Shown here piece after piece: positions 1 through 64,000 of a stretch of 64,000 nucleotides of DNA. The notes under the pieces were generated by a model. That model made no database searches. It was not told where the DNA came from and worked only from the letters and a program-made list of their open reading frames with translations. The stretch is taken from the sequence record OP599913.1; one strand, given 5' to 3'. Made by a program: the position numbers and the translations under genes. The stretch's first letter is position 1; each line of letters opens with the position of its first letter.

Positions 1-2
1 TA

Positions 3-362
3 ATGGCGTATCAGGAATATGGATCTACGTTCGTTCACGACGGTAAAGTCTACCACCTCAATGACTTCCTCCGTCGAAGTGAAACACTCCCCATTCAAAC
101 GGTTCCTTTAAAGGACTTTGAATGGCTCCTGGGATATGCCGTTGAAGAGGATAAGGACAGGATTAAGCGAGCGGACTATTCCTTTCCGTTGTTGATTACG
201 GAATGGGAAGGGGAGTGGGTGATCATTGATGGCTGGCACCGGTTCCTTAAAGCCCATTGGGACGAACAACCCACCTTGAACGTTAAGGTCATTCCAACGG
301 ACTGGTTTAAAGGTAAAGGAAGGTCCTTTAAAGTAAAGGGTTACCGTAATCGTGTTACATAA
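3..362 (+). CDS. Stand-alone ParB/Sulfiredoxin N-terminal-domain protein
   Basis: 119 aa with 'PLLIT...VIIDGWHRFLKA' (ParB-N IDGxHR motif); followed by a strong hairpin. Confidence 0.7.
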   Translation: MAYQEYGSTFVHDGKVYHLNDFLRRSETLPIQTVPLKDFEWLLGYAVEEDKDRIKRADYSFPLLITEWEGEWVIIDGWHRFLKAHWDEQPTLNVKVIPTDWFKGKGRSFKVKGYRNRVT

Positions 363-370
363 CGTGACAT

Positions 371-409
371 ACCCCTACCCCCTAGCTCTCAGGCTAGGGG
401 GTAGGGGGT
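371..409. terminator. Bidirectional terminator-like hairpin between convergent genes
   Basis: ACCCCTACCCCCTAGC / GCTAGGGGGTAGGGGGT inverted repeat, about 16 bp. Confidence 0.75.
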
Positions 410-427
410 CTATTATTCATTTTGTCT

Positions 428-1960
428 TTACATGGCGTCCCAATCTTTCACGACATCACCATTCTCATTAAAGCGTTGTTGCAAAGACCTTCTAAAGGCG
501 GGTTTACCATTAATGTCATGTACAAGCCCTAACACGGGATCAAGATCGTAAATAAAGAACCGCTTCTCAGGTGAACACCCTTCACCCCGTTGTTTACCAA
601 TGGAACAGGTAAAGTAATTCTTCATGGACGTCTTCGCCACATGAATGGTAATGACACCATCCACTTCGTTGGTAATCTTCGTAGACGTTTCTGTCATTGA
701 CTTACCAGAGACTTCCCGAGCGAAGTAGACCTCAGACTCATCATCCAGTTCTTTTAGTAGTTTCTTAGCTTCAGGACTCAACTGGTGAGGTGTTAAGAAA
801 CAAATACCACGCGCAATCATAAATGACCGGACGGTGCGGAACAGTAATTGAAGTTTATCGGACTTATTCTCACCAGGGAGTTTATCGAAATTCTGCAACG
901 CCAAGTAATCATACCCGTACAGGATGATCTCATGACCTTTGAGTTCCAATTGCCGTACCCGAGCGAACATCTTGTCCCGGTTGTCTTTATGGGCTTCAAT
1001 CTGGTTAATCACCAGGTACCACCCATTCTTCCGGAAGCAATCCGCAATAGCGGTTACAATGTCCATGCTTTCAGTCACCTGAAAGTCCCGGTCTTCTTTG
1101 TACTTGGTGGTTACTGCCAGCTTGTAGATCCGACGAATCACCAGTTCCATGGCATCCTCGGCTGATTCATACAGGATCGTTGGAATCTTAGCCTTATTCC
1201 GCAGCATGGGTTTGTTGTACATCCCCGCTGAGGCAATCAGGTGGGCCATACCGAAAGACTTACCTCGGTTCGTCATGGCTTCTAGGAGGTACATCTTACT
1301 TCGACGTAATCCTCCATCTGGTTCCAATCCTTGATTGAGACCTTGAATACCGGTTTTAATGATCCCTTCTGCACTGTTTTCCGTCTTCGCCATCTCGATG
1401 ATATCGAGCATACTTTCCGGTGTAGCCGTATTGACGGAACTCACCACTTCGGATTGACGTTCCCCATACGCGTTATTCACCCGCTCTTGGATCAAATCAA
1501 TCAGTTTAGCAAAGTCTTCGGGTTTGGTATCAACGAGGTCCTTGTACAGGACTTCTTTCATAGCCTTCTTGAACTGCTTTTCGAAGACCTCATCTTCCAT
1601 ACTGGAACGAATCTCTGTAATCTGTTTATAGACCAGACGACGAGACAGTTCCTCTGTTTCCAGGTCTTCCAACCCGACATTCACCGCATCCCTGAGACTG
1701 TCATCATTCTTACAGAAGATCGCTACCCGCTGCATCAGCAACGATTTTATAAGTGGATCGTCATTGGACTGGTCCAACAGCCAGCTGATTGAAGACCGGA
1801 TACTGTCCCTGACACGTCGGTCTTGCGACATCACATCGGGATTTGGGGCTGGGAGTTCTTCCAGTAAGTCTGTCAGTTCTTCGATCAGGTTCGTGTCTTT
1901 TAGTTTTTTGGCCTGATATATTGCTGATAACAGTTTTACTAACACCAGCAAATCGTTCAT
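428..1960 (-). CDS. dnaB: DnaB-like replicative helicase (phiKZ gp118-like)
   Basis: Walker A 'EAMTNRGKS', 'ILYESAE', 'YGYDYL', 'LTPHQL', 'GKQR'; start moved to ATG 1960 (AGGGG upstream); conserved position next to capsid gene. Confidence 0.85.
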   Translation of the reverse strand: MNDLLVLVKLLSAIYQAKKLKDTNLIEELTDLLEELPAPNPDVMSQDRRVRDSIRSSISWLLDQSNDDPLIKSLLMQRVAIFCKNDDSLRDAVNVGLEDLETEELSRRLVYKQITEIRSSMEDEVFEKQFKKAMKEVLYKDLVDTKPEDFAKLIDLIQERVNNAYGERQSEVVSSVNTATPESMLDIIEMAKTENSAEGIIKTGIQGLNQGLEPDGGLRRSKMYLLEAMTNRGKSFGMAHLIASAGMYNKPMLRNKAKIPTILYESAEDAMELVIRRIYKLAVTTKYKEDRDFQVTESMDIVTAIADCFRKNGWYLVINQIEAHKDNRDKMFARVRQLELKGHEIILYGYDYLALQNFDKLPGENKSDKLQLLFRTVRSFMIARGICFLTPHQLSPEAKKLLKELDDESEVYFAREVSGKSMTETSTKITNEVDGVITIHVAKTSMKNYFTCSIGKQRGEGCSPEKRFFIYDLDPVLGLVHDINGKPAFRRSLQQRFNENGDVVKDWDAM

Positions 1961-1985
1961 GCTAACCCCTGAGAGTGTAAAGTAG

Positions 1986-2531
1986 ATGATTTTTAAATAC
2001 CCTAACGGTTTACCGTTCGAGTTGTATGTGGTAACCGGGGAGTTGGTTGACACCCTGGTGGCTCAATCCATCCCGCTCAGTGGATTGAAAGAAATTTCTG
2101 CATACCATGACAAGATCACCTTTGGTGAAATGGCTAACTTTGTAGCTTTGCAGTATGCGGCGGCCAAAGTCTTTGGTGTAGAAATGCCTGACCCTACGGC
2201 GTACTTTGGTCATGGGTATAATGCGGGGATGGTAGCCGAAGCATTTAATGGGGTGGACAGTGATGCAATAGCCACCCTCCTTCGTACCGCCAATCATTTC
2301 CGATCGACGGTTAATGGTCAAGTGATTCTCATTGGAGTCGAGGTAGGGGACCATAAAGCCACCGCTAGCTGGGAGAAACTTCAAGCCAAAACAATCTCAA
2401 CCGCCGTATTGGAAACACTTTATGCAAGGGTCGGTTATTTGGAAAGTCATTTCGGTCCCGTACCGAAAGCAGGTTTAGGGGAATTGACTCTGGCTGAAGT
2501 GTTCAAGCTGATCCACCTTCAAAACCCCTGA
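1986..2531 (+). CDS. Conserved hypothetical protein between helicase and capsid genes
   Basis: 181-aa ORF, divergent from dnaB, fills the gap. Confidence 0.7.
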   Translation: MIFKYPNGLPFELYVVTGELVDTLVAQSIPLSGLKEISAYHDKITFGEMANFVALQYAAAKVFGVEMPDPTAYFGHGYNAGMVAEAFNGVDSDAIATLLRTANHFRSTVNGQVILIGVEVGDHKATASWEKLQAKTISTAVLETLYARVGYLESHFGPVPKAGLGELTLAEVFKLIHLQNP

Positions 2532-2551
2532 TTAAAAGGCTGCATGCATTT

Positions 2552-2555
2552 TATG
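2552..2555 (+). promoter_or_regulatory. Candidate late promoter (TATG) upstream of capsid gene
   Basis: TATG in AT-rich context about 60 nt before the MCP start; phiKZ nvRNAP late promoters use TATG; a 4-mer is weak evidence. Confidence 0.3.
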
Positions 2556-2613
2556 TGCAGTTCTATTGCGCAACAAACATGTTTGTTACTCATCTCGAAC
2601 AGGATTTACATCC

Positions 2614-4839
2614 ATGGCAAAGCAACTACGAACCTCCATTAATGGAGACAACAACCTTTTCAGTGATGTCTGCAAGTCCCTGGTAACCGGTAGTCTGTCC
2701 AACATCACCGGTAACGAGAGCTTCGCAGACTTCCGTAGCACTCTTCAGAGTGCGGGCGGTCAGGAAGGTTTTCTGGTCAACCGTCTGATTGGTCGTTCGC
2801 TCCCGAACGTCAGTGGTAACGAGAGCGCTGACCTGCACACGGGCTTCAACTCGGCTACTTACGACATCGTCCAAGGTATCCTGGAACGCAAGAGCCGTGA
2901 CCTGATCCCCATGGACTGCGTTCGTATCTTCCAAGAAGCCGGTGATAACTTCGCCAAGGTGGAAGGTGCTGAAGGCTTCTCGATGCAGAACTTCGAGGGT
3001 CGTGAGCAAGAGATCCGTGCCGCCAACCTGACCCTGAACGCCCAGAGCCACCTTCAAACCGAAGGCGCTGAAGCCCTGTTCGCCACCGTCGGTGTGCGTT
3101 ATCAAGACGAAGGCGCTGAGCTGATCGTTCGTGCAGCAGGTCTGGGTACCTACGCGTACGGCAACACCCCGTGGCAATCGGCTTCTGAACTGCGTCCGAT
3201 CTTCGGCCTGCTCCGCAGTGGCGATATGTTCAAAGACGAAGCCCTGGCCGTCTACCCGGTATACCCGGACGATAACGCGAGCGAAGACCGTGCCTTCTTC
3301 GTGGCCAGCAGTGTCATCGCCCCGCGTCCTGTGAAATACCCGCAAGGTGACGCCTACGGTCGTGGTGAGCACGAAACCCAAATGCTGGCGGTTCCGGTAT
3401 CGATTCCGAACCTGCTCGCCCTGACCCAAGCGCCGGGCCAACGTCCGTGGAATTCCACCGACGAACTCGAATCCAACTCCATCTCCGTGTCTCTCATCGC
3501 CGCGAGCGGTAAGTTGGACGGCACCGATATTTCGTTCTTCATCAAAACCGGTGCCATGTCGAACAACACCTTCGCCCCGACCAGCAACGGTCAGTCCAGC
3601 GATGAGCGTCAACTGAACCTGCAAGTCAAACAACTGCCGGGCTTCTCGGTGAGCGACAAAGACGGCAAAGTGGTGGGTGAAACCATTTTCGCCAGCTTCA
3701 AGTCCGCAGGTTACGAACCGCTGCTGGCCTTCCGCCTGACTGGTAGCTACCAACGCCAGACCAACGAGTTCAACCTGCAACCGGGCACTGTGACCATCAC
3801 CGCTGTTCGCAACATCACCACCGGTGTGGTCACCAAGATCGGTTTCGCTGACAGCACGGTTAAGGCTCTGATGCGCTCCTTCACCGAAGGTAAACTGATC
3901 GGCGCTATTACCACCCAGAATGTATCGAATACCAACCGCGGTAACTTCGGTTATCGGATTGAAGTGTACGATGCCAAGAAACACCTGTCGGTGAAACGTC
4001 GTTCTCCGATCTCGGTGAAATACCCGATCTCGGCTGATGACGTCAACCAGGCGAGCCTGGACTTTGCACTGAGCCAGATGTCGGTGGTGATTAACAACCA
4101 ATGCTCCGCTCACGCCTTCCAAGCGGCTGAGAAGCACATCGAGTATGTCACCTCGATTACCGGTCAACCGGTGGTGGCCAACGACCAAGGTTCGGAAGTG
4201 CTCGCGGGTCAGCACTTTGTAAGTCCGATCGCCATCAACCGTAGCTTCAAGCTGGCTGATGTGATCTCGGCTAACAGTTCTTCGGATGTGTTCGTGTCGG
4301 TGGCATCGGCCATTACCAACGAGATCGCTGATATCGTTGCGGCCCTGAACACCAAGTCCGGCTTGGCATCCATTGCGGAATACAGCACTGGTAATACCAA
4401 GAACGCCTGGACGGTGGTCGTCCATCAGAACTTGAGCCGTTTCATCTTCCGTTCGGGTGATGCACGGACCATTGGTCCGATCAACAACCTGAAAGTGGTT
4501 GAAACCAACTTCGACAGCATGATCGGTAAGATGTACATCGTTCCGACCAACGATTCCAACAACGAAACCATTAACCCGCTGGCGGGTATTGGTGTTCTGG
4601 TATCGAAGGAGAACGTCGTCGTACAGGGTAACATCACGCGTGACAACAGCGACTTCGGTGTCGTGATGACCCTGCCGAGCTACAAACACTGGCCGCTCAA
4701 CGTGGTCATTGGTTCTCTGGTCATCGAAGATGCTGAAGACCTGCTGAGCGACAAAGGTCTCATCAACCAACTGGCCGTCAAACGTGTCAAGGTTGAGAAC
4801 ATCAAGGATGCGAAACCCGACCCAAACGCCGGTCCGTGA
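2614..4839 (+). CDS. Major capsid protein precursor (phiKZ gp120 family)
   Basis: 741 aa from ATG 2614 (AGGA upstream); very strong high-expression codon bias; synteny dnaB-MCP-x-RNAP beta; N-terminal G-x-E processing motifs. Confidence 0.88.
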   Translation: MAKQLRTSINGDNNLFSDVCKSLVTGSLSNITGNESFADFRSTLQSAGGQEGFLVNRLIGRSLPNVSGNESADLHTGFNSATYDIVQGILERKSRDLIPMDCVRIFQEAGDNFAKVEGAEGFSMQNFEGREQEIRAANLTLNAQSHLQTEGAEALFATVGVRYQDEGAELIVRAAGLGTYAYGNTPWQSASELRPIFGLLRSGDMFKDEALAVYPVYPDDNASEDRAFFVASSVIAPRPVKYPQGDAYGRGEHETQMLAVPVSIPNLLALTQAPGQRPWNSTDELESNSISVSLIAASGKLDGTDISFFIKTGAMSNNTFAPTSNGQSSDERQLNLQVKQLPGFSVSDKDGKVVGETIFASFKSAGYEPLLAFRLTGSYQRQTNEFNLQPGTVTITAVRNITTGVVTKIGFADSTVKALMRSFTEGKLIGAITTQNVSNTNRGNFGYRIEVYDAKKHLSVKRRSPISVKYPISADDVNQASLDFALSQMSVVINNQCSAHAFQAAEKHIEYVTSITGQPVVANDQGSEVLAGQHFVSPIAINRSFKLADVISANSSSDVFVSVASAITNEIADIVAALNTKSGLASIAEYSTGNTKNAWTVVVHQNLSRFIFRSGDARTIGPINNLKVVETNFDSMIGKMYIVPTNDSNNETINPLAGIGVLVSKENVVVQGNITRDNSDFGVVMTLPSYKHWPLNVVIGSLVIEDAEDLLSDKGLINQLAVKRVKVENIKDAKPDPNAGP

Positions 4840-4913
4840 GTCCTGCGAATTACGGGCGGCTTGAGTATTCCGAGTTGCCCTAGTAGGTACCTCACGGAAA
4901 TTGCGTGTACCAT

Positions 4914-4953
4914 TAGCCCTACCCACTCCCCTAACCGGGAGTGGGTAGGGTTA
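4914..4953 (+). terminator. Terminator after capsid gene
   Basis: TAGCCCTACCCACTCCC / GGGAGTGGGTAGGGTTA 17-bp stem. Confidence 0.8.
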
Positions 4954-4982
4954 TATTTGCAGTTATACCGTTTATTGGAATA

Positions 4983-5000
4983 TTTTAAACCTACATTATC
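4983..5000 (+). promoter_or_regulatory. Phage early-type promoter motif TTTTAAACCTACATTATC
   Basis: Recurs at 17618, 46467, 53691, 56907 and 63093, always intergenic, same strand, upstream of an operon start. Confidence 0.75.
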
Positions 5001-5071
5001 CTTGGGTACAAGACAATAGGTTATCTGACCGCGCACCAGATGATCTTGACACTAACTTGAGGATCCTCACC

Positions 5072-6208
5072 ATGAATGACGTTTCACCCTACCGGCATTT
5101 CCGGCTGACTTATGATATCACTAATATGAGCAGCAAACAGATTATTGTCAAGGCGAAAGGAGGATTGAGTTACCTTATTCGCAAACCGCTAGAGGCTTCG
5201 TGGTATCCCGGGGCGATGATTGACATCAAATTCGATCGTCTGTATGTCGGTGATTTCAGTTTTGATAAGTCAGCAGCGCGGAGTAAATTCGATCGTCTGT
5301 TGATTGATAAGATCCAAGCTCACCTGAGCTTTGTGTCGAGCAAAGAGTCGCACGTGGACATTCGGCAGTATCATGACTTCGGTGTCACGATCAAACTGAA
5401 CAGGGATGTGGTTGAAGACCTGGAAGGCGAACCGATCCACAGTGATATCCTCGGTATCACGTTGTATAACCGGGAAGAGAATAGCAGCGATCTCTATCCC
5501 CTGAATACACCAGACTACACCCTCAATGACCTGATGAAGTGGGGAATCAGTGAGAGTGATGAGCCGGGGGGTCTTCATTACTACGTGTATCTGAACGATC
5601 CCCTGAGTGTTCAAAACCCATTGTACACAAATGTCATGGGTAAAGCGGTAATGGTCCCTACGGTCAGGGAGATGAATAAAGATCATGGGTTGTATGTGGG
5701 ATTGGTCTGCGGTAATTCACTACCGAAGAAGCTATTCTACACCTTTGACCATCTCTGCGATGAAACCCTGGGTTTCCTGGGTATCTTTAAGACCAAAGCA
5801 GAATGCGAAATGGGAGGGAACACGGAACGGGCAATGACTGCTGAGAAGAAAGTGGTTGAACTGAATAAACAACTGAGTTCAGCCAACAACGAGATTTCCA
5901 AACTGAAGGACCTGGTGGACGAGAATGTCCGTAAGAGTGTTGAGTTGGGCATCGAGCTGACCCACCTCAAAAGTGCTCATCGGTTGGAACTCATGCAAGC
6001 GAGAAATGAACGTCAACTAGAGGTGAATCGGCTGCAAATCAACAATGATGCGACCAAAGTACGGAGTGAAATGGATAAGACCTTGAGTAAGGCGAATATC
6101 GAGTTCACCCGCCAGCGAGCCAGCGCTAACAACTGGGGAGAAGTGGCTAAGGCGATCGGGGCGATTGCAACCGTGTTTGCTGCGGGGTATAAACTATGTA
6201 CTTCCTGA
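5072..6208 (+). CDS. Conserved hypothetical protein with C-terminal coiled coil (phiKZ gp122-like by synteny)
   Basis: ATG 5072 with GAGGA; heptad-rich C-terminal third. Confidence 0.75.
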   Translation: MNDVSPYRHFRLTYDITNMSSKQIIVKAKGGLSYLIRKPLEASWYPGAMIDIKFDRLYVGDFSFDKSAARSKFDRLLIDKIQAHLSFVSSKESHVDIRQYHDFGVTIKLNRDVVEDLEGEPIHSDILGITLYNREENSSDLYPLNTPDYTLNDLMKWGISESDEPGGLHYYVYLNDPLSVQNPLYTNVMGKAVMVPTVREMNKDHGLYVGLVCGNSLPKKLFYTFDHLCDETLGFLGIFKTKAECEMGGNTERAMTAEKKVVELNKQLSSANNEISKLKDLVDENVRKSVELGIELTHLKSAHRLELMQARNERQLEVNRLQINNDATKVRSEMDKTLSKANIEFTRQRASANNWGEVAKAIGAIATVFAAGYKLCTS

Positions 6209-6220
6209 TAAGGTGGTAGG

Positions 6221-7933
6221 ATGGACCGGCAACTCATTAAACACATTGAAAATTCCATGCCGAAGTTCAATAAGTTACTGGTGGATGGATTTCATCAGAA
6301 GGAGTTTAGTAATGCGTTAGGAGTGTTCGATCATTCCATGAGGGCCATTCTGAAAAGTGTTGAGAAACGGGGTGTCTTTTACAAGAAAACCGTACGAGCT
6401 TCACCCCGGGAGTTCATTGACTACTTGATCAACAGCAGTCGTAAAGTCTTCGATGTCCATAAGGAAAGCCTGTATCCGGTTAAGATCTGGATCCAGTATA
6501 AGGACCGAGGGGGTAAGTTAACGGACTTTTACACCTACACGATGCTCCCGTATACGGATAAGTACGGGGATTTGTGGTTGAGGGGATCGTTGTATAACCC
6601 TCAGATCGTACTCGCTGAACAGGGTCTACCCGTAACGAAAGAGAACGCCTTGTTCGTGAAAGTGCTGGGTTTCAAGTTTAAGATTGGAATCGAGCATTTC
6701 AATTTCTGTCAAGTCTTTACCGACACAGGGATTGAGACCCATCGTCACACGGATATCAACCTGGCGGCCAACCGGTTCTACAGTCCAACCGAATCCCGGA
6801 AGATCAAGGACAGTAAGACCCCTGTTCCGTTGTTGGCGTGGTATATCTTTGCGGACATGGGTTTCAGTACGGCCATGGAGGAATATGCGGAGTGTGACTT
6901 CCGTATAGGCTCTCTGGATGCGCTGCTTAACGAATGCAAGGCAGAAGACCGGTGGGAAGTCTTTACCGGTCCTAAGCGTGCTTCGGATAATAAACCTTCG
7001 TTAGGTGATTATGTCAGTTTGGACATCGGTATTGCGGTACGGAACAAGTCTAGCAGTCGTAAGGAACTGAGTGCAGTCGGGTTACAGTACAGCTGTGCTT
7101 TATTGTTCATTGCGAACTGTTGTTCGTCGTACTTTGATATTGAACGGTTGGATGATCCGGACTATTGGAAGCTGATCATAGGGCGGTGTTCCGTTAAGGC
7201 GGGTGACAGTGACGAGTACATCATGCGTTTGATGTATGAGCACTTCGATTCCATTCGGGAGTACCTGGATGAAGATTCGATTAAGAAGTTCGCTGCTAAA
7301 TCGATCGTAGTGACCAATATGTTTGATCTGTTCAACTACATCATTGCGAACCGCAGTGAGATTGTCCAGACCACCGACCGTGCGTCAGCGTTCAATAAAG
7401 ACTTGGCCAGTTTGGAATTCACGCTGGACAGTCTGCTGACGTCTGCCAATAACTTCAAGCACGATATCAAGAACAACTCGGAAATCAACCAGAAAAAGGT
7501 GGCGAGGTTCTTGACTCACAATTTCCCTATTAAGGAGATCGACAATGCACAATACGCCAACCTTATCCTGGAACCCACCCCTACGGATAATCCGTTCGTA
7601 GACTACGGGTTGGGCTGCATGCCCCAACACAAGGTCTATACCGGTGGTGGTAAGCGTAAACGGGGTGACTTCGACACGTCAGATAGTTCAACCTTCACCC
7701 ACGCGTCGCTTCCCTTTGTTCATAGTTTTTTACGGGTTACGAATCCTAATCCTGATGCACGGGGATTCCTTAATCCAAGCATTTATCTGATCAATAATCG
7801 TACAACGGGCTTAGACCCTCAATTTAAAGAACTCTACGAACGAACAGATAAACGCCTCAAGAAAAGAGAACCATGGCCATGGCAAACATCCTCCGTCCAT
7901 CCGGACAAGTCAACCGAGGAACCGTCTCAATAG
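6221..7933 (+). CDS. Non-virion RNA polymerase beta subunit, N-terminal part (phiKZ gp123-like)
   Basis: 570 aa; C-terminal 'THASLPFVHSF...NPDARGFLN' aligns with recalled gp123 'IHASIAEVGQY...NPDGRGRLN'; conserved synteny. Confidence 0.85.
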   Translation: MDRQLIKHIENSMPKFNKLLVDGFHQKEFSNALGVFDHSMRAILKSVEKRGVFYKKTVRASPREFIDYLINSSRKVFDVHKESLYPVKIWIQYKDRGGKLTDFYTYTMLPYTDKYGDLWLRGSLYNPQIVLAEQGLPVTKENALFVKVLGFKFKIGIEHFNFCQVFTDTGIETHRHTDINLAANRFYSPTESRKIKDSKTPVPLLAWYIFADMGFSTAMEEYAECDFRIGSLDALLNECKAEDRWEVFTGPKRASDNKPSLGDYVSLDIGIAVRNKSSSRKELSAVGLQYSCALLFIANCCSSYFDIERLDDPDYWKLIIGRCSVKAGDSDEYIMRLMYEHFDSIREYLDEDSIKKFAAKSIVVTNMFDLFNYIIANRSEIVQTTDRASAFNKDLASLEFTLDSLLTSANNFKHDIKNNSEINQKKVARFLTHNFPIKEIDNAQYANLILEPTPTDNPFVDYGLGCMPQHKVYTGGGKRKRGDFDTSDSSTFTHASLPFVHSFLRVTNPNPDARGFLNPSIYLINNRTTGLDPQFKELYERTDKRLKKREPWPWQTSSVHPDKSTEEPSQ

Positions 7934-10218
7934 ATCCTAATGCACCCATCCCCGGGGCTTCTGGTACGGCGATGGGCCTTGGCGCCCGTCAAGGTATGTA
8001 CAACCAGATGTCACCGTCCATGCAACTCCGTGGTGTCCTCGAACACGGCCTGCAAGGGAATAGTCAGGGTGGGGGCGGGGGTTCCATCCATTGGGAACGC
8101 TACGGTAACTCCCTCTATGAAGACGCTGCGCTCCGGGAGATCCGGGAGAATGCGAATTCTGAAATAGATAGTAACCAACTCTTCTTGGAGAAGTTTTCCC
8201 GTGCTGGGGTGGAATTGATTCAACAGCTAGGAAGACGGCAAGGGGCGTTCTATAACGAATACCGGGAGACCTTAGAAAACTTTCGTTTTGTTCCCAAAAC
8301 CCCGGTTAAATGTCCCATTCGGGATGAATTCGTTAACAACCTGAACAAGTACCCTGAAACCCTCCGCTTTATCTCAACGGCCTCTGTGCCGATGTTTGTC
8401 CAGCGACTGATTGTCCTGGGTAAACAAGGGTCTTCGGAGTTGACGACGTCGGACTATATGGGATCCGCAGTCTTTGCCTATCGGTCGGTTTTAACCATGG
8501 AGATGATCTCCTGGTTGTGCAAGAGTCCGGCAGGCCGACAGTTCACGTATAGGTTGACCCCTGAAATCCAGAAAATGATCGCTAACCTGGAGCATTTCAA
8601 GGATACGTTTAGCCTCGCCTGTAACACGTTAGGTTGTACGAATCCTTATGCGTCCCTGGTGTACGAGGTGAAGACGCCAACCACGACGGAGAGCCATCTG
8701 ATCCACGAAGCACAAACCGCCTTCCTTCATTCTAACTTTGGTGCGAACAACGGCGTGGAATCCCAGAACGATCCAACCACTGAAGACATCTTTGAAATGG
8801 TGAGGAAACGGGCTGAGCTGGCCAGACGGGACAACCAAGGGTATACTCGCCCTGAAGATCCTCGGTTCCAACCCCCAGAAGTCCAACGCTGGAATAAGGT
8901 CCGGAATGATCTTGAAAACCTGACCGTTAAGAACAAGGATGAGTTTGATCTCACCAGTTATTTCCATTACATCGGTAAACCCAAGCATTATCTGATTCCG
9001 GAAACCGATTGGAAGCGGATAAAGAAGGTTTATAAACGCCACCCTGAACAGTCTCCTCAAGAAGAGAGTATCCTCCCGGGTTGTTTCCGCATTGTGATTA
9101 TTGACCTGGAAAAGGATAACGGCTGGTTCAGCACTGTTGTAAGGAGTCGTACACTCGATATGGTCACTGCTCTGTCTAGCCCTGAAAAGCTGTTGCCGTT
9201 GCTGGAAGCGACGGAAGACGGTAATGACGTGGTGGTCCTGCCGGTGGAGAAGGTGGTAGAGGATACCAAGTCCCTGGAGATCACGCTGGAGACCTGTGAA
9301 GAATTGGAAGGGATCCCAGTGGTTACGGTGTCTGAAGGCATTGTCAGCGCGACGTCTAAGAAGCTGATGGCGGCTGTGGTGACGACCAACACCGCCCTGA
9401 GTAAGAACATGCCAGGGACCAACGCCACGTCGTTCTCCGCTACGATCTGGGACACCTTCACCTGTTCCGACGCTCGGGATAAAATCCGACTCAAGAACGA
9501 TCTCCCGTTCCTGTTTAAAGACTTTAAGGAGGACGATCACCCCCTTTCCTATTACCACCGGATGAAAGCGGTTAAGGAGTACCTGGAGGAAGGTATTCTG
9601 AATGAGGAGCTGAGTGAGTTCATTCGGACTCGTCTGACCGCAACGGTGAATGCGTGGTTTGTCAGTTCCCTGGGGTATGAACGTCTGCCCAGCTCACGGA
9701 ACCATCTGTCGGTAACCGACATCGTCGAGGACTTCGACGAGCTGGATAAGATCCTGGAAGAAGATCATCCTGAAGGGTACCGACGGTTCAATGAACCGGG
9801 AGGGCCGGATAACTACCTGACGGAACAAATGAAACTGTTCGTTCCCGATGGGAAATACGATGGTGTGGAAAGTGAAGAGGGTGGGCTAATCCAAGAAGCT
9901 CAGAAGAAGTTGGAACTACCGTTGGAACGCCGCTTCCACATCACGGTGATCAATAAGCGCAATGGGCCGTTGCCGGATCCATCGGGAGAACCCTTGATCA
10001 TTAAGCGCAGTCGATTCCCGGAGTACTTCGATCTCATAGAGGAAGGATTCAAGGGAACGATGAAAGAGACGGATAACCTGGACGTTATTGATAAACTGAT
10101 TCAATTCTCCGGAGGTGATCAACTCTGGTTATTCAGTTACTCAGCCGTCGATAAGAATGTCGCCACTCTTCGGGTGGTCAGTCGAAGAAGTCCCTTGGTC
10201 CTGTTGGATCTCTTCTGA
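7873..10218 (+). CDS. Large conserved hypothetical protein
   Basis: 781-aa ORF overlapping the RNAP gene end; no recognisable catalytic motif. Confidence 0.8.
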   Translation: MAMANILRPSGQVNRGTVSIDPNAPIPGASGTAMGLGARQGMYNQMSPSMQLRGVLEHGLQGNSQGGGGGSIHWERYGNSLYEDAALREIRENANSEIDSNQLFLEKFSRAGVELIQQLGRRQGAFYNEYRETLENFRFVPKTPVKCPIRDEFVNNLNKYPETLRFISTASVPMFVQRLIVLGKQGSSELTTSDYMGSAVFAYRSVLTMEMISWLCKSPAGRQFTYRLTPEIQKMIANLEHFKDTFSLACNTLGCTNPYASLVYEVKTPTTTESHLIHEAQTAFLHSNFGANNGVESQNDPTTEDIFEMVRKRAELARRDNQGYTRPEDPRFQPPEVQRWNKVRNDLENLTVKNKDEFDLTSYFHYIGKPKHYLIPETDWKRIKKVYKRHPEQSPQEESILPGCFRIVIIDLEKDNGWFSTVVRSRTLDMVTALSSPEKLLPLLEATEDGNDVVVLPVEKVVEDTKSLEITLETCEELEGIPVVTVSEGIVSATSKKLMAAVVTTNTALSKNMPGTNATSFSATIWDTFTCSDARDKIRLKNDLPFLFKDFKEDDHPLSYYHRMKAVKEYLEEGILNEELSEFIRTRLTATVNAWFVSSLGYERLPSSRNHLSVTDIVEDFDELDKILEEDHPEGYRRFNEPGGPDNYLTEQMKLFVPDGKYDGVESEEGGLIQEAQKKLELPLERRFHITVINKRNGPLPDPSGEPLIIKRSRFPEYFDLIEEGFKGTMKETDNLDVIDKLIQFSGGDQLWLFSYSAVDKNVATLRVVSRRSPLVLLDLF

Positions 10219-10254
10219 ATACTTGATTTAATCGCGATTGAATTAAAACTATTA

Positions 10255-10286
10255 ACCTACCCTAGTGGATCTCCACTAGGGTAGGT
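10255..10286 (+). terminator. Terminator-like hairpin
   Basis: ACCTACCCTAGTGGA / TCCACTAGGGTAGGT perfect inverted repeat, T-rich downstream. Confidence 0.75.
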
Positions 10287-10416
10287 ATTCCTTATTGGTT
10301 TATTTATTTAACTTACAGTTATTTTCAGATCTAAATAATCAGGGTGAATAGCAACAATCCTATTAGTTGTTAACTGTTTTACTCCCCATTTCCTACACAC
10401 GAACGAGGACTCACCC

Positions 10417-10773
10417 ATGACCACTTCCAATGACAAAGCCAAAACCACCAACAAATCCTTCACCGGTGAGCGCAAGGAAGGTTTCGCAGCCACAACTGTC
10501 GCCGGTATCGTCGGAGGCGTCCTGGGCGCCGCGGCTCATTTCAATGGTACCAAAAACATCGGTTCGTCCCTGATCGCCGGTGCTGCCGGTGTGACTGTCG
10601 GTTGGGCGGCGGGTCGGCTCGTGTCCCCTGTTCAACACCTCGGTACGCCGGCTACCATTCTGGGTAGTGCCTGGTCGGGACTGCTCGGTGCGTCGATCGC
10701 TATCACCGCGGGTGAACTGGCTGGTTCGGTAATGGGTGTCGCCCAAGAAGCCCTGCCGAGCGCCGGCGAGTAA
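10417..10773 (+). CDS. Glycine-zipper membrane protein
   Basis: 118 aa; three Gly/Ala-rich hydrophobic helices (GxxxGxxxG); highly biased codons. Confidence 0.8.
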   Translation: MTTSNDKAKTTNKSFTGERKEGFAATTVAGIVGGVLGAAAHFNGTKNIGSSLIAGAAGVTVGWAAGRLVSPVQHLGTPATILGSAWSGLLGASIAITAGELAGSVMGVAQEALPSAGE

Positions 10774-10847
10774 GTTCTGCCCCAAGGAGAAGGTTATCCC
10801 TTCTCCTCTTCTTTTCAGTAACCCGCTCAGCCAGGAAGGTGTTTATT

Positions 10848-11012
10848 ATGAAATCCAGCGGCCTGCTTCTTCTGTGCGTTGGTGTTATGTTCGGCTTCTT
10901 GTTCGTGAACGCGAACTACGGCCAAGAGACTCAGGAAGATGAATCCCAAGAAGTGATCTTGGGACATCGTATTGCTCCTAACGGGCAAGAAATCCTGGTC
11001 TACCAACACTGA
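10848..11012 (+). CDS. Small membrane-anchored or exported protein (54 aa, not in ORF track)
   Basis: GGAAGG RBS; MKSSGLLLLCVGVMFGFLFVNANYGQETQEDE... Confidence 0.5.
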   Translation: MKSSGLLLLCVGVMFGFLFVNANYGQETQEDESQEVILGHRIAPNGQEILVYQH

Positions 11013-11102
11013 AGAACCCACCCCCCGCTTCCTTGTCCTGTTTAAGAGGGATGAGGAGGCGGGTTCTTTACGTCTCTTTCATTTTTCACATAGGGAAATA
11101 CC

Positions 11103-11534
11103 ATGCTAACGCCAGATGAAGCGAAGAAACGTCGAGTAAGAGTGGCTGAAATCTTTAGTCTGATTTCGGAGGCTAACCAGCTTCTGGTTAAGGTCTCGGC
11201 TGCTGCGAATGCTAACAGGAGTGAGGAGATGTTCTCGTTATCCATGTCTCTCCTGGAAGAGGCGGATACCAAGTTGAATGCGTACAAAAAGGAATTCCCC
11301 CATTGTCTTTCCTTGAAGTACAACCGTTGGATGCAAGTCGGGGTGAATTCTGGGGGTAGGGTGAACGTTGGACAAGGGCTTCCTCAACCCCCTCTCTTGA
11401 CTGAAGACAATCAGCTCTCCCCTGAGTGGGTGACTTGGTACAGTCAGGTTATGGGGTATTCCCATTCCCATGCCTTGGAGGTGGGTGAACTTCTGTTGAA
11501 TGCGTATCAGAACCTTCCTCCCTCCGAAGTGTAA
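11103..11534 (+). CDS. Hypothetical protein with C-terminal 'LSPEWVTWY' motif
   Basis: 143 aa, AGGG RBS; motif shared with 57396..57704. Confidence 0.75.
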   Translation: MLTPDEAKKRRVRVAEIFSLISEANQLLVKVSAAANANRSEEMFSLSMSLLEEADTKLNAYKKEFPHCLSLKYNRWMQVGVNSGGRVNVGQGLPQPPLLTEDNQLSPEWVTWYSQVMGYSHSHALEVGELLLNAYQNLPPSEV

Positions 11535-11590
11535 AGGATTAACGGCAAACAGTCTCCCCTCCTTAGGGGAGACTTTCTTGAGGAAGACGT

Positions 11591-11842
11591 ATGTTTAGAA
11601 TGAATAAGGGTTGTTACCCTACCGGAATAAATCCTAATGGAAAGTTTCTGAGTCAAGAGGAATTGCGGAAACTCCCCAATGGGACTTATGTAACCTCCCC
11701 TTTGCACCATCATCGCGTCTATCAACATGCCCGTCGTGTTGAAGTTCGGGATGGTCAATGCTGGCTGGTCACTGATCCCAGGTACATTTATTCCCTTGAA
11801 GACTTCTTTAAATACAACTTGTTCTACAGGAGAACTGTATGA
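11591..11842 (+). CDS. Hypothetical protein
   Basis: 83 aa, GAGGA RBS. Confidence 0.6.
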   Translation: MFRMNKGCYPTGINPNGKFLSQEELRKLPNGTYVTSPLHHHRVYQHARRVEVRDGQCWLVTDPRYIYSLEDFFKYNLFYRRTV

Positions 11843-11973
11843 AAAAGACCTGGATGTTGACGCCTCATAGGAGACATTCCCCAAGCAGTACAGGATTGGC
11901 CTAGGGAGTAAACTGGGTCCATCCATCGTTGATTAAAAACCTTTTGTCATTAATCCACTTATAGGACACCGTT

Positions 11974-12441
11974 ATGTCGAAGAAAATGCCGCCGGACTTC
12001 CGTAAACTGCACCTGGAAGCCTTGTACACCTACCTGAATGAAACCACGGGCGCGTGTGTCATCCTGGTTAACACCGACGCCGGCCCTGAAGTGAAAGAAA
12101 TCGGCCAAGGGAACCCCAGCGTCTTCTTCAACATCGGAGGGTTCGCGGTGAAGTACCTTCATTTCCATGAGGAGTACCTTCATTTCGAATGTCGTTGCCA
12201 GGGGAAGGTATACGAGCTCTTCATCAAGTATGAAGATGTTTTGGGTGTGCGGTATAACGGAGACCTGATTTACCTGGGTGGGGTGTGTCGAATCATAGGT
12301 CAGGATGAAGATGGTCACCTGATGCTCGCCCCTGGTGAAATCACTCCTCCAGGTCAGGACGATAAGAAAGAATCCTCTGCCCCTAAACCTCAGAATGGAC
12401 ACGCCTCTCCGTTCAAGGTCATTGAAGGCGGTAAAGACTGA
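11974..12441 (+). CDS. sspB: SspB-like ClpXP protease adaptor
   Basis: 'LEALYTYL...VILVN...VFFNIGGFAVKYL...LHFECRCQGKVYELFIKYEDVLGV' parallels the SspB fold; flexible tail ends 'PFKVIEGGKD' (cf. ClpX-binding 'PALRVVK'). Confidence 0.72.
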   Translation: MSKKMPPDFRKLHLEALYTYLNETTGACVILVNTDAGPEVKEIGQGNPSVFFNIGGFAVKYLHFHEEYLHFECRCQGKVYELFIKYEDVLGVRYNGDLIYLGGVCRIIGQDEDGHLMLAPGEITPPGQDDKKESSAPKPQNGHASPFKVIEGGKD

Positions 12442-12456
12442 CCCCTCACTATCAAT

Positions 12457-12485
12457 ACCTCCGGTAGGGATAACCTACCGGCGGT
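12457..12485 (+). terminator. Hairpin after sspB-like gene
   Basis: ACCTCCGGTAGG / CCTACCGGCGGT. Confidence 0.55.
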
Positions 12486-12566
12486 TAAATTATTCTGTTG
12501 AGTGTATCTAATACGTACATTGACCAGAATCATTTAGAGTTTCACAAACACCTGAGGTAATCCAAA

Positions 12567-13049
12567 ATGCTACCGATTAAATCACGGCTACAAGAAATGA
12601 TCATCAATGCCCAACCCCTCCCCGGCGTTGTGGATGACATTTACAAAGGGTACGAGGAAGTTGGGGTGTTCTTCTCCAACTTCGATCGGGTAATCACTCA
12701 ACTCCCTTTCGATAAGGATATTCTCAATCACCTACCCCGGGGTGAAGCCAAGACGGAGGACTTCTTCTTTCTCCACACCATCTACCAGGAGCGGAACAAA
12801 GGTACTATCCACGGTTTCGGAGAAGGGTATTCGGGGAACATTCGTTTCCGGATTAAGATCGTACGGAACACTAAAGGGGTCATTGCAGGGTTGACCGTAG
12901 GGACTCTGGGCTGGGGGATGAAAGACCTGGAACGGGATTTCAAGAACAAACACCTGTTGCATGGGGGTGTGGATTACAAAGACGAACTCCTGGGTAAAGT
13001 GGTTCGTCATATTGAATTGGTCAAACTCTTCTACGTCGAAGACTTTTAA
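12567..13049 (+). CDS. Hypothetical protein
   Basis: 160 aa, GAGG RBS. Confidence 0.7.
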   Translation: MLPIKSRLQEMIINAQPLPGVVDDIYKGYEEVGVFFSNFDRVITQLPFDKDILNHLPRGEAKTEDFFFLHTIYQERNKGTIHGFGEGYSGNIRFRIKIVRNTKGVIAGLTVGTLGWGMKDLERDFKNKHLLHGGVDYKDELLGKVVRHIELVKLFYVEDF

Positions 13050-13073
13050 CATCTTTCAGAAGGAGTAACCCCC

Positions 13074-13397
13074 ATGGGAACAGTTCGTAAAGAAGGGAAA
13101 GAACGGACCCCTCTGTCGAGTCCCATCGTAGGTGAACTGGATTCCGTTGAATTCCATAACACCAAAGAAAACCTGGAGAATGGGACGTACCGAATTACCG
13201 AGTACGACGGGGAAATCAATTATTGTGTGTTAGACCATCTCGTTGAATCCTGGTACAGTGAGGAAGAACACACGGAATTCCTCGATAATCTACACATGGA
13301 CCATCTGGCCGAGAGAATAGGCGAGCCATACTGCGAAGACTTGGGAGAACCGTTCACCCAAGTCCTACATGACAATTTCAGTGACCTTTTGACTTAA
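13074..13397 (+). CDS. Acidic hypothetical protein
   Basis: 107 aa, AGGAG RBS. Confidence 0.7.
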   Translation: MGTVRKEGKERTPLSSPIVGELDSVEFHNTKENLENGTYRITEYDGEINYCVLDHLVESWYSEEEHTEFLDNLHMDHLAERIGEPYCEDLGEPFTQVLHDNFSDLLT

Positions 13398-13414
13398 CAA
13401 AACGAGGGGGTGGT

Positions 13415-14200
13415 ATGAACACGTTTTACATCATTCAAGTCGACCAACGTTCCACTTCCCACCCGGGAACCATCACTCAGTATTATGCCGAGGATCCCTC
13501 TTCTCGTGGTTATCCCGATTTCAGCAAGTCCTGGATGGACTGTAGTACCTTCCACAGCCTCGAAAGTGCTACTGAAGTCATTAACCGGATGCTCACTGAT
13601 AAGAACACCCGCTTCGGTGATGGTTCGGTCGATCTTCCCCTCACATTCCGGATACTGCGTCGTGATTACAACGCACCTGTTCCCGGTACGAAATACGAGT
13701 TCGATCTCTCCATTGTCGAGTTCTCCTACACCGATCCCTCCGACTTGAAAGTCAAAACAGTTGATCGCTGGGGAGTCGACTTCATATGGGGTGGAGGAGA
13801 TAAACTCGCCAGGACTTTCTACCGTGTCGAAATGAATCCCGATCAACCCAACATGCCCTACTTGCCGGGTAAGAATGAACCGAGTCTCTTCTACCCCAAG
13901 GCATTGGAGGGCGCTCACCCGTGGGTGTACTGGTATATCCGCAGTCATGAACTTGAGTTCACTTCCGCTTCAGTTAAAACTGCTTTGGAAGAGAAAGACA
14001 AGGTCATCGGTAAAATCAGTAACCAAAGTTCCAATGTGGAGCTTTACGACGAGATGTTTCCTAAGGCAGGGGATCAGGTTGCAGTGGGGGATCTAGTACT
14101 CCTGGGGGATGTTCTAGCTCTTCGTAATAAGAACCCCGATCTCACCCTGGAAGAAATCCACCAACAAAAATTGTCTCGTCGTGTTTCGGATAAACAATAA
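13415..14200 (+). CDS. Hypothetical protein, paralogue of 15228..16034
   Basis: Shares 'VDRW', 'PGxNEPSxFY', 'GAHPWxxWYIxxHELEFT'. Confidence 0.8.
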   Translation: MNTFYIIQVDQRSTSHPGTITQYYAEDPSSRGYPDFSKSWMDCSTFHSLESATEVINRMLTDKNTRFGDGSVDLPLTFRILRRDYNAPVPGTKYEFDLSIVEFSYTDPSDLKVKTVDRWGVDFIWGGGDKLARTFYRVEMNPDQPNMPYLPGKNEPSLFYPKALEGAHPWVYWYIRSHELEFTSASVKTALEEKDKVIGKISNQSSNVELYDEMFPKAGDQVAVGDLVLLGDVLALRNKNPDLTLEEIHQQKLSRRVSDKQ

Positions 14201-14269
14201 AGACAATCATTCAACAGAGGCCTCACAGGGCCTCTGTTGGTAGTTATTTCAGTAGTCAAGGAATTTGTA

Positions 14270-14734
14270 ATGGCTAGAAAAACCCTGTGTATGTTGATTC
14301 GCCATCACCAGTACGCGCTGGTAACCAATGACATCCAAAAGGGCGACTTCTTTTACACCTGCCCGTTTGAATCGACCATTGAAGGCCAACCGATTCTCTG
14401 TGCGGTGTTCTACAAGAAACCCAATTCTGAACGCATGAAAGCGGCGTATTCGCTGACGACCCTCCCCTGCCATTTGACCCTTGAAGGATGGCAGAGCTTG
14501 ATTGCGGATGCGGAACAACGCGCTATCCTCGTTACTCCCAGGCGGATCTATGATTTCCGTGGGGAGGAAATCAACGTGGTGATCGGGGAGAATAAAGGGT
14601 ATGTCTTTGGTGCGGGTGAATTCGATCCGCTCTTTGGTAAATACCTCGACGTTAACGTTCCGTTGGGAGCCCTCTACGCCGACAAGCGTATTGGTGAAGT
14701 ATTTGAAGTTATCGCTGTAAAACCCCGTAACTAG
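14270..14734 (+). CDS. Hypothetical protein
   Basis: ATG 14270 with AAGGA RBS, 154 aa. Confidence 0.7.
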   Translation: MARKTLCMLIRHHQYALVTNDIQKGDFFYTCPFESTIEGQPILCAVFYKKPNSERMKAAYSLTTLPCHLTLEGWQSLIADAEQRAILVTPRRIYDFRGEEINVVIGENKGYVFGAGEFDPLFGKYLDVNVPLGALYADKRIGEVFEVIAVKPRN

Positions 14735-14808
14735 GAGGGGTTTATGGGTACCCAAACGATTAGTTCGGTGATTAACCTACAACCTTCCATTTCGTATTTG
14801 GGTGACTT

Positions 14809-15174
14809 ATGGAAAGAACGATTAAAGAAGTATTTGAATCGATGGCGAAGAATCTTCAAGATATCCAGCGCCTGAAGGGTCCTAACGCAAGGGTATGCAT
14901 TACCTTAGAGATTGACGGGGAAATAGTCGATTTCATCCTGCATCAGGGATATAAACATCAACCCACTCCCTTAACTGCGATTATTATCTCAATCCGTATT
15001 CAGAATGTTGAAGGTATCCATCCCCAGGGAGTCATCATGATGTACAGTGATGGCGAATTGTCGATGGGAATCTACAAAGATGCTAAGTACGGCGGCGAAA
15101 CGTTGGAAGGTGTGCTTCGTGTCGCCGAAGAATGCATGAGCGAAGTCGAAGAAATTCCACACACCCTCCATTGA
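14809..15174 (+). CDS. Hypothetical protein
   Basis: 121-aa ORF in operon. Confidence 0.65.
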   Translation: MERTIKEVFESMAKNLQDIQRLKGPNARVCITLEIDGEIVDFILHQGYKHQPTPLTAIIISIRIQNVEGIHPQGVIMMYSDGELSMGIYKDAKYGGETLEGVLRVAEECMSEVEEIPHTLH

Positions 15175-15227
15175 CGGAATCCTCTTCCCCACGTCCTACA
15201 ACCCTACCCCCTTAAAAGGAAATCATC

Positions 15228-16034
15228 ATGTCCATTTCCTACATCATCCGGATTGATTCCCGTCTCAATAACCAAGGGGATGCCGTTACACGCTTCTATA
15301 ACGCTTATGGTGGAGCGTTTGACCATCCCCGCTACATGACCCACTGGTACGACGCAAAAGCCTTCACAACGTTCCCTGAAGCCGTTAAAGTGGTTAAACG
15401 GATCATTGATGAGGAACCGGGGTTGTATTCCAAGGATCCTTATCGGGCGTTGTACGACCTCTGCTCCGCAGGGTTGGATCGCCCTATAGACCCGGATGGG
15501 TCCTACACCTTCGTGATTTACATTATCCGTTGCAATTCGGAGGATCCTTCGGACCCTCGAATGGAAGTGGTGGATCGTTGGGATGTGGAGTTCTATCGGA
15601 ATAAAACCCTACCCGACGGTCAGTTCAGTTCTATCGTATACCACGCAGAGGATAACCCCGAGGAGAGTGACCCCGGACGCTTCTACGTCCCAGGGGACAA
15701 CGAACCCAGTGTCTTCTACTGTGACCGATTGGGTGGCGCGCATCCTTGGATCCATTGGTACATCATTACCCATGAGCTCGAATTCACCCACGAGAACATC
15801 GAATTCGCTAAGGATGAGAAAACCCGGGTAATCGAACAGCTGCTGAAACAACAGAGCTGGGTGCCGTACTACAGTGAGAAATTTCCTCTCACTTCCCGAG
15901 AAATCGTTATCCACCAACCCCTGCTGTTGGGGTATGTGTTGAGTAAGCGTAATGACAATCCTTCCCTGTCGTTGGAAGAGGTCCATTACCAAGAAATCAC
16001 CCGGCGTAACACCAAACCGTCTGCTCATCACTGA
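15228..16034 (+). CDS. Hypothetical protein, paralogue of 13415..14200
   Basis: Full-length colinear similarity; AAGGA RBS. Confidence 0.8.
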   Translation: MSISYIIRIDSRLNNQGDAVTRFYNAYGGAFDHPRYMTHWYDAKAFTTFPEAVKVVKRIIDEEPGLYSKDPYRALYDLCSAGLDRPIDPDGSYTFVIYIIRCNSEDPSDPRMEVVDRWDVEFYRNKTLPDGQFSSIVYHAEDNPEESDPGRFYVPGDNEPSVFYCDRLGGAHPWIHWYIITHELEFTHENIEFAKDEKTRVIEQLLKQQSWVPYYSEKFPLTSREIVIHQPLLLGYVLSKRNDNPSLSLEEVHYQEITRRNTKPSAHH

Positions 16035-16067
16035 GCGTTCCGTTAATCCTTATTCCACTGAGGGAGA

Positions 16068-16415
16068 ATGAACATGAGAATGGTCCATTGGGCTCGATTG
16101 GTTAAAGAGTGCCTCCAACTTCAAACCGTCAGCGACGATCGCTACCTGGGGGTCTGCTCGGGGTTGAGTTTGCTGTACCACAAGTACTTCCTGGCCAACG
16201 ATCTCCCCCTCGAAGCCAACTACCCGGTGCTTACAGCCGCCTTTAAGGAACGGGTAGACCTGGGCCCACCGGCTAAGGAATCGGTTATGAGCGCTGAACA
16301 CGCCCAAGAACTGGTTGAAACGGTGGAGGAGACCCTTCGTTACTACGTCAAGTTCTATGCGTGGGGTTGTAACCTGAAGGCTTCCTTCTGGGCGGAGGTA
16401 AAGGGTCAGCATTAA
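16068..16415 (+). CDS. Hypothetical protein
   Basis: 115 aa, GAGGGAG RBS. Confidence 0.65.
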   Translation: MNMRMVHWARLVKECLQLQTVSDDRYLGVCSGLSLLYHKYFLANDLPLEANYPVLTAAFKERVDLGPPAKESVMSAEHAQELVETVEETLRYYVKFYAWGCNLKASFWAEVKGQH

Positions 16416-16472
16416 TCTTCCACATCCATTCCAATCTATGTCGGGCGCTCTTTTTCTAGAAGAGGTAACCCT

Positions 16473-16664
16473 ATGCCAAGTGTATCACGTAAACAGGCCA
16501 ACCTTATGCGAGACGCCGCCCACAGCGCTGAGTTCGCTAAGAAGGTAGGTATCGATCACGAGGTGGCTAAGCATTGGTACGAGGAAGACAAGAAGGCGGG
16601 GTGGTTCGACCCCAGTTCCAATAAAGCGGAATCTTCGAAAAAGACCCCTTCCAAGTCCAGTTAG
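16473..16664 (+). CDS. Small basic phage protein (MPSxSxKQ...AAHxxEFAKKVGI family)
   Basis: 63 aa, GAGG RBS, TATG at 16437. Confidence 0.7.
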   Translation: MPSVSRKQANLMRDAAHSAEFAKKVGIDHEVAKHWYEEDKKAGWFDPSSNKAESSKKTPSKSS

Positions 16665-16688
16665 TCGTTTCCGTAATCTTTCCCTTGT

Positions 16689-16819
16689 AAGGGGTGCTCT
16701 CGTAACAGTAACCCTTAGCGGTTACTCGCAGTCGTCCGTGGCCGAGAGTATAAACAGTACAGGTCTATCTATTCCTTGTGATGGGGTGAATAGGTATGAC
16801 AATGGCGAACGGACCCCTT
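16689..16819 (+). ncRNA. Candidate structured RNA (multi-branch junction) upstream of tRNA
   Basis: Nested stems AAGGGGT/ACCCCTT, TGCTCTCG/CGAGAGTA, AGTAACC/GGTTACT, GTCTATCTATTC/GAATAGGTATGAC; no ORF. Confidence 0.4.
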
Positions 16820-16852
16820 TCGATTCAAGTGTAACACTGGGGTAGAAACACA

Positions 16853-16948
16853 ATGAGCGAATACTGCGATCTTTATGACGTATTGGAACGGTTTGTTGGG
16901 CTGGTTAAACCTGTTGAAACTGAAATCGTGGTGATCCATTTAGGTTAA
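16853..16948 (+). CDS. Possible 31-aa peptide immediately before tRNA
   Basis: MSEYCDLYDVLERFVGLVKPVETEIVVIHLG; GGGGT upstream. Confidence 0.25.
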   Translation: MSEYCDLYDVLERFVGLVKPVETEIVVIHLG

Positions 16949-16954
16949 GTTTAC

Positions 16955-17030
16955 TCCGTGATAGCTCAGTAGGTAGAGCAACTGTTTCGTAAACAGTAGG
17001 TCCCGGGTTCGAACCCTGGTCACGGAACCA
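16955..17030 (+). tRNA. tRNA-Thr(CGU)
   Basis: 76 nt cloverleaf: acceptor TCCGTGA/TCACGGA, D arm AGCTCAGTAGGTAGAGC, anticodon stem ACTGT/ACAGT with loop TTCGTAA, T arm GGTTCGAACC, encoded CCA. Confidence 0.95.
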
Positions 17031-17173
17031 AACATCGTTACCCCAAAGACTGGGACACACAGGCTCGGCACTACCCTCCCCCAAATGCCCTGCACTGTCC
17101 CGCTCCGCCAGCCATCCTGTTCTCTTCTCTCTTCCAGGATGGACCGCGGCTTCTTGACAGGGGTGACGGTGTA

Positions 17174-17220
17174 CCTGTTCCCTACCTTTCTCAGAGGGGT
17201 AGGGAACAGGACCTTTTCTT
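17174..17220 (+). terminator. Intrinsic terminator after tRNA trailer
   Basis: CCTGTTCCCTACC / GGTAGGGAACAGG followed by ACCTTTTCTT. Confidence 0.75.
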
Positions 17221-17247
17221 TATCCGCTATGTGCAGAGGATACCGTC

Positions 17248-17544
17248 ATGTCGTTCATTATAAAGGTCATGCGAGAGGACTGTGGGAATGGCACCTCCCG
17301 TGACTATGAAGGTATTATTGTGAGCCAGGGGGATCGGTTTGCTATCTCTTGGGACCCACATAAGGAACGGCGGGAGCTCACGGTTGAGTTTGCCGATGGG
17401 AGAACCTTGCTCCGGGTGATTGATGGGGATCTGTACGTGGTGAACGCGGACGGTAAGACCATTTCCGGTACCCTCAAGAATAAGCCCTTGCTCCCCGGTA
17501 CTTCCCACTCGAACCCCCGAGACAAACTCTCTTCTAGGCTCTAA
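17248..17544 (+). CDS. Hypothetical protein ('YVVNADGKTI' phage family)
   Basis: 98 aa, GAGGA RBS. Confidence 0.7.
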   Translation: MSFIIKVMREDCGNGTSRDYEGIIVSQGDRFAISWDPHKERRELTVEFADGRTLLRVIDGDLYVVNADGKTISGTLKNKPLLPGTSHSNPRDKLSSRL

Positions 17545-17564
17545 CCCGTAAACACCGTGTAAAC

Positions 17565-17599
17565 ACCCTCCTACCTCCTTTACAGGGAGGTAGGAGGGT
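17565..17599 (+). terminator. Terminator-like hairpin
   Basis: ACCCTCCTACCTCC / GGAGGTAGGAGGGT. Confidence 0.75.
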
Positions 17600-17617
17600 T
17601 TATTACGGTATAGCGTA

Positions 17618-17635
17618 TTTTAAACCTAGATTATT
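17618..17635 (+). promoter_or_regulatory. Early-type promoter motif TTTTAAACCTAGATTATT
   Basis: Close match to the 4983 and 46467 copies; 29 nt before ORF 17664. Confidence 0.7.
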
Positions 17636-17663
17636 GATGCATTAAGCCACGAGGAATAAATCA

Positions 17664-18185
17664 ATGTTTACTGAAAAACAAATGGAAGAACTCGCCGTTG
17701 CTCGTAGATACGATGTGGGGAGTTATGACATATTTGAAATGGCACTATTCCATGATGGTGGTGTGCCCTTCTTGAAACATATCATCATGTACAGTTTCAA
17801 GAAGATGCTCTCTGGAGAATCACTAGATCGTTATGCGGTTGGACTGATGAATAAAATGATCTACGATACTGAAGGCCGTGATGCCAAGGGAATCGTAGAA
17901 AGGAGTGTATTACAACGATTGACTGAGAGTGATATCCAGGAAGCCCATGTCTACCTTAATGTTTACATCACCAAAGCTAAGGAATTCCTGGAAGACTTCA
18001 GTAAACGTTTCCCTGATCACTCCCAGAGTGTCAGCCGAGAAGAGACACCCAAAAAGTTCTGCTTTGCGAATAAACCGGCTCCGGAAGGGACTGTCAGGGA
18101 ACTCGCCGCTAAATACGGTAAGTCGATCAGTGAAATCCGTAAACTCAAAGCAGCCGGTCGTCTTCATGAACTAGCACAGGGGTAA
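17664..18185 (+). CDS. Hypothetical protein with C-terminal HTH-like segment
   Basis: 'GTVRELAAKYGKSISEIRKLK'; GAGGA RBS. Confidence 0.7.
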   Translation: MFTEKQMEELAVARRYDVGSYDIFEMALFHDGGVPFLKHIIMYSFKKMLSGESLDRYAVGLMNKMIYDTEGRDAKGIVERSVLQRLTESDIQEAHVYLNVYITKAKEFLEDFSKRFPDHSQSVSREETPKKFCFANKPAPEGTVRELAAKYGKSISEIRKLKAAGRLHELAQG

Positions 18186-18191
18186 TTGGTC

Positions 18192-18332
18192 ATGTTTTGG
18201 AAATTCACGTGTTACAACAAGGACACTTGGGAAGCCCCCCACCAAATGACCTTGATAGAAGCGGTTGAACTCTTTTTGCGAGAAACCCAATACACCCAGT
18301 TGGATATTCACTTCGTTGAGAATCTCCACTAA
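18192..18332 (+). CDS. Possible 46-aa protein (not in ORF track)
   Basis: MFWKFTCYNKDTWEAPHQMTLIEAVELFLRETQYTQLDIHFVENLH fills the gap. Confidence 0.4.
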   Translation: MFWKFTCYNKDTWEAPHQMTLIEAVELFLRETQYTQLDIHFVENLH

Positions 18333-18371
18333 ACTGTTGTTAAACAATCTGTTAAACAGAAGGATAGCATT

Positions 18372-19130
18372 ATGAAACCCTTTCGAGTACCTGTTGGACG
18401 TCTCAGTAAAGATCGACTGGAATGGCTCATCCGTCATCGTAAAGAAAAGAAACGTGAATGTCCCTTTGGTGTTGCTCACTTCCCCAAAGGAACGATCGCG
18501 GTATTCGAGTCCCCAACCCAGCGTTTTCTGAAAGAGGACGAACGTGAGTTTCCTGGTCAGCGGTACGCAACGTTCGAAGCGGAAGTGGAGGGTGTAGTCC
18601 CCAACGGACCGAACAGTTGGGTGGCTGTTCTAAAGGACCGTACGGCGATTAACATCGACTGGGCGCGCAAGATCATTAAACGAGGGGAAGGCCCTCTCCG
18701 CGCCGCGGAGAATGACGTGGAGGACAACCTGTGGAAAACCAGAGCCACCCACCCCCTGGATCCTGACACCCACCTTCCCATCAACAAACACCCCAACCAC
18801 TACTACATCGACTCGATCTATCATGTTATCTACGGAAAATTGGAAGAGGTTAATAAAAATAACTTCGCCACTCATCTGATCGATGTGGATAAGTTGATTT
18901 CGCTGATGTGCGGTGATATCATTCGTCAGGCAACCTCCTGTGGTGATGGTGTTTACTGCCATTATCTCATCAGTAAGAAGAAGTTCCGCAAGATCTTCAA
19001 CCGTTGTCTGCCGCGTGCGCGCACCAGCCGGCGTAAAGAAGCTGAACGTCAGGCCAGGATCGAAGCATTCGAATACAACAGGTCGTTTGATGACCGTTAT
19101 GAAGACGATTACGACGACCCGGAGGTGTGA
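18372..19130 (+). CDS. Hypothetical protein
   Basis: 252 aa, AAGGA RBS. Confidence 0.75.
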   Translation: MKPFRVPVGRLSKDRLEWLIRHRKEKKRECPFGVAHFPKGTIAVFESPTQRFLKEDEREFPGQRYATFEAEVEGVVPNGPNSWVAVLKDRTAINIDWARKIIKRGEGPLRAAENDVEDNLWKTRATHPLDPDTHLPINKHPNHYYIDSIYHVIYGKLEEVNKNNFATHLIDVDKLISLMCGDIIRQATSCGDGVYCHYLISKKKFRKIFNRCLPRARTSRRKEAERQARIEAFEYNRSFDDRYEDDYDDPEV

Positions 19131-19364
19131 AGAAGTGTTAGAAGCCCCTTAACCTGAAGACCGCCCCACTCCGTCTTTAAAGGAATAACTCCTACGTGAA
19201 GGAGGGGATTCACGTAAATGCCGTTAAATCACACGTGTAGTCCCCAACCCTTCTCTAAACGGATCTTCGGTAGAAGCCGAACGGTTTACTTAATGGTCCG
19301 GTTAGCCTTTAAGCTACCGAGAGTGACAGATTAGATACCCCATCACTGTATTTTGGAGAAGGTT

Positions 19365-20348
19365 GTGAAACATAAAGAAACACCCTTTCAACGAGCCAGC
19401 AGCGGGCATGTCCTTCAGGTCGGTGACAACGGGTCTTGCCATGTGGGGGACAACGGCACAGCCATCGCTGGAAAAAATAGCCTCGCCACCGCTGCGAACA
19501 ATGGACACGCTGTTTCTGGAGACTATGGGACAGCCATCGTTGAACGCTTTGGTATCGCCTCTGCCGGAAATAAAGGCATGGCTATCGCCGGAGATTGCGG
19601 CAGTGCCACCGCTGGAGATCATGGTATCGCCACCGCGGGAAATTACAGCACGGCTACCGTCGGATACTTAGGGACTGCCATCGCTGGAAAGAAAGGGATA
19701 GCTACCGCTGGAGATTGGGGAACCGCTATCGTTGGACTCGATGGCGTCGCGTCTGCCGGAAAGAATGGTAAGATCCACATCCAGTACTTCGACAGTGAAG
19801 CCATTCGTTACCGCACAGCAGTTGGGTATATCGGTGAGGGCGGTCTCGAACCTGGCGTTCCCTACCAATTGGATGAAAACAACGAGTTCGTAAAGGGAGA
19901 TAATGCTGTGACAAAATTCTCTACAGAGGGTCGCGTGAATATACTCTTCCGAGGATTGGGTGTAGGTCTTATCAACGTCCAGGTCGTAAGGGTCACTAAG
20001 GGTATAGGACATCCCAAACCCTTTTTCCATATTGAGGGATCTGAAGACAAGGGTTACCGTTTGCTTCATAACGGGAGTGAATGGATTGATCAGGTCTTTG
20101 AGGCTAAGAAAGCTGTACTCTTCATTGAGTCCCTCTACCCCCCTGTGACACCCGATAAGGAGACCGTGAAACTTACGGTGTCTGAGGATCAGCAAATCCT
20201 GGTTAAAGTACGGCGAGTGAATAAGCTGGCCTTGGATGCTGTTGTGTTCCACATTGATACCCTGGGTGGTGCGTATCAGGTATCCTATACCGAGCAACTG
20301 ACCCCAGATTTCAATCAGTTGACTCATGTTGAGTTAGTGGTCATTTAA
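19365..20348 (+). CDS. Octapeptide-repeat (G-D-x-G-x-A-x-A) beta-solenoid protein with extra C-terminal domain
   Basis: GTG 19365 after GGAGAAGG; 15 tandem 8-aa units, then 'VGYIGEGGLEPGVPYQLD'. Confidence 0.8.
   Translation: MKHKETPFQRASSGHVLQVGDNGSCHVGDNGTAIAGKNSLATAANNGHAVSGDYGTAIVERFGIASAGNKGMAIAGDCGSATAGDHGIATAGNYSTATVGYLGTAIAGKKGIATAGDWGTAIVGLDGVASAGKNGKIHIQYFDSEAIRYRTAVGYIGEGGLEPGVPYQLDENNEFVKGDNAVTKFSTEGRVNILFRGLGVGLINVQVVRVTKGIGHPKPFFHIEGSEDKGYRLLHNGSEWIDQVFEAKKAVLFIESLYPPVTPDKETVKLTVSEDQQILVKVRRVNKLALDAVVFHIDTLGGAYQVSYTEQLTPDFNQLTHVELVVI
19422..19781 (+). repeat. 15 x 24-bp degenerate coding tandem repeat
   Basis: Recurrent GCCATCGCTGGA / GCCACCGCTGG / GGTATCGCC units. Confidence 0.85.
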
Positions 20349-20359
20349 GGACGTCAATC

Positions 20360-20605
20360 ATGGCTAAAAAGAACCTTAAGGTGTTCAAGACCCACGGGGA
20401 ATTCGATACGGAGGTGATTCGTCGTGCTCGACTTATCCTCGACGCCAGGGGTTACCGGGGGAAGATATGTGTGAACGCACTCGGTGAAAGTTCTGCGTGG
20501 AATAAAGCAGATCGCAATGAGGACGGTCATCGTCTGATCGACGACGACACTATCGCCGAAGTGGCTCGCTCGATGGTTTACGACACTCTCGATTACGGAG
20601 AGTAA
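20360..20605 (+). CDS. Hypothetical protein
   Basis: 81 aa, AAGGA RBS. Confidence 0.7.
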   Translation: MAKKNLKVFKTHGEFDTEVIRRARLILDARGYRGKICVNALGESSAWNKADRNEDGHRLIDDDTIAEVARSMVYDTLDYGE

Positions 20606-20615
20606 GTTTTAACAC

Positions 20616-20965
20616 GTTGACCGTATTATATACGGACAACATGTCGTTTTAATCCGCGTCTGCGGGTCCCGCCTGAACTTAAGGGTGATAAGGTGTGGTA
20701 CTCGTCGAGTATGAGCTTGGCAAAACTCATACTCCGAACCCTATGGACGGTATAGCCGCTATCGTCAAGTCACACTGTTGAGCTATTGACCTGGACTTCA
20801 GTCTCCTTTTCGGTGCTGTCGGCGGGAAGGTTCTCGGACGGTGAGGCGGCTTGTGAAGGTGCTAAACTAGCGCTGGTTGAACACCTAGCAAGTTAAGGGG
20901 AGGAGGGACAGCCATCGGCTCTAAGCAGGTGGGTTCCTCCTCCCCTCGCTCCTTTTATTTTTTTT
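20616..20965 (+). ncRNA. Candidate large structured non-coding RNA with its own U-tract terminus
   Basis: About 450-nt ORF-free gap containing at least 9 stems, including TCCCGCC/GGCGGGA, GAGTATGAG/CTCATACTC and GGGGAGGAGGGAC/GTTCCTCCTCCCC followed by a T-run. Confidence 0.5.
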
Positions 20966-21057
20966 GTCTTAATACCGTGTTACTCGACCGGTTTCTAACG
21001 GATACAGACTGTACGAATATTATGTCTTATCCCCCGACTTACCAAGAGGTTAAAGCG

Positions 21058-21534
21058 ATGTCGAAAAACAACGATCAGAAGAACCCCTCCACTCCTGAGG
21101 ACGAGAAGGCTAAAGCGGTAACCACCCCTCCGGTGACTCCTCCCGCTCAGCCAGCTCCCGCTACCCCTCAAACGTCTCCCAAAGCCTCGAAAGACGAGAG
21201 TGAAGAGGATAACCAGGACTTCGACAACATTCTGATCAATGTACTGTCGCTCTATGACAATGGGGAATTCAATAAAGAACTCCTTATTGAGATGGTGGAA
21301 GAAGTCCGTAAGGTTACCCGTCCGGGTCTTATCCCCGAAGAATACTACATCGATGTCGCCGTACAGCGTTATGTGGAATTCGCCAAACGCAAGAAGATCG
21401 ACCTGAAAAACCTGTCGATCCTGGTGGGTAATCCTGAAACCTCGGTAGAACTGCGCTCGCTGAACTTCTACCGTGCAATGGAAGGCCTGGGTCCGACCTT
21501 CTTCATGCCGTACATCATTGAGAGTAAAGAGTAA
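21058..21534 (+). CDS. Hypothetical protein with Pro/Thr/acidic N-terminal arm
   Basis: ATG 21058 with AGAGG RBS; TATG at 21021; biased codons. Confidence 0.75.
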   Translation: MSKNNDQKNPSTPEDEKAKAVTTPPVTPPAQPAPATPQTSPKASKDESEEDNQDFDNILINVLSLYDNGEFNKELLIEMVEEVRKVTRPGLIPEEYYIDVAVQRYVEFAKRKKIDLKNLSILVGNPETSVELRSLNFYRAMEGLGPTFFMPYIIESKE

Positions 21535-21543
21535 CACTGAATA

Positions 21544-21589
21544 AACCCCTAACCCCTAGCCCCTTTAACAGGGCTAGGGGTTAGGGGGT
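21544..21589. terminator. Bidirectional terminator between convergent genes
   Basis: ACCCCTAACCCCTAGCCC / GGGCTAGGGGTTAGGGGGT. Confidence 0.75.
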
Positions 21590-21606
21590 ATAACATTTAT
21601 TTTTGA

Positions 21607-24579
21607 TTAAGCAAAGGGATTGGTATCGGGACTGTTCTCTTCAGGATTGGTCCCATCCTCATTGCCTTCTTCACCCTCAGGAGAGGTTTCTTCTTCCTCC
21701 TCTCCTTCAGTACCTGCTTCAGAACCTTCCTCTTCCTCTATACCTTCCGGTTCTTCCTCTTCCCCGGGAGGGGTATTCTCTAAGGCGTTCTGATCCCCTT
21801 CAGGGAGATTCGCCTTATCCCTGGCTTCTTGAAGGTCTTTATCAGCCTTATCGATCTTCTTGGCGTGTGCCTTAATGACCTTAGCGTCCGCATCACGAGT
21901 CCCCGCAATCAGGGCTGCCAGGAACTCCCCGACATTCTGACGCTGACTCACAACGGCGTTCACCAAGGAAGCAAGACCACCACCCTTACCATCGTTAAGG
22001 ATGTCGTCAAATGGCATCGGGAGGTTATAGCGCCTGAAGGCTTCAACCGTGAGGACTGACTTCACTTGCTCGTTAATCGCTGTCAGGTTCTTGTTATTCC
22101 CTTCTCCATCATCGGATTCGGGAATACCCAAGAGCTCAGCAATCTGTTTCAGGTTACCCGAATGACCTGCCATAGCGACCCACGACTCCACCAGCTGACT
22201 CACCGTATCCAAACTGTCCTTGAGCTTAGCAGTCGTTTCAACAGAACTGGGGATCGGGAAGTGGGCTTTAAGGTTAGTCAAGAAGTCAACGAGAATCATT
22301 TTAATGATCTCTTCGTCAGACCCTTCCAGTTTCTCCTTACTGTCCGGTGACCAGAGTTTCTTATTCTCCGAGATCTTGGTCACCAACTTCTTCATTAAAG
22401 GCCCGTTCACGTGAGCATGCTTACGTTCGAAGTCAATAATGAAGTCTGCCAGGCGTTCTTGCCAGTTAACGATTTGGTTCAGGAGCATCTGGTGTTCAGC
22501 CAGGGCCTCAATCTGGAAGTTGTTCTGATCGTCACTGACATCCAACCAACTCCGAGACAGGTGGAAGTAGTTGGCGATCTTGTTCAACAGCTCCGTACGA
22601 CTATTCTGATCGACCGGACGGAAGATGTTCTTTTCCAATTGATCGAGCTGAATATCCGAGGCGGGGAAGTAAGGGTTCTCGCCCGCATTGACTTTAACCG
22701 TTAAGGAGTTCTCCCTCAAGGTATCCACAATCATGGGGACTGACAGTTGAGATGTTGAGAGAATACTGTGCAACCGTGGGTTCGCTTCAAAGAACGCCGC
22801 CCTGGTCGCCGCAATCCCCGCAAAAGGCTCTGCGTCGTTCTCCTGGAGGTTAATCGTCATTTGGGTGTGGGGTGTAGCCGCCTCCAGGTTCGCCAACGCG
22901 TCAGCGAGGTCTAAGGCCGCTAAACGGGCAATGTGCATTTTAGCCATTTGAGTCAACGACTGACCAATCCCTAAACGGTTATAGTTCAAGGCCATATAGG
23001 TCATTGCTTCCCCCGGGACATACAAACACCGAATCCCCTGTCTCCGGAAAATGCGTTGCAGGAAGATCTTGTTGGCTTCCTCATCGATCTCAATGCTGAT
23101 GTTCTCCCCACGACCACTGAGGACTGACTGCATGTACCGTCGAATGATATTCGATTTCGAGATCTCAATGAACTCGGTCATATCGAAATCACATTCTTTC
23201 CCTTCTTGGATTTGACGAAGCTGTTGAACCAGGTTGTTCGTACTACCGTTTTTAGGGCGGTTAGCAATCATACTGGCATTGCTTCGGTTACTCTGGTAGT
23301 ACTCGAAGTCATTCGTATTCTTCAGGAAACTCCCATCCCGAGGATCCGTGAGTAGGATAAAATCCGTTTGAGTTCCATTACTCCCGTTAATGTGAATCGG
23401 AATCACCGCTTCACTGGGAACCTTGTAGGTAATCCCCCGTCCATAGGGTGCGATCTTCAAGGCATCGACGGGTTTACTGAATTGAATGATCTGACTCACC
23501 GGATTCCGTTGAGGGAACAAACGGTTACTCAACTCGTTCAATTCACCTTCCGTTAAGTTAACGGTAGTGGCTTGAGGATCAGCAGGCTTCTTACGTTTGC
23601 GTTTCTTACCATCCGCATCCGTATAGTGCTGTTGATCATCCCCAGGGTTCGTACGAGCCACCAGAGCAGTTTGGATAATGAGGTCCAACCCTTCCGCTCC
23701 CGTTACCGCGGCAACATTCGACCGACGTTTACTTTCCTCGAACTTCTGGAGGTACAAGACCGCTGGGTTATCGGTCAGGGTAATATCAATCAGCTGAGCC
23801 AATTCCTTCGAGACAGAGTCTTTATCGTCTTCAAAGATATTGAATTCCACTCCAGCATCCTGAGAAGAAGGGTTCAGGAAAAGGGATTCTAGACCACTGA
23901 CGGTGTTATTTGTATTATGACGGGTTCTATTACCAACAAAGACACCTTTGTTCTTCACCCGGACTTTACCGTTGACGACTACGAACTCATGACTTAGCAT
24001 CTCTTTAGCCTGGGTCATGAACTGTTCGTTACCGGCAACATCCCCGGATTGCTCCGCACCGTTGATCAAATAATCGAGACCTGGGCGACTCAAGTTAAAC
24101 AGCACATAACTCCCGGTATTGAAGAGAATATCCGCGATCATTTCCCTCAAATCTTTCTCGATCTTATAGTCATTGGTATAGTAGCCATCCCAGATGGTGA
24201 GGAGTTCATCATGCAATTTTGCATTTTTAATAGGGGACGGCTGGGTGTCGTAGGTGAGGATCTTGTCTTGCTTCCCATTGGGGTAGAGTAGACACGTCTG
24301 CCAGATCAAGGTGGCTTTGTCGATATACGGCGTGATTAACCGCAAATCAGTAGCCGCGTTAATGTTGTTGCTGATGATATTACTCAGCTTTTCCAGTTTG
24401 TAAGGGTTAACCGTCCGATTACCGTTGATCTCATCCCGTTCAGGGGATGAACCGTTACGAGGCGTAGCATTACGCAGGGTCGCTGCAACCACTGGGTTTT
24501 GAGTCGTCAACGATTTACGCAAAGCAGCAAAATCCACCTGCGTGTTACCCTTGGACTGTCTACGAGATGTATCGACCAT
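21607..24579 (-). CDS. Putative portal protein (phiKZ gp129 / SPN3US gp81-like)
   Basis: About 990 aa from ATG 24579 (AGAGG RBS); very acidic C-terminal tail; divergent from baseplate gene as in phiKZ-like phages; G-x-E sites in the N-terminal third. Confidence 0.6.
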   Translation of the reverse strand: MVDTSRRQSKGNTQVDFAALRKSLTTQNPVVAATLRNATPRNGSSPERDEINGNRTVNPYKLEKLSNIISNNINAATDLRLITPYIDKATLIWQTCLLYPNGKQDKILTYDTQPSPIKNAKLHDELLTIWDGYYTNDYKIEKDLREMIADILFNTGSYVLFNLSRPGLDYLINGAEQSGDVAGNEQFMTQAKEMLSHEFVVVNGKVRVKNKGVFVGNRTRHNTNNTVSGLESLFLNPSSQDAGVEFNIFEDDKDSVSKELAQLIDITLTDNPAVLYLQKFEESKRRSNVAAVTGAEGLDLIIQTALVARTNPGDDQQHYTDADGKKRKRKKPADPQATTVNLTEGELNELSNRLFPQRNPVSQIIQFSKPVDALKIAPYGRGITYKVPSEAVIPIHINGSNGTQTDFILLTDPRDGSFLKNTNDFEYYQSNRSNASMIANRPKNGSTNNLVQQLRQIQEGKECDFDMTEFIEISKSNIIRRYMQSVLSGRGENISIEIDEEANKIFLQRIFRRQGIRCLYVPGEAMTYMALNYNRLGIGQSLTQMAKMHIARLAALDLADALANLEAATPHTQMTINLQENDAEPFAGIAATRAAFFEANPRLHSILSTSQLSVPMIVDTLRENSLTVKVNAGENPYFPASDIQLDQLEKNIFRPVDQNSRTELLNKIANYFHLSRSWLDVSDDQNNFQIEALAEHQMLLNQIVNWQERLADFIIDFERKHAHVNGPLMKKLVTKISENKKLWSPDSKEKLEGSDEEIIKMILVDFLTNLKAHFPIPSSVETTAKLKDSLDTVSQLVESWVAMAGHSGNLKQIAELLGIPESDDGEGNNKNLTAINEQVKSVLTVEAFRRYNLPMPFDDILNDGKGGGLASLVNAVVSQRQNVGEFLAALIAGTRDADAKVIKAHAKKIDKADKDLQEARDKANLPEGDQNALENTPPGEEEEPEGIEEEEGSEAGTEGEEEEETSPEGEEGNEDGTNPEENSPDTNPFA

Positions 24580-24601
24580 TCTTAACCTCTTCGAGCGAAC
24601 T

Positions 24602-26923
24602 ATGGACAATATTGAATTTAATGCTTATCTGACTGACGTGTTTCGTCTAGTCAGAACCATGGTCATCAAAATAGAAGCCATTGCCCTACGGGATAACAAA
24701 GTCCTGGAGGAAGCGGGTTATCCTGTCGGGTTGGATAAAAGGACCTGGCGGTACTACATGAACCTGAATGGGGACTACCACCCCAATGATCAGATCATGA
24801 CTATTACGTCGATTGATACCGGTGACGAAATTGTCTTCAATAAAGACAACTTGGTGACCCATTTAGCGACGGCCAGGGAGTATGCTACCGGGGGGTATTG
24901 GTTCAATCGCTTGGTTGAACGGTACCCGGGACAAGCTGAATTGATTCGCGGCATTATCGCGCCGATCCCCTACGAGGAGACCATAGAGGCCGAGGACTAT
25001 AAGATCCTCAAATACAATAAGGCTTTGGTACAGTGGAATGAGGACCAATTGATCCCTCAACTCCAAGCTTGGATCTACAGTGAAGTGGAACAAGTCTTCC
25101 GCCACGAATACCGGTTAACAGATGACTTGATGCTCCCTTTCGGGATTATGTTGCTGTATGCTGACCTGTTCAAAGCCATTTGTACCATTCGGCATGAAGC
25201 CATTGGGACGCGGTATGCTCACGATTTCTATATTTGGAGTCACATTGATTCCTACGGAGCGTTCTCCAAGTACAAGGAAAGTTTAGACCGGTATCAAACC
25301 ATGTGGTTGTACCGCAACATTGCGTGGATTGATAACAACCCCGGTCAGCAGTATACCTTTGGGAAGTTGATGGACAACCTCCTGACCCACGCACGTATTC
25401 CCCTGGCCAAGTTTGATATGGTGGAGAATACAGCGAATCAGTTGGAAGAATTGGTTCCCAATCCCCTGTACCGTAGGCTCCAGCTTAACTTGCAGGAAGA
25501 CTACGGTCGAGAAGCCACGTTTATCGATACCCAACACATGATCGATAAACAACAACCCTTGGCAAAAGAGAACCCTAATCAAGCGTCCATGTACTATCAC
25601 GACGCGTTGCAGAAAGGGAAACACAGTAACCATTCTGAACTGCCCACGAAGACGTTGGAATCCAAAATGATGGATTACACCAACCGTCACATCGATACCA
25701 AGATGTCGGTAGTCTTTAATGAATGGATTTACTTAACCGCTAAGGGGTACTTTAAAGGGCGTATTCTGGTTACCGATCCTAAATCCGGTAAACAGGTCAG
25801 ACTCCCGGTTGGGGATGCCTACTACGTGTGGCGGTACTTGGTGGACTTCGCCAGGGATCAAAAACCGGTCAACATCTGTCCGGCGTATTACCACAACGTA
25901 TTAAAAGCGATTCCTCCCACCCTGGAAGCCTTGATTGATATTGGGGGTCCTTCGTTCATTACGCCGATTATGGCGTATGACGTCCGTAACGTGTGGATTC
26001 CGGTGAACACCTTTATTGCACCGGAATACCTCATGGCGTATTCTGAAGAAGTCTACGCACTCATGTGGAAACACAAGAAGATGTCAAGTCAGTTCTACGA
26101 CTTGAACATGCGCGCGCGGATGGAGAACACCACGAAGTTCATGTACGAGTCTGGAATCGCCACGATCACGGACTTGACTACCTACCAACAACTCCTGAAC
26201 CGGTATGAGTTCGACTTTACGGAATACACTCCGGAAGAAGCCCGTAACTTTGCCTGGGAGATCTTCAAACGCATCACAGGTTGGGACAGCAACAATAACC
26301 CGTCCTTGAGGATTAAACAGTCAAACCTCATTGATATCATGATGCAGCTGTCGTCTTACACCATCCAAGTCATTAAGGAAATCGATGACGGCACGGACTT
26401 AACGGAGCTCGCCAGTGAGATCTTTATTGGGGATCCCCGGTGGATTGGGAAGGGAAATGGCGTCTTCGGGGATTACACCCATGTCCAGATGGATGTTCCC
26501 ACCCATTTCGATGGTGTTCGCACCGTTGAAGAGGTTCATCCCCTGGTTGAACCTATGATCCCTGAGGTGGCAGCGATTGCGGAAGGGTATGGGGTGGCGC
26601 GTAGCGATGATATCTTTGAACGGGTGGATCTCAGCACCAACCTGTTGGACTATGCAGTTCGGATAATCGATGACTCCTATTTCAGGCTGTTACCAGCAGA
26701 TCGTATGGGCCTCCCTGAAACTAATTATGGGCGTCTGGTATTCAAAGAGCTGCATAAGGAAACACTCGTAGGTCCAGCGGACTATGGCCGCCTTGTGTTT
26801 AAGGAGCTGAGTCCCCCGACGGTGATTGACCCCGCCAACTACGGCAGACTGGTCTTAAGAGGGCCGGTTACGGCGGTCACTCCTAGTGGAAGACTTCAAT
26901 TTAAAGACGTTAATAAGGACTAA
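24602..26923 (+). CDS. Virion baseplate wedge-like protein (phiKZ gp128-like)
   Basis: 'WRYYMNLNGDYH', 'HDFYIWSHIDS', 'LYRNIAWI'; start ATG 24602; C-terminal YGRLVFKE repeats. Confidence 0.6.
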   Translation: MDNIEFNAYLTDVFRLVRTMVIKIEAIALRDNKVLEEAGYPVGLDKRTWRYYMNLNGDYHPNDQIMTITSIDTGDEIVFNKDNLVTHLATAREYATGGYWFNRLVERYPGQAELIRGIIAPIPYEETIEAEDYKILKYNKALVQWNEDQLIPQLQAWIYSEVEQVFRHEYRLTDDLMLPFGIMLLYADLFKAICTIRHEAIGTRYAHDFYIWSHIDSYGAFSKYKESLDRYQTMWLYRNIAWIDNNPGQQYTFGKLMDNLLTHARIPLAKFDMVENTANQLEELVPNPLYRRLQLNLQEDYGREATFIDTQHMIDKQQPLAKENPNQASMYYHDALQKGKHSNHSELPTKTLESKMMDYTNRHIDTKMSVVFNEWIYLTAKGYFKGRILVTDPKSGKQVRLPVGDAYYVWRYLVDFARDQKPVNICPAYYHNVLKAIPPTLEALIDIGGPSFITPIMAYDVRNVWIPVNTFIAPEYLMAYSEEVYALMWKHKKMSSQFYDLNMRARMENTTKFMYESGIATITDLTTYQQLLNRYEFDFTEYTPEEARNFAWEIFKRITGWDSNNNPSLRIKQSNLIDIMMQLSSYTIQVIKEIDDGTDLTELASEIFIGDPRWIGKGNGVFGDYTHVQMDVPTHFDGVRTVEEVHPLVEPMIPEVAAIAEGYGVARSDDIFERVDLSTNLLDYAVRIIDDSYFRLLPADRMGLPETNYGRLVFKELHKETLVGPADYGRLVFKELSPPTVIDPANYGRLVLRGPVTAVTPSGRLQFKDVNKD

Positions 26924-26937
26924 AGGAGAAGAGTCTA

Positions 26938-27336
26938 ATGACCAAAGAGTTGAGACTCATTAAGGAGTCTTTTTGTCGTCTTCACGGGTTAGATAAGGCA
27001 ACGGCCTTGAACATTGAGTATCAAGGCCGTAATCCCACCACCCTCAATGCGATGTTCATCCTTCACGGGGACGGCATCCCTTGCACGCGGTATGAGCACG
27101 AACGCATCAGTTTGACACCCCACACCCTGAATCGTTCCCTGGACCTTGACAGCAGTCTTAAACTCCACCGTTCTGATATTAACGCTGAGATGATCAGCGC
27201 TTGGTTTAATACCCATACGAACGAATCCCTGCTGCCCCAGGACGTGGGTAAACTCATTATTGGAGACCGCGTAACAGTGATCTGTTCCACGGATTCTATG
27301 CGCTTTAAGCACTCCTTTTCGATGGCTTTTAAATAG
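26938..27336 (+). CDS. Hypothetical protein in virion operon
   Basis: 132 aa, AAGGAG RBS. Confidence 0.65.
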   Translation: MTKELRLIKESFCRLHGLDKATALNIEYQGRNPTTLNAMFILHGDGIPCTRYEHERISLTPHTLNRSLDLDSSLKLHRSDINAEMISAWFNTHTNESLLPQDVGKLIIGDRVTVICSTDSMRFKHSFSMAFK

Positions 27337-27344
27337 GAATCACC

Positions 27345-28292
27345 ATGGCACTTTCTGCTAACGAACTCCAGGATCAGAATCGATCTGAGGTTCCCGCTCA
27401 GACGACCACGAATACCTCCATGGGTAATCTGATCGCGAAATGTATCGTCACTGGTCAACCGATTACCATTCCCAAGTACACCACGCTCAATGAGCATTAT
27501 GGTATTCTGGCTGAAGAATCCCTGGGAAGTAAGAATTCCCGAGATTTCTACTTGAAGTATTTCGGGATTGGTGTAAGGGGATCCAACTGTGATGGTAAAG
27601 ACAGTCGGGGGGTCAGTCGATTGAAGGTGAACCAACACCAACCGATTGACATGAACCTGTTTACACCCGTTCCCTTTATTGCACGTCCTTTGGACGCCCC
27701 TTTGGACAACCTTAACCGCGAGAAGTTTCGTATGAGGACCGTGGAGGCTAGAAACGGTATTCCTTACGAGTTCTATTGGTTGAAGTTGGTTAATTTCGAT
27801 AACTATAATCCAACCGAAAACAAGATCACTCGTGATCCTGTAACCGGTCTGGAGGATGTTAAACCTTACATTCACCGTAAAGACGACCTGGATAACCCAC
27901 AACCGGTTGACTTTACCAGTGAGGGTAACATTCCTGTCAGCAATGAGTACATTAACAGTTCGGCCATTTTGGACTGTTCGTTGACTCAATCTGATTTGCG
28001 TGAGATTTCGCAAGCCTGCAAAATCTACTACGGGGATGCGGGATACGCATCCATTAACGAAGTGGGTGTTGCCTATGGGGTTGATACTCAATTCCGTGGG
28101 GAGATTGCTGGAGGCGCGACTATCCAGTATACCGAAGTCATGAGTGCGGTCTTTGCCCACTACATGACCGAACGTGATGGTCGCAATGCGCTCTCTAACA
28201 TCAAGATCCAGCTTGCGTTTGACCATGGTGCAAGCGCGCCCATGCTCTTGCATACCAACTCAACTCAACCCCCAACTGGACAAGGAAACTGA
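27345..28292 (+). CDS. Conserved virion structural protein (putative baseplate)
   Basis: 315 aa, 'LKYFGIGVRG', 'PVPFIARP', 'INEVGV'; position in structural operon. Confidence 0.6.
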   Translation: MALSANELQDQNRSEVPAQTTTNTSMGNLIAKCIVTGQPITIPKYTTLNEHYGILAEESLGSKNSRDFYLKYFGIGVRGSNCDGKDSRGVSRLKVNQHQPIDMNLFTPVPFIARPLDAPLDNLNREKFRMRTVEARNGIPYEFYWLKLVNFDNYNPTENKITRDPVTGLEDVKPYIHRKDDLDNPQPVDFTSEGNIPVSNEYINSSAILDCSLTQSDLREISQACKIYYGDAGYASINEVGVAYGVDTQFRGEIAGGATIQYTEVMSAVFAHYMTERDGRNALSNIKIQLAFDHGASAPMLLHTNSTQPPTGQGN

Positions 28293-28295
28293 CCC

Positions 28296-28928
28296 ATGGA
28301 AATCCCAGCTATACTAAAAGGAGAAGTTCACCTTCCACTGGTTGAGAATATGACGGCAGGTCAGGCAATTGAGATAGCCAATGCCTTCTATCAAACCACC
28401 CTGAAACCGGAAGACTTCAAGGAAGCCCAAGCCATCGTTGATGGTGATAAAGTCATTCTGGACCTGCTCGACCCTGTGACGGGTGAGGTTGTGGTGCATT
28501 TCGTCAACAAAGCGGGTGTTACACGTAAGCCGCTGGACGATACCACCCTGGTCAATCCCATGGCGGCGGTCGTGAATGCCGATGAGAACATCATCTGGGC
28601 GGGTCCACCGGAGTTTGTGGGGAGTGTCACGGAGCTGGATTGGCTGAGGTATATTACCGACGCGCCACCACCCATGACCCCTGATCCGATGGACTATGCC
28701 AAACGGATGGCCACCCTGCTGAATCAGTACAACATTGCGGGTGGTCGGTGGACCAATAACTGGAGTGAGGACCTCCCACGCTCTGTAACGGCATTCCACG
28801 TGGCATATCGTGGTGACGCCCAATGGGCTCCGTCCAAGTTCATGTTGAATGATCTTGTGTCTGAGTTCATCGTGGTGATTTACCTACCCTACGCCCACCC
28901 CGCCTGTTACGTGTGCTTTGCGTCCTAA
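28296..28928 (+). CDS. Hypothetical, probably virion, protein
   Basis: 210 aa, translationally coupled neighbours. Confidence 0.65.
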   Translation: MEIPAILKGEVHLPLVENMTAGQAIEIANAFYQTTLKPEDFKEAQAIVDGDKVILDLLDPVTGEVVVHFVNKAGVTRKPLDDTTLVNPMAAVVNADENIIWAGPPEFVGSVTELDWLRYITDAPPPMTPDPMDYAKRMATLLNQYNIAGGRWTNNWSEDLPRSVTAFHVAYRGDAQWAPSKFMLNDLVSEFIVVIYLPYAHPACYVCFAS

Positions 28929-29503
28929 AGCCCTCTGATAGTGTACGGGTCTTAGCCATAGATCCGTCCACTACCTGTATGGGGGTGAGTGTCTTCGACA
29001 TCAATATTGCTAAAGCTGAACCGTTTAAGTTGATTTACGCGAACACGATCTTTGGTAATAAGTTGTTGTTTGACATTCCAGCACAATTTGATGATCGCGC
29101 GGACACTGGTATTGCGGCAAGAAGTTACGGTATGGCGCGCAGTTTAAGTCAACTGTTAGCTATCTTCGAACCCGACAGTGGGATCTGTGAGGATAACTTC
29201 CTCGGTATGTCTCCGCTTACATTTAAGCAGTTGATTCAAGTGGTCTCCTTGTTACGTGAAACCTTCGTTACCCACGGTATTCATTTGTCGTATCTCCTCC
29301 CTCGTTTAGCTAAAGCCGTGGTGGGTGCAGATTTCAGTGGGAGTAAGAAGGAGGATGTTCATAAAGGGGTGATGGACTATCCGTGGTTAGACGCTGGTGA
29401 GATTGATTTGACGGTTCTGGATGAGCACTCCGCTGACAGTGTGGCCATTGGCCTTTATCGGTGTGAGCAGATCGCCCGGCATTACGGTGTCTCAGAGAGG
29501 TGA
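28913..29503 (+). CDS. ruvC: RuvC-like Holliday junction resolvase
   Basis: 'VLAIDPSTTCMGVSV', 'GICEDNF', 'KAVVG...SKKEDV', 'DEHSADSVAIG': RuvC D/E/D-D catalytic pattern. Confidence 0.85.
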   Translation: MLCVLKPSDSVRVLAIDPSTTCMGVSVFDINIAKAEPFKLIYANTIFGNKLLFDIPAQFDDRADTGIAARSYGMARSLSQLLAIFEPDSGICEDNFLGMSPLTFKQLIQVVSLLRETFVTHGIHLSYLLPRLAKAVVGADFSGSKKEDVHKGVMDYPWLDAGEIDLTVLDEHSADSVAIGLYRCEQIARHYGVSER

Positions 29504-29507
29504 ACGT

Positions 29508-29879
29508 ATGTCTGAAACAACTCAAGACGATGACCCAGAGCTACCCGCCAATTCTCCTCCTGTTGAAGGAGGAGTGGAACGGGAGATCTTTGGTAAATGG
29601 AAAGTATTGTTGATTAACCTCGGTGGTATCCTTTCCGTGTTGGTGGTGTGTTTAACGGCACTGATTAACTCGTTTACTATTTACCTGTCAGTAACCACCA
29701 ATGGTAAATGGCCCAGTGAGATGAGTATGTTCATCATGATGGTGGGGCCGGTGATCTGTGCATGGGGGTGGATGAACGTTAACGGTACCTTAAAGACTAT
29801 TATGTCTCAATCGGGGTTTAGTAACAAAATGAGAACCAAGGTGGCTGAGATCATTGCGCCTAAGCCCAAGACAGAATAA
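29508..29879 (+). CDS. Holin-like two-TM membrane protein
   Basis: ATG 29508 (AGAGAGG); acidic N-terminus, two hydrophobic helices, basic C-terminus; adjacent to spanins. Confidence 0.5.
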   Translation: MSETTQDDDPELPANSPPVEGGVEREIFGKWKVLLINLGGILSVLVVCLTALINSFTIYLSVTTNGKWPSEMSMFIMMVGPVICAWGWMNVNGTLKTIMSQSGFSNKMRTKVAEIIAPKPKTE

Positions 29880-29889
29880 ACCCAATAGG

Positions 29890-29927
29890 AATCCTACCTG
29901 TAGCCTTTGCGGGCTACAGGTAGGATT
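29890..29927. terminator. Bidirectional terminator
   Basis: AATCCTACCTGTAGCC / GGCTACAGGTAGGATT. Confidence 0.75.
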
Positions 29928-29940
29928 TATCACGCGTCTG

Positions 29941-30390
29941 TCATTCAGGTAGAGCTAAACTCTCAATTAACACATTGATGTTATCAATCAACTGTGAAAT
30001 GGTACGCTGGCTGGCGTATAACTTCATGTTGCTGTCATCCAACGCCCGGGTCGTATTGATCAGCAGTACCCGGGTAACTCGATAACAGAGCTCTCGTGCC
30101 TCCCGAGAGGGTTTCTCCAAGCAGTCATACTCCAGCAGAAAGGTCGTTAAACTACTTAACTGACTAGGAGGCATCTCCGCGGGTGGGTTCTTGAGTTGAG
30201 GGAGCACTTGGGTCAGCCTTTCCTGAGCTGCCAGGACTTGCTTCCGGTACGTGTTGATCCTTACTTGCTCCGCTTGAACCTGGAGGATTGAGTTGGTCTC
30301 GGACAGTTTGGGGTTGTTGCTGCATCCCACTAGGATCAGGGATACTAGACAGATTAACATCCACCCCATACTTTTCAAGTAGTTTTGCAT
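29941..30390 (-). CDS. Outer-membrane spanin (o-spanin, Rz1-like lipoprotein)
   Basis: Hydrophobic signal ending in lipobox 'ILVG-C-SNN'; starts inside the i-spanin gene in another frame. Confidence 0.7.
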   Translation of the reverse strand: MQNYLKSMGWMLICLVSLILVGCSNNPKLSETNSILQVQAEQVRINTYRKQVLAAQERLTQVLPQLKNPPAEMPPSQLSSLTTFLLEYDCLEKPSREARELCYRVTRVLLINTTRALDDSNMKLYASQRTISQLIDNINVLIESLALPE

Positions 30391-30625
30391 AGCCTGAGTT
30401 GTCCTCTTCAGTTCGCTGTTCCAACTGACGGGCGAGGGTTTGAGTCAAGGCGGCTGTGGCATTGGAATTGTTTTCCATGTTGTCAGCCACCCGTTGCAAC
30501 TGGTTGGTAACGCGCTGAATCCCATTAACCGCTTCTACACTGATAGTGGGGTTACGTGGCACAATAGCCTGCCACGCGACAACCGCCAGAATCAATATTA
30601 GAACCACGTCTCTAATCCATGTCAT
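30164..30625 (-). CDS. Inner-membrane spanin (i-spanin, Rz-like)
   Basis: ATG 30625 (GGAGG RBS); N-terminal TM 'VVLILILAVVAW' then coiled coil. Confidence 0.7.
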   Translation of the reverse strand: MTWIRDVVLILILAVVAWQAIVPRNPTISVEAVNGIQRVTNQLQRVADNMENNSNATAALTQTLARQLEQRTEEDNSGYAKLLEKYGVDVNLSSIPDPSGMQQQPQTVRDQLNPPGSSGASKDQHVPEASPGSSGKADPSAPSTQEPTRGDAS

Positions 30626-30661
30626 AATGGATCCTCCTAACGGTATTGGGTTCATAACAGA

Positions 30662-31903
30662 TCAATCCTCTTGAATAACACTTCGAATGTAAAGGTGGTA
30701 ACCGTTGTACAACGAACTGGGTTCGAAGCGATTGGTATACCCGTGATAAAGGTTTCCACCGTTGGTAATACCGGTGGTCTTGTTGAGGAATTTACGTTGA
30801 ATGCCTAGGTCGATGTCTAAAAGTCTCCTGTTGATGATTTTGCGAGTGAAGTACTTGGGAATAAGGCCATTACTGACCATTAAGGGAATAGAACGGGTTT
30901 CATGGGTGTGGTAAGTGAAAGGGTACTGGTACGTGGTAATAGGCTCTACCGACACATACAGGTTGGGATTATCCAGTACGATCAGGAAGGTGCTGGGATC
31001 GGTTAACAGAGTCTTCCAGAAGCTCTCTGTACTGAAGAACCGTTTATCCACGACTTCACGTTCTGGATCAATGATTCGACTGAGGTCGATCATCGATTTC
31101 GAAATAAAGAGGGCGGAAAACCAATCCACCTTCTCCGTACGCAGCGTTAAGGTGCGGTCACTCATTACCTGTACCACGTCATTCAGGTACAACCGACCTC
31201 CAATACTCATCCAGACCGTTTTATTCCTTAGACTGACAGGAGACCGTACGTGTAGGAAGTTGTAACTGTCGTGATCCTCAAAGTCGATATCCGTCTCTTG
31301 GAAGGTATAGGTCTTGAGTTTAGAGAGGGTATTGAAGTTGAGGTAGTTCACATGAATGTTATCATTCACATTGAAGTGCTTTCCACCGTTCAACAGGTAC
31401 ACCGCCTGGTCATCCGCCACAGCTCGTACCAAATGCCCTCCATTGATCGTCCACAACCCCCGTTCAACCAAGGCGTTATAATCCACCGCCGTTCGATCGG
31501 TCTTGATGACCCGAATATCCGGCGCGCTTGCGACGTCCAGGTGCTCCTGGCGATCATTGGCGATCTTAGCGTCACCAGGATACAGGGTAAACCATTTGTA
31601 TTGGATGTCTTGAGCCGTTACGTATCGGTACTCACTGCCGGGGAGGGTATTGCTGGTCTTAAGGGGGACATTGATCTGGGTGTCTAACCACTGTTGGATC
31701 ACCCCATCGAACAACAGGAACTGGTTATGATAGTCCGCCAGGTCAATGACCACATCCCGGCCATACAACCCATCTTTCACCACAATCTTTAATTCACAAA
31801 ACGTAGCCACCAGTTCTTTGGTGGTCATCTCACTGATATCCACCAATTCCTCTCCTCGGGGGAAGATTTGGTTGATCCCAACCGCCCTTTTATAGATGTA
31901 CAT
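30662..31903 (-). CDS. Virion structural protein (phiKZ gp130-like by synteny)
   Basis: 413 aa, divergent from the fibre gene cluster. Confidence 0.55.
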   Translation of the reverse strand: MYIYKRAVGINQIFPRGEELVDISEMTTKELVATFCELKIVVKDGLYGRDVVIDLADYHNQFLLFDGVIQQWLDTQINVPLKTSNTLPGSEYRYVTAQDIQYKWFTLYPGDAKIANDRQEHLDVASAPDIRVIKTDRTAVDYNALVERGLWTINGGHLVRAVADDQAVYLLNGGKHFNVNDNIHVNYLNFNTLSKLKTYTFQETDIDFEDHDSYNFLHVRSPVSLRNKTVWMSIGGRLYLNDVVQVMSDRTLTLRTEKVDWFSALFISKSMIDLSRIIDPEREVVDKRFFSTESFWKTLLTDPSTFLIVLDNPNLYVSVEPITTYQYPFTYHTHETRSIPLMVSNGLIPKYFTRKIINRRLLDIDLGIQRKFLNKTTGITNGGNLYHGYTNRFEPSSLYNGYHLYIRSVIQED

Positions 31904-32018
31904 AGGGGTTCAACTCCTTAACGATTCTATGAAATCTACCCTACAGGCCCTATGGGTACTATACTCTCTAGGGGATTAATCATAAAATGCCTTATTCATT
32001 GACTTTGGAGAAATTCTA

Positions 32019-32762
32019 ATGGCAAACATCGTCTATGGTTGGAACCCCTTCCAGGAACGCGTCGATTGCAGAGTAACGAACGAAATCATTAAAACCTCTG
32101 GTAATCTCAACCGCGTCGAGTTCGTTCCCCGTGCTGCTCCTTTCTTTGCTCACAACTTCAAACTGTACCGTCAAGGGAGTAACCAACCACTCCTTCCGGG
32201 ACAAGACTTCATCTTTGGTCATCCTTTCCAACGGTTTATTAAGACCTATCAGAAGAACGTGTACAGTTCCGTGATTCTGCTGAAACCGGTTGAAGTGGTC
32301 CTGATGGGGGAATATGACACCATTGGTGGACCGTTCGTGTTGGATGATGTGGCGTACGCTACCTTGGTAGCCAACATCATTAACAGCCCCCGGGAAGCCC
32401 TCTGGGAGAACCTGGTCAATGTCCCGACCGAGTTCCCCTCGGATCCCCATGAACAGCCGGCTGCCCAGGTCTATGATTTTGCTCAGATGATGGATTACCT
32501 GCGTGACCTGATCTTGGCGGTTACCCAAACCACCTCCGATTCCCCAACGACCTTGAAGACCCTGTTGGAACAACACCTAGCGGCTGACTTGGCGCAAGCC
32601 CACAGAGCGGATAAGGGAATGCTGGGTCTCGACAATGTAGAGAACTTGGGCAAAGCCACGGTCAATGATATCACGGGCAATTCGGACAACCTCGTCGTCA
32701 CTGTAGCCGTTATGAAGGAAGCCCTCCGTCGACTGGCTGCGGGTACGTTGAACCTTAATTAA
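32019..32762 (+). CDS. Virion protein carrying only the N-terminal module of the fibre family
   Basis: 'VPRAAPFF', 'WENLVNVPTEFP', 'LGLDNVEN' shared with the next genes. Confidence 0.75.
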   Translation: MANIVYGWNPFQERVDCRVTNEIIKTSGNLNRVEFVPRAAPFFAHNFKLYRQGSNQPLLPGQDFIFGHPFQRFIKTYQKNVYSSVILLKPVEVVLMGEYDTIGGPFVLDDVAYATLVANIINSPREALWENLVNVPTEFPSDPHEQPAAQVYDFAQMMDYLRDLILAVTQTTSDSPTTLKTLLEQHLAADLAQAHRADKGMLGLDNVENLGKATVNDITGNSDNLVVTVAVMKEALRRLAAGTLNLN

Positions 32763-32772
32763 GGAGCCGGTT

Positions 32773-35700
32773 ATGCATTTTCCAATCGTCCGGGAATACA
32801 AAACCGATATTGTTCACAATAACCTGGAGAACCAAATTCGAGGTGAACCGTTTAAAGTCGATCCAGGAATCTGGTCCCGGATTATTGTACCTATCCACAG
32901 TCCGTTCTTTGTCGACAGCCTGAAGGTGACGTTCCCGAACGGTCAACCCATGGACGAGTCCCAGTACCGTATTTATCGCTTGATGCCTCGGTTGACGGAA
33001 CTCACCGCTCAGAAAGTTGCGTGTATGATCGAACTGCTGGACCCTACGATTACCGAAGGGAAGTTGGATTACGATGTGGTAGGGGAATTCAGCCTGTTTG
33101 ATACCGCCCTGCTCCACATGGTGATTGCTGCCTCTGAAGATGACCGTCCGGTCTGGTGGGAGAACATCAAGAACAAACCCGTGGTCTTCCCACCGGAGTG
33201 GCATACTCACAGCCTACTCTACGACATCATGGCCTTTGGTGACTTTGTTGAAGTCTTGGGGATGATCTCTGACGCGGTTGAAACGCATGGGAAACCGTAC
33301 CTTCAGATTAAGATTGACCATGCGTTTGAACTGTTCAATCATTACCTGGGGATTTACAAGAAGTCACTGGCTGATTTCTTGGCTCGTCATAAAGCGAGTT
33401 ATAACAGCCACGGACTGACGGCCTTGCAAGTGGGATTGGAGAAAGTAGACAACTTCCCCACCGCTACCGCTTCCGGTGCCTTGGAAGGTAGACTTGACCG
33501 TCACCTCACGGTATCGGGACTTCAAGCCATTATTGACCACTATGGCTTTAATCCCAAGGACTTCATTGAGAACGGTAAACTTCCCATTGCTCAATTCGGT
33601 AACACGAACTTCATTCCCCCGTCTATTGATGGATCCTTTGAAGGCTTGGGGGGTAAGAGTGAATGTGCAGCCATTACCATGGAAGCGGATGGCAGCATCG
33701 TCTTTCTGGCTAACCGAATGGATGGGCGTGTTGACGGACTGTATTACTCGGTTCTGGAAGACCCCTATACCAACCCCCGGTTAGTCTATACCAGTTACCG
33801 CTATTCCCACCCTCTGCTCTTAGCGGATAATGCGGAATGTGATCGGATTGTCCAAGGAAGTGGACGTGAAGTCATTATGCTGGGGGATATTCGCAAGAAC
33901 TTGTTTTACATTGGACTGACCAATGGTACCCTGGATCCCACTAAACACATTCTCACTCCCATTAACCTGGATGCGCTAAAGGCTCCCTGGAATGGCAATC
34001 CGAACTTCTCCTGGAATACTTGGTTCAGAAGTTTGAGCGTGGCGTATCTGGGGAACTGGATCTACATCTTCCACGCCCACAGCGTGGAGAATGGAGAACA
34101 AGCTGATGGTGTAACGGATTACCGGTATCGGTACCTGTACCGGGTTAGAACCAGTGATGTCAACGCCCAGATCCCGGTAACCGCTACGTTGGTGCGCCCC
34201 ACCTTTAAAGACGGTGACGGTGTTCAATGGAATAACGCACCGTTCTTCCGGTGGTGTACCCCTCAGGGGTATCGGCGGGTGAATAACAATGATACCTGGG
34301 AACGGTATTACTTTACCTTTAAACAAAGCAGTAACCTCGCCTTTACGGGGATTTACCGTTCTCAGCCAACGGTGGCGTGCCCTATTCCGAACAAGCCGGG
34401 TAAATACTTGGTACGCTTTATGGCGGCCTGGTGGGGGCGGTACGTGGTTCCTGGAGTAATAGGTACCTGGGACCTCCCGCTAGAGATGGTGTATGAGATG
34501 GACCCTGAAACCGGTGTGATGACCCTCCTCCATCAAACACCTCGAAGGGAAATCGATTTCCTGAACATTCCGTCCTCTGGCGACCCAAAAAACCGCCGCC
34601 TTAACCAATTGGTGTTCAACGATTCGGAACAAGGCATGGAAGTACTGGATGATGGTACGATTGTGGCGTCTTATGGTGCCTATCAGTCGTTCCCTCGGTC
34701 AGCCTTCTACGTAATACCCAGGTCGTTCAAGTCCCGGTATGATGTCATGAACCGGACGTGGATGACAGACTTAGGGGATATTGAAAACCAGCAGCTCATC
34801 GCGGAGAAAATTACCAGCCCGATTGCTTCCTCGATCAAACCGCGTTCCTTCTTGTTGGGTAATGGGGGGGACGTGTATACCGCGGGGACCAATACCCTAC
34901 CGAGTGTTATCACCAACCAACTGTGGTACCGGCAGTCCCCTGGGAAGTTAGCGGAGCGTCCTGAGGTCTCTAACCTCTTCTTCAACAAGGTTGTTTCTCG
35001 TCCTCTGAGTAACGCGGTCTTCCGGGTGGAGGGACCTCCTCAGGTGGGTGGAGCCTATGTGACGGTCCCTTCTAACCTGTTGGATCAGTACAACACGGAC
35101 TTGGGGGAATTCACCTTCTGTATGGGAACGCAGAAAGCGAACCTCGACCTGTCGAAAGCAGAAGGGGAATGGCCCGCTGGTAATCTTCCTCAAGACATCA
35201 AGGTTATGTCAGGACATACCCAGCAGATCAATCCGGATGGTTCGATGACCATGGTACCTACGGGGACTATTCTCTACCCATCGTCCATTACGGCTCGGTT
35301 TGTAAACCATGTCGCCAATCCGACTGCCTGTAGAAACTCCCCCAAGATGTTTATCGGGCTGTGTGATCCCACTGGTTTCCTGACCGATAAGTTCGGTTGG
35401 TTACCGGTGATAATGATCATCAACTACGGAGAACCTGGCACCACGTCGCGTCACTGGACAATCTTGGTCATCGACCCGGTCTATACCGGACCCGTCAATG
35501 CCCGAGTGGTCAGTGATTATACCGTGCTGGATGTGGTACACAATGTCCATCTACAGGGCGCTACTGGGTTGACACCTGCGAGTTGGGATGCTTTCCTGGG
35601 TGGGGGGGCTAACACATCGGGTGGGGGTGCGATGAGGGTAGGGTATTACCTCAAGAGCGCGACCGAGTTGGAAGGCTTTATTGACAGTGGGGTCGTTGCA

Positions 35701-36327
35701 GCAGGTCCAGGAGACTCACTCACCTCGTTTGGGACATTCCGGTATACGAACCGTAGTACGAAACGGTGGACTGAATGTATACCTAGTATTACCGGTCAAA
35801 GTGGGGGTGCTAACCACAAGACCGTTACACCGGATAACGGGGTAGCTAACCAAATGGCGTACAACGTTTCCACTGGGGGAGCCGCTACGATCTTTGAAGG
35901 GTCGGTGAATAACCCCTTGCTGGGATCGGTTTACCCCGCTACCGGTTGGTACTTGTTCTTCCAATCGGAACTCAGGGTGGTCTTCAACGGACAGAACTAC
36001 ACGTTGAAGTCCATCTCCGTGGATTTGTCGGCAATAGTCCCTAATCCCGCTAATAAGACGTTCTATTTGTACGCAGTTCTTAAGAACGGGAATGCGAGCT
36101 ACGAAGTGACTTTGGAGAAACGAGCTGAGACACCGTTTATTGTGTGGGTCGGACGAGCGGTTACGAATGACCGTCAGATCCTCACCATTGAACGGTTTAA
36201 TGTCTTTACGATTAACGGGAACCGGATCTCCGAGACGAAACGGGGGAACTGCATCCCGGCGTCGTCAGGCTTGGTGAATGCCGAAGGTCAACTCCCGTGG
36301 TTACGTTCTTCTGAAATGCTTCCGTAA
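32773..36327 (+). CDS. Tail/baseplate fibre protein (phiKZ gp131-135 family)
   Basis: 1184 aa; 'QVGLEKVDNF', 'DGSFEGLGG', C-terminal 'NKTFYLYA...RGNCIPASSG'. Confidence 0.75.
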   Translation: MHFPIVREYKTDIVHNNLENQIRGEPFKVDPGIWSRIIVPIHSPFFVDSLKVTFPNGQPMDESQYRIYRLMPRLTELTAQKVACMIELLDPTITEGKLDYDVVGEFSLFDTALLHMVIAASEDDRPVWWENIKNKPVVFPPEWHTHSLLYDIMAFGDFVEVLGMISDAVETHGKPYLQIKIDHAFELFNHYLGIYKKSLADFLARHKASYNSHGLTALQVGLEKVDNFPTATASGALEGRLDRHLTVSGLQAIIDHYGFNPKDFIENGKLPIAQFGNTNFIPPSIDGSFEGLGGKSECAAITMEADGSIVFLANRMDGRVDGLYYSVLEDPYTNPRLVYTSYRYSHPLLLADNAECDRIVQGSGREVIMLGDIRKNLFYIGLTNGTLDPTKHILTPINLDALKAPWNGNPNFSWNTWFRSLSVAYLGNWIYIFHAHSVENGEQADGVTDYRYRYLYRVRTSDVNAQIPVTATLVRPTFKDGDGVQWNNAPFFRWCTPQGYRRVNNNDTWERYYFTFKQSSNLAFTGIYRSQPTVACPIPNKPGKYLVRFMAAWWGRYVVPGVIGTWDLPLEMVYEMDPETGVMTLLHQTPRREIDFLNIPSSGDPKNRRLNQLVFNDSEQGMEVLDDGTIVASYGAYQSFPRSAFYVIPRSFKSRYDVMNRTWMTDLGDIENQQLIAEKITSPIASSIKPRSFLLGNGGDVYTAGTNTLPSVITNQLWYRQSPGKLAERPEVSNLFFNKVVSRPLSNAVFRVEGPPQVGGAYVTVPSNLLDQYNTDLGEFTFCMGTQKANLDLSKAEGEWPAGNLPQDIKVMSGHTQQINPDGSMTMVPTGTILYPSSITARFVNHVANPTACRNSPKMFIGLCDPTGFLTDKFGWLPVIMIINYGEPGTTSRHWTILVIDPVYTGPVNARVVSDYTVLDVVHNVHLQGATGLTPASWDAFLGGGANTSGGGAMRVGYYLKSATELEGFIDSGVVAAGPGDSLTSFGTFRYTNRSTKRWTECIPSITGQSGGANHKTVTPDNGVANQMAYNVSTGGAATIFEGSVNNPLLGSVYPATGWYLFFQSELRVVFNGQNYTLKSISVDLSAIVPNPANKTFYLYAVLKNGNASYEVTLEKRAETPFIVWVGRAVTNDRQILTIERFNVFTINGNRISETKRGNCIPASSGLVNAEGQLPWLRSSEMLP

Positions 36328-36331
36328 ACCC

Positions 36332-36364
36332 AAGGAGGGAGAGGGTTAACCCCCCTCCCTCCTT
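36332..36364 (+). terminator. Hairpin between fibre genes
   Basis: AAGGAGGGAGAGGG / CCCCCCTCCCTCCTT then CTTTT. Confidence 0.6.
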
Positions 36365-36382
36365 CTTTTCAAGGTTTAGTCC

Positions 36383-39300
36383 ATGGATCCGTTTAAAATC
36401 GTTCAATTTGATATTCGTGGAACGCGCCCGGAGAATAAGATCACCGGGGAGAAAATGCTGATCAAGGATAAGACCTGTCCTTGGTTGATCCCGAATGGGT
36501 CCCCGTTCTTTGCTGAACCTGGCCTGTTCACGTTGTATGACGAACGGGGTGCCGAAATGACCCTCAACCGGGATTACTGGTTGGAGGAAGCCTTTATCCC
36601 GTTCTGTGAGATCAGTGGTCGGAATGTTTGTTGTTTCATTCGGTTAAGTGAGAGTATTCGTCAGAACAACGCTTTCGTTACCGGAGACTACCAAACCATT
36701 GGGGCGTGGTTCGTACCGCGTAATAACCTGGACGAATGGCTGGAAAAAATGCGGGAAGGGAAGATTCCCATTGAGTGGGAGAAGGTCTTCGGTGTTCCAC
36801 CCACCCTACCGCCCGAATACCATTTGCATAAAGCTGATACCGAAATTGGTGATTGGTATGAGCTGACGTTCTTCCTGGATACCATGGCGAACATTTACCG
36901 GAGCCGAGATCCAGAGTTGGAGGATCAATCGGAAGTTGTGATCAATGAGGCGTTTACGAAGCTCAGGAACTTCCGTGACGCCCAGATGCGTCGTCTTGTC
37001 GAACACGACAAGAATTACAACGCCCCTCACCTCCAAACGAAGACCAACCTTAACCTGGGCAATCTGGATAACTTTGCTACAGCCACTCCCGAACAGGATA
37101 AGGCGGGTACGGCTGATAACCTCTTCAGTACCACGCTGGGTGTTAAGGAACTGGTCAGGGGGTATACACCGGATACGTCGGCTTCCATGCGTTCAGGGAT
37201 TATTGCCATTAGTCGATTTGGAGGAACGGATTATATCCCTCCGGGTATTAGTGGTTCGTTTGAAGGGTTAGGGGGTGTTACTCCTGACTGCGCAGCGGTA
37301 TTGGAACTGAATGATAACCTGGTCTTTATTCGGGCTCATTACGACGGACGGACGGAAGGGTTGTATTACACCGTGGTTCGGAATCACTTGAGCCTGAATC
37401 CCGACGTTTCCTTCACCGGGTATAAATACCAACCCCCGTCGTTAACGGCCATTGGCTTCGTACCTAACCGGGTCTTTACAGGGAGTGGTCGGACTATCAT
37501 CATGGTAACCCGGGATGGGACGAACCAGGTGTACGCCGCGCTGACCAATGGTACTTTGGATCCTTCTGCGCATGTGTTTGTCAAATGCAACATTGATTTG
37601 GCTATCCAAGATCTGGGGACGTCAGTTCGCCTAACGGAGTGGAGTCAAATACACACGTTGGGTAATTGGGTCTACTTGTTTGTGACAGCTATAACTGAAG
37701 GTCAATGGGGTGGTTGGGGGCATAGCCGTACACGGGCCTACAGGGCCCCTCTCAGCGCGATTAAGAATGGGCAGCCTCTTACCTTCAGTCGGGTTAAAGT
37801 CTCACTGACGAACGTCCCAGGGGCCTTACAGAGCAATGTTGACTACATTGAGTTCACCCCTGCTCCTCCAGACGGTGAATTCAGTACTTACGGCCCCATT
37901 ACCTTTGCGCCTTATAAGGCCAAGAAAGGGGTTAAGGGATCCCAACGACGTCCCCTGATGTTCTTCTCTGAAACCAGTGACATAGGACCTCAATATTGTT
38001 CCATGCATTACTTCGGGATGATGTTCTTTACTGGGAACATCAACGGGGTGGACCGTGTAACCGGGGTGTACATCGATTGCAGTTACGATTTCAACCCTGA
38101 AACCGCGACCTTCGTAGTGGTTAAACAACCCCCCGTACAGACCGTTGACCTGAGCAAGATCATCAGCAAAAATTCAACGGCCTCTGTGCATTATGCAGGT
38201 ATTAGTGACGTCTTCTTCAACATCTCTGATCACTCCAGTCACCTCCTGTTGGAGAATAAGGTGATTGTTGGGATGTCACGTCTAGGGTTGAGGGTCTCTT
38301 TCCCGGGGTTGTTTAGTCGCTTGCAGTTCAACAAAAACCCGAATGTAACCGCCAGTGGGATGTTGCGGGATTACATGCACGCAGACAATGCGAACTTCTC
38401 GGGGGTGGGAAAATGGGAAACACCCAGTTACCCTATCAAGAACGGGGGGCGAGTCAGTGCAGTGGGGTATGAACTTGCCGGGGAGTATTTCTGGGCAGAC
38501 AGCGCTGTGGACAATAATCGGTCGTTTTTTTACCGGAAGGTCAGCGGTGAATACGCCGTCCGTCCTGGGATTACCAACAGCAACTACCCCACCTTATTGG
38601 CTCGACCGATCAGCGCAGAGGTGTACGAGAACCGGTTAGACCGTAATACTTCCCTGATCAGTGTAACCGGGAGTGCGGCGTTCCTGACCGCTGAAGGGAT
38701 TGAAATGGGGAACAGTTGTTTCTCTGTAATGGGAATGAACCATTTCGACGACCTGACCTCAGGGGTTGAATCCGATACCACATGCCCCCGTGAGTTTACC
38801 TTTAAAGCCCCTAAAGGAAATGGGATCGTGTTATCCTGCCCTAGGACCTTCAGTCGGGTAATGGACGCTGGGGATCAAACCTTTACTCTGAAGGGTGAAA
38901 GCCATTGGGGTGTTAAGCGTAACGTCATGGATAAACTGATCCAGTTGATCCCCGATACCCTCAGGGAGAAATGGGCGGTTGAGTTGATGGTGATCAATCC
39001 CGTCAGTGGTAAAGGGTTCAGTCGGATGAACTACGTGCTGGCGTTGGTTCATACCCGGGACATCGAACTGGGTCGGTATGTGGTCAAGAGTAAACTGTTG
39101 GCGTGCACACCGGTGATTGGTAATCCAGTCTCGGGGGTCTACCCGATTGATGACCTTACGATTCTTGATCAAACCGCATTTATCACTACGGTGAACAACA
39201 GTGGGGCTGGGGATGAGTGGAGTGATACGGAAGCGGATGTTGTGGCGTGTCCTCAAGTGTCGCTTTATGTGGATGAAGCAACGAATACCCTCTCCGGGCG

Positions 39301-39964
39301 TATTTCGTCGTTGTACAACGTCCGAGGCGACGCCTTGGGATTCAACAAAGCAGTCCTGACCTTCAGTCTCAATAAGTCCACCCACAAATTCTCCAGTGTT
39401 ACACCCTTTAACAACGGGGAAGGGATGTCCGCGGCGTGGTGTGTGCAGAACCACGCCATTCCTAACGCCGGGTTAATTACCCAACAGCAAGGCTACGTCT
39501 TTGAAGACACTGGCGGTGCGGGGTATGTAGGGAAGATCGGAACGAACACGTATTTGATTGGTTCCTGTTACCCGGAAGTGGGTTGGACGATTTTCTTCCA
39601 AGAAGAAGTCGAGATGATGATCAACGGTACCGTGTACAAAATGCCCGGTGGGTCTATCGACTTGAGGAATGTGTCCTCGAATCCTCGTAACAAAACGTTC
39701 TACATCTATGCGACGGTTGAAGAGTCGGAAGGACGGTATATTGTCTCCGATGTTAAACTGCGGCGTTCCAGTGAGTTGCTGCATGTCGCAACCGCCGTGA
39801 CGAACACCAACCAGATTGCCAGTATTACCCGGCAGAAAGTCTTTACCATCGGTGAGTTCCTATTAAGTTACACACGGACGGGAGGGATTATTCCGGTGAG
39901 TTCTGGCTTACCGCAGGATGAAGGTACGTTTAGCTTCTTGAAAGCCTCGGAACTTTTACCTTAA
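36383..39964 (+). CDS. Tail/baseplate fibre protein, paralogue
   Basis: 1193 aa; 'LNLGNLDNF', 'SGSFEGLGG', 'NKTFYIYA...TGGIIPVSSG'. Confidence 0.75.
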   Translation: MDPFKIVQFDIRGTRPENKITGEKMLIKDKTCPWLIPNGSPFFAEPGLFTLYDERGAEMTLNRDYWLEEAFIPFCEISGRNVCCFIRLSESIRQNNAFVTGDYQTIGAWFVPRNNLDEWLEKMREGKIPIEWEKVFGVPPTLPPEYHLHKADTEIGDWYELTFFLDTMANIYRSRDPELEDQSEVVINEAFTKLRNFRDAQMRRLVEHDKNYNAPHLQTKTNLNLGNLDNFATATPEQDKAGTADNLFSTTLGVKELVRGYTPDTSASMRSGIIAISRFGGTDYIPPGISGSFEGLGGVTPDCAAVLELNDNLVFIRAHYDGRTEGLYYTVVRNHLSLNPDVSFTGYKYQPPSLTAIGFVPNRVFTGSGRTIIMVTRDGTNQVYAALTNGTLDPSAHVFVKCNIDLAIQDLGTSVRLTEWSQIHTLGNWVYLFVTAITEGQWGGWGHSRTRAYRAPLSAIKNGQPLTFSRVKVSLTNVPGALQSNVDYIEFTPAPPDGEFSTYGPITFAPYKAKKGVKGSQRRPLMFFSETSDIGPQYCSMHYFGMMFFTGNINGVDRVTGVYIDCSYDFNPETATFVVVKQPPVQTVDLSKIISKNSTASVHYAGISDVFFNISDHSSHLLLENKVIVGMSRLGLRVSFPGLFSRLQFNKNPNVTASGMLRDYMHADNANFSGVGKWETPSYPIKNGGRVSAVGYELAGEYFWADSAVDNNRSFFYRKVSGEYAVRPGITNSNYPTLLARPISAEVYENRLDRNTSLISVTGSAAFLTAEGIEMGNSCFSVMGMNHFDDLTSGVESDTTCPREFTFKAPKGNGIVLSCPRTFSRVMDAGDQTFTLKGESHWGVKRNVMDKLIQLIPDTLREKWAVELMVINPVSGKGFSRMNYVLALVHTRDIELGRYVVKSKLLACTPVIGNPVSGVYPIDDLTILDQTAFITTVNNSGAGDEWSDTEADVVACPQVSLYVDEATNTLSGRISSLYNVRGDALGFNKAVLTFSLNKSTHKFSSVTPFNNGEGMSAAWCVQNHAIPNAGLITQQQGYVFEDTGGAGYVGKIGTNTYLIGSCYPEVGWTIFFQEEVEMMINGTVYKMPGGSIDLRNVSSNPRNKTFYIYATVEESEGRYIVSDVKLRRSSELLHVATAVTNTNQIASITRQKVFTIGEFLLSYTRTGGIIPVSSGLPQDEGTFSFLKASELLP

Positions 39965-40013
39965 GGTAAAGGGGGAGGTTAACTCCCCCTGATCTTTTAA
40001 ATGGAGTAGCTTT

Positions 40014-42884
40014 ATGATTATCCTTGGCGGGGAACCCCCTTTCATCGAAAACCCTGAACCCAGGTTCGGTGGAGTGATCTCCAAGCTCAATGAGATGACC
40101 TACAAACTGGAAGCGTGTGTTCACAGCTACAATGAGGGGACTAAAGAAAAGATCCGGTTGTTCAACGCAAACCTGAATGATTTCATTAACCAAGCCATTG
40201 TCCCCATTGACGCCCACATCAATTCCCGGGGGGCGGTCCACGGTGAAACCAAACGGACGATTGGGTTGGGTCTTAAGGACAACTACCGGACGGCTACCCT
40301 GGCGGAACAACAGTCGCTAACGCCTGTGTTGGCGTATGTGACCCCTCACGGTGCTCGCGCTGCGGTTGTAGCCAACAACGTCGGTTATAACGGCGCGGAT
40401 TATCAACCCAATGACGTGTTTCAATTCTCGTCGTTCTACAACCCGGATGAATACCCGGTAGTTCCTCCAACGGTGGTTCAACCCATTCGTTATTTTGGGT
40501 ACTCCTTGAATGTCGGGATGATGATCAACAACGACCGTCTGGTGTTGTCTCCGGTTACCGATCCGTCTCGTTACCAACGGTACACCGCCTTCTTGTCTGG
40601 TTCTCTGGCGAACGCAGGGGGAACACAGTTCTCGGAGATTCAGAACCTCAACGCGTATTACACCGGACGGAATTGGAATGCGGTAGGAGGGTTTACCAGT
40701 TCGGGCAAAGTGGCCTTCTTTAAACCCCTGGCTGAGAAGAAGATCTACGAGTTCAAGAACACCCTCCCATTAACCCCCAGTAGTGCTAACTTCCTGCTGT
40801 ATCAAGGGTATAGCACGGCGGTCTATAAAGGACTGGGGGTTAGTTGGGACCGAGTCGGTACGGTTCTGACCCTAAAGCACTATTTCTTCAACGTGAACTT
40901 CCTGGAAACCGATCCCACGTTGGTGGAGCAGGTGACTGCGTCGTACACCGCCCGGTTTACTCAGATCAATAAAACACCGTATACCGGACCGGCTAACGGG
41001 AGTCATTCGTACGACATTAATGACTTTGTGACCCTGAGTGCAGGTCAGACCCTGGAGATGAATGGAGGACTGCAACCCACCACAGCTCTCTTCTGGAACA
41101 TTCAAGACCGGGAAATCTACCTCTTTGTCGTTATTCCGGTGAATGTGGTCCAAGGGGGTATTCGTCGGCCGTATAACCTCTCCTTCGTGGAATCCATTGT
41201 CCCGGGTACCTTGGAAAATGGAGGGACAGCAACCTTCACCCAACTGGGTAATTTGGTCAAGGACATTATTCAACCGAATATGCTACCCACCGCCGATGCT
41301 AAATGGCTGCGGTACGCGAACACCTGGGATTTCAATAATCCGACCTGGTATCCCGGGGTCGTTCTGAAATCAGGGGAAGTGGTTAAAGCAGTCGCTACGA
41401 AGAATGGTCTACGGGTTAAACGATTTACCACACCCCATAAAGGCTTGAGGGAATGGGTGTTGGGAGAACGGGCTGAAGTGGGGATGGATGAAGTTCGTAC
41501 AGAGTTTTATCCTCCGTCACGCCATAGTCCTTTTGGGCCGGTTCCTGATCGCTTATTCCCCATTGAACACACCGCTGGTACCACGCGGTATCTGGCTTAT
41601 TCCGTTGACAGTGAAACTGGGTTGTATGAGTGGAGTGAGTTGACCTGGTCGAATACTTCCATTGTGGGTGTAACCACGGGGAATAAGTTCGGTATTGTTC
41701 CAGCGGATGTTGGGATTATTAATAGGGAGTTGACCCGTATCCCTAGGGCTATGGCGTCGTTTGCTAGCCTGATGGTGGATGGAGTCAGTATCAACGCCCT
41801 GTGTTTCACACCGGATAACCAGTATACCGGGTATGCGTCAATCGCCCTGGCGAATGGACGAGTCCAGTTGGGCGCTGAGGTCAAACTCTCCCCAACCAGC
41901 TTGATTACACTGCAAGCCGCCAGTGGGGGTATTCTGGCTCGTGCAGCCATCGCGAACCCTCAAGTCAACAACGCCCTCAGGGAAAGTGTGATCAACGTCT
42001 TTGCTGTCGCGGATAACTTCGCGTTGGTCGTGATTACCGATGGGATGTGTTACGCAGAGGCTGCTGTGGTTCCGTATACGGTGAGTGGTGGGGTCTTTAG
42101 GCTGAACTTCCCCTCTGCCACGGGCTTCGTTACTAAACCGGTTACCCCAGCCGGTATGGTTGTACCGGGCACGTACCGCTATTCCCATTCCGGTGATAAC
42201 CCGTGGATGACCTACGTGGATATCCAGGTGATTGAAACCCAACGGTATGAATGGGCGGTTGTGGTCAGTCGACCCTTTGGGGACCTCTACGGGGATATCA
42301 GTTTCAAAATCACGGATTATCCGTTTACACCCACCTACACCGTAGGACGGGTCAATCCAGCGAAACTGTATACGGCGTCATCGCCCTTTGATACGGTGAA
42401 CGAAGTTCACCCACCTGTCTTGATCCCTCGGAAGGGAATCTACCAGTACGACCCTGCTAACACCGGCTACTCCACGAATCTGTTGGAAGTCGGCGGAGCG
42501 GGTGTGGTGGATCCATACGACGTAAATGAAAGCGGATGGGTGAGCATCCCTGCTCGATCCAGGGTGGTTATAAGGGGTCGTGCGTATATTCTGGATAAGG
42601 AATACCCCATTAAAGTCAATCCTACCGGAACGACGTACTGTTATTTGGTACGTCAAGGGGATGCGTTAGTAGGGTTGGGGTCTCCGGTACGCCGAGAGGT
42701 CAATAACTCGGAAGTCCTCTTTGGGATTGCAACGAACGGGATTCTTACCATCGACCATTCGTACATCGTGATGGGTGGTCATGTGGTGAGTTCTACCCGT
42801 CGGGGTACGGCTATTCCCACCTTTGTGGATGACGGGAACTTGGGGGCGAACACCTTCTTTACCCGACGTGACATCATTGATTAA
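40014..42884 (+). CDS. Tail/baseplate fibre protein, divergent paralogue
   Basis: 956 aa; 'IGLGLKDNY', C-terminal 'RRGTAIP'. Confidence 0.7.
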   Translation: MIILGGEPPFIENPEPRFGGVISKLNEMTYKLEACVHSYNEGTKEKIRLFNANLNDFINQAIVPIDAHINSRGAVHGETKRTIGLGLKDNYRTATLAEQQSLTPVLAYVTPHGARAAVVANNVGYNGADYQPNDVFQFSSFYNPDEYPVVPPTVVQPIRYFGYSLNVGMMINNDRLVLSPVTDPSRYQRYTAFLSGSLANAGGTQFSEIQNLNAYYTGRNWNAVGGFTSSGKVAFFKPLAEKKIYEFKNTLPLTPSSANFLLYQGYSTAVYKGLGVSWDRVGTVLTLKHYFFNVNFLETDPTLVEQVTASYTARFTQINKTPYTGPANGSHSYDINDFVTLSAGQTLEMNGGLQPTTALFWNIQDREIYLFVVIPVNVVQGGIRRPYNLSFVESIVPGTLENGGTATFTQLGNLVKDIIQPNMLPTADAKWLRYANTWDFNNPTWYPGVVLKSGEVVKAVATKNGLRVKRFTTPHKGLREWVLGERAEVGMDEVRTEFYPPSRHSPFGPVPDRLFPIEHTAGTTRYLAYSVDSETGLYEWSELTWSNTSIVGVTTGNKFGIVPADVGIINRELTRIPRAMASFASLMVDGVSINALCFTPDNQYTGYASIALANGRVQLGAEVKLSPTSLITLQAASGGILARAAIANPQVNNALRESVINVFAVADNFALVVITDGMCYAEAAVVPYTVSGGVFRLNFPSATGFVTKPVTPAGMVVPGTYRYSHSGDNPWMTYVDIQVIETQRYEWAVVVSRPFGDLYGDISFKITDYPFTPTYTVGRVNPAKLYTASSPFDTVNEVHPPVLIPRKGIYQYDPANTGYSTNLLEVGGAGVVDPYDVNESGWVSIPARSRVVIRGRAYILDKEYPIKVNPTGTTYCYLVRQGDALVGLGSPVRREVNNSEVLFGIATNGILTIDHSYIVMGGHVVSSTRRGTAIPTFVDDGNLGANTFFTRRDIID

Positions 42885-42895
42885 CCCTTAATGAA

Positions 42896-42928
42896 TCCCC
42901 CTACCTCCCCGTTAAGGGAGGTAGGGGA
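42896..42928. terminator. Bidirectional terminator
   Basis: CCCCTACCTCCC / GGGAGGTAGGGG. Confidence 0.7.
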
Positions 42929-42939
42929 GGTCCAGTGGA

Positions 42940-43947
42940 TTAAGCCACGGGTGGCGAGGTGGTTCCATTGCCCGGGTCTACACCTCCGTGAATATGGAGG
43001 TTCAGAGACACTCTCACGGTTCTCACATCGGTTTGTCCAATAACGAGACCTGTACTCACACTGTTACCGGTACGGGTGGTATTCCCGTTTTGGGTATAAT
43101 TACCCTCTTGAGTATAGTTCCCTTCTTGTTCAGTATTGCCCGTATGGGTAATGTTCCCTTCCCAGTTTGTCTGACCAATGGCAATATTCGCCAAATTGGC
43201 TTTCATGTTAATGGTGTCAGACTGAAGGTTAAAAGTCTTCGTTAAGACATTGATTTCCTTCTCCGCATGAAAGCTAATACTGTCTTTGGTGTAAAAAGCC
43301 ATCTTCTCCTTATTGACAGCAATAGTGGACCCTTCCTTGTTGGTATAGGTGAACTGATGTTTGTAATCATCGAAACTGAAGATACTTCCATCGGTTCCTC
43401 GAATATCGATACGGCCTTCTTTGGCATTGACTTGGATATCAAAGCCTGACCGTTCCCCATTGGACTGGGAGGTCCGCAATCCCACTAACCCGTCGTGGGT
43501 ACTGACCCTGGCTGTGTAGAAGTTATCCGGATTAAAGGGCACGTCCTGAGCCAATCCAGGGTTAGCTCCCCAGCCCCACAAAACCGTCTCTAAGCGGAAA
43601 CGATCCGTGTTGTCTCCAAAGATGTCCCAGTAATACTGGTTCTGACCTGTGATTTGAAACACCCACACCTTAGCCCCTTCCCGGACATCCGGTGAGGTAA
43701 GTCGGTTCCCATTTCCAATAGATCGCCAGACCGCTGGTACGGTGTTCGACACCAGGGTTTTACTGGTAATCATTTCCCCTTCTTTATTCTGGCTGGTTTC
43801 TTCCTTCTGTTCTGTCTTAGCCAGGGTTCTCCCATCGGCGGTAGGGGAATGCAACGGAAGATGGATCATTGCTTCGTGGGTATTGGTGTCCTTCGTGGCG
43901 GCAACCGTCCCTACACCCAACCATTTAACCACGTTCACTAAACTCAT
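42940..43947 (-). CDS. Baseplate central spike (T4 gp5/P2 gpV-like; phiKZ gp164-like)
   Basis: OB-fold-like N-terminus, beta-strand repeats 'GNxTQx', apex metal motif 'LHIHGGV'. Confidence 0.8.
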   Translation of the reverse strand: MSLVNVVKWLGVGTVAATKDTNTHEAMIHLPLHSPTADGRTLAKTEQKEETSQNKEGEMITSKTLVSNTVPAVWRSIGNGNRLTSPDVREGAKVWVFQITGQNQYYWDIFGDNTDRFRLETVLWGWGANPGLAQDVPFNPDNFYTARVSTHDGLVGLRTSQSNGERSGFDIQVNAKEGRIDIRGTDGSIFSFDDYKHQFTYTNKEGSTIAVNKEKMAFYTKDSISFHAEKEINVLTKTFNLQSDTINMKANLANIAIGQTNWEGNITHTGNTEQEGNYTQEGNYTQNGNTTRTGNSVSTGLVIGQTDVRTVRVSLNLHIHGGVDPGNGTTSPPVA

Positions 43948-43997
43948 ACTCGCGTCCTCATTATCTAGAGACTCACTTCACTTAAAGAATTCATACC

Positions 43998-46466
43998 ATG
44001 TTTATATTAACTAAATTGATCCTAGAGAATTACATTCCTCTGTTAAGCAGCGGAATCAAACGGGTAGAATTGGATCTGAATCATTTGGTTAACCTGTTGA
44101 TCGCTCAGAACGGTGTCGGGAAAACCAGTATCCTCCGAGAAGCCAATCCCCTGGCTCCTGAAAATGCCAACTACCGCGGTATTGGACGTAAGTACGTGGA
44201 GATTAAACGGGGATTGGACCATTTCGTTTTGGATTCTAAAACAGACTTAGGCAATGGTCACAGTTTCAAGTTTAACGGGAAAGAGTTAAACAAGAATGGA
44301 ACCTTTACGGAACAGAAGGACTTGGTATGGATCCATTTCCGGTTAGACAGTACTATCAGCCGTATTCTGTCCGGACTTAAACCCAACAGTCTGTTTTCAG
44401 CGATGCCAGTGGCTCAACGTAAAGACTTCTTTATGTTCATCTACCCGAATGACACGAGTTACGCCTTAGGGGTCTTTAACAAGCTTAAGACAGAACGTCG
44501 TGAACTGGCGGCTGCCATTAAGAACCAAGTCATGCGGTATACAGAAGAGAGTGCTAAACTCAAGCAGATCACCGAATGTGGTCCGGAAGAGCTGGAACGT
44601 CGAGTTAAGACGATTGAGACTGAACTGAGGGAGTCCCTGTTGGTACGAGGGGGGTTGGAGCAGGTGAAAGTAGACCCTGAGCTCCAAAGTAAGATTGATA
44701 CCTTCAAACGTCTGGCTGAGCAGATGACATTGAACCGAGTCAGTGGGTTCTTTGAGACCGAGGCTGAACTCAGACAGGGAATCGAAACAGTTCAAGCTAT
44801 CTTGAGTGTTCACGAAGGCCAAGCCACTGCCATTCAAATGGTTATCAGTGAGCACGTAGGGGTTTTGGAAGGAATGGAGGAGATCAAAGAAGATCCCTTT
44901 GTCTTCCATCATCAAGCGGAACAACTCAAGGTGGAACTCACTGCTCTCCGGGAAGAATACAAACAACATGGGGTGCTATTGGGTAATTACCCTTTGTTCA
45001 ACGATGACACCTATGACTTTACCGGTTTGGAATTGGTGTACGAGGCCTTGGTGGCTCAATTGCGTCGGGTGGTGAATGCCAGTACTCCTGAGTTAACCGG
45101 AGGGCGGTATAAAGAGTATACCGTCAAACTGGAGCAAACCCGTAATCAACTGAGGGCCTCTAAGAATGAGCTGGACACTCTCACCCACCAGTTGAAACAT
45201 TATGATGCCATGGAACTGGTGACTTGTCCGGAATGTACCCATGAATTCAAGGTCGGGATTACCGCGAATGAACTGCGCGCAGCACGGGTTAAAGCGGAAG
45301 CCCTTAAGTTGAGTGTGACTAAACTGGAGCGGGATGTTGAAACCCTGGAAAGATTAGTCGAACAGGACAGTGAGTGGTACCACAGCATGTTAGCCCTACA
45401 TCAGTTCTGCCGGATGAATGGTGATGTTAAGTGCCTTCCTGAACTGATTAAAGCATACGACATGGGTAAGTCGGATACCAACATCCTTTTAAACGCCCTC
45501 AGGGCCTTCATGGGGCGTTTTAACTGTAAGAGACGTATCGACGCCCTACTGGAAGAAGAAAAGCTCTTAAACACGCGTATAGGGCTTTTACAGAAGGATT
45601 CGGTATTAGACATCGCCACCTACTTAAAGAGTCTGGAACACGACCTGGAAGTGGAGAACAGTCGTATTGGTTTCTACCGCCGGCGTATTGAACAGCTTAC
45701 AAGGAACCTAAAGACCATCCACACCTACACCCGAGACCTGGAGACCCTCCGCTGTCTTAAAGACGAGATCTTCAAAGGGTTGGAACAGCAAGGGTTGGTG
45801 GAACTGCGTAAACGGGTTGATGAACGGATTCATTTGCTAACGGATGAGAAGGATGAATACCTCGCCTCCATTATCAAAAGCCGTTCGTTGAGTGCGGTTG
45901 TCGCGTCTATTTCGGAAGACATTGATCGTTTAAAACGCCGTCTGAAGATTGTGGATGGGTTAATGAACGGTCTGTGTCCGAATAAGGGGTTGATCGGTAA
46001 GCTGATGACGGATTTCATCAAGACCTATTGTGCCAATATGAATGCGGTGATTCAATCAGTGTGGAACACCACCCTGTTTGTTAAACCCTGCCATAAGGAC
46101 AACGGGGATCTGAACTGGAAGTTCCCGGTGGTTACCGGTGATGATGAGCCCACGCCAGATGTCAGTGATTGCAGTTTGGGTGAAGCAGGTATCATTGACT
46201 TTGCGTTCCGTTATGTCGCCATTCGCTACCACGGCAACTTCCCCCTGATGCTGGATGAGGTGGGTACCACCTTCGATGAAATCAAACGCGGTCGTTTCTT
46301 CAATTTCATTCACGAGTTAACCACCCAGAAGGACGCTAAACAACTCTTCATGATTAGCCATTACATTACTCAATACGGAATGTTCACCAACCCGAATGTA
46401 ATTGCGATGTGTTATGAAGGGTTGAGTTTACCGGGTGAAGTCAATCAACACAGTGTTATCAATTAA
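43998..46466 (+). CDS. sbcC: SbcC/Rad50-like SMC ATPase (phiKZ gp165-like)
   Basis: Walker A 'AQNGVGKTS', zinc hook 'CPEC' mid coiled coil, signature 'SLGE', Walker B 'LMLDE', 'ISH'. Confidence 0.9.
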   Translation: MFILTKLILENYIPLLSSGIKRVELDLNHLVNLLIAQNGVGKTSILREANPLAPENANYRGIGRKYVEIKRGLDHFVLDSKTDLGNGHSFKFNGKELNKNGTFTEQKDLVWIHFRLDSTISRILSGLKPNSLFSAMPVAQRKDFFMFIYPNDTSYALGVFNKLKTERRELAAAIKNQVMRYTEESAKLKQITECGPEELERRVKTIETELRESLLVRGGLEQVKVDPELQSKIDTFKRLAEQMTLNRVSGFFETEAELRQGIETVQAILSVHEGQATAIQMVISEHVGVLEGMEEIKEDPFVFHHQAEQLKVELTALREEYKQHGVLLGNYPLFNDDTYDFTGLELVYEALVAQLRRVVNASTPELTGGRYKEYTVKLEQTRNQLRASKNELDTLTHQLKHYDAMELVTCPECTHEFKVGITANELRAARVKAEALKLSVTKLERDVETLERLVEQDSEWYHSMLALHQFCRMNGDVKCLPELIKAYDMGKSDTNILLNALRAFMGRFNCKRRIDALLEEEKLLNTRIGLLQKDSVLDIATYLKSLEHDLEVENSRIGFYRRRIEQLTRNLKTIHTYTRDLETLRCLKDEIFKGLEQQGLVELRKRVDERIHLLTDEKDEYLASIIKSRSLSAVVASISEDIDRLKRRLKIVDGLMNGLCPNKGLIGKLMTDFIKTYCANMNAVIQSVWNTTLFVKPCHKDNGDLNWKFPVVTGDDEPTPDVSDCSLGEAGIIDFAFRYVAIRYHGNFPLMLDEVGTTFDEIKRGRFFNFIHELTTQKDAKQLFMISHYITQYGMFTNPNVIAMCYEGLSLPGEVNQHSVIN

Positions 46467-46484
46467 TTTTAAACCTACATTATT
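46467..46484 (+). promoter_or_regulatory. Early-type promoter motif TTTTAAACCTACATTATT
   Basis: 17/18 identical to the 4983 copy. Confidence 0.75.
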
Positions 46485-46505
46485 CATTTGCAAGGAATAC
46501 CTCTA

Positions 46506-46799
46506 ATGAACGTTCAACTCCCACGATCGGTTACCCTGGATGCCTATCTTCAACCGGACGGTACACTTATGCTGGGGCCGGGTCAGGCTAAAGTAACCAT
46601 TAACTACCATTCGGATCCTCAAGAATCCATTAATGCGTGTATTGTCTTTGGAGGGGCGATGCAAGCGATTGTGACTTTTGATGAAACCGGTCAGACCCCT
46701 GTGAGTTATACGCTGTTGAATCCGGGGGGCGATTACACCGTTGAGCAGTCGGTTCTTAACATTCTGTCCTATTTCGGAGTCAGTGCTCCGATGAGCTAG
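46506..46799 (+). CDS. Hypothetical protein
   Basis: ATG 46506 with AAGGA RBS, 97 aa. Confidence 0.65.
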   Translation: MNVQLPRSVTLDAYLQPDGTLMLGPGQAKVTINYHSDPQESINACIVFGGAMQAIVTFDETGQTPVSYTLLNPGGDYTVEQSVLNILSYFGVSAPMS

Positions 46800-46811
46800 G
46801 AGTCATGAGTC

Positions 46812-47252
46812 ATGAACAAAGCTGAAGTGATAGAACGGTATCGTGAACTGGTCGAAGACCTCGCCCTCCCGCCGCATCAGGTGATCCTGTCGGCGGGTGC
46901 CGCCTTGGTGGTAATGGGCATACGAGAGGAAACAAGCGACCTCGATGTGGATGTCCCTACCAGTGTGTTCAACTGGGCGAGTAATAAGTTCGGGGTTATC
47001 GAGAACGAAACCGTGAATAAAAGGGTTCAATACACCCCCCTGGTCGATCTCCATGAATACGACGAGAACACAGGGGTGGTTTGTATTGAGGGGGTGTGGT
47101 TGTACAGCCCTACGGAGTTACTGAAACAGAAACACTGGTTAACGAAACTGGCTGATCGAACGGACGTTAAGACCCAACAGGATCACCGTGATATCCGCCA
47201 ACTGGAAACGCTCACTCAGTCTCAACCATTCACTGCACGCGCATTGTTGTAA
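46812..47252 (+). CDS. Minimal nucleotidyltransferase-fold protein (Pol beta superfamily, AbiEii/DUF6036-like)
   Basis: 'ILSAGAALVVMGIREETSDLDVDV' (G-x-A...DxD) and C-terminal 'QDHRDI'. Confidence 0.7.
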   Translation: MNKAEVIERYRELVEDLALPPHQVILSAGAALVVMGIREETSDLDVDVPTSVFNWASNKFGVIENETVNKRVQYTPLVDLHEYDENTGVVCIEGVWLYSPTELLKQKHWLTKLADRTDVKTQQDHRDIRQLETLTQSQPFTARALL

Positions 47253-47266
47253 GGTTAGGTTACGGT

Positions 47267-47761
47267 ATGTTTTACAGTCAATTGGAAGTGGTAGAAGCCG
47301 TTCAACGGTTCTCTGAGGCTCATAACACCCCATTGGATAAGATCGCTATTGGCGGAGGTGGGGCTATCATGCTCATGGGGGGTCGTGAAACCACCTATGA
47401 TTTGAACATTTGGGTGGACAGTCCGTTCTTTGAACGCATTGCTGAAACCCAGAACGCTCTCCTCAGTCCTATGAGAGACAACGTGTTCCGCATTGAAACG
47501 ACTATTGATTCCATGGATCAAACCGATCACGTCACCACACGCCGCCATTACTGGGTGCGTAAACGTAACCTCTATTTCCCCACCGTTCCTGTTAAGCTGG
47601 ATCAATGTCCTGAGGTATACATCTTTGATACGATGTCACTGTTGATTCAGAAACGCGGGAGTTACAGTCAACCTGAACGAGGACTCCGTCGTAAACAGGA
47701 TTACAGCGACATCTGTTTCTTGAATGCGTTGCTAAAGGAAGAACACAAAGTCAGGGCTTAA
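47267..47761 (+). CDS. Second nucleotidyltransferase-fold paralogue with altered motif (DLN)
   Basis: 'IAIGGGGAIMLMGGRETTYDLNIWV', 'KQDYSDI'. Confidence 0.65.
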   Translation: MFYSQLEVVEAVQRFSEAHNTPLDKIAIGGGGAIMLMGGRETTYDLNIWVDSPFFERIAETQNALLSPMRDNVFRIETTIDSMDQTDHVTTRRHYWVRKRNLYFPTVPVKLDQCPEVYIFDTMSLLIQKRGSYSQPERGLRRKQDYSDICFLNALLKEEHKVRA

Positions 47762-47829
47762 CCTTAGGACAGTACCAGGGGATCACTCCCCTGGTACGTC
47801 TTCCTCTTTATACGGTTTAGGAGATCACA

Positions 47830-49800
47830 ATGGGTAAACACTCGCCTGTTGAACGGATTAAATACCTCCATGAACAACTGACGTATCACGCCCATCTCTA
47901 TTTCGTCGAGAACCGGAACGAGATCTCTGATGAAGCGTATGATGTGTTGGAGCAAGAACTCAATGAGTTGTACGACCGATACCCTGAAATAGCGGCTAAG
48001 TTCGATTTCTATAATCGTCCCGTTCCTATTCATGAACCCTCCGGGGAAGCCATTCAACCAATACGGTTCGAGGAACCCATGCTCAGCTTGAAGAAAGCCT
48101 TGAGTGTGGAGGAAGCGGACACGTTCCTGTTGAAGTTCCCGGATGGTACAAACTTCTTTTACGAAGAGAAACTGGATGGGTTGGCCCTGGAGCTGGTGTA
48201 TGAACAGGGACAACTGGTCAGTATGAGTACCCGGGGATCTGGATTAGTCGGGGAAGATGTGACGCATTCCATAGTTCTCTTCGATGAAGCCACACTTCCT
48301 CGTGCCTTAAGGACGCTTCCTGATCGTCATAAACCCCAGGGGGATCGATTGGTTATTCGGGGTGAAGGGTACATCAGTCTGGAACGCTTCGATTCTCTGA
48401 ATGAAACAGGGAGTAAACGGTCCAATCCCCGTAATGCCGTGAGTGGGTGGGTGCGGTCCCTCCCTCAGAACCAACGGGAGGATATCCGAGGAACGCTGTA
48501 CTTCGCGGCGTATTACGCCAGTGATCGATTGGGGACGAAGGCCTATTCTGAATTGAGACAGGTTCTCTTAGGTTTAGGGTTTGGTGTTCCTGAATCTAGG
48601 GATTGGATTGCAATCTCAGAGAACCGGAGGGGGAACATTCGTCCGGTGGATGGGATTGTGATTAAAGTCGACAAGTTCAAGGAACAAGAGGCCAGTGGAA
48701 ATGGGAGTAAATTCCCTCACTGGGCGATTGCTTACAAGTTCCCTGCGGAAGAAGCGTTGACCCAAGTTGAAGGCTGTATTTGGAACACCTCTCGGTTTGG
48801 TCGGGTAGTTCCGGTGGTCCAGTATACCCCTGTAACGATCCAAGGGGTTATCTGTCAGTGTGCATCGTTGGATAACTACGGTTCGTTTATGGACTTAGGG
48901 TTATCAATCGGGGATCGGATTGTTATTACCCGGAACAACGATGTGATCCCTCGGTTGAACCGGGTGGAGGAGTGTGGGGAAGGAGACCTCCTAGAAGCGC
49001 CTACAAGCTGTCCTAGCTGCGATTCTCTCCTAGAGGTAGTGGTGGGTAGGGACAGTTCCGAACTCGTCTGTAATAACGTCGCAGAGTGCCCTGCGCAGAT
49101 TGTTATGCGGTGCGTAACGACGTTTGATAAGTTTGGACTGGATGTAGACGGTTTAGGACCCGTTAAGGTCAGTGAATTGGTTGAGAAAGGATGGGTTAAG
49201 CAACCAGCTGACATCCTTACCCTTCCGGAAGGCATTAAGGATCAATGCCTCACCCCGACGACTCGAAGGGGGTTGGAGTGCGTCCTTCAGGAACCGGTTC
49301 CTTTACATCGCTTCTTAAAGGCGTTGGGTATCCCGGATATTGGAATCACTTTGGCTAAACGCCTAGCCAACGCCATCCCTAAAGGGAAGATCGAAGAATC
49401 CCTTACCAATCCTAAGTTCCTACAAAGTGTACGAGGGGTTTCAGTGGGGATTGCTTATCGGGTCGTGAACGCGTTTGACTCCCCGGTCTTTAAAGACAAC
49501 TTCCACGCCCTAAAAGGTTTGTTAACTCTCCAGTACACCGGAACGCAGGACGACTGCATTAAAGTCTGTATTACCGGCAACATTGGACCTTCCCGAGGAG
49601 AACTCTGTAACCTGTTCGCTAAGGAAGGGATTGAACTCAGTGATCGGCTTACTCAGGACTGTGCCTTCGTCATTGTGGGTGATCGTCCTGGTAAATCGAA
49701 ACTGTTAATTGCAACCGAATCGGGTATACCTATGCTAATTGCAAAGGATTACTCGAGCATCGACTCCCTCATTCAGTTCATTAAAGGACACCGAGAATGA
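47830..49800 (+). CDS. ligA: NAD+-dependent DNA ligase
   Basis: 'EEKLDG', 'IRGE', 'DGIVIK', 'AIAYKF', Cys4 zinc finger, HhH, C-terminal BRCT. Confidence 0.95.
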   Translation: MGKHSPVERIKYLHEQLTYHAHLYFVENRNEISDEAYDVLEQELNELYDRYPEIAAKFDFYNRPVPIHEPSGEAIQPIRFEEPMLSLKKALSVEEADTFLLKFPDGTNFFYEEKLDGLALELVYEQGQLVSMSTRGSGLVGEDVTHSIVLFDEATLPRALRTLPDRHKPQGDRLVIRGEGYISLERFDSLNETGSKRSNPRNAVSGWVRSLPQNQREDIRGTLYFAAYYASDRLGTKAYSELRQVLLGLGFGVPESRDWIAISENRRGNIRPVDGIVIKVDKFKEQEASGNGSKFPHWAIAYKFPAEEALTQVEGCIWNTSRFGRVVPVVQYTPVTIQGVICQCASLDNYGSFMDLGLSIGDRIVITRNNDVIPRLNRVEECGEGDLLEAPTSCPSCDSLLEVVVGRDSSELVCNNVAECPAQIVMRCVTTFDKFGLDVDGLGPVKVSELVEKGWVKQPADILTLPEGIKDQCLTPTTRRGLECVLQEPVPLHRFLKALGIPDIGITLAKRLANAIPKGKIEESLTNPKFLQSVRGVSVGIAYRVVNAFDSPVFKDNFHALKGLLTLQYTGTQDDCIKVCITGNIGPSRGELCNLFAKEGIELSDRLTQDCAFVIVGDRPGKSKLLIATESGIPMLIAKDYSSIDSLIQFIKGHRE

Positions 49801-51104
49801 CTGTTAAAACCGACACCAACGACCAACAACACACTACCACTGACCCGGTAGTAGCAATGAAACTCAAGAAGGCCGAGAAGGCTTTGAAACACTCCAAGGA
49901 ACTGGGTAAGAAGATGAAACACGACAAGGAACAGTCGGATAAGAAATCCATTACCCAACCCACTGAGAATAAAGAACACCGTTCCGCCCCTGAGCCTTCT
50001 AAGCCCAAGGTGGTGGTTGACGGTAAGGAACTGGTGGCTCTCGATACCAAGCCGTACGGCGAATGGATCCGTTCCAGAGAAGGCCGTGAGATTCTTGGGA
50101 ATAAATACTGGTCAGTAGGTGTAACCGCGGAAATCGACCTCTTCTCTCATTTCAAGACGACTCTTTACGGTGTTGAACTTGATCTCTTGGTCGACTCCTA
50201 TTCTGAAGTTACGCTGGAAACCCCTGCTGACGTTCCTTTCCTTAACGTCAGTAAGCGTAAGGGGAGTGCTGTGGTAGTCAACTCGGTGGTTAATCGTTGT
50301 GAGTTTGAAGGGGAGAATTGCCTTCTGAATGTCGAGATTAACGACTGTGCAGTTAACAACAGCAGTGTCGCTCGTACACGGTCGATGGTGTTGCGACCAA
50401 TCGACGAACTGATCGACTTCCCAAAAAGAGCGGATGTATTTAGACGAGGGGTCGATCAACGTGCTCGGTACAACGACTGCCGTTTCATCGAATCCGAGAT
50501 TAAAGATTCTCCCATCAATGGCAAGGGCTTAGTGAAAGAGTCGTATGTGGATCGTACCCACATTACCGCTGGGAAGTTTGCCATCGTTAAATCGCATCTT
50601 ACCGTCACCACCCTCACCGCATCCATGCTGTCTCTCTCGAAAGCTTACCTTCATGGTTGTTACTTGAGCGTTTCTGAAACGCTGATCCTTCGCAACTTCA
50701 CCCTCCGGAATAAGACGCTTTACATGAGGTCACTCTACGCGCCTAATAAACTGGGTCTTACGGAGATCGAACTTCCGTTCCATCCTCAAAATCTTATTCT
50801 GCACCGCACCTCAAAAACACAGTATGTAATCTCCATCCGCTCGGGTGGTTCGTCCGGCCTTGAACTGGGGAGCGACGTAACTTGGGAAGAACTCAGTGAA
50901 AAACTGGGTGAACTCTTGATAAAAACCCCGATGGTCAATAACGAGATCTCTGAAGACGGACTCCTCTTCAAAAGCATCTTGAATTATGCCCTGAAGTCGG
51001 TGATTTCTCGGATGAAGATCATCAAGTTGATGGACGATGTGATGGCTGTTAACCGTAGTATCACATCAGATTTCGAGGATCCTGAGTCCATCCCGTATTG
51101 TTAA
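49797..51104 (+). CDS. Hypothetical protein (Lys-rich N-terminus, beta-helix-like centre)
   Basis: 435 aa; overlaps the ligase stop (ATGA). Confidence 0.75.
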   Translation: MTVKTDTNDQQHTTTDPVVAMKLKKAEKALKHSKELGKKMKHDKEQSDKKSITQPTENKEHRSAPEPSKPKVVVDGKELVALDTKPYGEWIRSREGREILGNKYWSVGVTAEIDLFSHFKTTLYGVELDLLVDSYSEVTLETPADVPFLNVSKRKGSAVVVNSVVNRCEFEGENCLLNVEINDCAVNNSSVARTRSMVLRPIDELIDFPKRADVFRRGVDQRARYNDCRFIESEIKDSPINGKGLVKESYVDRTHITAGKFAIVKSHLTVTTLTASMLSLSKAYLHGCYLSVSETLILRNFTLRNKTLYMRSLYAPNKLGLTEIELPFHPQNLILHRTSKTQYVISIRSGGSSGLELGSDVTWEELSEKLGELLIKTPMVNNEISEDGLLFKSILNYALKSVISRMKIIKLMDDVMAVNRSITSDFEDPESIPYC

Positions 51105-51112
51105 TACACAAC

Positions 51113-51147
51113 ACCTTACTCCCCAGGTAATCCTGGGGAGTGAGGGT
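51113..51147 (+). terminator. Terminator-like hairpin
   Basis: ACCTTACTCCCCAGG / CCTGGGGAGTGAGGG then TTT. Confidence 0.65.
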
Positions 51148-51184
51148 TTAATTGCCTACTTACCTGTAAAAGGGAGGTTAACGA

Positions 51185-51676
51185 ATGTCCAAAACAAAGA
51201 GGAATGACCGATATGTCATTTATACCGATGGGAGTGCGTTAGGGAATCCAGGTCCAGGCGGTTACGGTGTTTACGCTAAATACAAAGGGGAAGAATTTGC
51301 CCTGAGTAAAGGGTATTACAAAACCACTAACAACCGCCAAGAACTCATGAGTGTGATTGCAGCGCTGGAAGAGTTCGGTCCTAATATCAAAGTGGACATC
51401 TTCACGGACTCCCAATACGTCATTAAGTGTGCTACTAAATGGATGAGAGGATGGATACGGAACAACTGGATGGGGTATAACTCTGGGCAACCGGTTAAGA
51501 ACCGGGATCTGTTGGAAGTCCTCAATGAACTCTTGAAGAAGAATAAGGTAAAGTTCCATTGGGTTAAAGGTCACTCTGGGGATGAAGGGAATGAAAAGGC
51601 AGACCAATTAGCCAAGGATGCTGCCAATAATCCGGAAGCCCACGATATGGAATACATGAAAGTCTTAGGGTTCTAA
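51185..51676 (+). CDS. rnhA: Ribonuclease HI
   Basis: 'IYTDGSALGNPGPGG', 'TTNNRQEL', 'TDSQYV', 'WVKGHSG...NEKADQLA'. Confidence 0.95.
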   Translation: MSKTKRNDRYVIYTDGSALGNPGPGGYGVYAKYKGEEFALSKGYYKTTNNRQELMSVIAALEEFGPNIKVDIFTDSQYVIKCATKWMRGWIRNNWMGYNSGQPVKNRDLLEVLNELLKKNKVKFHWVKGHSGDEGNEKADQLAKDAANNPEAHDMEYMKVLGF

Positions 51677-51701
51677 TCAATCAACCGTGGAGATTAACAC
51701 T

Positions 51702-52940
51702 ATGAAAAGCTTTATTGATGTATCGGTAGTAGAAGATGGGGGCAAACAATTCCTCTTCGGTATTACTGCGAATCAAAAGACGGGACGACCCGAAGTCGTA
51801 GGACATACCGATCCTGATTATTTCAGAGAGGGTGTTGACCGTGTGTTTGAACAGCTTATCCGGGAAGAACAAAGAAAGGAAGCGGATATTAAACTCCAGT
51901 TGGCCTTTATTAAGGCGGTCAAGGAACACCCCGGTAAACAACTGCAACTCACGCTTTGCTACAGCGCAAATGGACCGTCGGCTGGAGAATTTTATTGGGT
52001 GGAGGATCGGTGTTATACAGTTGACGGAGTGTCCTTCCTATCGAAAGCACCGGTATGCATCTATCATAAGAACTGTCTGGACGGTACTGCGGCAGCTTGG
52101 GCGGTAAGAAGCGCGCTCCCCTTGGTTGAATTGGTGGCTATGAGTTATCATGATGATCCGTACGAACTCTTTGGTTCGGGGTTGGAGTATCTACAAGGGA
52201 GAATGGTCTATTGTGTTGATTTCAGTTTTAAGAAAGCGGTTGTAGAAGCGATTGCTAATTTACCGGATACAAGCTTGCTGATCTTGGATCATCACGAGAG
52301 TGCTCAACGGGAACTGGGTGAACTCGTCGTTGGTTATTCCGGGAAATCAACGCTGGGTGATCGGGTTGAGATTATCATCGATATGACACGTTCAGGCGCT
52401 AAGTTGTCGTACGACTACTTCCACCCTCAACAACCGACGCCTCCGGGTATTCTGGCAGTACAAGATCGGGATCTGTGGAAATGGGAGTACGAAGGCAGTA
52501 AGGAATGGACCGCAGCCGCCTTTGGGTATCCCCTCACCGTTGAGAGTTTCGATAAACTGATTCATCGGGATTACCAAGACGTGGTAGAAGAAGGTCGTAC
52601 AGTCCTTCGTAAGCAGGAATTGGATGTTGAGAAACTGCTCCCGAGTGCGCGGCCTTACACGTTGGAGGGTTACAACTGCTTGATTGTTAATGCCAGTTAT
52701 TTCCACGCCAGTGACGTAGGGGATAAACTGAAGGGTCGAGACGGCATTGACTTTGTAGTCACTTACATGGATGGTAAGGATAGCCGTATCTTCTCTCTAC
52801 GGGGTAAGGATAAAGTGAACCTAGCGGAAGTGGCTGAACGTTTTGGAGGAGGCGGTCATCCTAACGCAGCAGGGTTTTCACTCTCCTACGACGATCCCCG
52901 TTTCTCCCAGTCACACCTGTCACTGTATTCCGGTACTTAA
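51702..52940 (+). CDS. DHH/DHHA1 phosphoesterase with about 110-aa N-terminal extension
   Basis: 'IYHKNCLDG', 'CVDF', 'ILDHH', 'DRDLW', 'GGGGHPNAAG'. Confidence 0.88.
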   Translation: MKSFIDVSVVEDGGKQFLFGITANQKTGRPEVVGHTDPDYFREGVDRVFEQLIREEQRKEADIKLQLAFIKAVKEHPGKQLQLTLCYSANGPSAGEFYWVEDRCYTVDGVSFLSKAPVCIYHKNCLDGTAAAWAVRSALPLVELVAMSYHDDPYELFGSGLEYLQGRMVYCVDFSFKKAVVEAIANLPDTSLLILDHHESAQRELGELVVGYSGKSTLGDRVEIIIDMTRSGAKLSYDYFHPQQPTPPGILAVQDRDLWKWEYEGSKEWTAAAFGYPLTVESFDKLIHRDYQDVVEEGRTVLRKQELDVEKLLPSARPYTLEGYNCLIVNASYFHASDVGDKLKGRDGIDFVVTYMDGKDSRIFSLRGKDKVNLAEVAERFGGGGHPNAAGFSLSYDDPRFSQSHLSLYSGT

Positions 52941-53108
52941 ATGGGCACTCACGCACTGTTCTTAATCATTGACCTGATAGGTAAATCCGTTTTTATTGGT
53001 GACTTAGTGACTCGCGTGGACGACCATCGACTTATGAAGTCTATCCGATATTTGGAGAATCGGAAGGTGATTAAAACAGTTACGGTTACTCAATGTTTAC
53101 GTAACTAA
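52941..53108 (+). CDS. Possible 55-aa protein (not in ORF track)
   Basis: TAA-ATG junction with the DHH gene; ends before terminator. Confidence 0.4.
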   Translation: MGTHALFLIIDLIGKSVFIGDLVTRVDDHRLMKSIRYLENRKVIKTVTVTQCLRN

Positions 53109-53127
53109 CAGGTATTCCATTTGATGG

Positions 53128-53175
53128 GGGGTGGTTAGTATACAAGCTAACCACCCTGTTCTCTCTATTTTTTTT
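53128..53175 (+). terminator. Intrinsic terminator
   Basis: GGGTGGTTAG / CTAACCACCC followed by a long T-rich tract. Confidence 0.7.
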
Positions 53176-53189
53176 TCGGGATAAGTGGA

Positions 53190-53615
53190 ATGAATAATTA
53201 CGGGTATGTGGATGTGTCCTTGGTAGGACCTGAAGTAGAGGAAATCTTTGGCTTGCTCTTGGAGTGTGGTATTGCACCGGCTGCGGAGTATAACCTGCAT
53301 TGTACCCTGATGTACGATGAACAGGCAGAAGAACCGCTGGTAAAACTGAATCCTGATGCGAAATTCACGGCCTACGTAACAGGGATTGATGTACTGGGAA
53401 GTGGGTTGGTGTTCAACCTTACCAGCAAAGACCTCGCCGATGAACACCGTAGGTTGAAAGACGGTGGATATACCCATTCCTTTGATGCCTTCTTACCGCA
53501 CATGTCTGTCACCTATGACTTCGATGAATACGACATGCTGAAAGTGAAGCAAGCGTTTGCAACCTGGGGTGGTCGACAACTCACCTTCAGTAAAGAATCG
53601 TTCGGAACCAAATAA
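53190..53615 (+). CDS. acb1: Acb1-like anti-CBASS 2H phosphoesterase (T4 gp57B family)
   Basis: Two HxT/S motifs 'LHCTLMYD' and 'PHMSVTYD'; 'LADEHRRLKDGGYTHSFDAFLPHMSV' parallels T4 Acb1 '[26 protein letters not shown]'. Confidence 0.8.
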   Translation: MNNYGYVDVSLVGPEVEEIFGLLLECGIAPAAEYNLHCTLMYDEQAEEPLVKLNPDAKFTAYVTGIDVLGSGLVFNLTSKDLADEHRRLKDGGYTHSFDAFLPHMSVTYDFDEYDMLKVKQAFATWGGRQLTFSKESFGTK

Positions 53616-53624
53616 GACCCGATA

Positions 53625-53654
53625 CTACCCCTACCCTTGACGGGGTAGGGGTAG
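53625..53654 (+). terminator. Terminator-like hairpin
   Basis: CTACCCCTACCCT / GGGGTAGGGGTAG. Confidence 0.7.
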
Positions 53655-53690
53655 GCTTAAGGGAGTAAAAAGTTAAGTTAAGGAATGAAA

Positions 53691-53716
53691 CAAACCTACA
53701 TAATCAGGGTGAATAG
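53691..53716 (+). promoter_or_regulatory. Early-type promoter variant plus conserved leader ATAATCAGGGTGAATAG
   Basis: CAAACCTACATAATC; 17 nt identical to 10335..10351. Confidence 0.65.
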
Positions 53717-53778
53717 ACAACGGGATTGTTTGCAGGTAAGTGACTTTCCCTTCTAAAGACAGAAAAAGGGTTATCAAG

Positions 53779-54993
53779 ATGAGCGTGACTACTGACTTCA
53801 ATGCCGCCCTGGCGAATGTCTTGAGTGACATCGGTGAAAAGACAAACCGTGAGGAGATCCTGTCGATCATTTACCACCACCTCTTCGACGAGACGCGTTT
53901 CAATAAATCAAAGCGTCCGTCTGCGCTGAAGAAGATCAACGAGGCAACTCGTTCCCGGTTTACGATGAACGACGTTCGTCACGCCGGTAAGAAACCGGAG
54001 AAGTTGATCGTAACGGATAAACTGTCCGGGCAAGTTGACATTCCCGTCCGTGTGATGGGTGAAGTGAATGAACAGGTCTCGCAGGCAGAGACTGTTCCGG
54101 TAACCCCCACTGAAACTGATGCAATGACCCACCTGGAGAACACCATGAAAGAAGAAAACCAACCGCTCGCCCAACAACTCCTGGAACGATCCCAAGGTGC
54201 CCGCGCCGCCTATGAAGAACAGGCGGGGGCTTCCAGCTGGTCCGACAGCAATGACAGCGACGAGGTCGTCGAGGTACTGGGGGTGACCTTCAAGGCCGAC
54301 AACATCCTGTCCTACACCATCGACGCCTGGCTGATCAACGGCGGTCTCCCGACTCACCTGAAGACCGAACTGGAAGAGCTCGTCAAGAGTCAAGACCACT
54401 CGTCCCCTGCGGGCGCGCTCCGTGCCTTCCTGGACGACCACCCCGAACTCAGCCAGGAGTTCATCAATCAATACAGCAAGGCGGTAAAAGACATCAACGC
54501 CACCGGCGTGGAAGCTGAAAAGGCGCGCCGTGATGCGGCTAAAGCCCAACGGCAAGCGCCGGGTACCTTCAAGGAACGTGTCGTCTACACCCTCCGGGGC
54601 GGTCGTGAAGAAGGCTTCGGTTCCGGCGCGGTGGCGGCTGCTGCGGCGATCATCGGCGGTGGTGTCGAAATGGCATCACGTGGGAATGTGAGCATCGGTT
54701 CGGTTGTGGGTACGGGGCTGGGTGCGGCGGCCGGTTACTTCGCGGCTGAGAAAGCAGAAGGCCTCATGAAGAGCGAACCGGGTCGTTACATCGTGAGTGG
54801 TTCGATCGGTCTGATCCTGGGTGGGGCGGGTTCCAACCTCGGACGTACCACTCAAGGCCTTCTGGGCTTCGGTCCTCAGCAGCCCCAAGGCGAGCCCGTA
54901 GCGACGGTTTCCGTTCGGGAGCAGGTCACGGCACAACCGGAACCGGTTCCTCAATCCCAGGGCATTCTGGCCACGGTAGCTGCCCTGTTCTAA
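53779..54993 (+). CDS. Protein with C-terminal glycine-zipper membrane domain related to 10417..10773
   Basis: ATG 53779; 'EEGFGSGAVAAAAAIIGGG...SIGSVVGTGLGAAAG'; strong codon bias. Confidence 0.8.
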   Translation: MSVTTDFNAALANVLSDIGEKTNREEILSIIYHHLFDETRFNKSKRPSALKKINEATRSRFTMNDVRHAGKKPEKLIVTDKLSGQVDIPVRVMGEVNEQVSQAETVPVTPTETDAMTHLENTMKEENQPLAQQLLERSQGARAAYEEQAGASSWSDSNDSDEVVEVLGVTFKADNILSYTIDAWLINGGLPTHLKTELEELVKSQDHSSPAGALRAFLDDHPELSQEFINQYSKAVKDINATGVEAEKARRDAAKAQRQAPGTFKERVVYTLRGGREEGFGSGAVAAAAAIIGGGVEMASRGNVSIGSVVGTGLGAAAGYFAAEKAEGLMKSEPGRYIVSGSIGLILGGAGSNLGRTTQGLLGFGPQQPQGEPVATVSVREQVTAQPEPVPQSQGILATVAALF

Positions 54994-55046
54994 GCAATAC
55001 GGAATAACAGCGAACATGATTAAACTCAGTTAATCGACTGACGGTG

Positions 55047-55080
55047 CTCGACTACGAGGGGTTATTCCCTCGTAGTTGGG
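55047..55080 (+). terminator. Terminator-like hairpin
   Basis: CTCGACTACGAGGG / CCCTCGTAGTTGGG, T-rich downstream. Confidence 0.7.
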
Positions 55081-55157
55081 TATTCGTTCTCTATTTTTTA
55101 ATACACCTACATCATTCTTGTGTAATGAGAGTGTTTATTTTTGTTAGAGGTAAGGTT

Positions 55158-55478
55158 GTGAACACATCCAACACACCACATAAACCCCTCCAGTTCAGCC
55201 ATCAGTTCTTCTACACCATGGGGTATAAGGCTGGGTACTACGGAGCTCCACTCGAATTCAAGGATTACTCCTTGTCTTCGTGCCAATTCAATTGCCTCTA
55301 CTTGGGGTATATCCACGGGTATTCTGAGAAGAGAAAGAAAGGGATTTGGAATTTCCTTAAGAATGTCTACCTTAAAGTGCGGTATAAAAGAACCCTTATT
55401 GGGGATTCCCAAGCCCAGTTTGAGAAGGACTATGGGCATATCCCCCAGATTCGTTATCACCTTAATCCATCTGAATAA
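55158..55478 (+). CDS. Hypothetical protein
   Basis: GTG 55158 after AGAGGTAAGG; degenerate promoter motif at about 55096-55116. Confidence 0.55.
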   Translation: MNTSNTPHKPLQFSHQFFYTMGYKAGYYGAPLEFKDYSLSSCQFNCLYLGYIHGYSEKRKKGIWNFLKNVYLKVRYKRTLIGDSQAQFEKDYGHIPQIRYHLNPSE

Positions 55479-55493
55479 GCGAGGTTGATATTA

Positions 55494-56093
55494 ATGGACG
55501 CATATGTCAACGATCCAACGCTCCCTAACTTCGATCAAGAGATCCGAGCGCTCCAATACCTTAAAGACCATTTTACCCGTAATCCCAAGAAGATGAAGAA
55601 GGTGTGTCTGAGGATGTTGCCTGAACTCCCTGGGTTCATTAGGGACGCCTTTATTAACAACATTATTCTGGGGAAAGATCCTATTCACTGGCTGGAACAC
55701 GCATTCGCTGAAATGGACCAGTATCCTGTCTTAATGAAACAGTTCATTGAGGAAGGGAACCATGGGATGATCTTTGATAAGGGAACCCTCTATGGTTTCA
55801 GCCTGAAGACCAACCCGAAGTGGTTGAGTAACCAAGATGGGGAATGGGACCCTGAGGAGGAACAGGCGATTATCGATCAGGCGCTGAATGCATGGATGGT
55901 TAAGGAGCGTCGTCGAAGCTTCCGAGGGCGTATTGTGCTCTTCCAAGACTTTGGGTTCTCCGGGATTACGTTCCTGGTCGATCACGCTTTTACGGATGAA
56001 TACTGGGAGGAATGTCAGAAACAATGGGAACTGGAGGATAAACGCCAGTTGGATCAAGAACTTAGGGTACTTCTTTCTAAGGCAGGTTGTTGA
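55494..56093 (+). CDS. Hypothetical protein
   Basis: ATG 55494 with GAGG RBS, 199 aa. Confidence 0.7.
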   Translation: MDAYVNDPTLPNFDQEIRALQYLKDHFTRNPKKMKKVCLRMLPELPGFIRDAFINNIILGKDPIHWLEHAFAEMDQYPVLMKQFIEEGNHGMIFDKGTLYGFSLKTNPKWLSNQDGEWDPEEEQAIIDQALNAWMVKERRRSFRGRIVLFQDFGFSGITFLVDHAFTDEYWEECQKQWELEDKRQLDQELRVLLSKAGC

Positions 56094-56207
56094 GCATCAC
56101 AGTCTGCGGAACAACATCTTCTCGCAGGGCGAGGATTACCTCAAAGCCCGCAAATCCACCACTCAGGGTCTTGTTACCTTGAACATCAGCTGTAAGGAGC
56201 TTAAGTA

Positions 56208-56582
56208 ATGCAATACACCCAAGAGAGTTTGGCCGAGACTCCAATGGAACAACGTATCGAAGCGATGCTGTTCGGACTCCAAACCCTGACCTTCCAAATG
56301 AACACCTCGATCGTCGAGTTCTACATCGGCGAGGTCAAGCTGAAAGCGCAGCCGGGTGCTCTGGTCGCTGACATCGTCGTCGAGCGCGATGGTGAACCGC
56401 TGGTGCATTACCGCGCCCGTTCCGAAGGCACCACCATTTCGATACCGAAGTCCAGTGTCAGTGAGCAGAAACTCATCGAGTACCTCGAGAAGTTCTCGGT
56501 CATGGTGATCTACGCTATTCACCGTGCGTTTATCAAGGAACATTGCGATAACCGCACTACCCTCATCCCTCCCCAAGAGTAA
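56208..56582 (+). CDS. Hypothetical protein
   Basis: 124 aa, AAGGAG RBS, biased codons. Confidence 0.75.
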   Translation: MQYTQESLAETPMEQRIEAMLFGLQTLTFQMNTSIVEFYIGEVKLKAQPGALVADIVVERDGEPLVHYRARSEGTTISIPKSSVSEQKLIEYLEKFSVMVIYAIHRAFIKEHCDNRTTLIPPQE

Positions 56583-56665
56583 TCTTACTTAGGGGTAGGC
56601 AACTACCCCTTCCCCGATCCTGGGTTATTCTCTGCTGGATCGGAATAATAAACGGTGAGGATGCC

Positions 56666-56830
56666 ATGAAACCTAAAGTCGAACACCCCAAGGTTCCCTA
56701 TACCCCCTTCTTAACCTTTCCCGAATACCTTGTTGCTACCGATGTGAAGCTACAGGTTAAGGTGTTTAAGAAGGAATTGGAACGGATTAAGGACGATCCC
56801 ACTCACGAACTGAATACCTTGGTCCTGTAA
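56666..56830 (+). CDS. Small protein (54 aa, not in ORF track)
   Basis: GAGG RBS; MKPKVEHPKVPYTPFLTFPEY...; followed by hairpin 56831-56875. Confidence 0.55.
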   Translation: MKPKVEHPKVPYTPFLTFPEYLVATDVKLQVKVFKKELERIKDDPTHELNTLVL

Positions 56831-56906
56831 CCCGCTTAACCACCCCCACTCTGTAAAAGGAGTTGGGGTGGCGGGTGTTTATTTCTTTTAGTTTAAAACG
56901 TATTTA

Positions 56907-56925
56907 TTCTCAAACCTACATTATT
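56907..56925 (+). promoter_or_regulatory. Early-type promoter motif TTCTCAAACCTACATTATT
   Basis: Core AAACCTACATTAT exact; heads the 57-63 kb operon. Confidence 0.75.
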
Positions 56926-56976
56926 CATATGAATTGAGCAATATGATTATTGTTTAACCCAAAGGAGGAACACTTC

Positions 56977-57381
56977 ATGACAGACCGTTCGTTGAAAACT
57001 GACCGAGATGATGAATGCGGCGGGGGCCCGCTCACGAAGTTTGTCGACTACGTTACGAACAAAGACCATATACGGAACCATGAGAAATACTTGATGGGTC
57101 GGTATGCTCATGGGACTGAATCGGGACTGGAAGCGTGGATTAAATTCCAGTACGTCTTCGGGAGAGCGTTCGGTGAAGGGCACGTCGGGAATCTCAAGTT
57201 CAGGGTCTATTACGATTTCGATACAGGGTTCGAGTTGTTTTACGTTCCCTTTGCGTCCGGTCTCCGTCTGGAAAGACAGGGGGATGCACCTATGGTGTTC
57301 AGCCCAGATCCCAATCAACCGGGTAATGAGAAGGAGTTCATCAAATTCCTGGTTGAACATCAGGCTAATCGTCAGAAATAA
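56977..57381 (+). CDS. Hypothetical protein
   Basis: ATG 56977 with GGAGG RBS. Confidence 0.7.
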   Translation: MTDRSLKTDRDDECGGGPLTKFVDYVTNKDHIRNHEKYLMGRYAHGTESGLEAWIKFQYVFGRAFGEGHVGNLKFRVYYDFDTGFELFYVPFASGLRLERQGDAPMVFSPDPNQPGNEKEFIKFLVEHQANRQK

Positions 57382-57395
57382 GAACGGGTGTTACG

Positions 57396-57704
57396 ATGAT
57401 CAAATCCCCTGGGAGTCCTGAGGAAGAAGTTCCTATGATTCTTCCTAACGGAGAGTTCAATCCTAAATGGAGAACGTGGTACGGTAACCAATACGGCCTG
57501 AAACCTAAGGAGGTCAGTTATCATCAGGTGGAACGGGTTAAAAAGATGCCTGAACCAGATCTGGTGACGAAGTCGGGTAAACTGAATCCTGTTTGGATCA
57601 CCTGGTACCGGGTTATCAACAAGGTCACTACACCCACCGCTCGCAATGCAGGTAAAGCGATTCTTGCTTTACGAGCTAAACAGACTAAGGAGGAAACGGC
57701 ATGA
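57396..57704 (+). CDS. Protein with two copies of a 'GxxNPxWxTWY' motif
   Basis: 'LPNGEFNPKWRTWY' and 'VTKSGKLNPVWITWY'. Confidence 0.7.
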   Translation: MIKSPGSPEEEVPMILPNGEFNPKWRTWYGNQYGLKPKEVSYHQVERVKKMPEPDLVTKSGKLNPVWITWYRVINKVTTPTARNAGKAILALRAKQTKEETA

Positions 57705-57910
57705 GCACACGACGTTTAATGAACCGTCCGGCTGTAAAGCCACTGGGTCTCCAGTTTGATCGGGAAGCGTTGTGGTTGGCTCGTATCAGCTTCATGATGA
57801 CGATGGAGATAGGGACATCTCAAGGGGCTGAATTCCTAGCTGCTGAACGTCGGTTTAGCAAGGATGCCATTGAACTCACTACTCGTTTCCTCTCGGGTAA
57901 TAAGAACTGA
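57701..57910 (+). CDS. Hypothetical protein
   Basis: 69 aa, GGAGG RBS, ATGA overlap. Confidence 0.65.
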   Translation: MSTRRLMNRPAVKPLGLQFDREALWLARISFMMTMEIGTSQGAEFLAAERRFSKDAIELTTRFLSGNKN

Positions 57911-58084
57911 ATGTCAACTCTACGTGAAATAGCTGAATGGGTACGTGAGCAATCCTTAAAGACCCAGGAGAGTCAACAAAATGTCCCTGTCGCACCAATT
58001 CAAGAAATACCCGTTGGCAACGAGCTTCCGTCATACAGAAGTTCCGTGTTTCAATACGAAGATGTACGACTTGCCTCAAGTTAA
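57911..58084 (+). CDS. Possible 57-aa protein (not in ORF track)
   Basis: TGA-ATG junction; MSTLREIAEWVREQSLK... Confidence 0.45.
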   Translation: MSTLREIAEWVREQSLKTQESQQNVPVAPIQEIPVGNELPSYRSSVFQYEDVRLASS

Positions 58085-58190
58085 CGCTTCGTATGGGAAA
58101 TCCCAAGTCACACAGTTCTTGCTCAGACGGGCGCTGTTGAATAAAACGAAGTAATGTTCTGAACTAAAGAGAATAAGGAGTTCTGCGTTC

Positions 58191-58637
58191 ATGAAACACT
58201 TTATCTTTGCAATTCTGCTGTTCCCCGTGGTAGCGTTCGGTGCGGTTAACCGTGAGACCGCACTCAACGGTCCTGAGACCTACACCTGTGAAGGGTACAC
58301 TGACAACGAGGTGGATACCGTTGAGGGGAGTGATGAAGTCATAACGGACAATCCCATCCAGTGGGAAAGGACCGTGGTGCTTCGAACGACTCGGGGATAT
58401 GTAATCAAAGCGAATTCACTCTTCAAGGAAGATCAAATCCTGACGATAGAACCTTTGATTACGAAGACGGGGAACTATGCCGACAATGACACCATCATGC
58501 TGTTTAAGAAGTTCAACGATGTAGGAACCCCCTATTTCCTCCTCTTCGTTACTGATGATCCCACCGTCAGCAGTGAAGAGGAAGATGAGAACCCCATTGT
58601 CCGGGTCGTCACCATCGCACCCTGTCGTGTGAATTAA
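58191..58637 (+). CDS. Exported protein with Sec signal peptide
   Basis: 'MKHFIFAILLFPVVAFG-A'; two Cys near the termini. Confidence 0.75.
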   Translation: MKHFIFAILLFPVVAFGAVNRETALNGPETYTCEGYTDNEVDTVEGSDEVITDNPIQWERTVVLRTTRGYVIKANSLFKEDQILTIEPLITKTGNYADNDTIMLFKKFNDVGTPYFLLFVTDDPTVSSEEEDENPIVRVVTIAPCRVN

Positions 58638-58700
58638 CTCCCGGTGCAGAACAGGAGGGATAGCCCTCCTGTTCATCCACATTAAGATAGGACACGCCCT

Positions 58701-59183
58701 ATGACAATTCGTTTGGACATTCTCTCCGATGAGACCGGTATTGAGGGGATACGGGAGACTATCGTCGACTTCTCCACCCGACTGTTCGACTACGAGTTTG
58801 CCTTGTCGGGAATACCCACCCACCTCAAAGACCAATACGAAACCCCAAGCCCGACAAACGCTTATGACAAGCTCTTCGCGGATACGGATCTCTGTATTCT
58901 CGCCTTGGATGGGGATATGCCCATCGGGATGTTGCTGTCCGTCTACGAACGCCCCAATGCCATCGAAGTCTTGTTTGTAGAAGAGAAGTACCGGAATAAG
59001 CACGTCGGTAAGGTTCTGGTTGAACAATTCCACCGCATTAAGCTGGGTCATCCGATCTTTGTCACCGTAATGGCGTGGAATCCCTCTGCGCGTCGCTTCT
59101 ACGAACGGAATGGGTTTATCTTTAAGGAAGACAGCCAACATGAAGAACAGGCCTTAAAGGGCGCACGGTCTCTCCTGGATTAA
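58701..59183 (+). CDS. GNAT-family acetyltransferase
   Basis: 'LFVEEKYRNKHVGKVL' (acetyl-CoA motif A), 'NPSARRFYERNGF'. Confidence 0.88.
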   Translation: MTIRLDILSDETGIEGIRETIVDFSTRLFDYEFALSGIPTHLKDQYETPSPTNAYDKLFADTDLCILALDGDMPIGMLLSVYERPNAIEVLFVEEKYRNKHVGKVLVEQFHRIKLGHPIFVTVMAWNPSARRFYERNGFIFKEDSQHEEQALKGARSLLD

Positions 59184-59214
59184 ACCCTTACTTCCTACTC
59201 ACTTCCTAGCAACA

Positions 59215-59775
59215 ATGTTGGAGTCTAAGATGACTACGATTGTGTTCAGTAACCGCGTCCTTCCTCCTGTCTTCCGTTCGGTCCACGGGGTCTATGAATC
59301 CACGGCGATTAAAACCAAGGACGGACGACTCAAGTTGATAACGGGTTTCAGTTTCGGGAAAATGGGTGAAATCATTCGCGTAGGGTACATCGATCCCCAG
59401 AAACTAACTGATCCCCGGGAACTGAAAGCTTACCACGACAAGGTCTTGGAAGTCATTGAACTGTTCGAGAACTTACAGTTCTGGGTTAAACAAAAGATTC
59501 GAGAGTACGAGAGGGGTGGGTATAAGAGCGTACCCGAATACTGCTCCTTCGTACTCCAACAAGAATACCCCATCCTGATCCACGGTAAGGTTAAGGGAGC
59601 AGCGTTGAAAGTCGAGTTCTTTGGTAGAGACATCAATGAAATGGTTTTCTCGACCACGCTGAATAACCCTGATCTCGAACGTATCTTCCTCGATAAGCTG
59701 GCGGTCATCGTTGACGGTTTCCGGAATCACCTTTCTGACGTGGAAAATAACGTCACTCTGGATCAATTGTTTTAA
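59215..59775 (+). CDS. Hypothetical protein
   Basis: 186 aa; true start may be ATG 59230 (GGAG upstream). Confidence 0.7.
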   Translation: MLESKMTTIVFSNRVLPPVFRSVHGVYESTAIKTKDGRLKLITGFSFGKMGEIIRVGYIDPQKLTDPRELKAYHDKVLEVIELFENLQFWVKQKIREYERGGYKSVPEYCSFVLQQEYPILIHGKVKGAALKVEFFGRDINEMVFSTTLNNPDLERIFLDKLAVIVDGFRNHLSDVENNVTLDQLF

Positions 59776-59785
59776 GGAGAACGGT

Positions 59786-60256
59786 ATGAAATGGATTGTT
59801 TTGATCACCACACTCCTGGTTAGTCTGGCTGTGAAGGCCAACGAAGACAGCTTTGTCTGTCACCAATACGGGTTTACCCAAGACCCTGAGCGTTTCCATT
59901 CCCTGTCCATGAGTCCCCAGGTTAATACGTTCGACCTCACCGCCGACCGAGTAATCTACCAAGGGCGTTTGTTTATCGGGGTGGAACCCCGAGACTACGA
60001 CTTTGATGACACGGTCGTAACCTACCTGAATGCGGAACGCAATGAGATTTTGTACTTCTACTTAGTGGGCGAGCAACCTGAAATAGGGATCAGTCGCTTG
60101 GTAGAAGACTCGGATACGTTTTTCAGCGATAAAGCGCTGTTTACGCACTGTTCATTCATCCCTAAAGGAGGAAGCGACGTTGACGATGCTTCCCAACATT
60201 CATCTCGTGTTAAAACCGGAGGAATTAGCGGACTTATCCCCGTACGACATTTTTAA
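59786..60256 (+). CDS. Exported protein with Sec signal peptide
   Basis: ATG 59786 (AAGGAG); 'MKWIVLITTLLVSLAVKA-N'; two Cys near the termini. Confidence 0.7.
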   Translation: MKWIVLITTLLVSLAVKANEDSFVCHQYGFTQDPERFHSLSMSPQVNTFDLTADRVIYQGRLFIGVEPRDYDFDDTVVTYLNAERNEILYFYLVGEQPEIGISRLVEDSDTFFSDKALFTHCSFIPKGGSDVDDASQHSSRVKTGGISGLIPVRHF

Positions 60257-60407
60257 AGTAAAGGCAGTCAAAGACACGGGGATTGTTATCGCCCACGGCG
60301 CCCTTTGCTTTTTCATTAAAGGTGTCCCTCCGGGTATTAAGCCAGGGGACACTTTGTTCTTGTACAAGGACATGCTAATTCCGAAAGAACAACCTCTTTA
60401 CATTTAA
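60180..60407 (+). CDS. Hypothetical protein
   Basis: TTG start with AAGGAGG; overlaps the previous gene by 77 nt. Confidence 0.55.
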   Translation: MTMLPNIHLVLKPEELADLSPYDIFKVKAVKDTGIVIAHGALCFFIKGVPPGIKPGDTLFLYKDMLIPKEQPLYI

Positions 60408-60415
60408 GGTGACGT

Positions 60416-60748
60416 ATGACAGTCGAATTTATTCCCACACCTTTGATGATGCAACACATTACCTCAGGGTATAGTGAAATCAACCAACAGGGACGTACGG
60501 CTCTAGAGATCCAAGAGAAATCGAGTGGTGTACTGGAGCTAATACTTTTCAGTATGCAGCGGGTGAGCGATGCCTCGCGGACCTACGGGTACAGGTCCAA
60601 AGACTACCGAGAGGTCTCGGTCCGAGAAGAACAGTACCAGGCAGGCCTGGAGCTGCTCTATAAAGACCTTCTCCAGGCATTCGAAGCGAGGGTCGAAAAC
60701 ACCACCTCCACGCTCAAGAGTTTCAAGGACGAAAATGGGCTATGGTAA
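60416..60748 (+). CDS. Hypothetical protein
   Basis: 110 aa, AAGGTG RBS. Confidence 0.65.
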   Translation: MTVEFIPTPLMMQHITSGYSEINQQGRTALEIQEKSSGVLELILFSMQRVSDASRTYGYRSKDYREVSVREEQYQAGLELLYKDLLQAFEARVENTTSTLKSFKDENGLW

Positions 60749-61020
60749 AGGTTGAGGTTAAACACGGACTCTCAGACTCCCAGCGAGCGGTATTGAAAAC
60801 CCAATTGCTGGATGTGGGAGTCCGTGTGGTAACTCTGACGAGGGGAGGTAATGAAACCCTAATAGGGTATGTGTATGCCTTCAGTGGTAATAACCCTATT
60901 GGGGTTCAGCTTCGTTTACAGGATCCGTCACTTTCCCTGACGCCACAACAGCTAGCCAGTTTTAAGTTTGCGATACGGAAGGGGCGGTTTGTTCTAGAGA
61001 CACGCGGTAAGAAGAGGTGA
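60742..61020 (+). CDS. Hypothetical protein
   Basis: 92 aa, coupled to the previous gene. Confidence 0.6.
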   Translation: MVKVEVKHGLSDSQRAVLKTQLLDVGVRVVTLTRGGNETLIGYVYAFSGNNPIGVQLRLQDPSLSLTPQQLASFKFAIRKGRFVLETRGKKR

Positions 61021-61023
61021 ATA

Positions 61024-61503
61024 GTGAATGTGTTCACACAGTGGATTAAACGGGTCTTCAAACGTCAACAGGAGCCGCTCCTGAGTCAAGAGGAGACCAA
61101 CGCCCTCATTAAGGATGTAACCACGGACTACCTCAAAACCGTGGTGTCGATCGTGTTGAGGACTGTTCCCCATACCACGTTGGATGGTAAACCGAACCCT
61201 CGCTGGATTATGGGTGTCGCTCCAGGGTTCCCGGATTATGATGTCGAAGCACTGATCGGGGTCATTAACGGACTGCGTAAGGAAGAAGACGACGTCATCG
61301 ATGACTATGTCTTCCACCGGAATGAGTCGGCTAATTACCGGAATCTGGATGAAGAACTTCAACCGTTTATTAAGCCCGCCGTACGGTTCAATGAGAATAA
61401 CAAAATCGAAATCAAGTTACTGGGCGGTTGGAAACCTTTTAACCCCGCTGTGTCGGGTTCTGTACGGAGAAAAATGAATGAAGACAAACACTTCACCGTC
61501 TGA
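61024..61503 (+). CDS. Hypothetical protein
   Basis: 159 aa, GAGG RBS. Confidence 0.65.
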   Translation: MNVFTQWIKRVFKRQQEPLLSQEETNALIKDVTTDYLKTVVSIVLRTVPHTTLDGKPNPRWIMGVAPGFPDYDVEALIGVINGLRKEEDDVIDDYVFHRNESANYRNLDEELQPFIKPAVRFNENNKIEIKLLGGWKPFNPAVSGSVRRKMNEDKHFTV

Positions 61504-62026
61504 GTACATCATCAGTGAGAACGGTGACTGGTTCCATTTCAGTGGGTATTGGGGGATGTTCTCCCGGTGCTTGTGTCGGATGGGTGGGAAGTTCCATGAG
61601 GCCATCGATGTCTCGTTAACTCCGATTAATGTCTGGGAGTGGGAAGAACTGAAACAGGTTCGTATTCGTAAACACCGCACCACTGAGACCAATCCCTTTG
61701 CCTTTGCCCATTCGTTCCCCAAAGTACATTATGACCACCTGGTAGAAAAAGTAGGGGAGACGATTGCGCGCCTGCTGGTTCACGAGGATCTCTTGGCTGA
61801 AATAGACATGTCGTTGTTTCGCCACATGGACCGTGTGTGGGGATGGGGTGGTGGCGTGCCCTTTATCCTGGTGTGTAAAGAGCGAGACCGTTACCCTGAG
61901 CTCCTGGAACATTGGTTCACTGTATTGGATAACGAATCCGCGTACTTGAAAAGCATGGATGAGGACATGATGCAACGTTATCTCATCCATACTGAAAGCT
62001 GTCGGGCTAAAGCCCACTCTCACTAA
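61478..62026 (+). CDS. Hypothetical protein
   Basis: 182 aa, GGAGA upstream. Confidence 0.65.
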   Translation: MKTNTSPSEYIISENGDWFHFSGYWGMFSRCLCRMGGKFHEAIDVSLTPINVWEWEELKQVRIRKHRTTETNPFAFAHSFPKVHYDHLVEKVGETIARLLVHEDLLAEIDMSLFRHMDRVWGWGGGVPFILVCKERDRYPELLEHWFTVLDNESAYLKSMDEDMMQRYLIHTESCRAKAHSH

Positions 62027-62097
62027 TTCCGAACACCCGCTCCTATTCTTTACCTCGGAATGACAACTCAATCGTTAATGACCTATAAGGAACCTGA

Positions 62098-62358
62098 ATG
62101 ACTACCATCAAAGTCCAACAAAAACTGGGTCTGGCTGCTTTTGCTATCCTGTCGGACCAACTGAAAGCAGAAGGTATTCACGTGATTAACCCGGTAGAGG
62201 GCGAGGTGGTTACCGCTGACGATGTGGTTGGTAAAGTCCTGGCTGCCTTCAACCTGGGCAACAAGATTGAAGTGAACGCGGACGTCCCCGCTAGCAATAA
62301 AGGGGTGAATTACCGGTTCGAACGGATTGGGGGAGCGTACTACCTGGTCCGGAAGTAG
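62098..62358 (+). CDS. Hypothetical protein
   Basis: 86 aa, AAGGA RBS, biased codons. Confidence 0.7.
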   Translation: MTTIKVQQKLGLAAFAILSDQLKAEGIHVINPVEGEVVTADDVVGKVLAAFNLGNKIEVNADVPASNKGVNYRFERIGGAYYLVRK

Positions 62359-62424
62359 CTAACGACTCGCCCTCCTGCCTTATTGGCAGGGGGGTGTATG
62401 TCCTTTATTTGTTATGAGGTGGTT

Positions 62425-63087
62425 ATGTCAAGACAATCGTTGTTGGAATATGGAAGAGGGTGGTTATGCGACCAGGGTGGTGAGGGTAAAGAGGAATGGA
62501 CCGGGGGTGACGCGGTGTTCTACTCCATGAGTGTCAGTCCTTTAGCCTATCCCCCCACCACCTTTTGGACGGGTCGTTTCAATATCCACATGGAGAACAT
62601 CACTGTTCGGTTACATTCGCACGATAATGATCCTGAATTGGTGTTGTTCTTCAATAAGCTCAATCTACTGGAGCAGGGCGTACGGGAGTATTGCAAGGCG
62701 TTCAGAAAGGTCCTCAATAACCCGAAGAAACCCCTAAAGGAACCCGTCTATAAGCGACAGTGGCTCAACCCTGAGAACATTGAAGCGCCCTTCACGGGGC
62801 ATTATTTCTATTTCATCGACCAGGATAAGGCAGGTAGATTCTGCGTTGGGGATTGTCACCGGACCATCGTGATGTGGATGAACATTCACCACAATGATGG
62901 GATGGTCTTTAACAAAGCGTTGTTAGAAGTTCAACTCAGCGCTCTCCAATGCCTGGTGACCTATTTGAAGGAGGCTCAGGTTAAGATCAAGAGTCTTCGT
63001 AAGCAATACAAGGTCTTAGGTTGGGATAAACCCCAGGAGCTCCAGAGTGACTCACCCCCTGAGGACGTTCTTCCAGATCCCCAGTAG
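62425..63087 (+). CDS. Hypothetical protein
   Basis: ATG 62425 with GAGGTGG RBS. Confidence 0.7.
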   Translation: MSRQSLLEYGRGWLCDQGGEGKEEWTGGDAVFYSMSVSPLAYPPTTFWTGRFNIHMENITVRLHSHDNDPELVLFFNKLNLLEQGVREYCKAFRKVLNNPKKPLKEPVYKRQWLNPENIEAPFTGHYFYFIDQDKAGRFCVGDCHRTIVMWMNIHHNDGMVFNKALLEVQLSALQCLVTYLKEAQVKIKSLRKQYKVLGWDKPQELQSDSPPEDVLPDPQ

Positions 63088-63092
63088 AAATT

Positions 63093-63109
63093 AATAAACC
63101 TATATTACT
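63093..63109 (+). promoter_or_regulatory. Promoter variant AATAAACCTATATTACT upstream of chaperonin
   Basis: Matches the AAACCTA-ATTA core and contains TATTAC (phiKZ early consensus). Confidence 0.55.
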
Positions 63110-63151
63110 CAGGTGTAATGCAATTAGGTATGGTTTAACAGGAGTACGAAG

Positions 63152-64000
63152 ATGTCTCAAACGCTGCTGGTACATGGTGAAGATGCCCAAGGAATCATTA
63201 AACAGGTCTTGAGTGAGGTGTATGATGCCGTCACTTCGACCATGGGTCCGAATGGTCAATTGGTGATGATCAAGAATGGGGTCTCCACCAAGACCACCAA
63301 GGATGGGGTGACGGTAGCCCGTTCCATTCGCTTTGCAGATGAAACCCATGAATTGGTGAACCGGGTAATTACCGAGCCGGCTACGAAGACCGATGAGGAA
63401 TGCGGGGATGGCACTACCACCACCATCATGCTGACCCACGCGCTCTATCACCTGTTCAAGGACTTCCCAGGTTTCCAACACCACCGGAACATTGAAGACC
63501 TGGTAGAGCGGGTTATCCAACGTTTGGAATCCATGGCGATTCGGGTGGAAGTGGATGACCCTCGGTTGTATCAAGTGGCATTGACCTCGTCTAACCAGGA
63601 TGAAAAGCTCGCCCGACTGGTCAGCGACCTCTATGCGAAGAATAAAGGGAGTTATCCGGATATTGAACTCAAGGAAGGGGTCAACTTCGAAGACCAGATC
63701 GAACAAACCACAGGGCGCACTATCCGTATGTTCTACGCGAATCCCTGGTTTGCGAAAGGCCATCAAGGGGGTGTGACAGAATTAACAGGGTTTACGGCGT
63801 TCGTTATCGATCGTCGGATTGACAAGGAAGACACCCAGAAGTTGATTGATGGGGTGAATCACCTTGTGAAAACTCACAAACAACACCTGGTCCTTCCCAT
63901 CCTGCTGATTGCACGAAGTTTCGAAGAAGCTGCTAACTCGACCCTGATGCAATTGAATGCGGCGCACCCAACCCTGGTAGAAGATGGGCGCCCTTGGTTG
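63152..64000 (+). CDS. groEL: Phage GroEL-like chaperonin (EL gp146-like), truncated by window end
   Basis: MSQTLLVHGEDAQGIIKQVLSEVYDAVTSTMGPNG...TTKDGVTVA...GDGTTT; AGGAG RBS; missing from ORF track because it runs off the edge. Confidence 0.95.
   Translation, partial: MSQTLLVHGEDAQGIIKQVLSEVYDAVTSTMGPNGQLVMIKNGVSTKTTKDGVTVARSIRFADETHELVNRVITEPATKTDEECGDGTTTTIMLTHALYHLFKDFPGFQHHRNIEDLVERVIQRLESMAIRVEVDDPRLYQVALTSSNQDEKLARLVSDLYAKNKGSYPDIELKEGVNFEDQIEQTTGRTIRMFYANPWFAKGHQGGVTELTGFTAFVIDRRIDKEDTQKLIDGVNHLVKTHKQHLVLPILLIARSFEEAANSTLMQLNAAHPTLVEDGRPWL

Follow-up and report, generated by a model that had tools for sequence, protein, structure and literature searches.

A constrained non-coding interval at the end of an accessory gene block in EL-like Pseudomonas phages, possibly the 3' tail of a small-gene operon

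Results

A candidate 3' tail RNA in Elvirus

The window analysed here comprises bases 1–64000 (64,000 nt) of Pseudomonas phage IR-QUMS-PaBa1-GHS-2021 (OP599913.1), an EL-like phage of the genus Elvirus that is 99.6% identical to phage EL across the region. Within it, we favor, at a probability of about 0.45, the tentative reading that positions 20606–20965 constitute the transcribed non-coding 3' tail of the ORF098–ORF101 operon, or a stable RNA derived from that tail, which ends at the element at 20896–20965, is made up of independent hairpins, and carries invariant, weakly paired stretches as its likely functional surface. Transcription of the tail, its processing or stability, and its binding of a partner are steps that we infer. 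The interval is plausible as a genus-specific RNA; the elaborate single fold initially proposed for it is not supported, and as it stands the interval is not an established new class of RNA.

In the proposed scheme, transcription would enter from upstream, where the nearest recognisable promoter motif lies at 17617, although an unrecognised internal promoter near 20640–20660 is possible, and would be halted by the strong hairpin and U-tract at 20896–20965. The resulting tail would fold as independent local hairpins (20612–44, 20652–67, 20698–20753, 20848–94 and the terminator), with sequence-invariant, weakly paired stretches (20733–20779 and 20783–20821) lying between hairpins. The hairpins and terminator would set ORF102 apart as an insulated unit and would shield the 3' end against exonuclease attack, so that a stable 3' fragment of ~300–360 nt persists, in which the invariant unpaired stretches may act as the working surface for a protein or RNA partner. 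In nucleus-forming jumbo phages, where transcription and translation take place apart from each other, little of the RNA biology has been mapped; a constrained non-coding sequence of 300 nt that ends an accessory block would provide a handle on RNA stability, export, insulation or action in trans. The features discussed below are listed in Table 1.

Table 1 Features in and around the gene-free gap, with coordinates in the window
Feature	Coordinates	Strand	Remarks
tRNA-Thr	16955		Sole tRNA found; few kb from the gap (ARAGORN, Rfam)
EL-type phage promoter motif	17617–17635	+	Upstream of ORF098; 'putative phage promoter' in the EL record
ORF101	20360–20605	+	81 aa; final gene ahead of the gap; distant homologue of phiKZ gp010
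Candidate RNA interval	20606–20965	+	ORF101 stop to end of T-run; 3' tail or separate transcript
Leader hairpin	20612–20644	+	−12.1 kcal/mol, z −3.2; least conserved part of the interval
Stem TCCCGCC/GGCGGGA	20667–73 / 20821–27	+	Closing stem of the original prediction
Stem TGA-CTT/AAG-TCA		+	One bulged A; inside domain 1
Stem AGGGT/ACCCT	20682–86 / 20738–42	+
Stems GACG..ATAG/CTAT..CGTC, CACTG/CGGTG, GGAC-TTCA-GTCT		+	Seen in the sequence
12-bp hairpin, GGCA loop	20707–20734	+	Inverted repeat; sole helix with a compensatory change
Two invariant stretches	20733–20779, 20783–20821	+	Candidate partner-binding sequence; part without excess structure
Second local hairpin CTTG..AGGTG/CACCT..CAAG	20848–20894	+	−17.4 kcal/mol, z −1.68
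Terminator-like element	20896–20965	+	14-bp G+C-rich stem 20896–909 / 20933–46; −38.3 kcal/mol, z −5.0
ORF102 upstream region	20966–21057	+	Hairpin 21000–21032; Shine-Dalgarno AAGAGG 21044–49
ORF102	21058–21534	+	158 aa; Elvirus-only protein; convergent with the portal gene
Bidirectional terminator	21546–21587		Downstream of ORF102 (terminator scan)
Portal gene	21607–24609	minus

The longest gene-free gap of the window is non-coding

At 452 nt, the gap at 20606–21057 is the longest gene-free stretch of the 64 kb; the other gaps mostly measure 40–130 nt, each typically with one terminator hairpin. The + strand is the orientation of every gene from 1986 to 21534. The upstream neighbor of the gap, ORF101, matches phrog_26983 and is ~31% identical to PHIKZ010 in phiKZ-like phages (tblastn), and its 3' end is hypervariable, with 23 differences within the last 100 nt. 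On the downstream side, ORF102 starts at ATG 21058, preceded by the AAGAGG at 21044–49. The alternative starts, ATG 21022 (given in the record) and GTG 20929 (given in EL), lie in a frame that is not conserved, and ATG 21022 is excluded because a 1-nt deletion in four strains throws it out of frame. With ATG 21058 as the start of ORF102, the non-coding gap is therefore 20606–21057. The hairpin ahead of ORF102 (z −2.1) is conserved, with a G.U pair at 21008 in HHBS8_1.

The prediction that the gap contains no credible ORF agrees with our scan, in which no ORF anywhere in the gap exceeds 36 aa. Among 18 haplotypes, the 15 polymorphisms of the core are spread 5/5/5 across the three phases, and a 1-nt insertion in phiRU disrupts the ORF at 20786. 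We consider it very improbable that the interval encodes a small protein beginning at GTG 20695 (28 aa in this phage and 49–53 aa elsewhere). This start codon is conserved and has a good Shine-Dalgarno-like sequence, TAAGGGTGAT, 7–9 nt 5' of it, and gene callers annotated the ORF on two metagenomic contigs; however, changes are distributed 2:3:1 over the first, second and third codon positions, most strains lack the stop codon so that the length of the product varies, the translated pieces have no protein similarity in relatives, and a double change at 20714/20727 fits the pairing of a hairpin rather than coding (E to G plus one synonymous change). As for a pseudogene remnant, between-stop translations searched separately against relatives returned nothing significant. 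Judged by these substitution patterns, the constraint on 20606–20965 is not coding.

Low polymorphism points to purifying selection

To describe variation, we used 18 distinct gap haplotypes, drawn from ten GenBank Elvirus genomes and from contigs recovered through ORF101 variants. Across these, 27 sites of the interval vary and most helices never do. Among 13 genomes, the density of polymorphic sites is 0.075 (27/360) in 20606–20965 and 0.061 in the core (20650–20895), as compared with 0.16–0.22 at third codon positions of ORF100, ORF101, ORF102 and the 3' end of the portal gene, and 0.00–0.12 at first and second codon positions. Polymorphism in the interval is therefore about three times below that of synonymous-type sites on either side, which indicates that the interval is under purifying selection, on a density measure that assumes independent sites, although these genomes are close relatives and recombine. 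In HHBS8_1, the nearby intergenic region 19131–19352 has only 89% identity to that of the window, and one strain carries an entirely different sequence in its place; by comparison, the interval remains 96–98% identical. Constraint is most pronounced in 20650–20910, with the leader (20606–20650) more variable, and throughout 20733–20821 the sole polymorphic sites among the 18 haplotypes are 20780 and 20782. Recent recombination at this locus could account for some of the apparent constraint.

The interval is a chain of local hairpins

The original prediction had described a nested, multi-domain fold closed by the 20667/20821 stem. Every one of its component stems was located by a script at the coordinates given, and so the stems themselves are real features of the sequence; the architecture built from them fared less well. 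Domain 1 (20660–20832) has a minimum free energy (MFE) of −53.8, as compared with −52.4 ± 4.1 for dinucleotide shuffles (z −0.34), and 65/200 of the shuffles fold equally well. The nested architecture is thus unsupported by energy, its closing stem contains a C.A mismatch at 20822 in several strains, the MFE structure has a frequency of 0.004 in its ensemble, and that structure leaves the perfect hairpin of the prediction unused. The segment 20756–20830 folds worse than its shuffles (z +1.07). Because the core lacks excess folding energy, the word "structured" may not fit most of it. Nested helices drawn by hand in a sequence of ~50% G+C may look convincing and yet match the folding of shuffled sequence.

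The whole 365 nt nevertheless gives a z of −4.4 (−4.9 for the opposite strand), as compared with a mean of −1.27 (sd 1.40) for 49 windows of the same length from the same phage, 3 of which reach −4.4 or below. This overall value stems from local elements, namely the terminator hairpin, the leader hairpin and the 12-bp hairpin (z −2.25 for 20696–20756). The interval is a chain of local hairpins and not one nested fold.

Among the local elements, the 12-bp hairpin (20707–18 / 20723–34) had been recorded as a perfect 9-bp stem; the stem is present, but in most strains it is longer by the difference, and an 8-bp extension that pairs 20698–20706 with 20746–20753 is predicted. It holds the only compensatory change in the interval, an A-U to G-C replacement at 20714/20727 in SRR25799395; an RNAalifold analysis of the first seven sequences had found no covariation. 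The leader hairpin, described originally as 20616–40, lengthens to 20612–44 in strains with G at 20641; its 20615/20641 pair varies by strain between C.A and C-G, and its 20622/20634 pair is a G.G mismatch in 12/18 distinct sequences. In the second local hairpin, a pair is broken at 20858 in phiRU, and U-A becomes U.G at 20883.

Substitutions within the helices also bear on the strand. At 20621, 20732 (where 20709/20732 goes from G-C to G-U), 20883, 20912 and 21008, a change on one side of the helix leaves the pair intact on the + strand only; a C to U change at 20701 would give U.G on the + strand if the predicted 20698–706 / 20746–53 extension forms; and 20915/20929 is a standing U.G in most strains and U-A in EL. 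Three sites show C.A on the + strand, equivalent to G.U on the minus strand, at 20641, 20725 (20716/20725 being C.A or C-G by strain) and 20822, and pairs are broken outright by two changes, at 20622 and 20858. Counting G.U-compatible changes and standing pairs, seven are valid on the + strand only as against three on the minus strand only. This 7:3 wobble count, together with terminator polarity and gene orientation, favors a + strand RNA.

Several of these observations are what would be expected if the interval had no RNA function beyond termination, its conservation coming from roles at the level of DNA or from recombination history and its core stems being chance pairings. The folding signal is strand-symmetric and no outlier in this genome, the core equals shuffled sequence, predicted helices carry the three C.A mismatches on the + strand, divergence changes sharply at a boundary exactly at the ORF101 stop, and the haplotypes are reshuffled sets of the same few polymorphisms, which implies frequent recombination. 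We nevertheless regard this explanation as improbable, if deserving of weight: promoters or operators would normally follow a terminator rather than precede it, 290 nt makes a long stretch for protein-binding sites, repeats or iterons are absent, as is any anomaly of composition or skew, the compensatory change in the 12-bp hairpin suggests selected pairing, and polymorphism is lower than at the flanking synonymous-type sites. With regard to a replication origin or an anomaly of composition, none was seen, and there was no skew anomaly.

The element is restricted to Elvirus

Searches of Rfam 15 at the gathering threshold returned only the tRNA at 16955 from the whole window. At E ≤ 10, the 651 nt of 20500–21150 yielded only weak noise of the snoRNA or miRNA type, none of it near threshold, and the 251 nt of 20650–20900 yielded zero matches. 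From the letters alone the element could not be matched to tRNA, tmRNA, RNase P, SRP or intron hallmarks, and the Rfam check, with nothing near threshold in the interval, agrees with this. A tRNA-like or tmRNA identity was rejected with ARAGORN, which reports tRNA-Thr at 16955 alone. Positions 20681–20700 appear to resemble segment J11/12 of the bacterial RNase P RNA; an RNase P RNA was rejected because no RNase P model matches at E ≤ 10 and the helices on either side of the segment do not agree with those of RNase P RNA.

Comparisons of sequence gave the same restricted distribution. With blastn against 50,697 phage records, the element was found only in Elvirus; nhmmer and blastn against 33 non-Elvirus loci detected no homologue; and the element is absent from the portal neighborhoods of RisingSun, Miami, OBP and 29 IMG/VR relatives, the closest of which (66% portal identity) has tightly packed genes without a comparable gap. 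Exact pattern searches found only EL among IMG/VR viral contigs (three 18-mers), zero matches in JGI metagenomes (two patterns), and five chance 18-mer matches in GTDB genomes, none of them extending. A 27-nt blastn match to phage pEt-SU falls within a coding ORF and was set aside as chance. In 5.8 billion proteins, ORF101 found relatives of Elvirus level only, which supplied extra haplotypes, and homologues of ORF102, sought there and in GenBank phages, are confined to Elvirus. Within the 212-kb genome itself, we found neither a paralogue nor an antisense target beyond chance 11–15-mers. The element is thus, in the collections searched and as far as such similarity can tell, specific to Elvirus; it is kept across Elvirus haplotypes, with no homologue beyond the genus and a single compensatory pair.

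Synteny accounts for this restriction. The region 8008–10218 of EL is the homologue of RisingSun gp86 (E 3e-89). In RisingSun, one small gene lies between gp86 and the portal gene; in Elvirus, ~11 kb are inserted there, comprising ~20 small + strand genes, a tRNA, the gap and ORF102. The gap closes this 11-kb Elvirus-specific block, and the element is restricted to Elvirus because the insertion is lineage-specific.

The 3' end and the source of transcription

The claim that the RNA has its own terminator stands insofar as the interval has a terminator-like 3' end on the + strand, but this is not proof of an independent gene. None of 200 shuffles folds as well as the element at 20896–20965, in which a stem with a self-folding 23-nt apical insert is followed by a 6-nt spacer and then by T4-A-T8; its U.G pairs are valid on the + strand only, and the length of the T-run after the 20896–20946 stem differs between strains. 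A strict consensus scan for terminators across the window did not call it. It shares its style of composition with other intrinsic terminators of this phage (for example, 17545–17610, 21546–21587 and 36328–36375), which likewise have a G/C-rich, purine/pyrimidine-asymmetric stem and then T's. It differs from them in the folded 23-nt insert, where they have a loop of 4–7 nt, in the spacer of 6 nt ahead of the T-run, and in its distance from the preceding gene, with 290 conserved nt between the ORF101 stop codon and the terminator as compared with a few tens of nt for other terminators in the window. A similar spaced T-run lies behind a hairpin at ~53140–53180.

We identified no promoter in the gap for the RNA itself. 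The EL early-type promoter motif is absent from the gap; exact copies of the EL promoter motif occur also at 4982 and 46466 (0 expected by chance), and the nearest recognisable promoter able to drive the gap is that at 17617, from which no strong terminator was seen as far as 20896. A sigma-70-like site is found on the minus strand only, directed away from the gap. As the sole recognisable upstream promoter motif is the one at 17617, the RNA may be no more than the 3' tail of the ORF098–101 operon. In the literature we found no transcript evidence for EL-like phages.

A word consisting of a T-rich stretch, GTC and TTAAT(A/C)C is present at 20643, again at 20966 shortly ahead of ORF102, and also at 11946, where a start codon follows after 17 nt. 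It could be an unrecognised type of promoter, in which case the interval might be an independent gene, with a promoter of its own immediately 5' of 20660, for a trans-acting ncRNA of ~300 nt with a higher-order, possibly pseudoknotted, fold that acts on a host or phage factor. This arrangement would fit a constraint that peaks in 20650–20910 and is looser in the leader at 20606–20650, and MFE z-scores are blind to pseudoknots and tertiary folds. However, the word has 12 copies in the genome, and because 9 of them apparently lie outside gene-free gaps it is not an established promoter; in addition, the core does not fold better than chance (z −0.34) and has an ill-defined ensemble, the closing stem is mismatched in several strains, and homologues outside the genus that would permit a covariation analysis are lacking. 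The pseudoknot or switch that had been proposed between the 20691 region and 20881 likewise finds no covariation: 20694 and 20883, which it pairs, are both polymorphic, and by transitions, as might suit such a pair, but they never change jointly. We therefore consider an independent gene unlikely. A more specific form of the idea is somewhat less likely again, namely that a genus-specific ncRNA of ~300 nt, with its own promoter and arising from the accessory block, adopts a tertiary or pseudoknotted fold and binds a host or phage factor through 20733–20821, one example being a decoy aimed at an RNA-binding target in defence or takeover.

The order of elements, in which conserved sequence is followed by a terminator, 92 nt and then ORF102, raises a different possibility, that the interval is a cis-regulatory leader of ORF102 in which a ligand, a protein or alternative pairing sets whether transcription stops at 20965 or reads through, a form of conditional termination known from phiKZ 5'UTRs. 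The conserved hairpin 5' of ORF102 begins 34 nt past the T-run, which leaves little space for a separate promoter and therefore keeps a read-through model in contention; many premature-termination RNAs from 5'UTRs are known in phiKZ (PMC10914365). The invariant CUCCUUUU at 20803–10 could, moreover, pair with the first 8 nt of the 5' arm of the terminator (20895–902), with two wobbles, although as a candidate antiterminator it is weak beside the 14-bp G+C-rich stem. Nor does any aptamer family in Rfam match at E ≤ 10, and coding is not conserved in the small ORF. Chimalliviruses (Chimalliviridae) transcribe within a ribosome-free compartment, so that ribosome-coupled attenuation is implausible in them. 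Taken together, we judge a leader function to be a slim prospect.

Relation to known RNAs

The structured guide RNAs used by TnpB- and IscB-type nucleases, such as the omega-RNA of TnpB, are 150–400 nt long, and this phage does encode a TnpB-like protein. Its TnpB gene is 145 kb away, and the 3' region of that gene has no similarity to the interval; no link between the two was found. HEARO, the RNA associated with IscB, is in Rfam and does not match the interval. GOLLD and ROOL are also long non-coding phage intervals, and the gap lies a few kb from the only tRNA gene of the phage; in contrast to them, however, the interval has no covariance-model match at E ≤ 10, no multi-helix fold supported by covariation, and a core energy not above chance.

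A role as a sponge, either of the CsrA/RsmA type (GGA) or through anti-Shine-Dalgarno pairing, was also considered. GGAC and AAGG each occur in 5 copies in the interval, most of them in predicted stems. For GGAC, 1.3 copies are expected (p about 0.01, uncorrected for the 256 words), and AAGG falls outside the eight most enriched 4-mers. Neither type of sponge was retained, as no binding word is enriched after correction for multiple testing, and only T-runs are enriched.

The closest parallels are found in other virulent Pseudomonas phages, among which phiKZ and PAK_P3 have documented ncRNA candidates that derive from UTRs and are bounded by terminators (PMC10914365); they include 5'UTR_gp40, 3'UTR_PHIKZ298 and the PHIKZ221/302 leaders of phiKZ, and ncRNA1/2 of PAK_P3 (PMC10914365, PMC8244752). 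These likewise are terminator-bounded non-coding stretches; they arise by premature termination or by processing of a 3'UTR, are conserved only in close relatives, and are of unknown function. They measure 70–210 nt and are backed by cappable-seq and Northern analysis, whereas the candidate RNA of Elvirus would be 300–360 nt long. The interval has no sequence similarity to phiKZ-type genomes (blastn, and nhmmer on the phiKZ-like locus). By analogy, then, it resembles the phiKZ and PAK_P3 candidates in kind, not in sequence: its placement, with a stop codon on one side and a terminator on the other, and its retention in close relatives are as for the UTR-derived ncRNA candidates of those phages.

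An Elvirus-specific insertion and its flanking genes

In RisingSun, gp86 and the portal gene are near neighbours; in Elvirus, some 11 kb (window 10219-21534) are inserted between the portal gene and the gp86 homologue (8008-10218). The insertion contains small plus-strand genes, tRNA-Thr(CGU) (16955-17030), the non-coding gap that holds the candidate RNA, and ORF102. The annotated start of ORF102 varies among records, with candidates at 20929, 21022 and 21058; judged by comparative indels, the conserved start is the ATG at 21058.

Upstream of the gap, two Elvirus subgroups have 23 differing positions in the last 100 nt of ORF101 (window 20500-20605), and right after the ORF101 stop codon divergence between these subgroups falls to 0 per 100 nt. 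This step resembles a boundary left by recombination or allele replacement. ORF100 (window 19353-20348; 331 aa, with DUF4774 repeats) is annotated in EL but not in OP599913; its repeats are similar to Bbp36 of Bordetella phage BPP-1, and the Bbp36 match overlaps a feature annotated as variable region 2.

Folded windows, spaced T-runs and promoter-like motifs

Three of the 49 same-length background windows from this phage fold as far below their shuffles as the candidate RNA region does (see the table). Another long gap, of 249 nt (window 52941-53189), is laid out like that between ORF101 and ORF102, with a hairpin, a 12-nt spacer and a T9 run immediately ahead of the next gene. Since the two gaps share this arrangement of hairpin, spacer and T-run, spaced T-runs may be a feature of terminators or promoters in the IR-QUMS-PaBa1 phage.

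We also observed a recurrent promoter-like motif, of which 0 copies are expected by chance; the EL annotation marks just one of the copies. A sigma-70-like promoter on the minus strand at window 20652-20625 (TTAAAA, 16 nt, TATAAT; 10/12 matches) is directed antisense into ORF101; the chance expectation for sites of this type is about 2.6 per 3 kb.

Strongly folded background windows and copies of the promoter-like motif (window coordinates)
Feature	Positions	Strand	Description
Background windows	about 10900-11265, 25200-25565, 27800-28165		folding z -4.5 to -4.7
Promoter-like motif	4982-5000, 17617-17635, 46466-46484, also 56915 and about 55090	+	T-rich, then AAACCTA(C/G)ATTAT

Mobile elements and record quality

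Elsewhere in the genome, outside the window, there is a group I intron (RF00028, 53.8 bits, E 1.7e-10; genome 155859-156211, L048:41859-42211) for which the record carries no annotation. It directly follows a homing-endonuclease gene of the HNH/NUMOD1 type (genome 154849-155862). A TnpB-like protein annotated as 'transposase', with OrfB_IS605, Cas12f1-like TNB and HTH domains, is encoded at genome 166226-167368 (L049:2226-3368), also outside the window.

MIZ-Pa99 (PV472050.1) is an Elvirus, yet is filed under Straboviridae. Compared with other Elvirus genomes, the 184-kb genome of vB_PQ1 (PQ516283.1) shows numerous indels and its gene calls are fragmented, a pattern suggestive of assembly errors.
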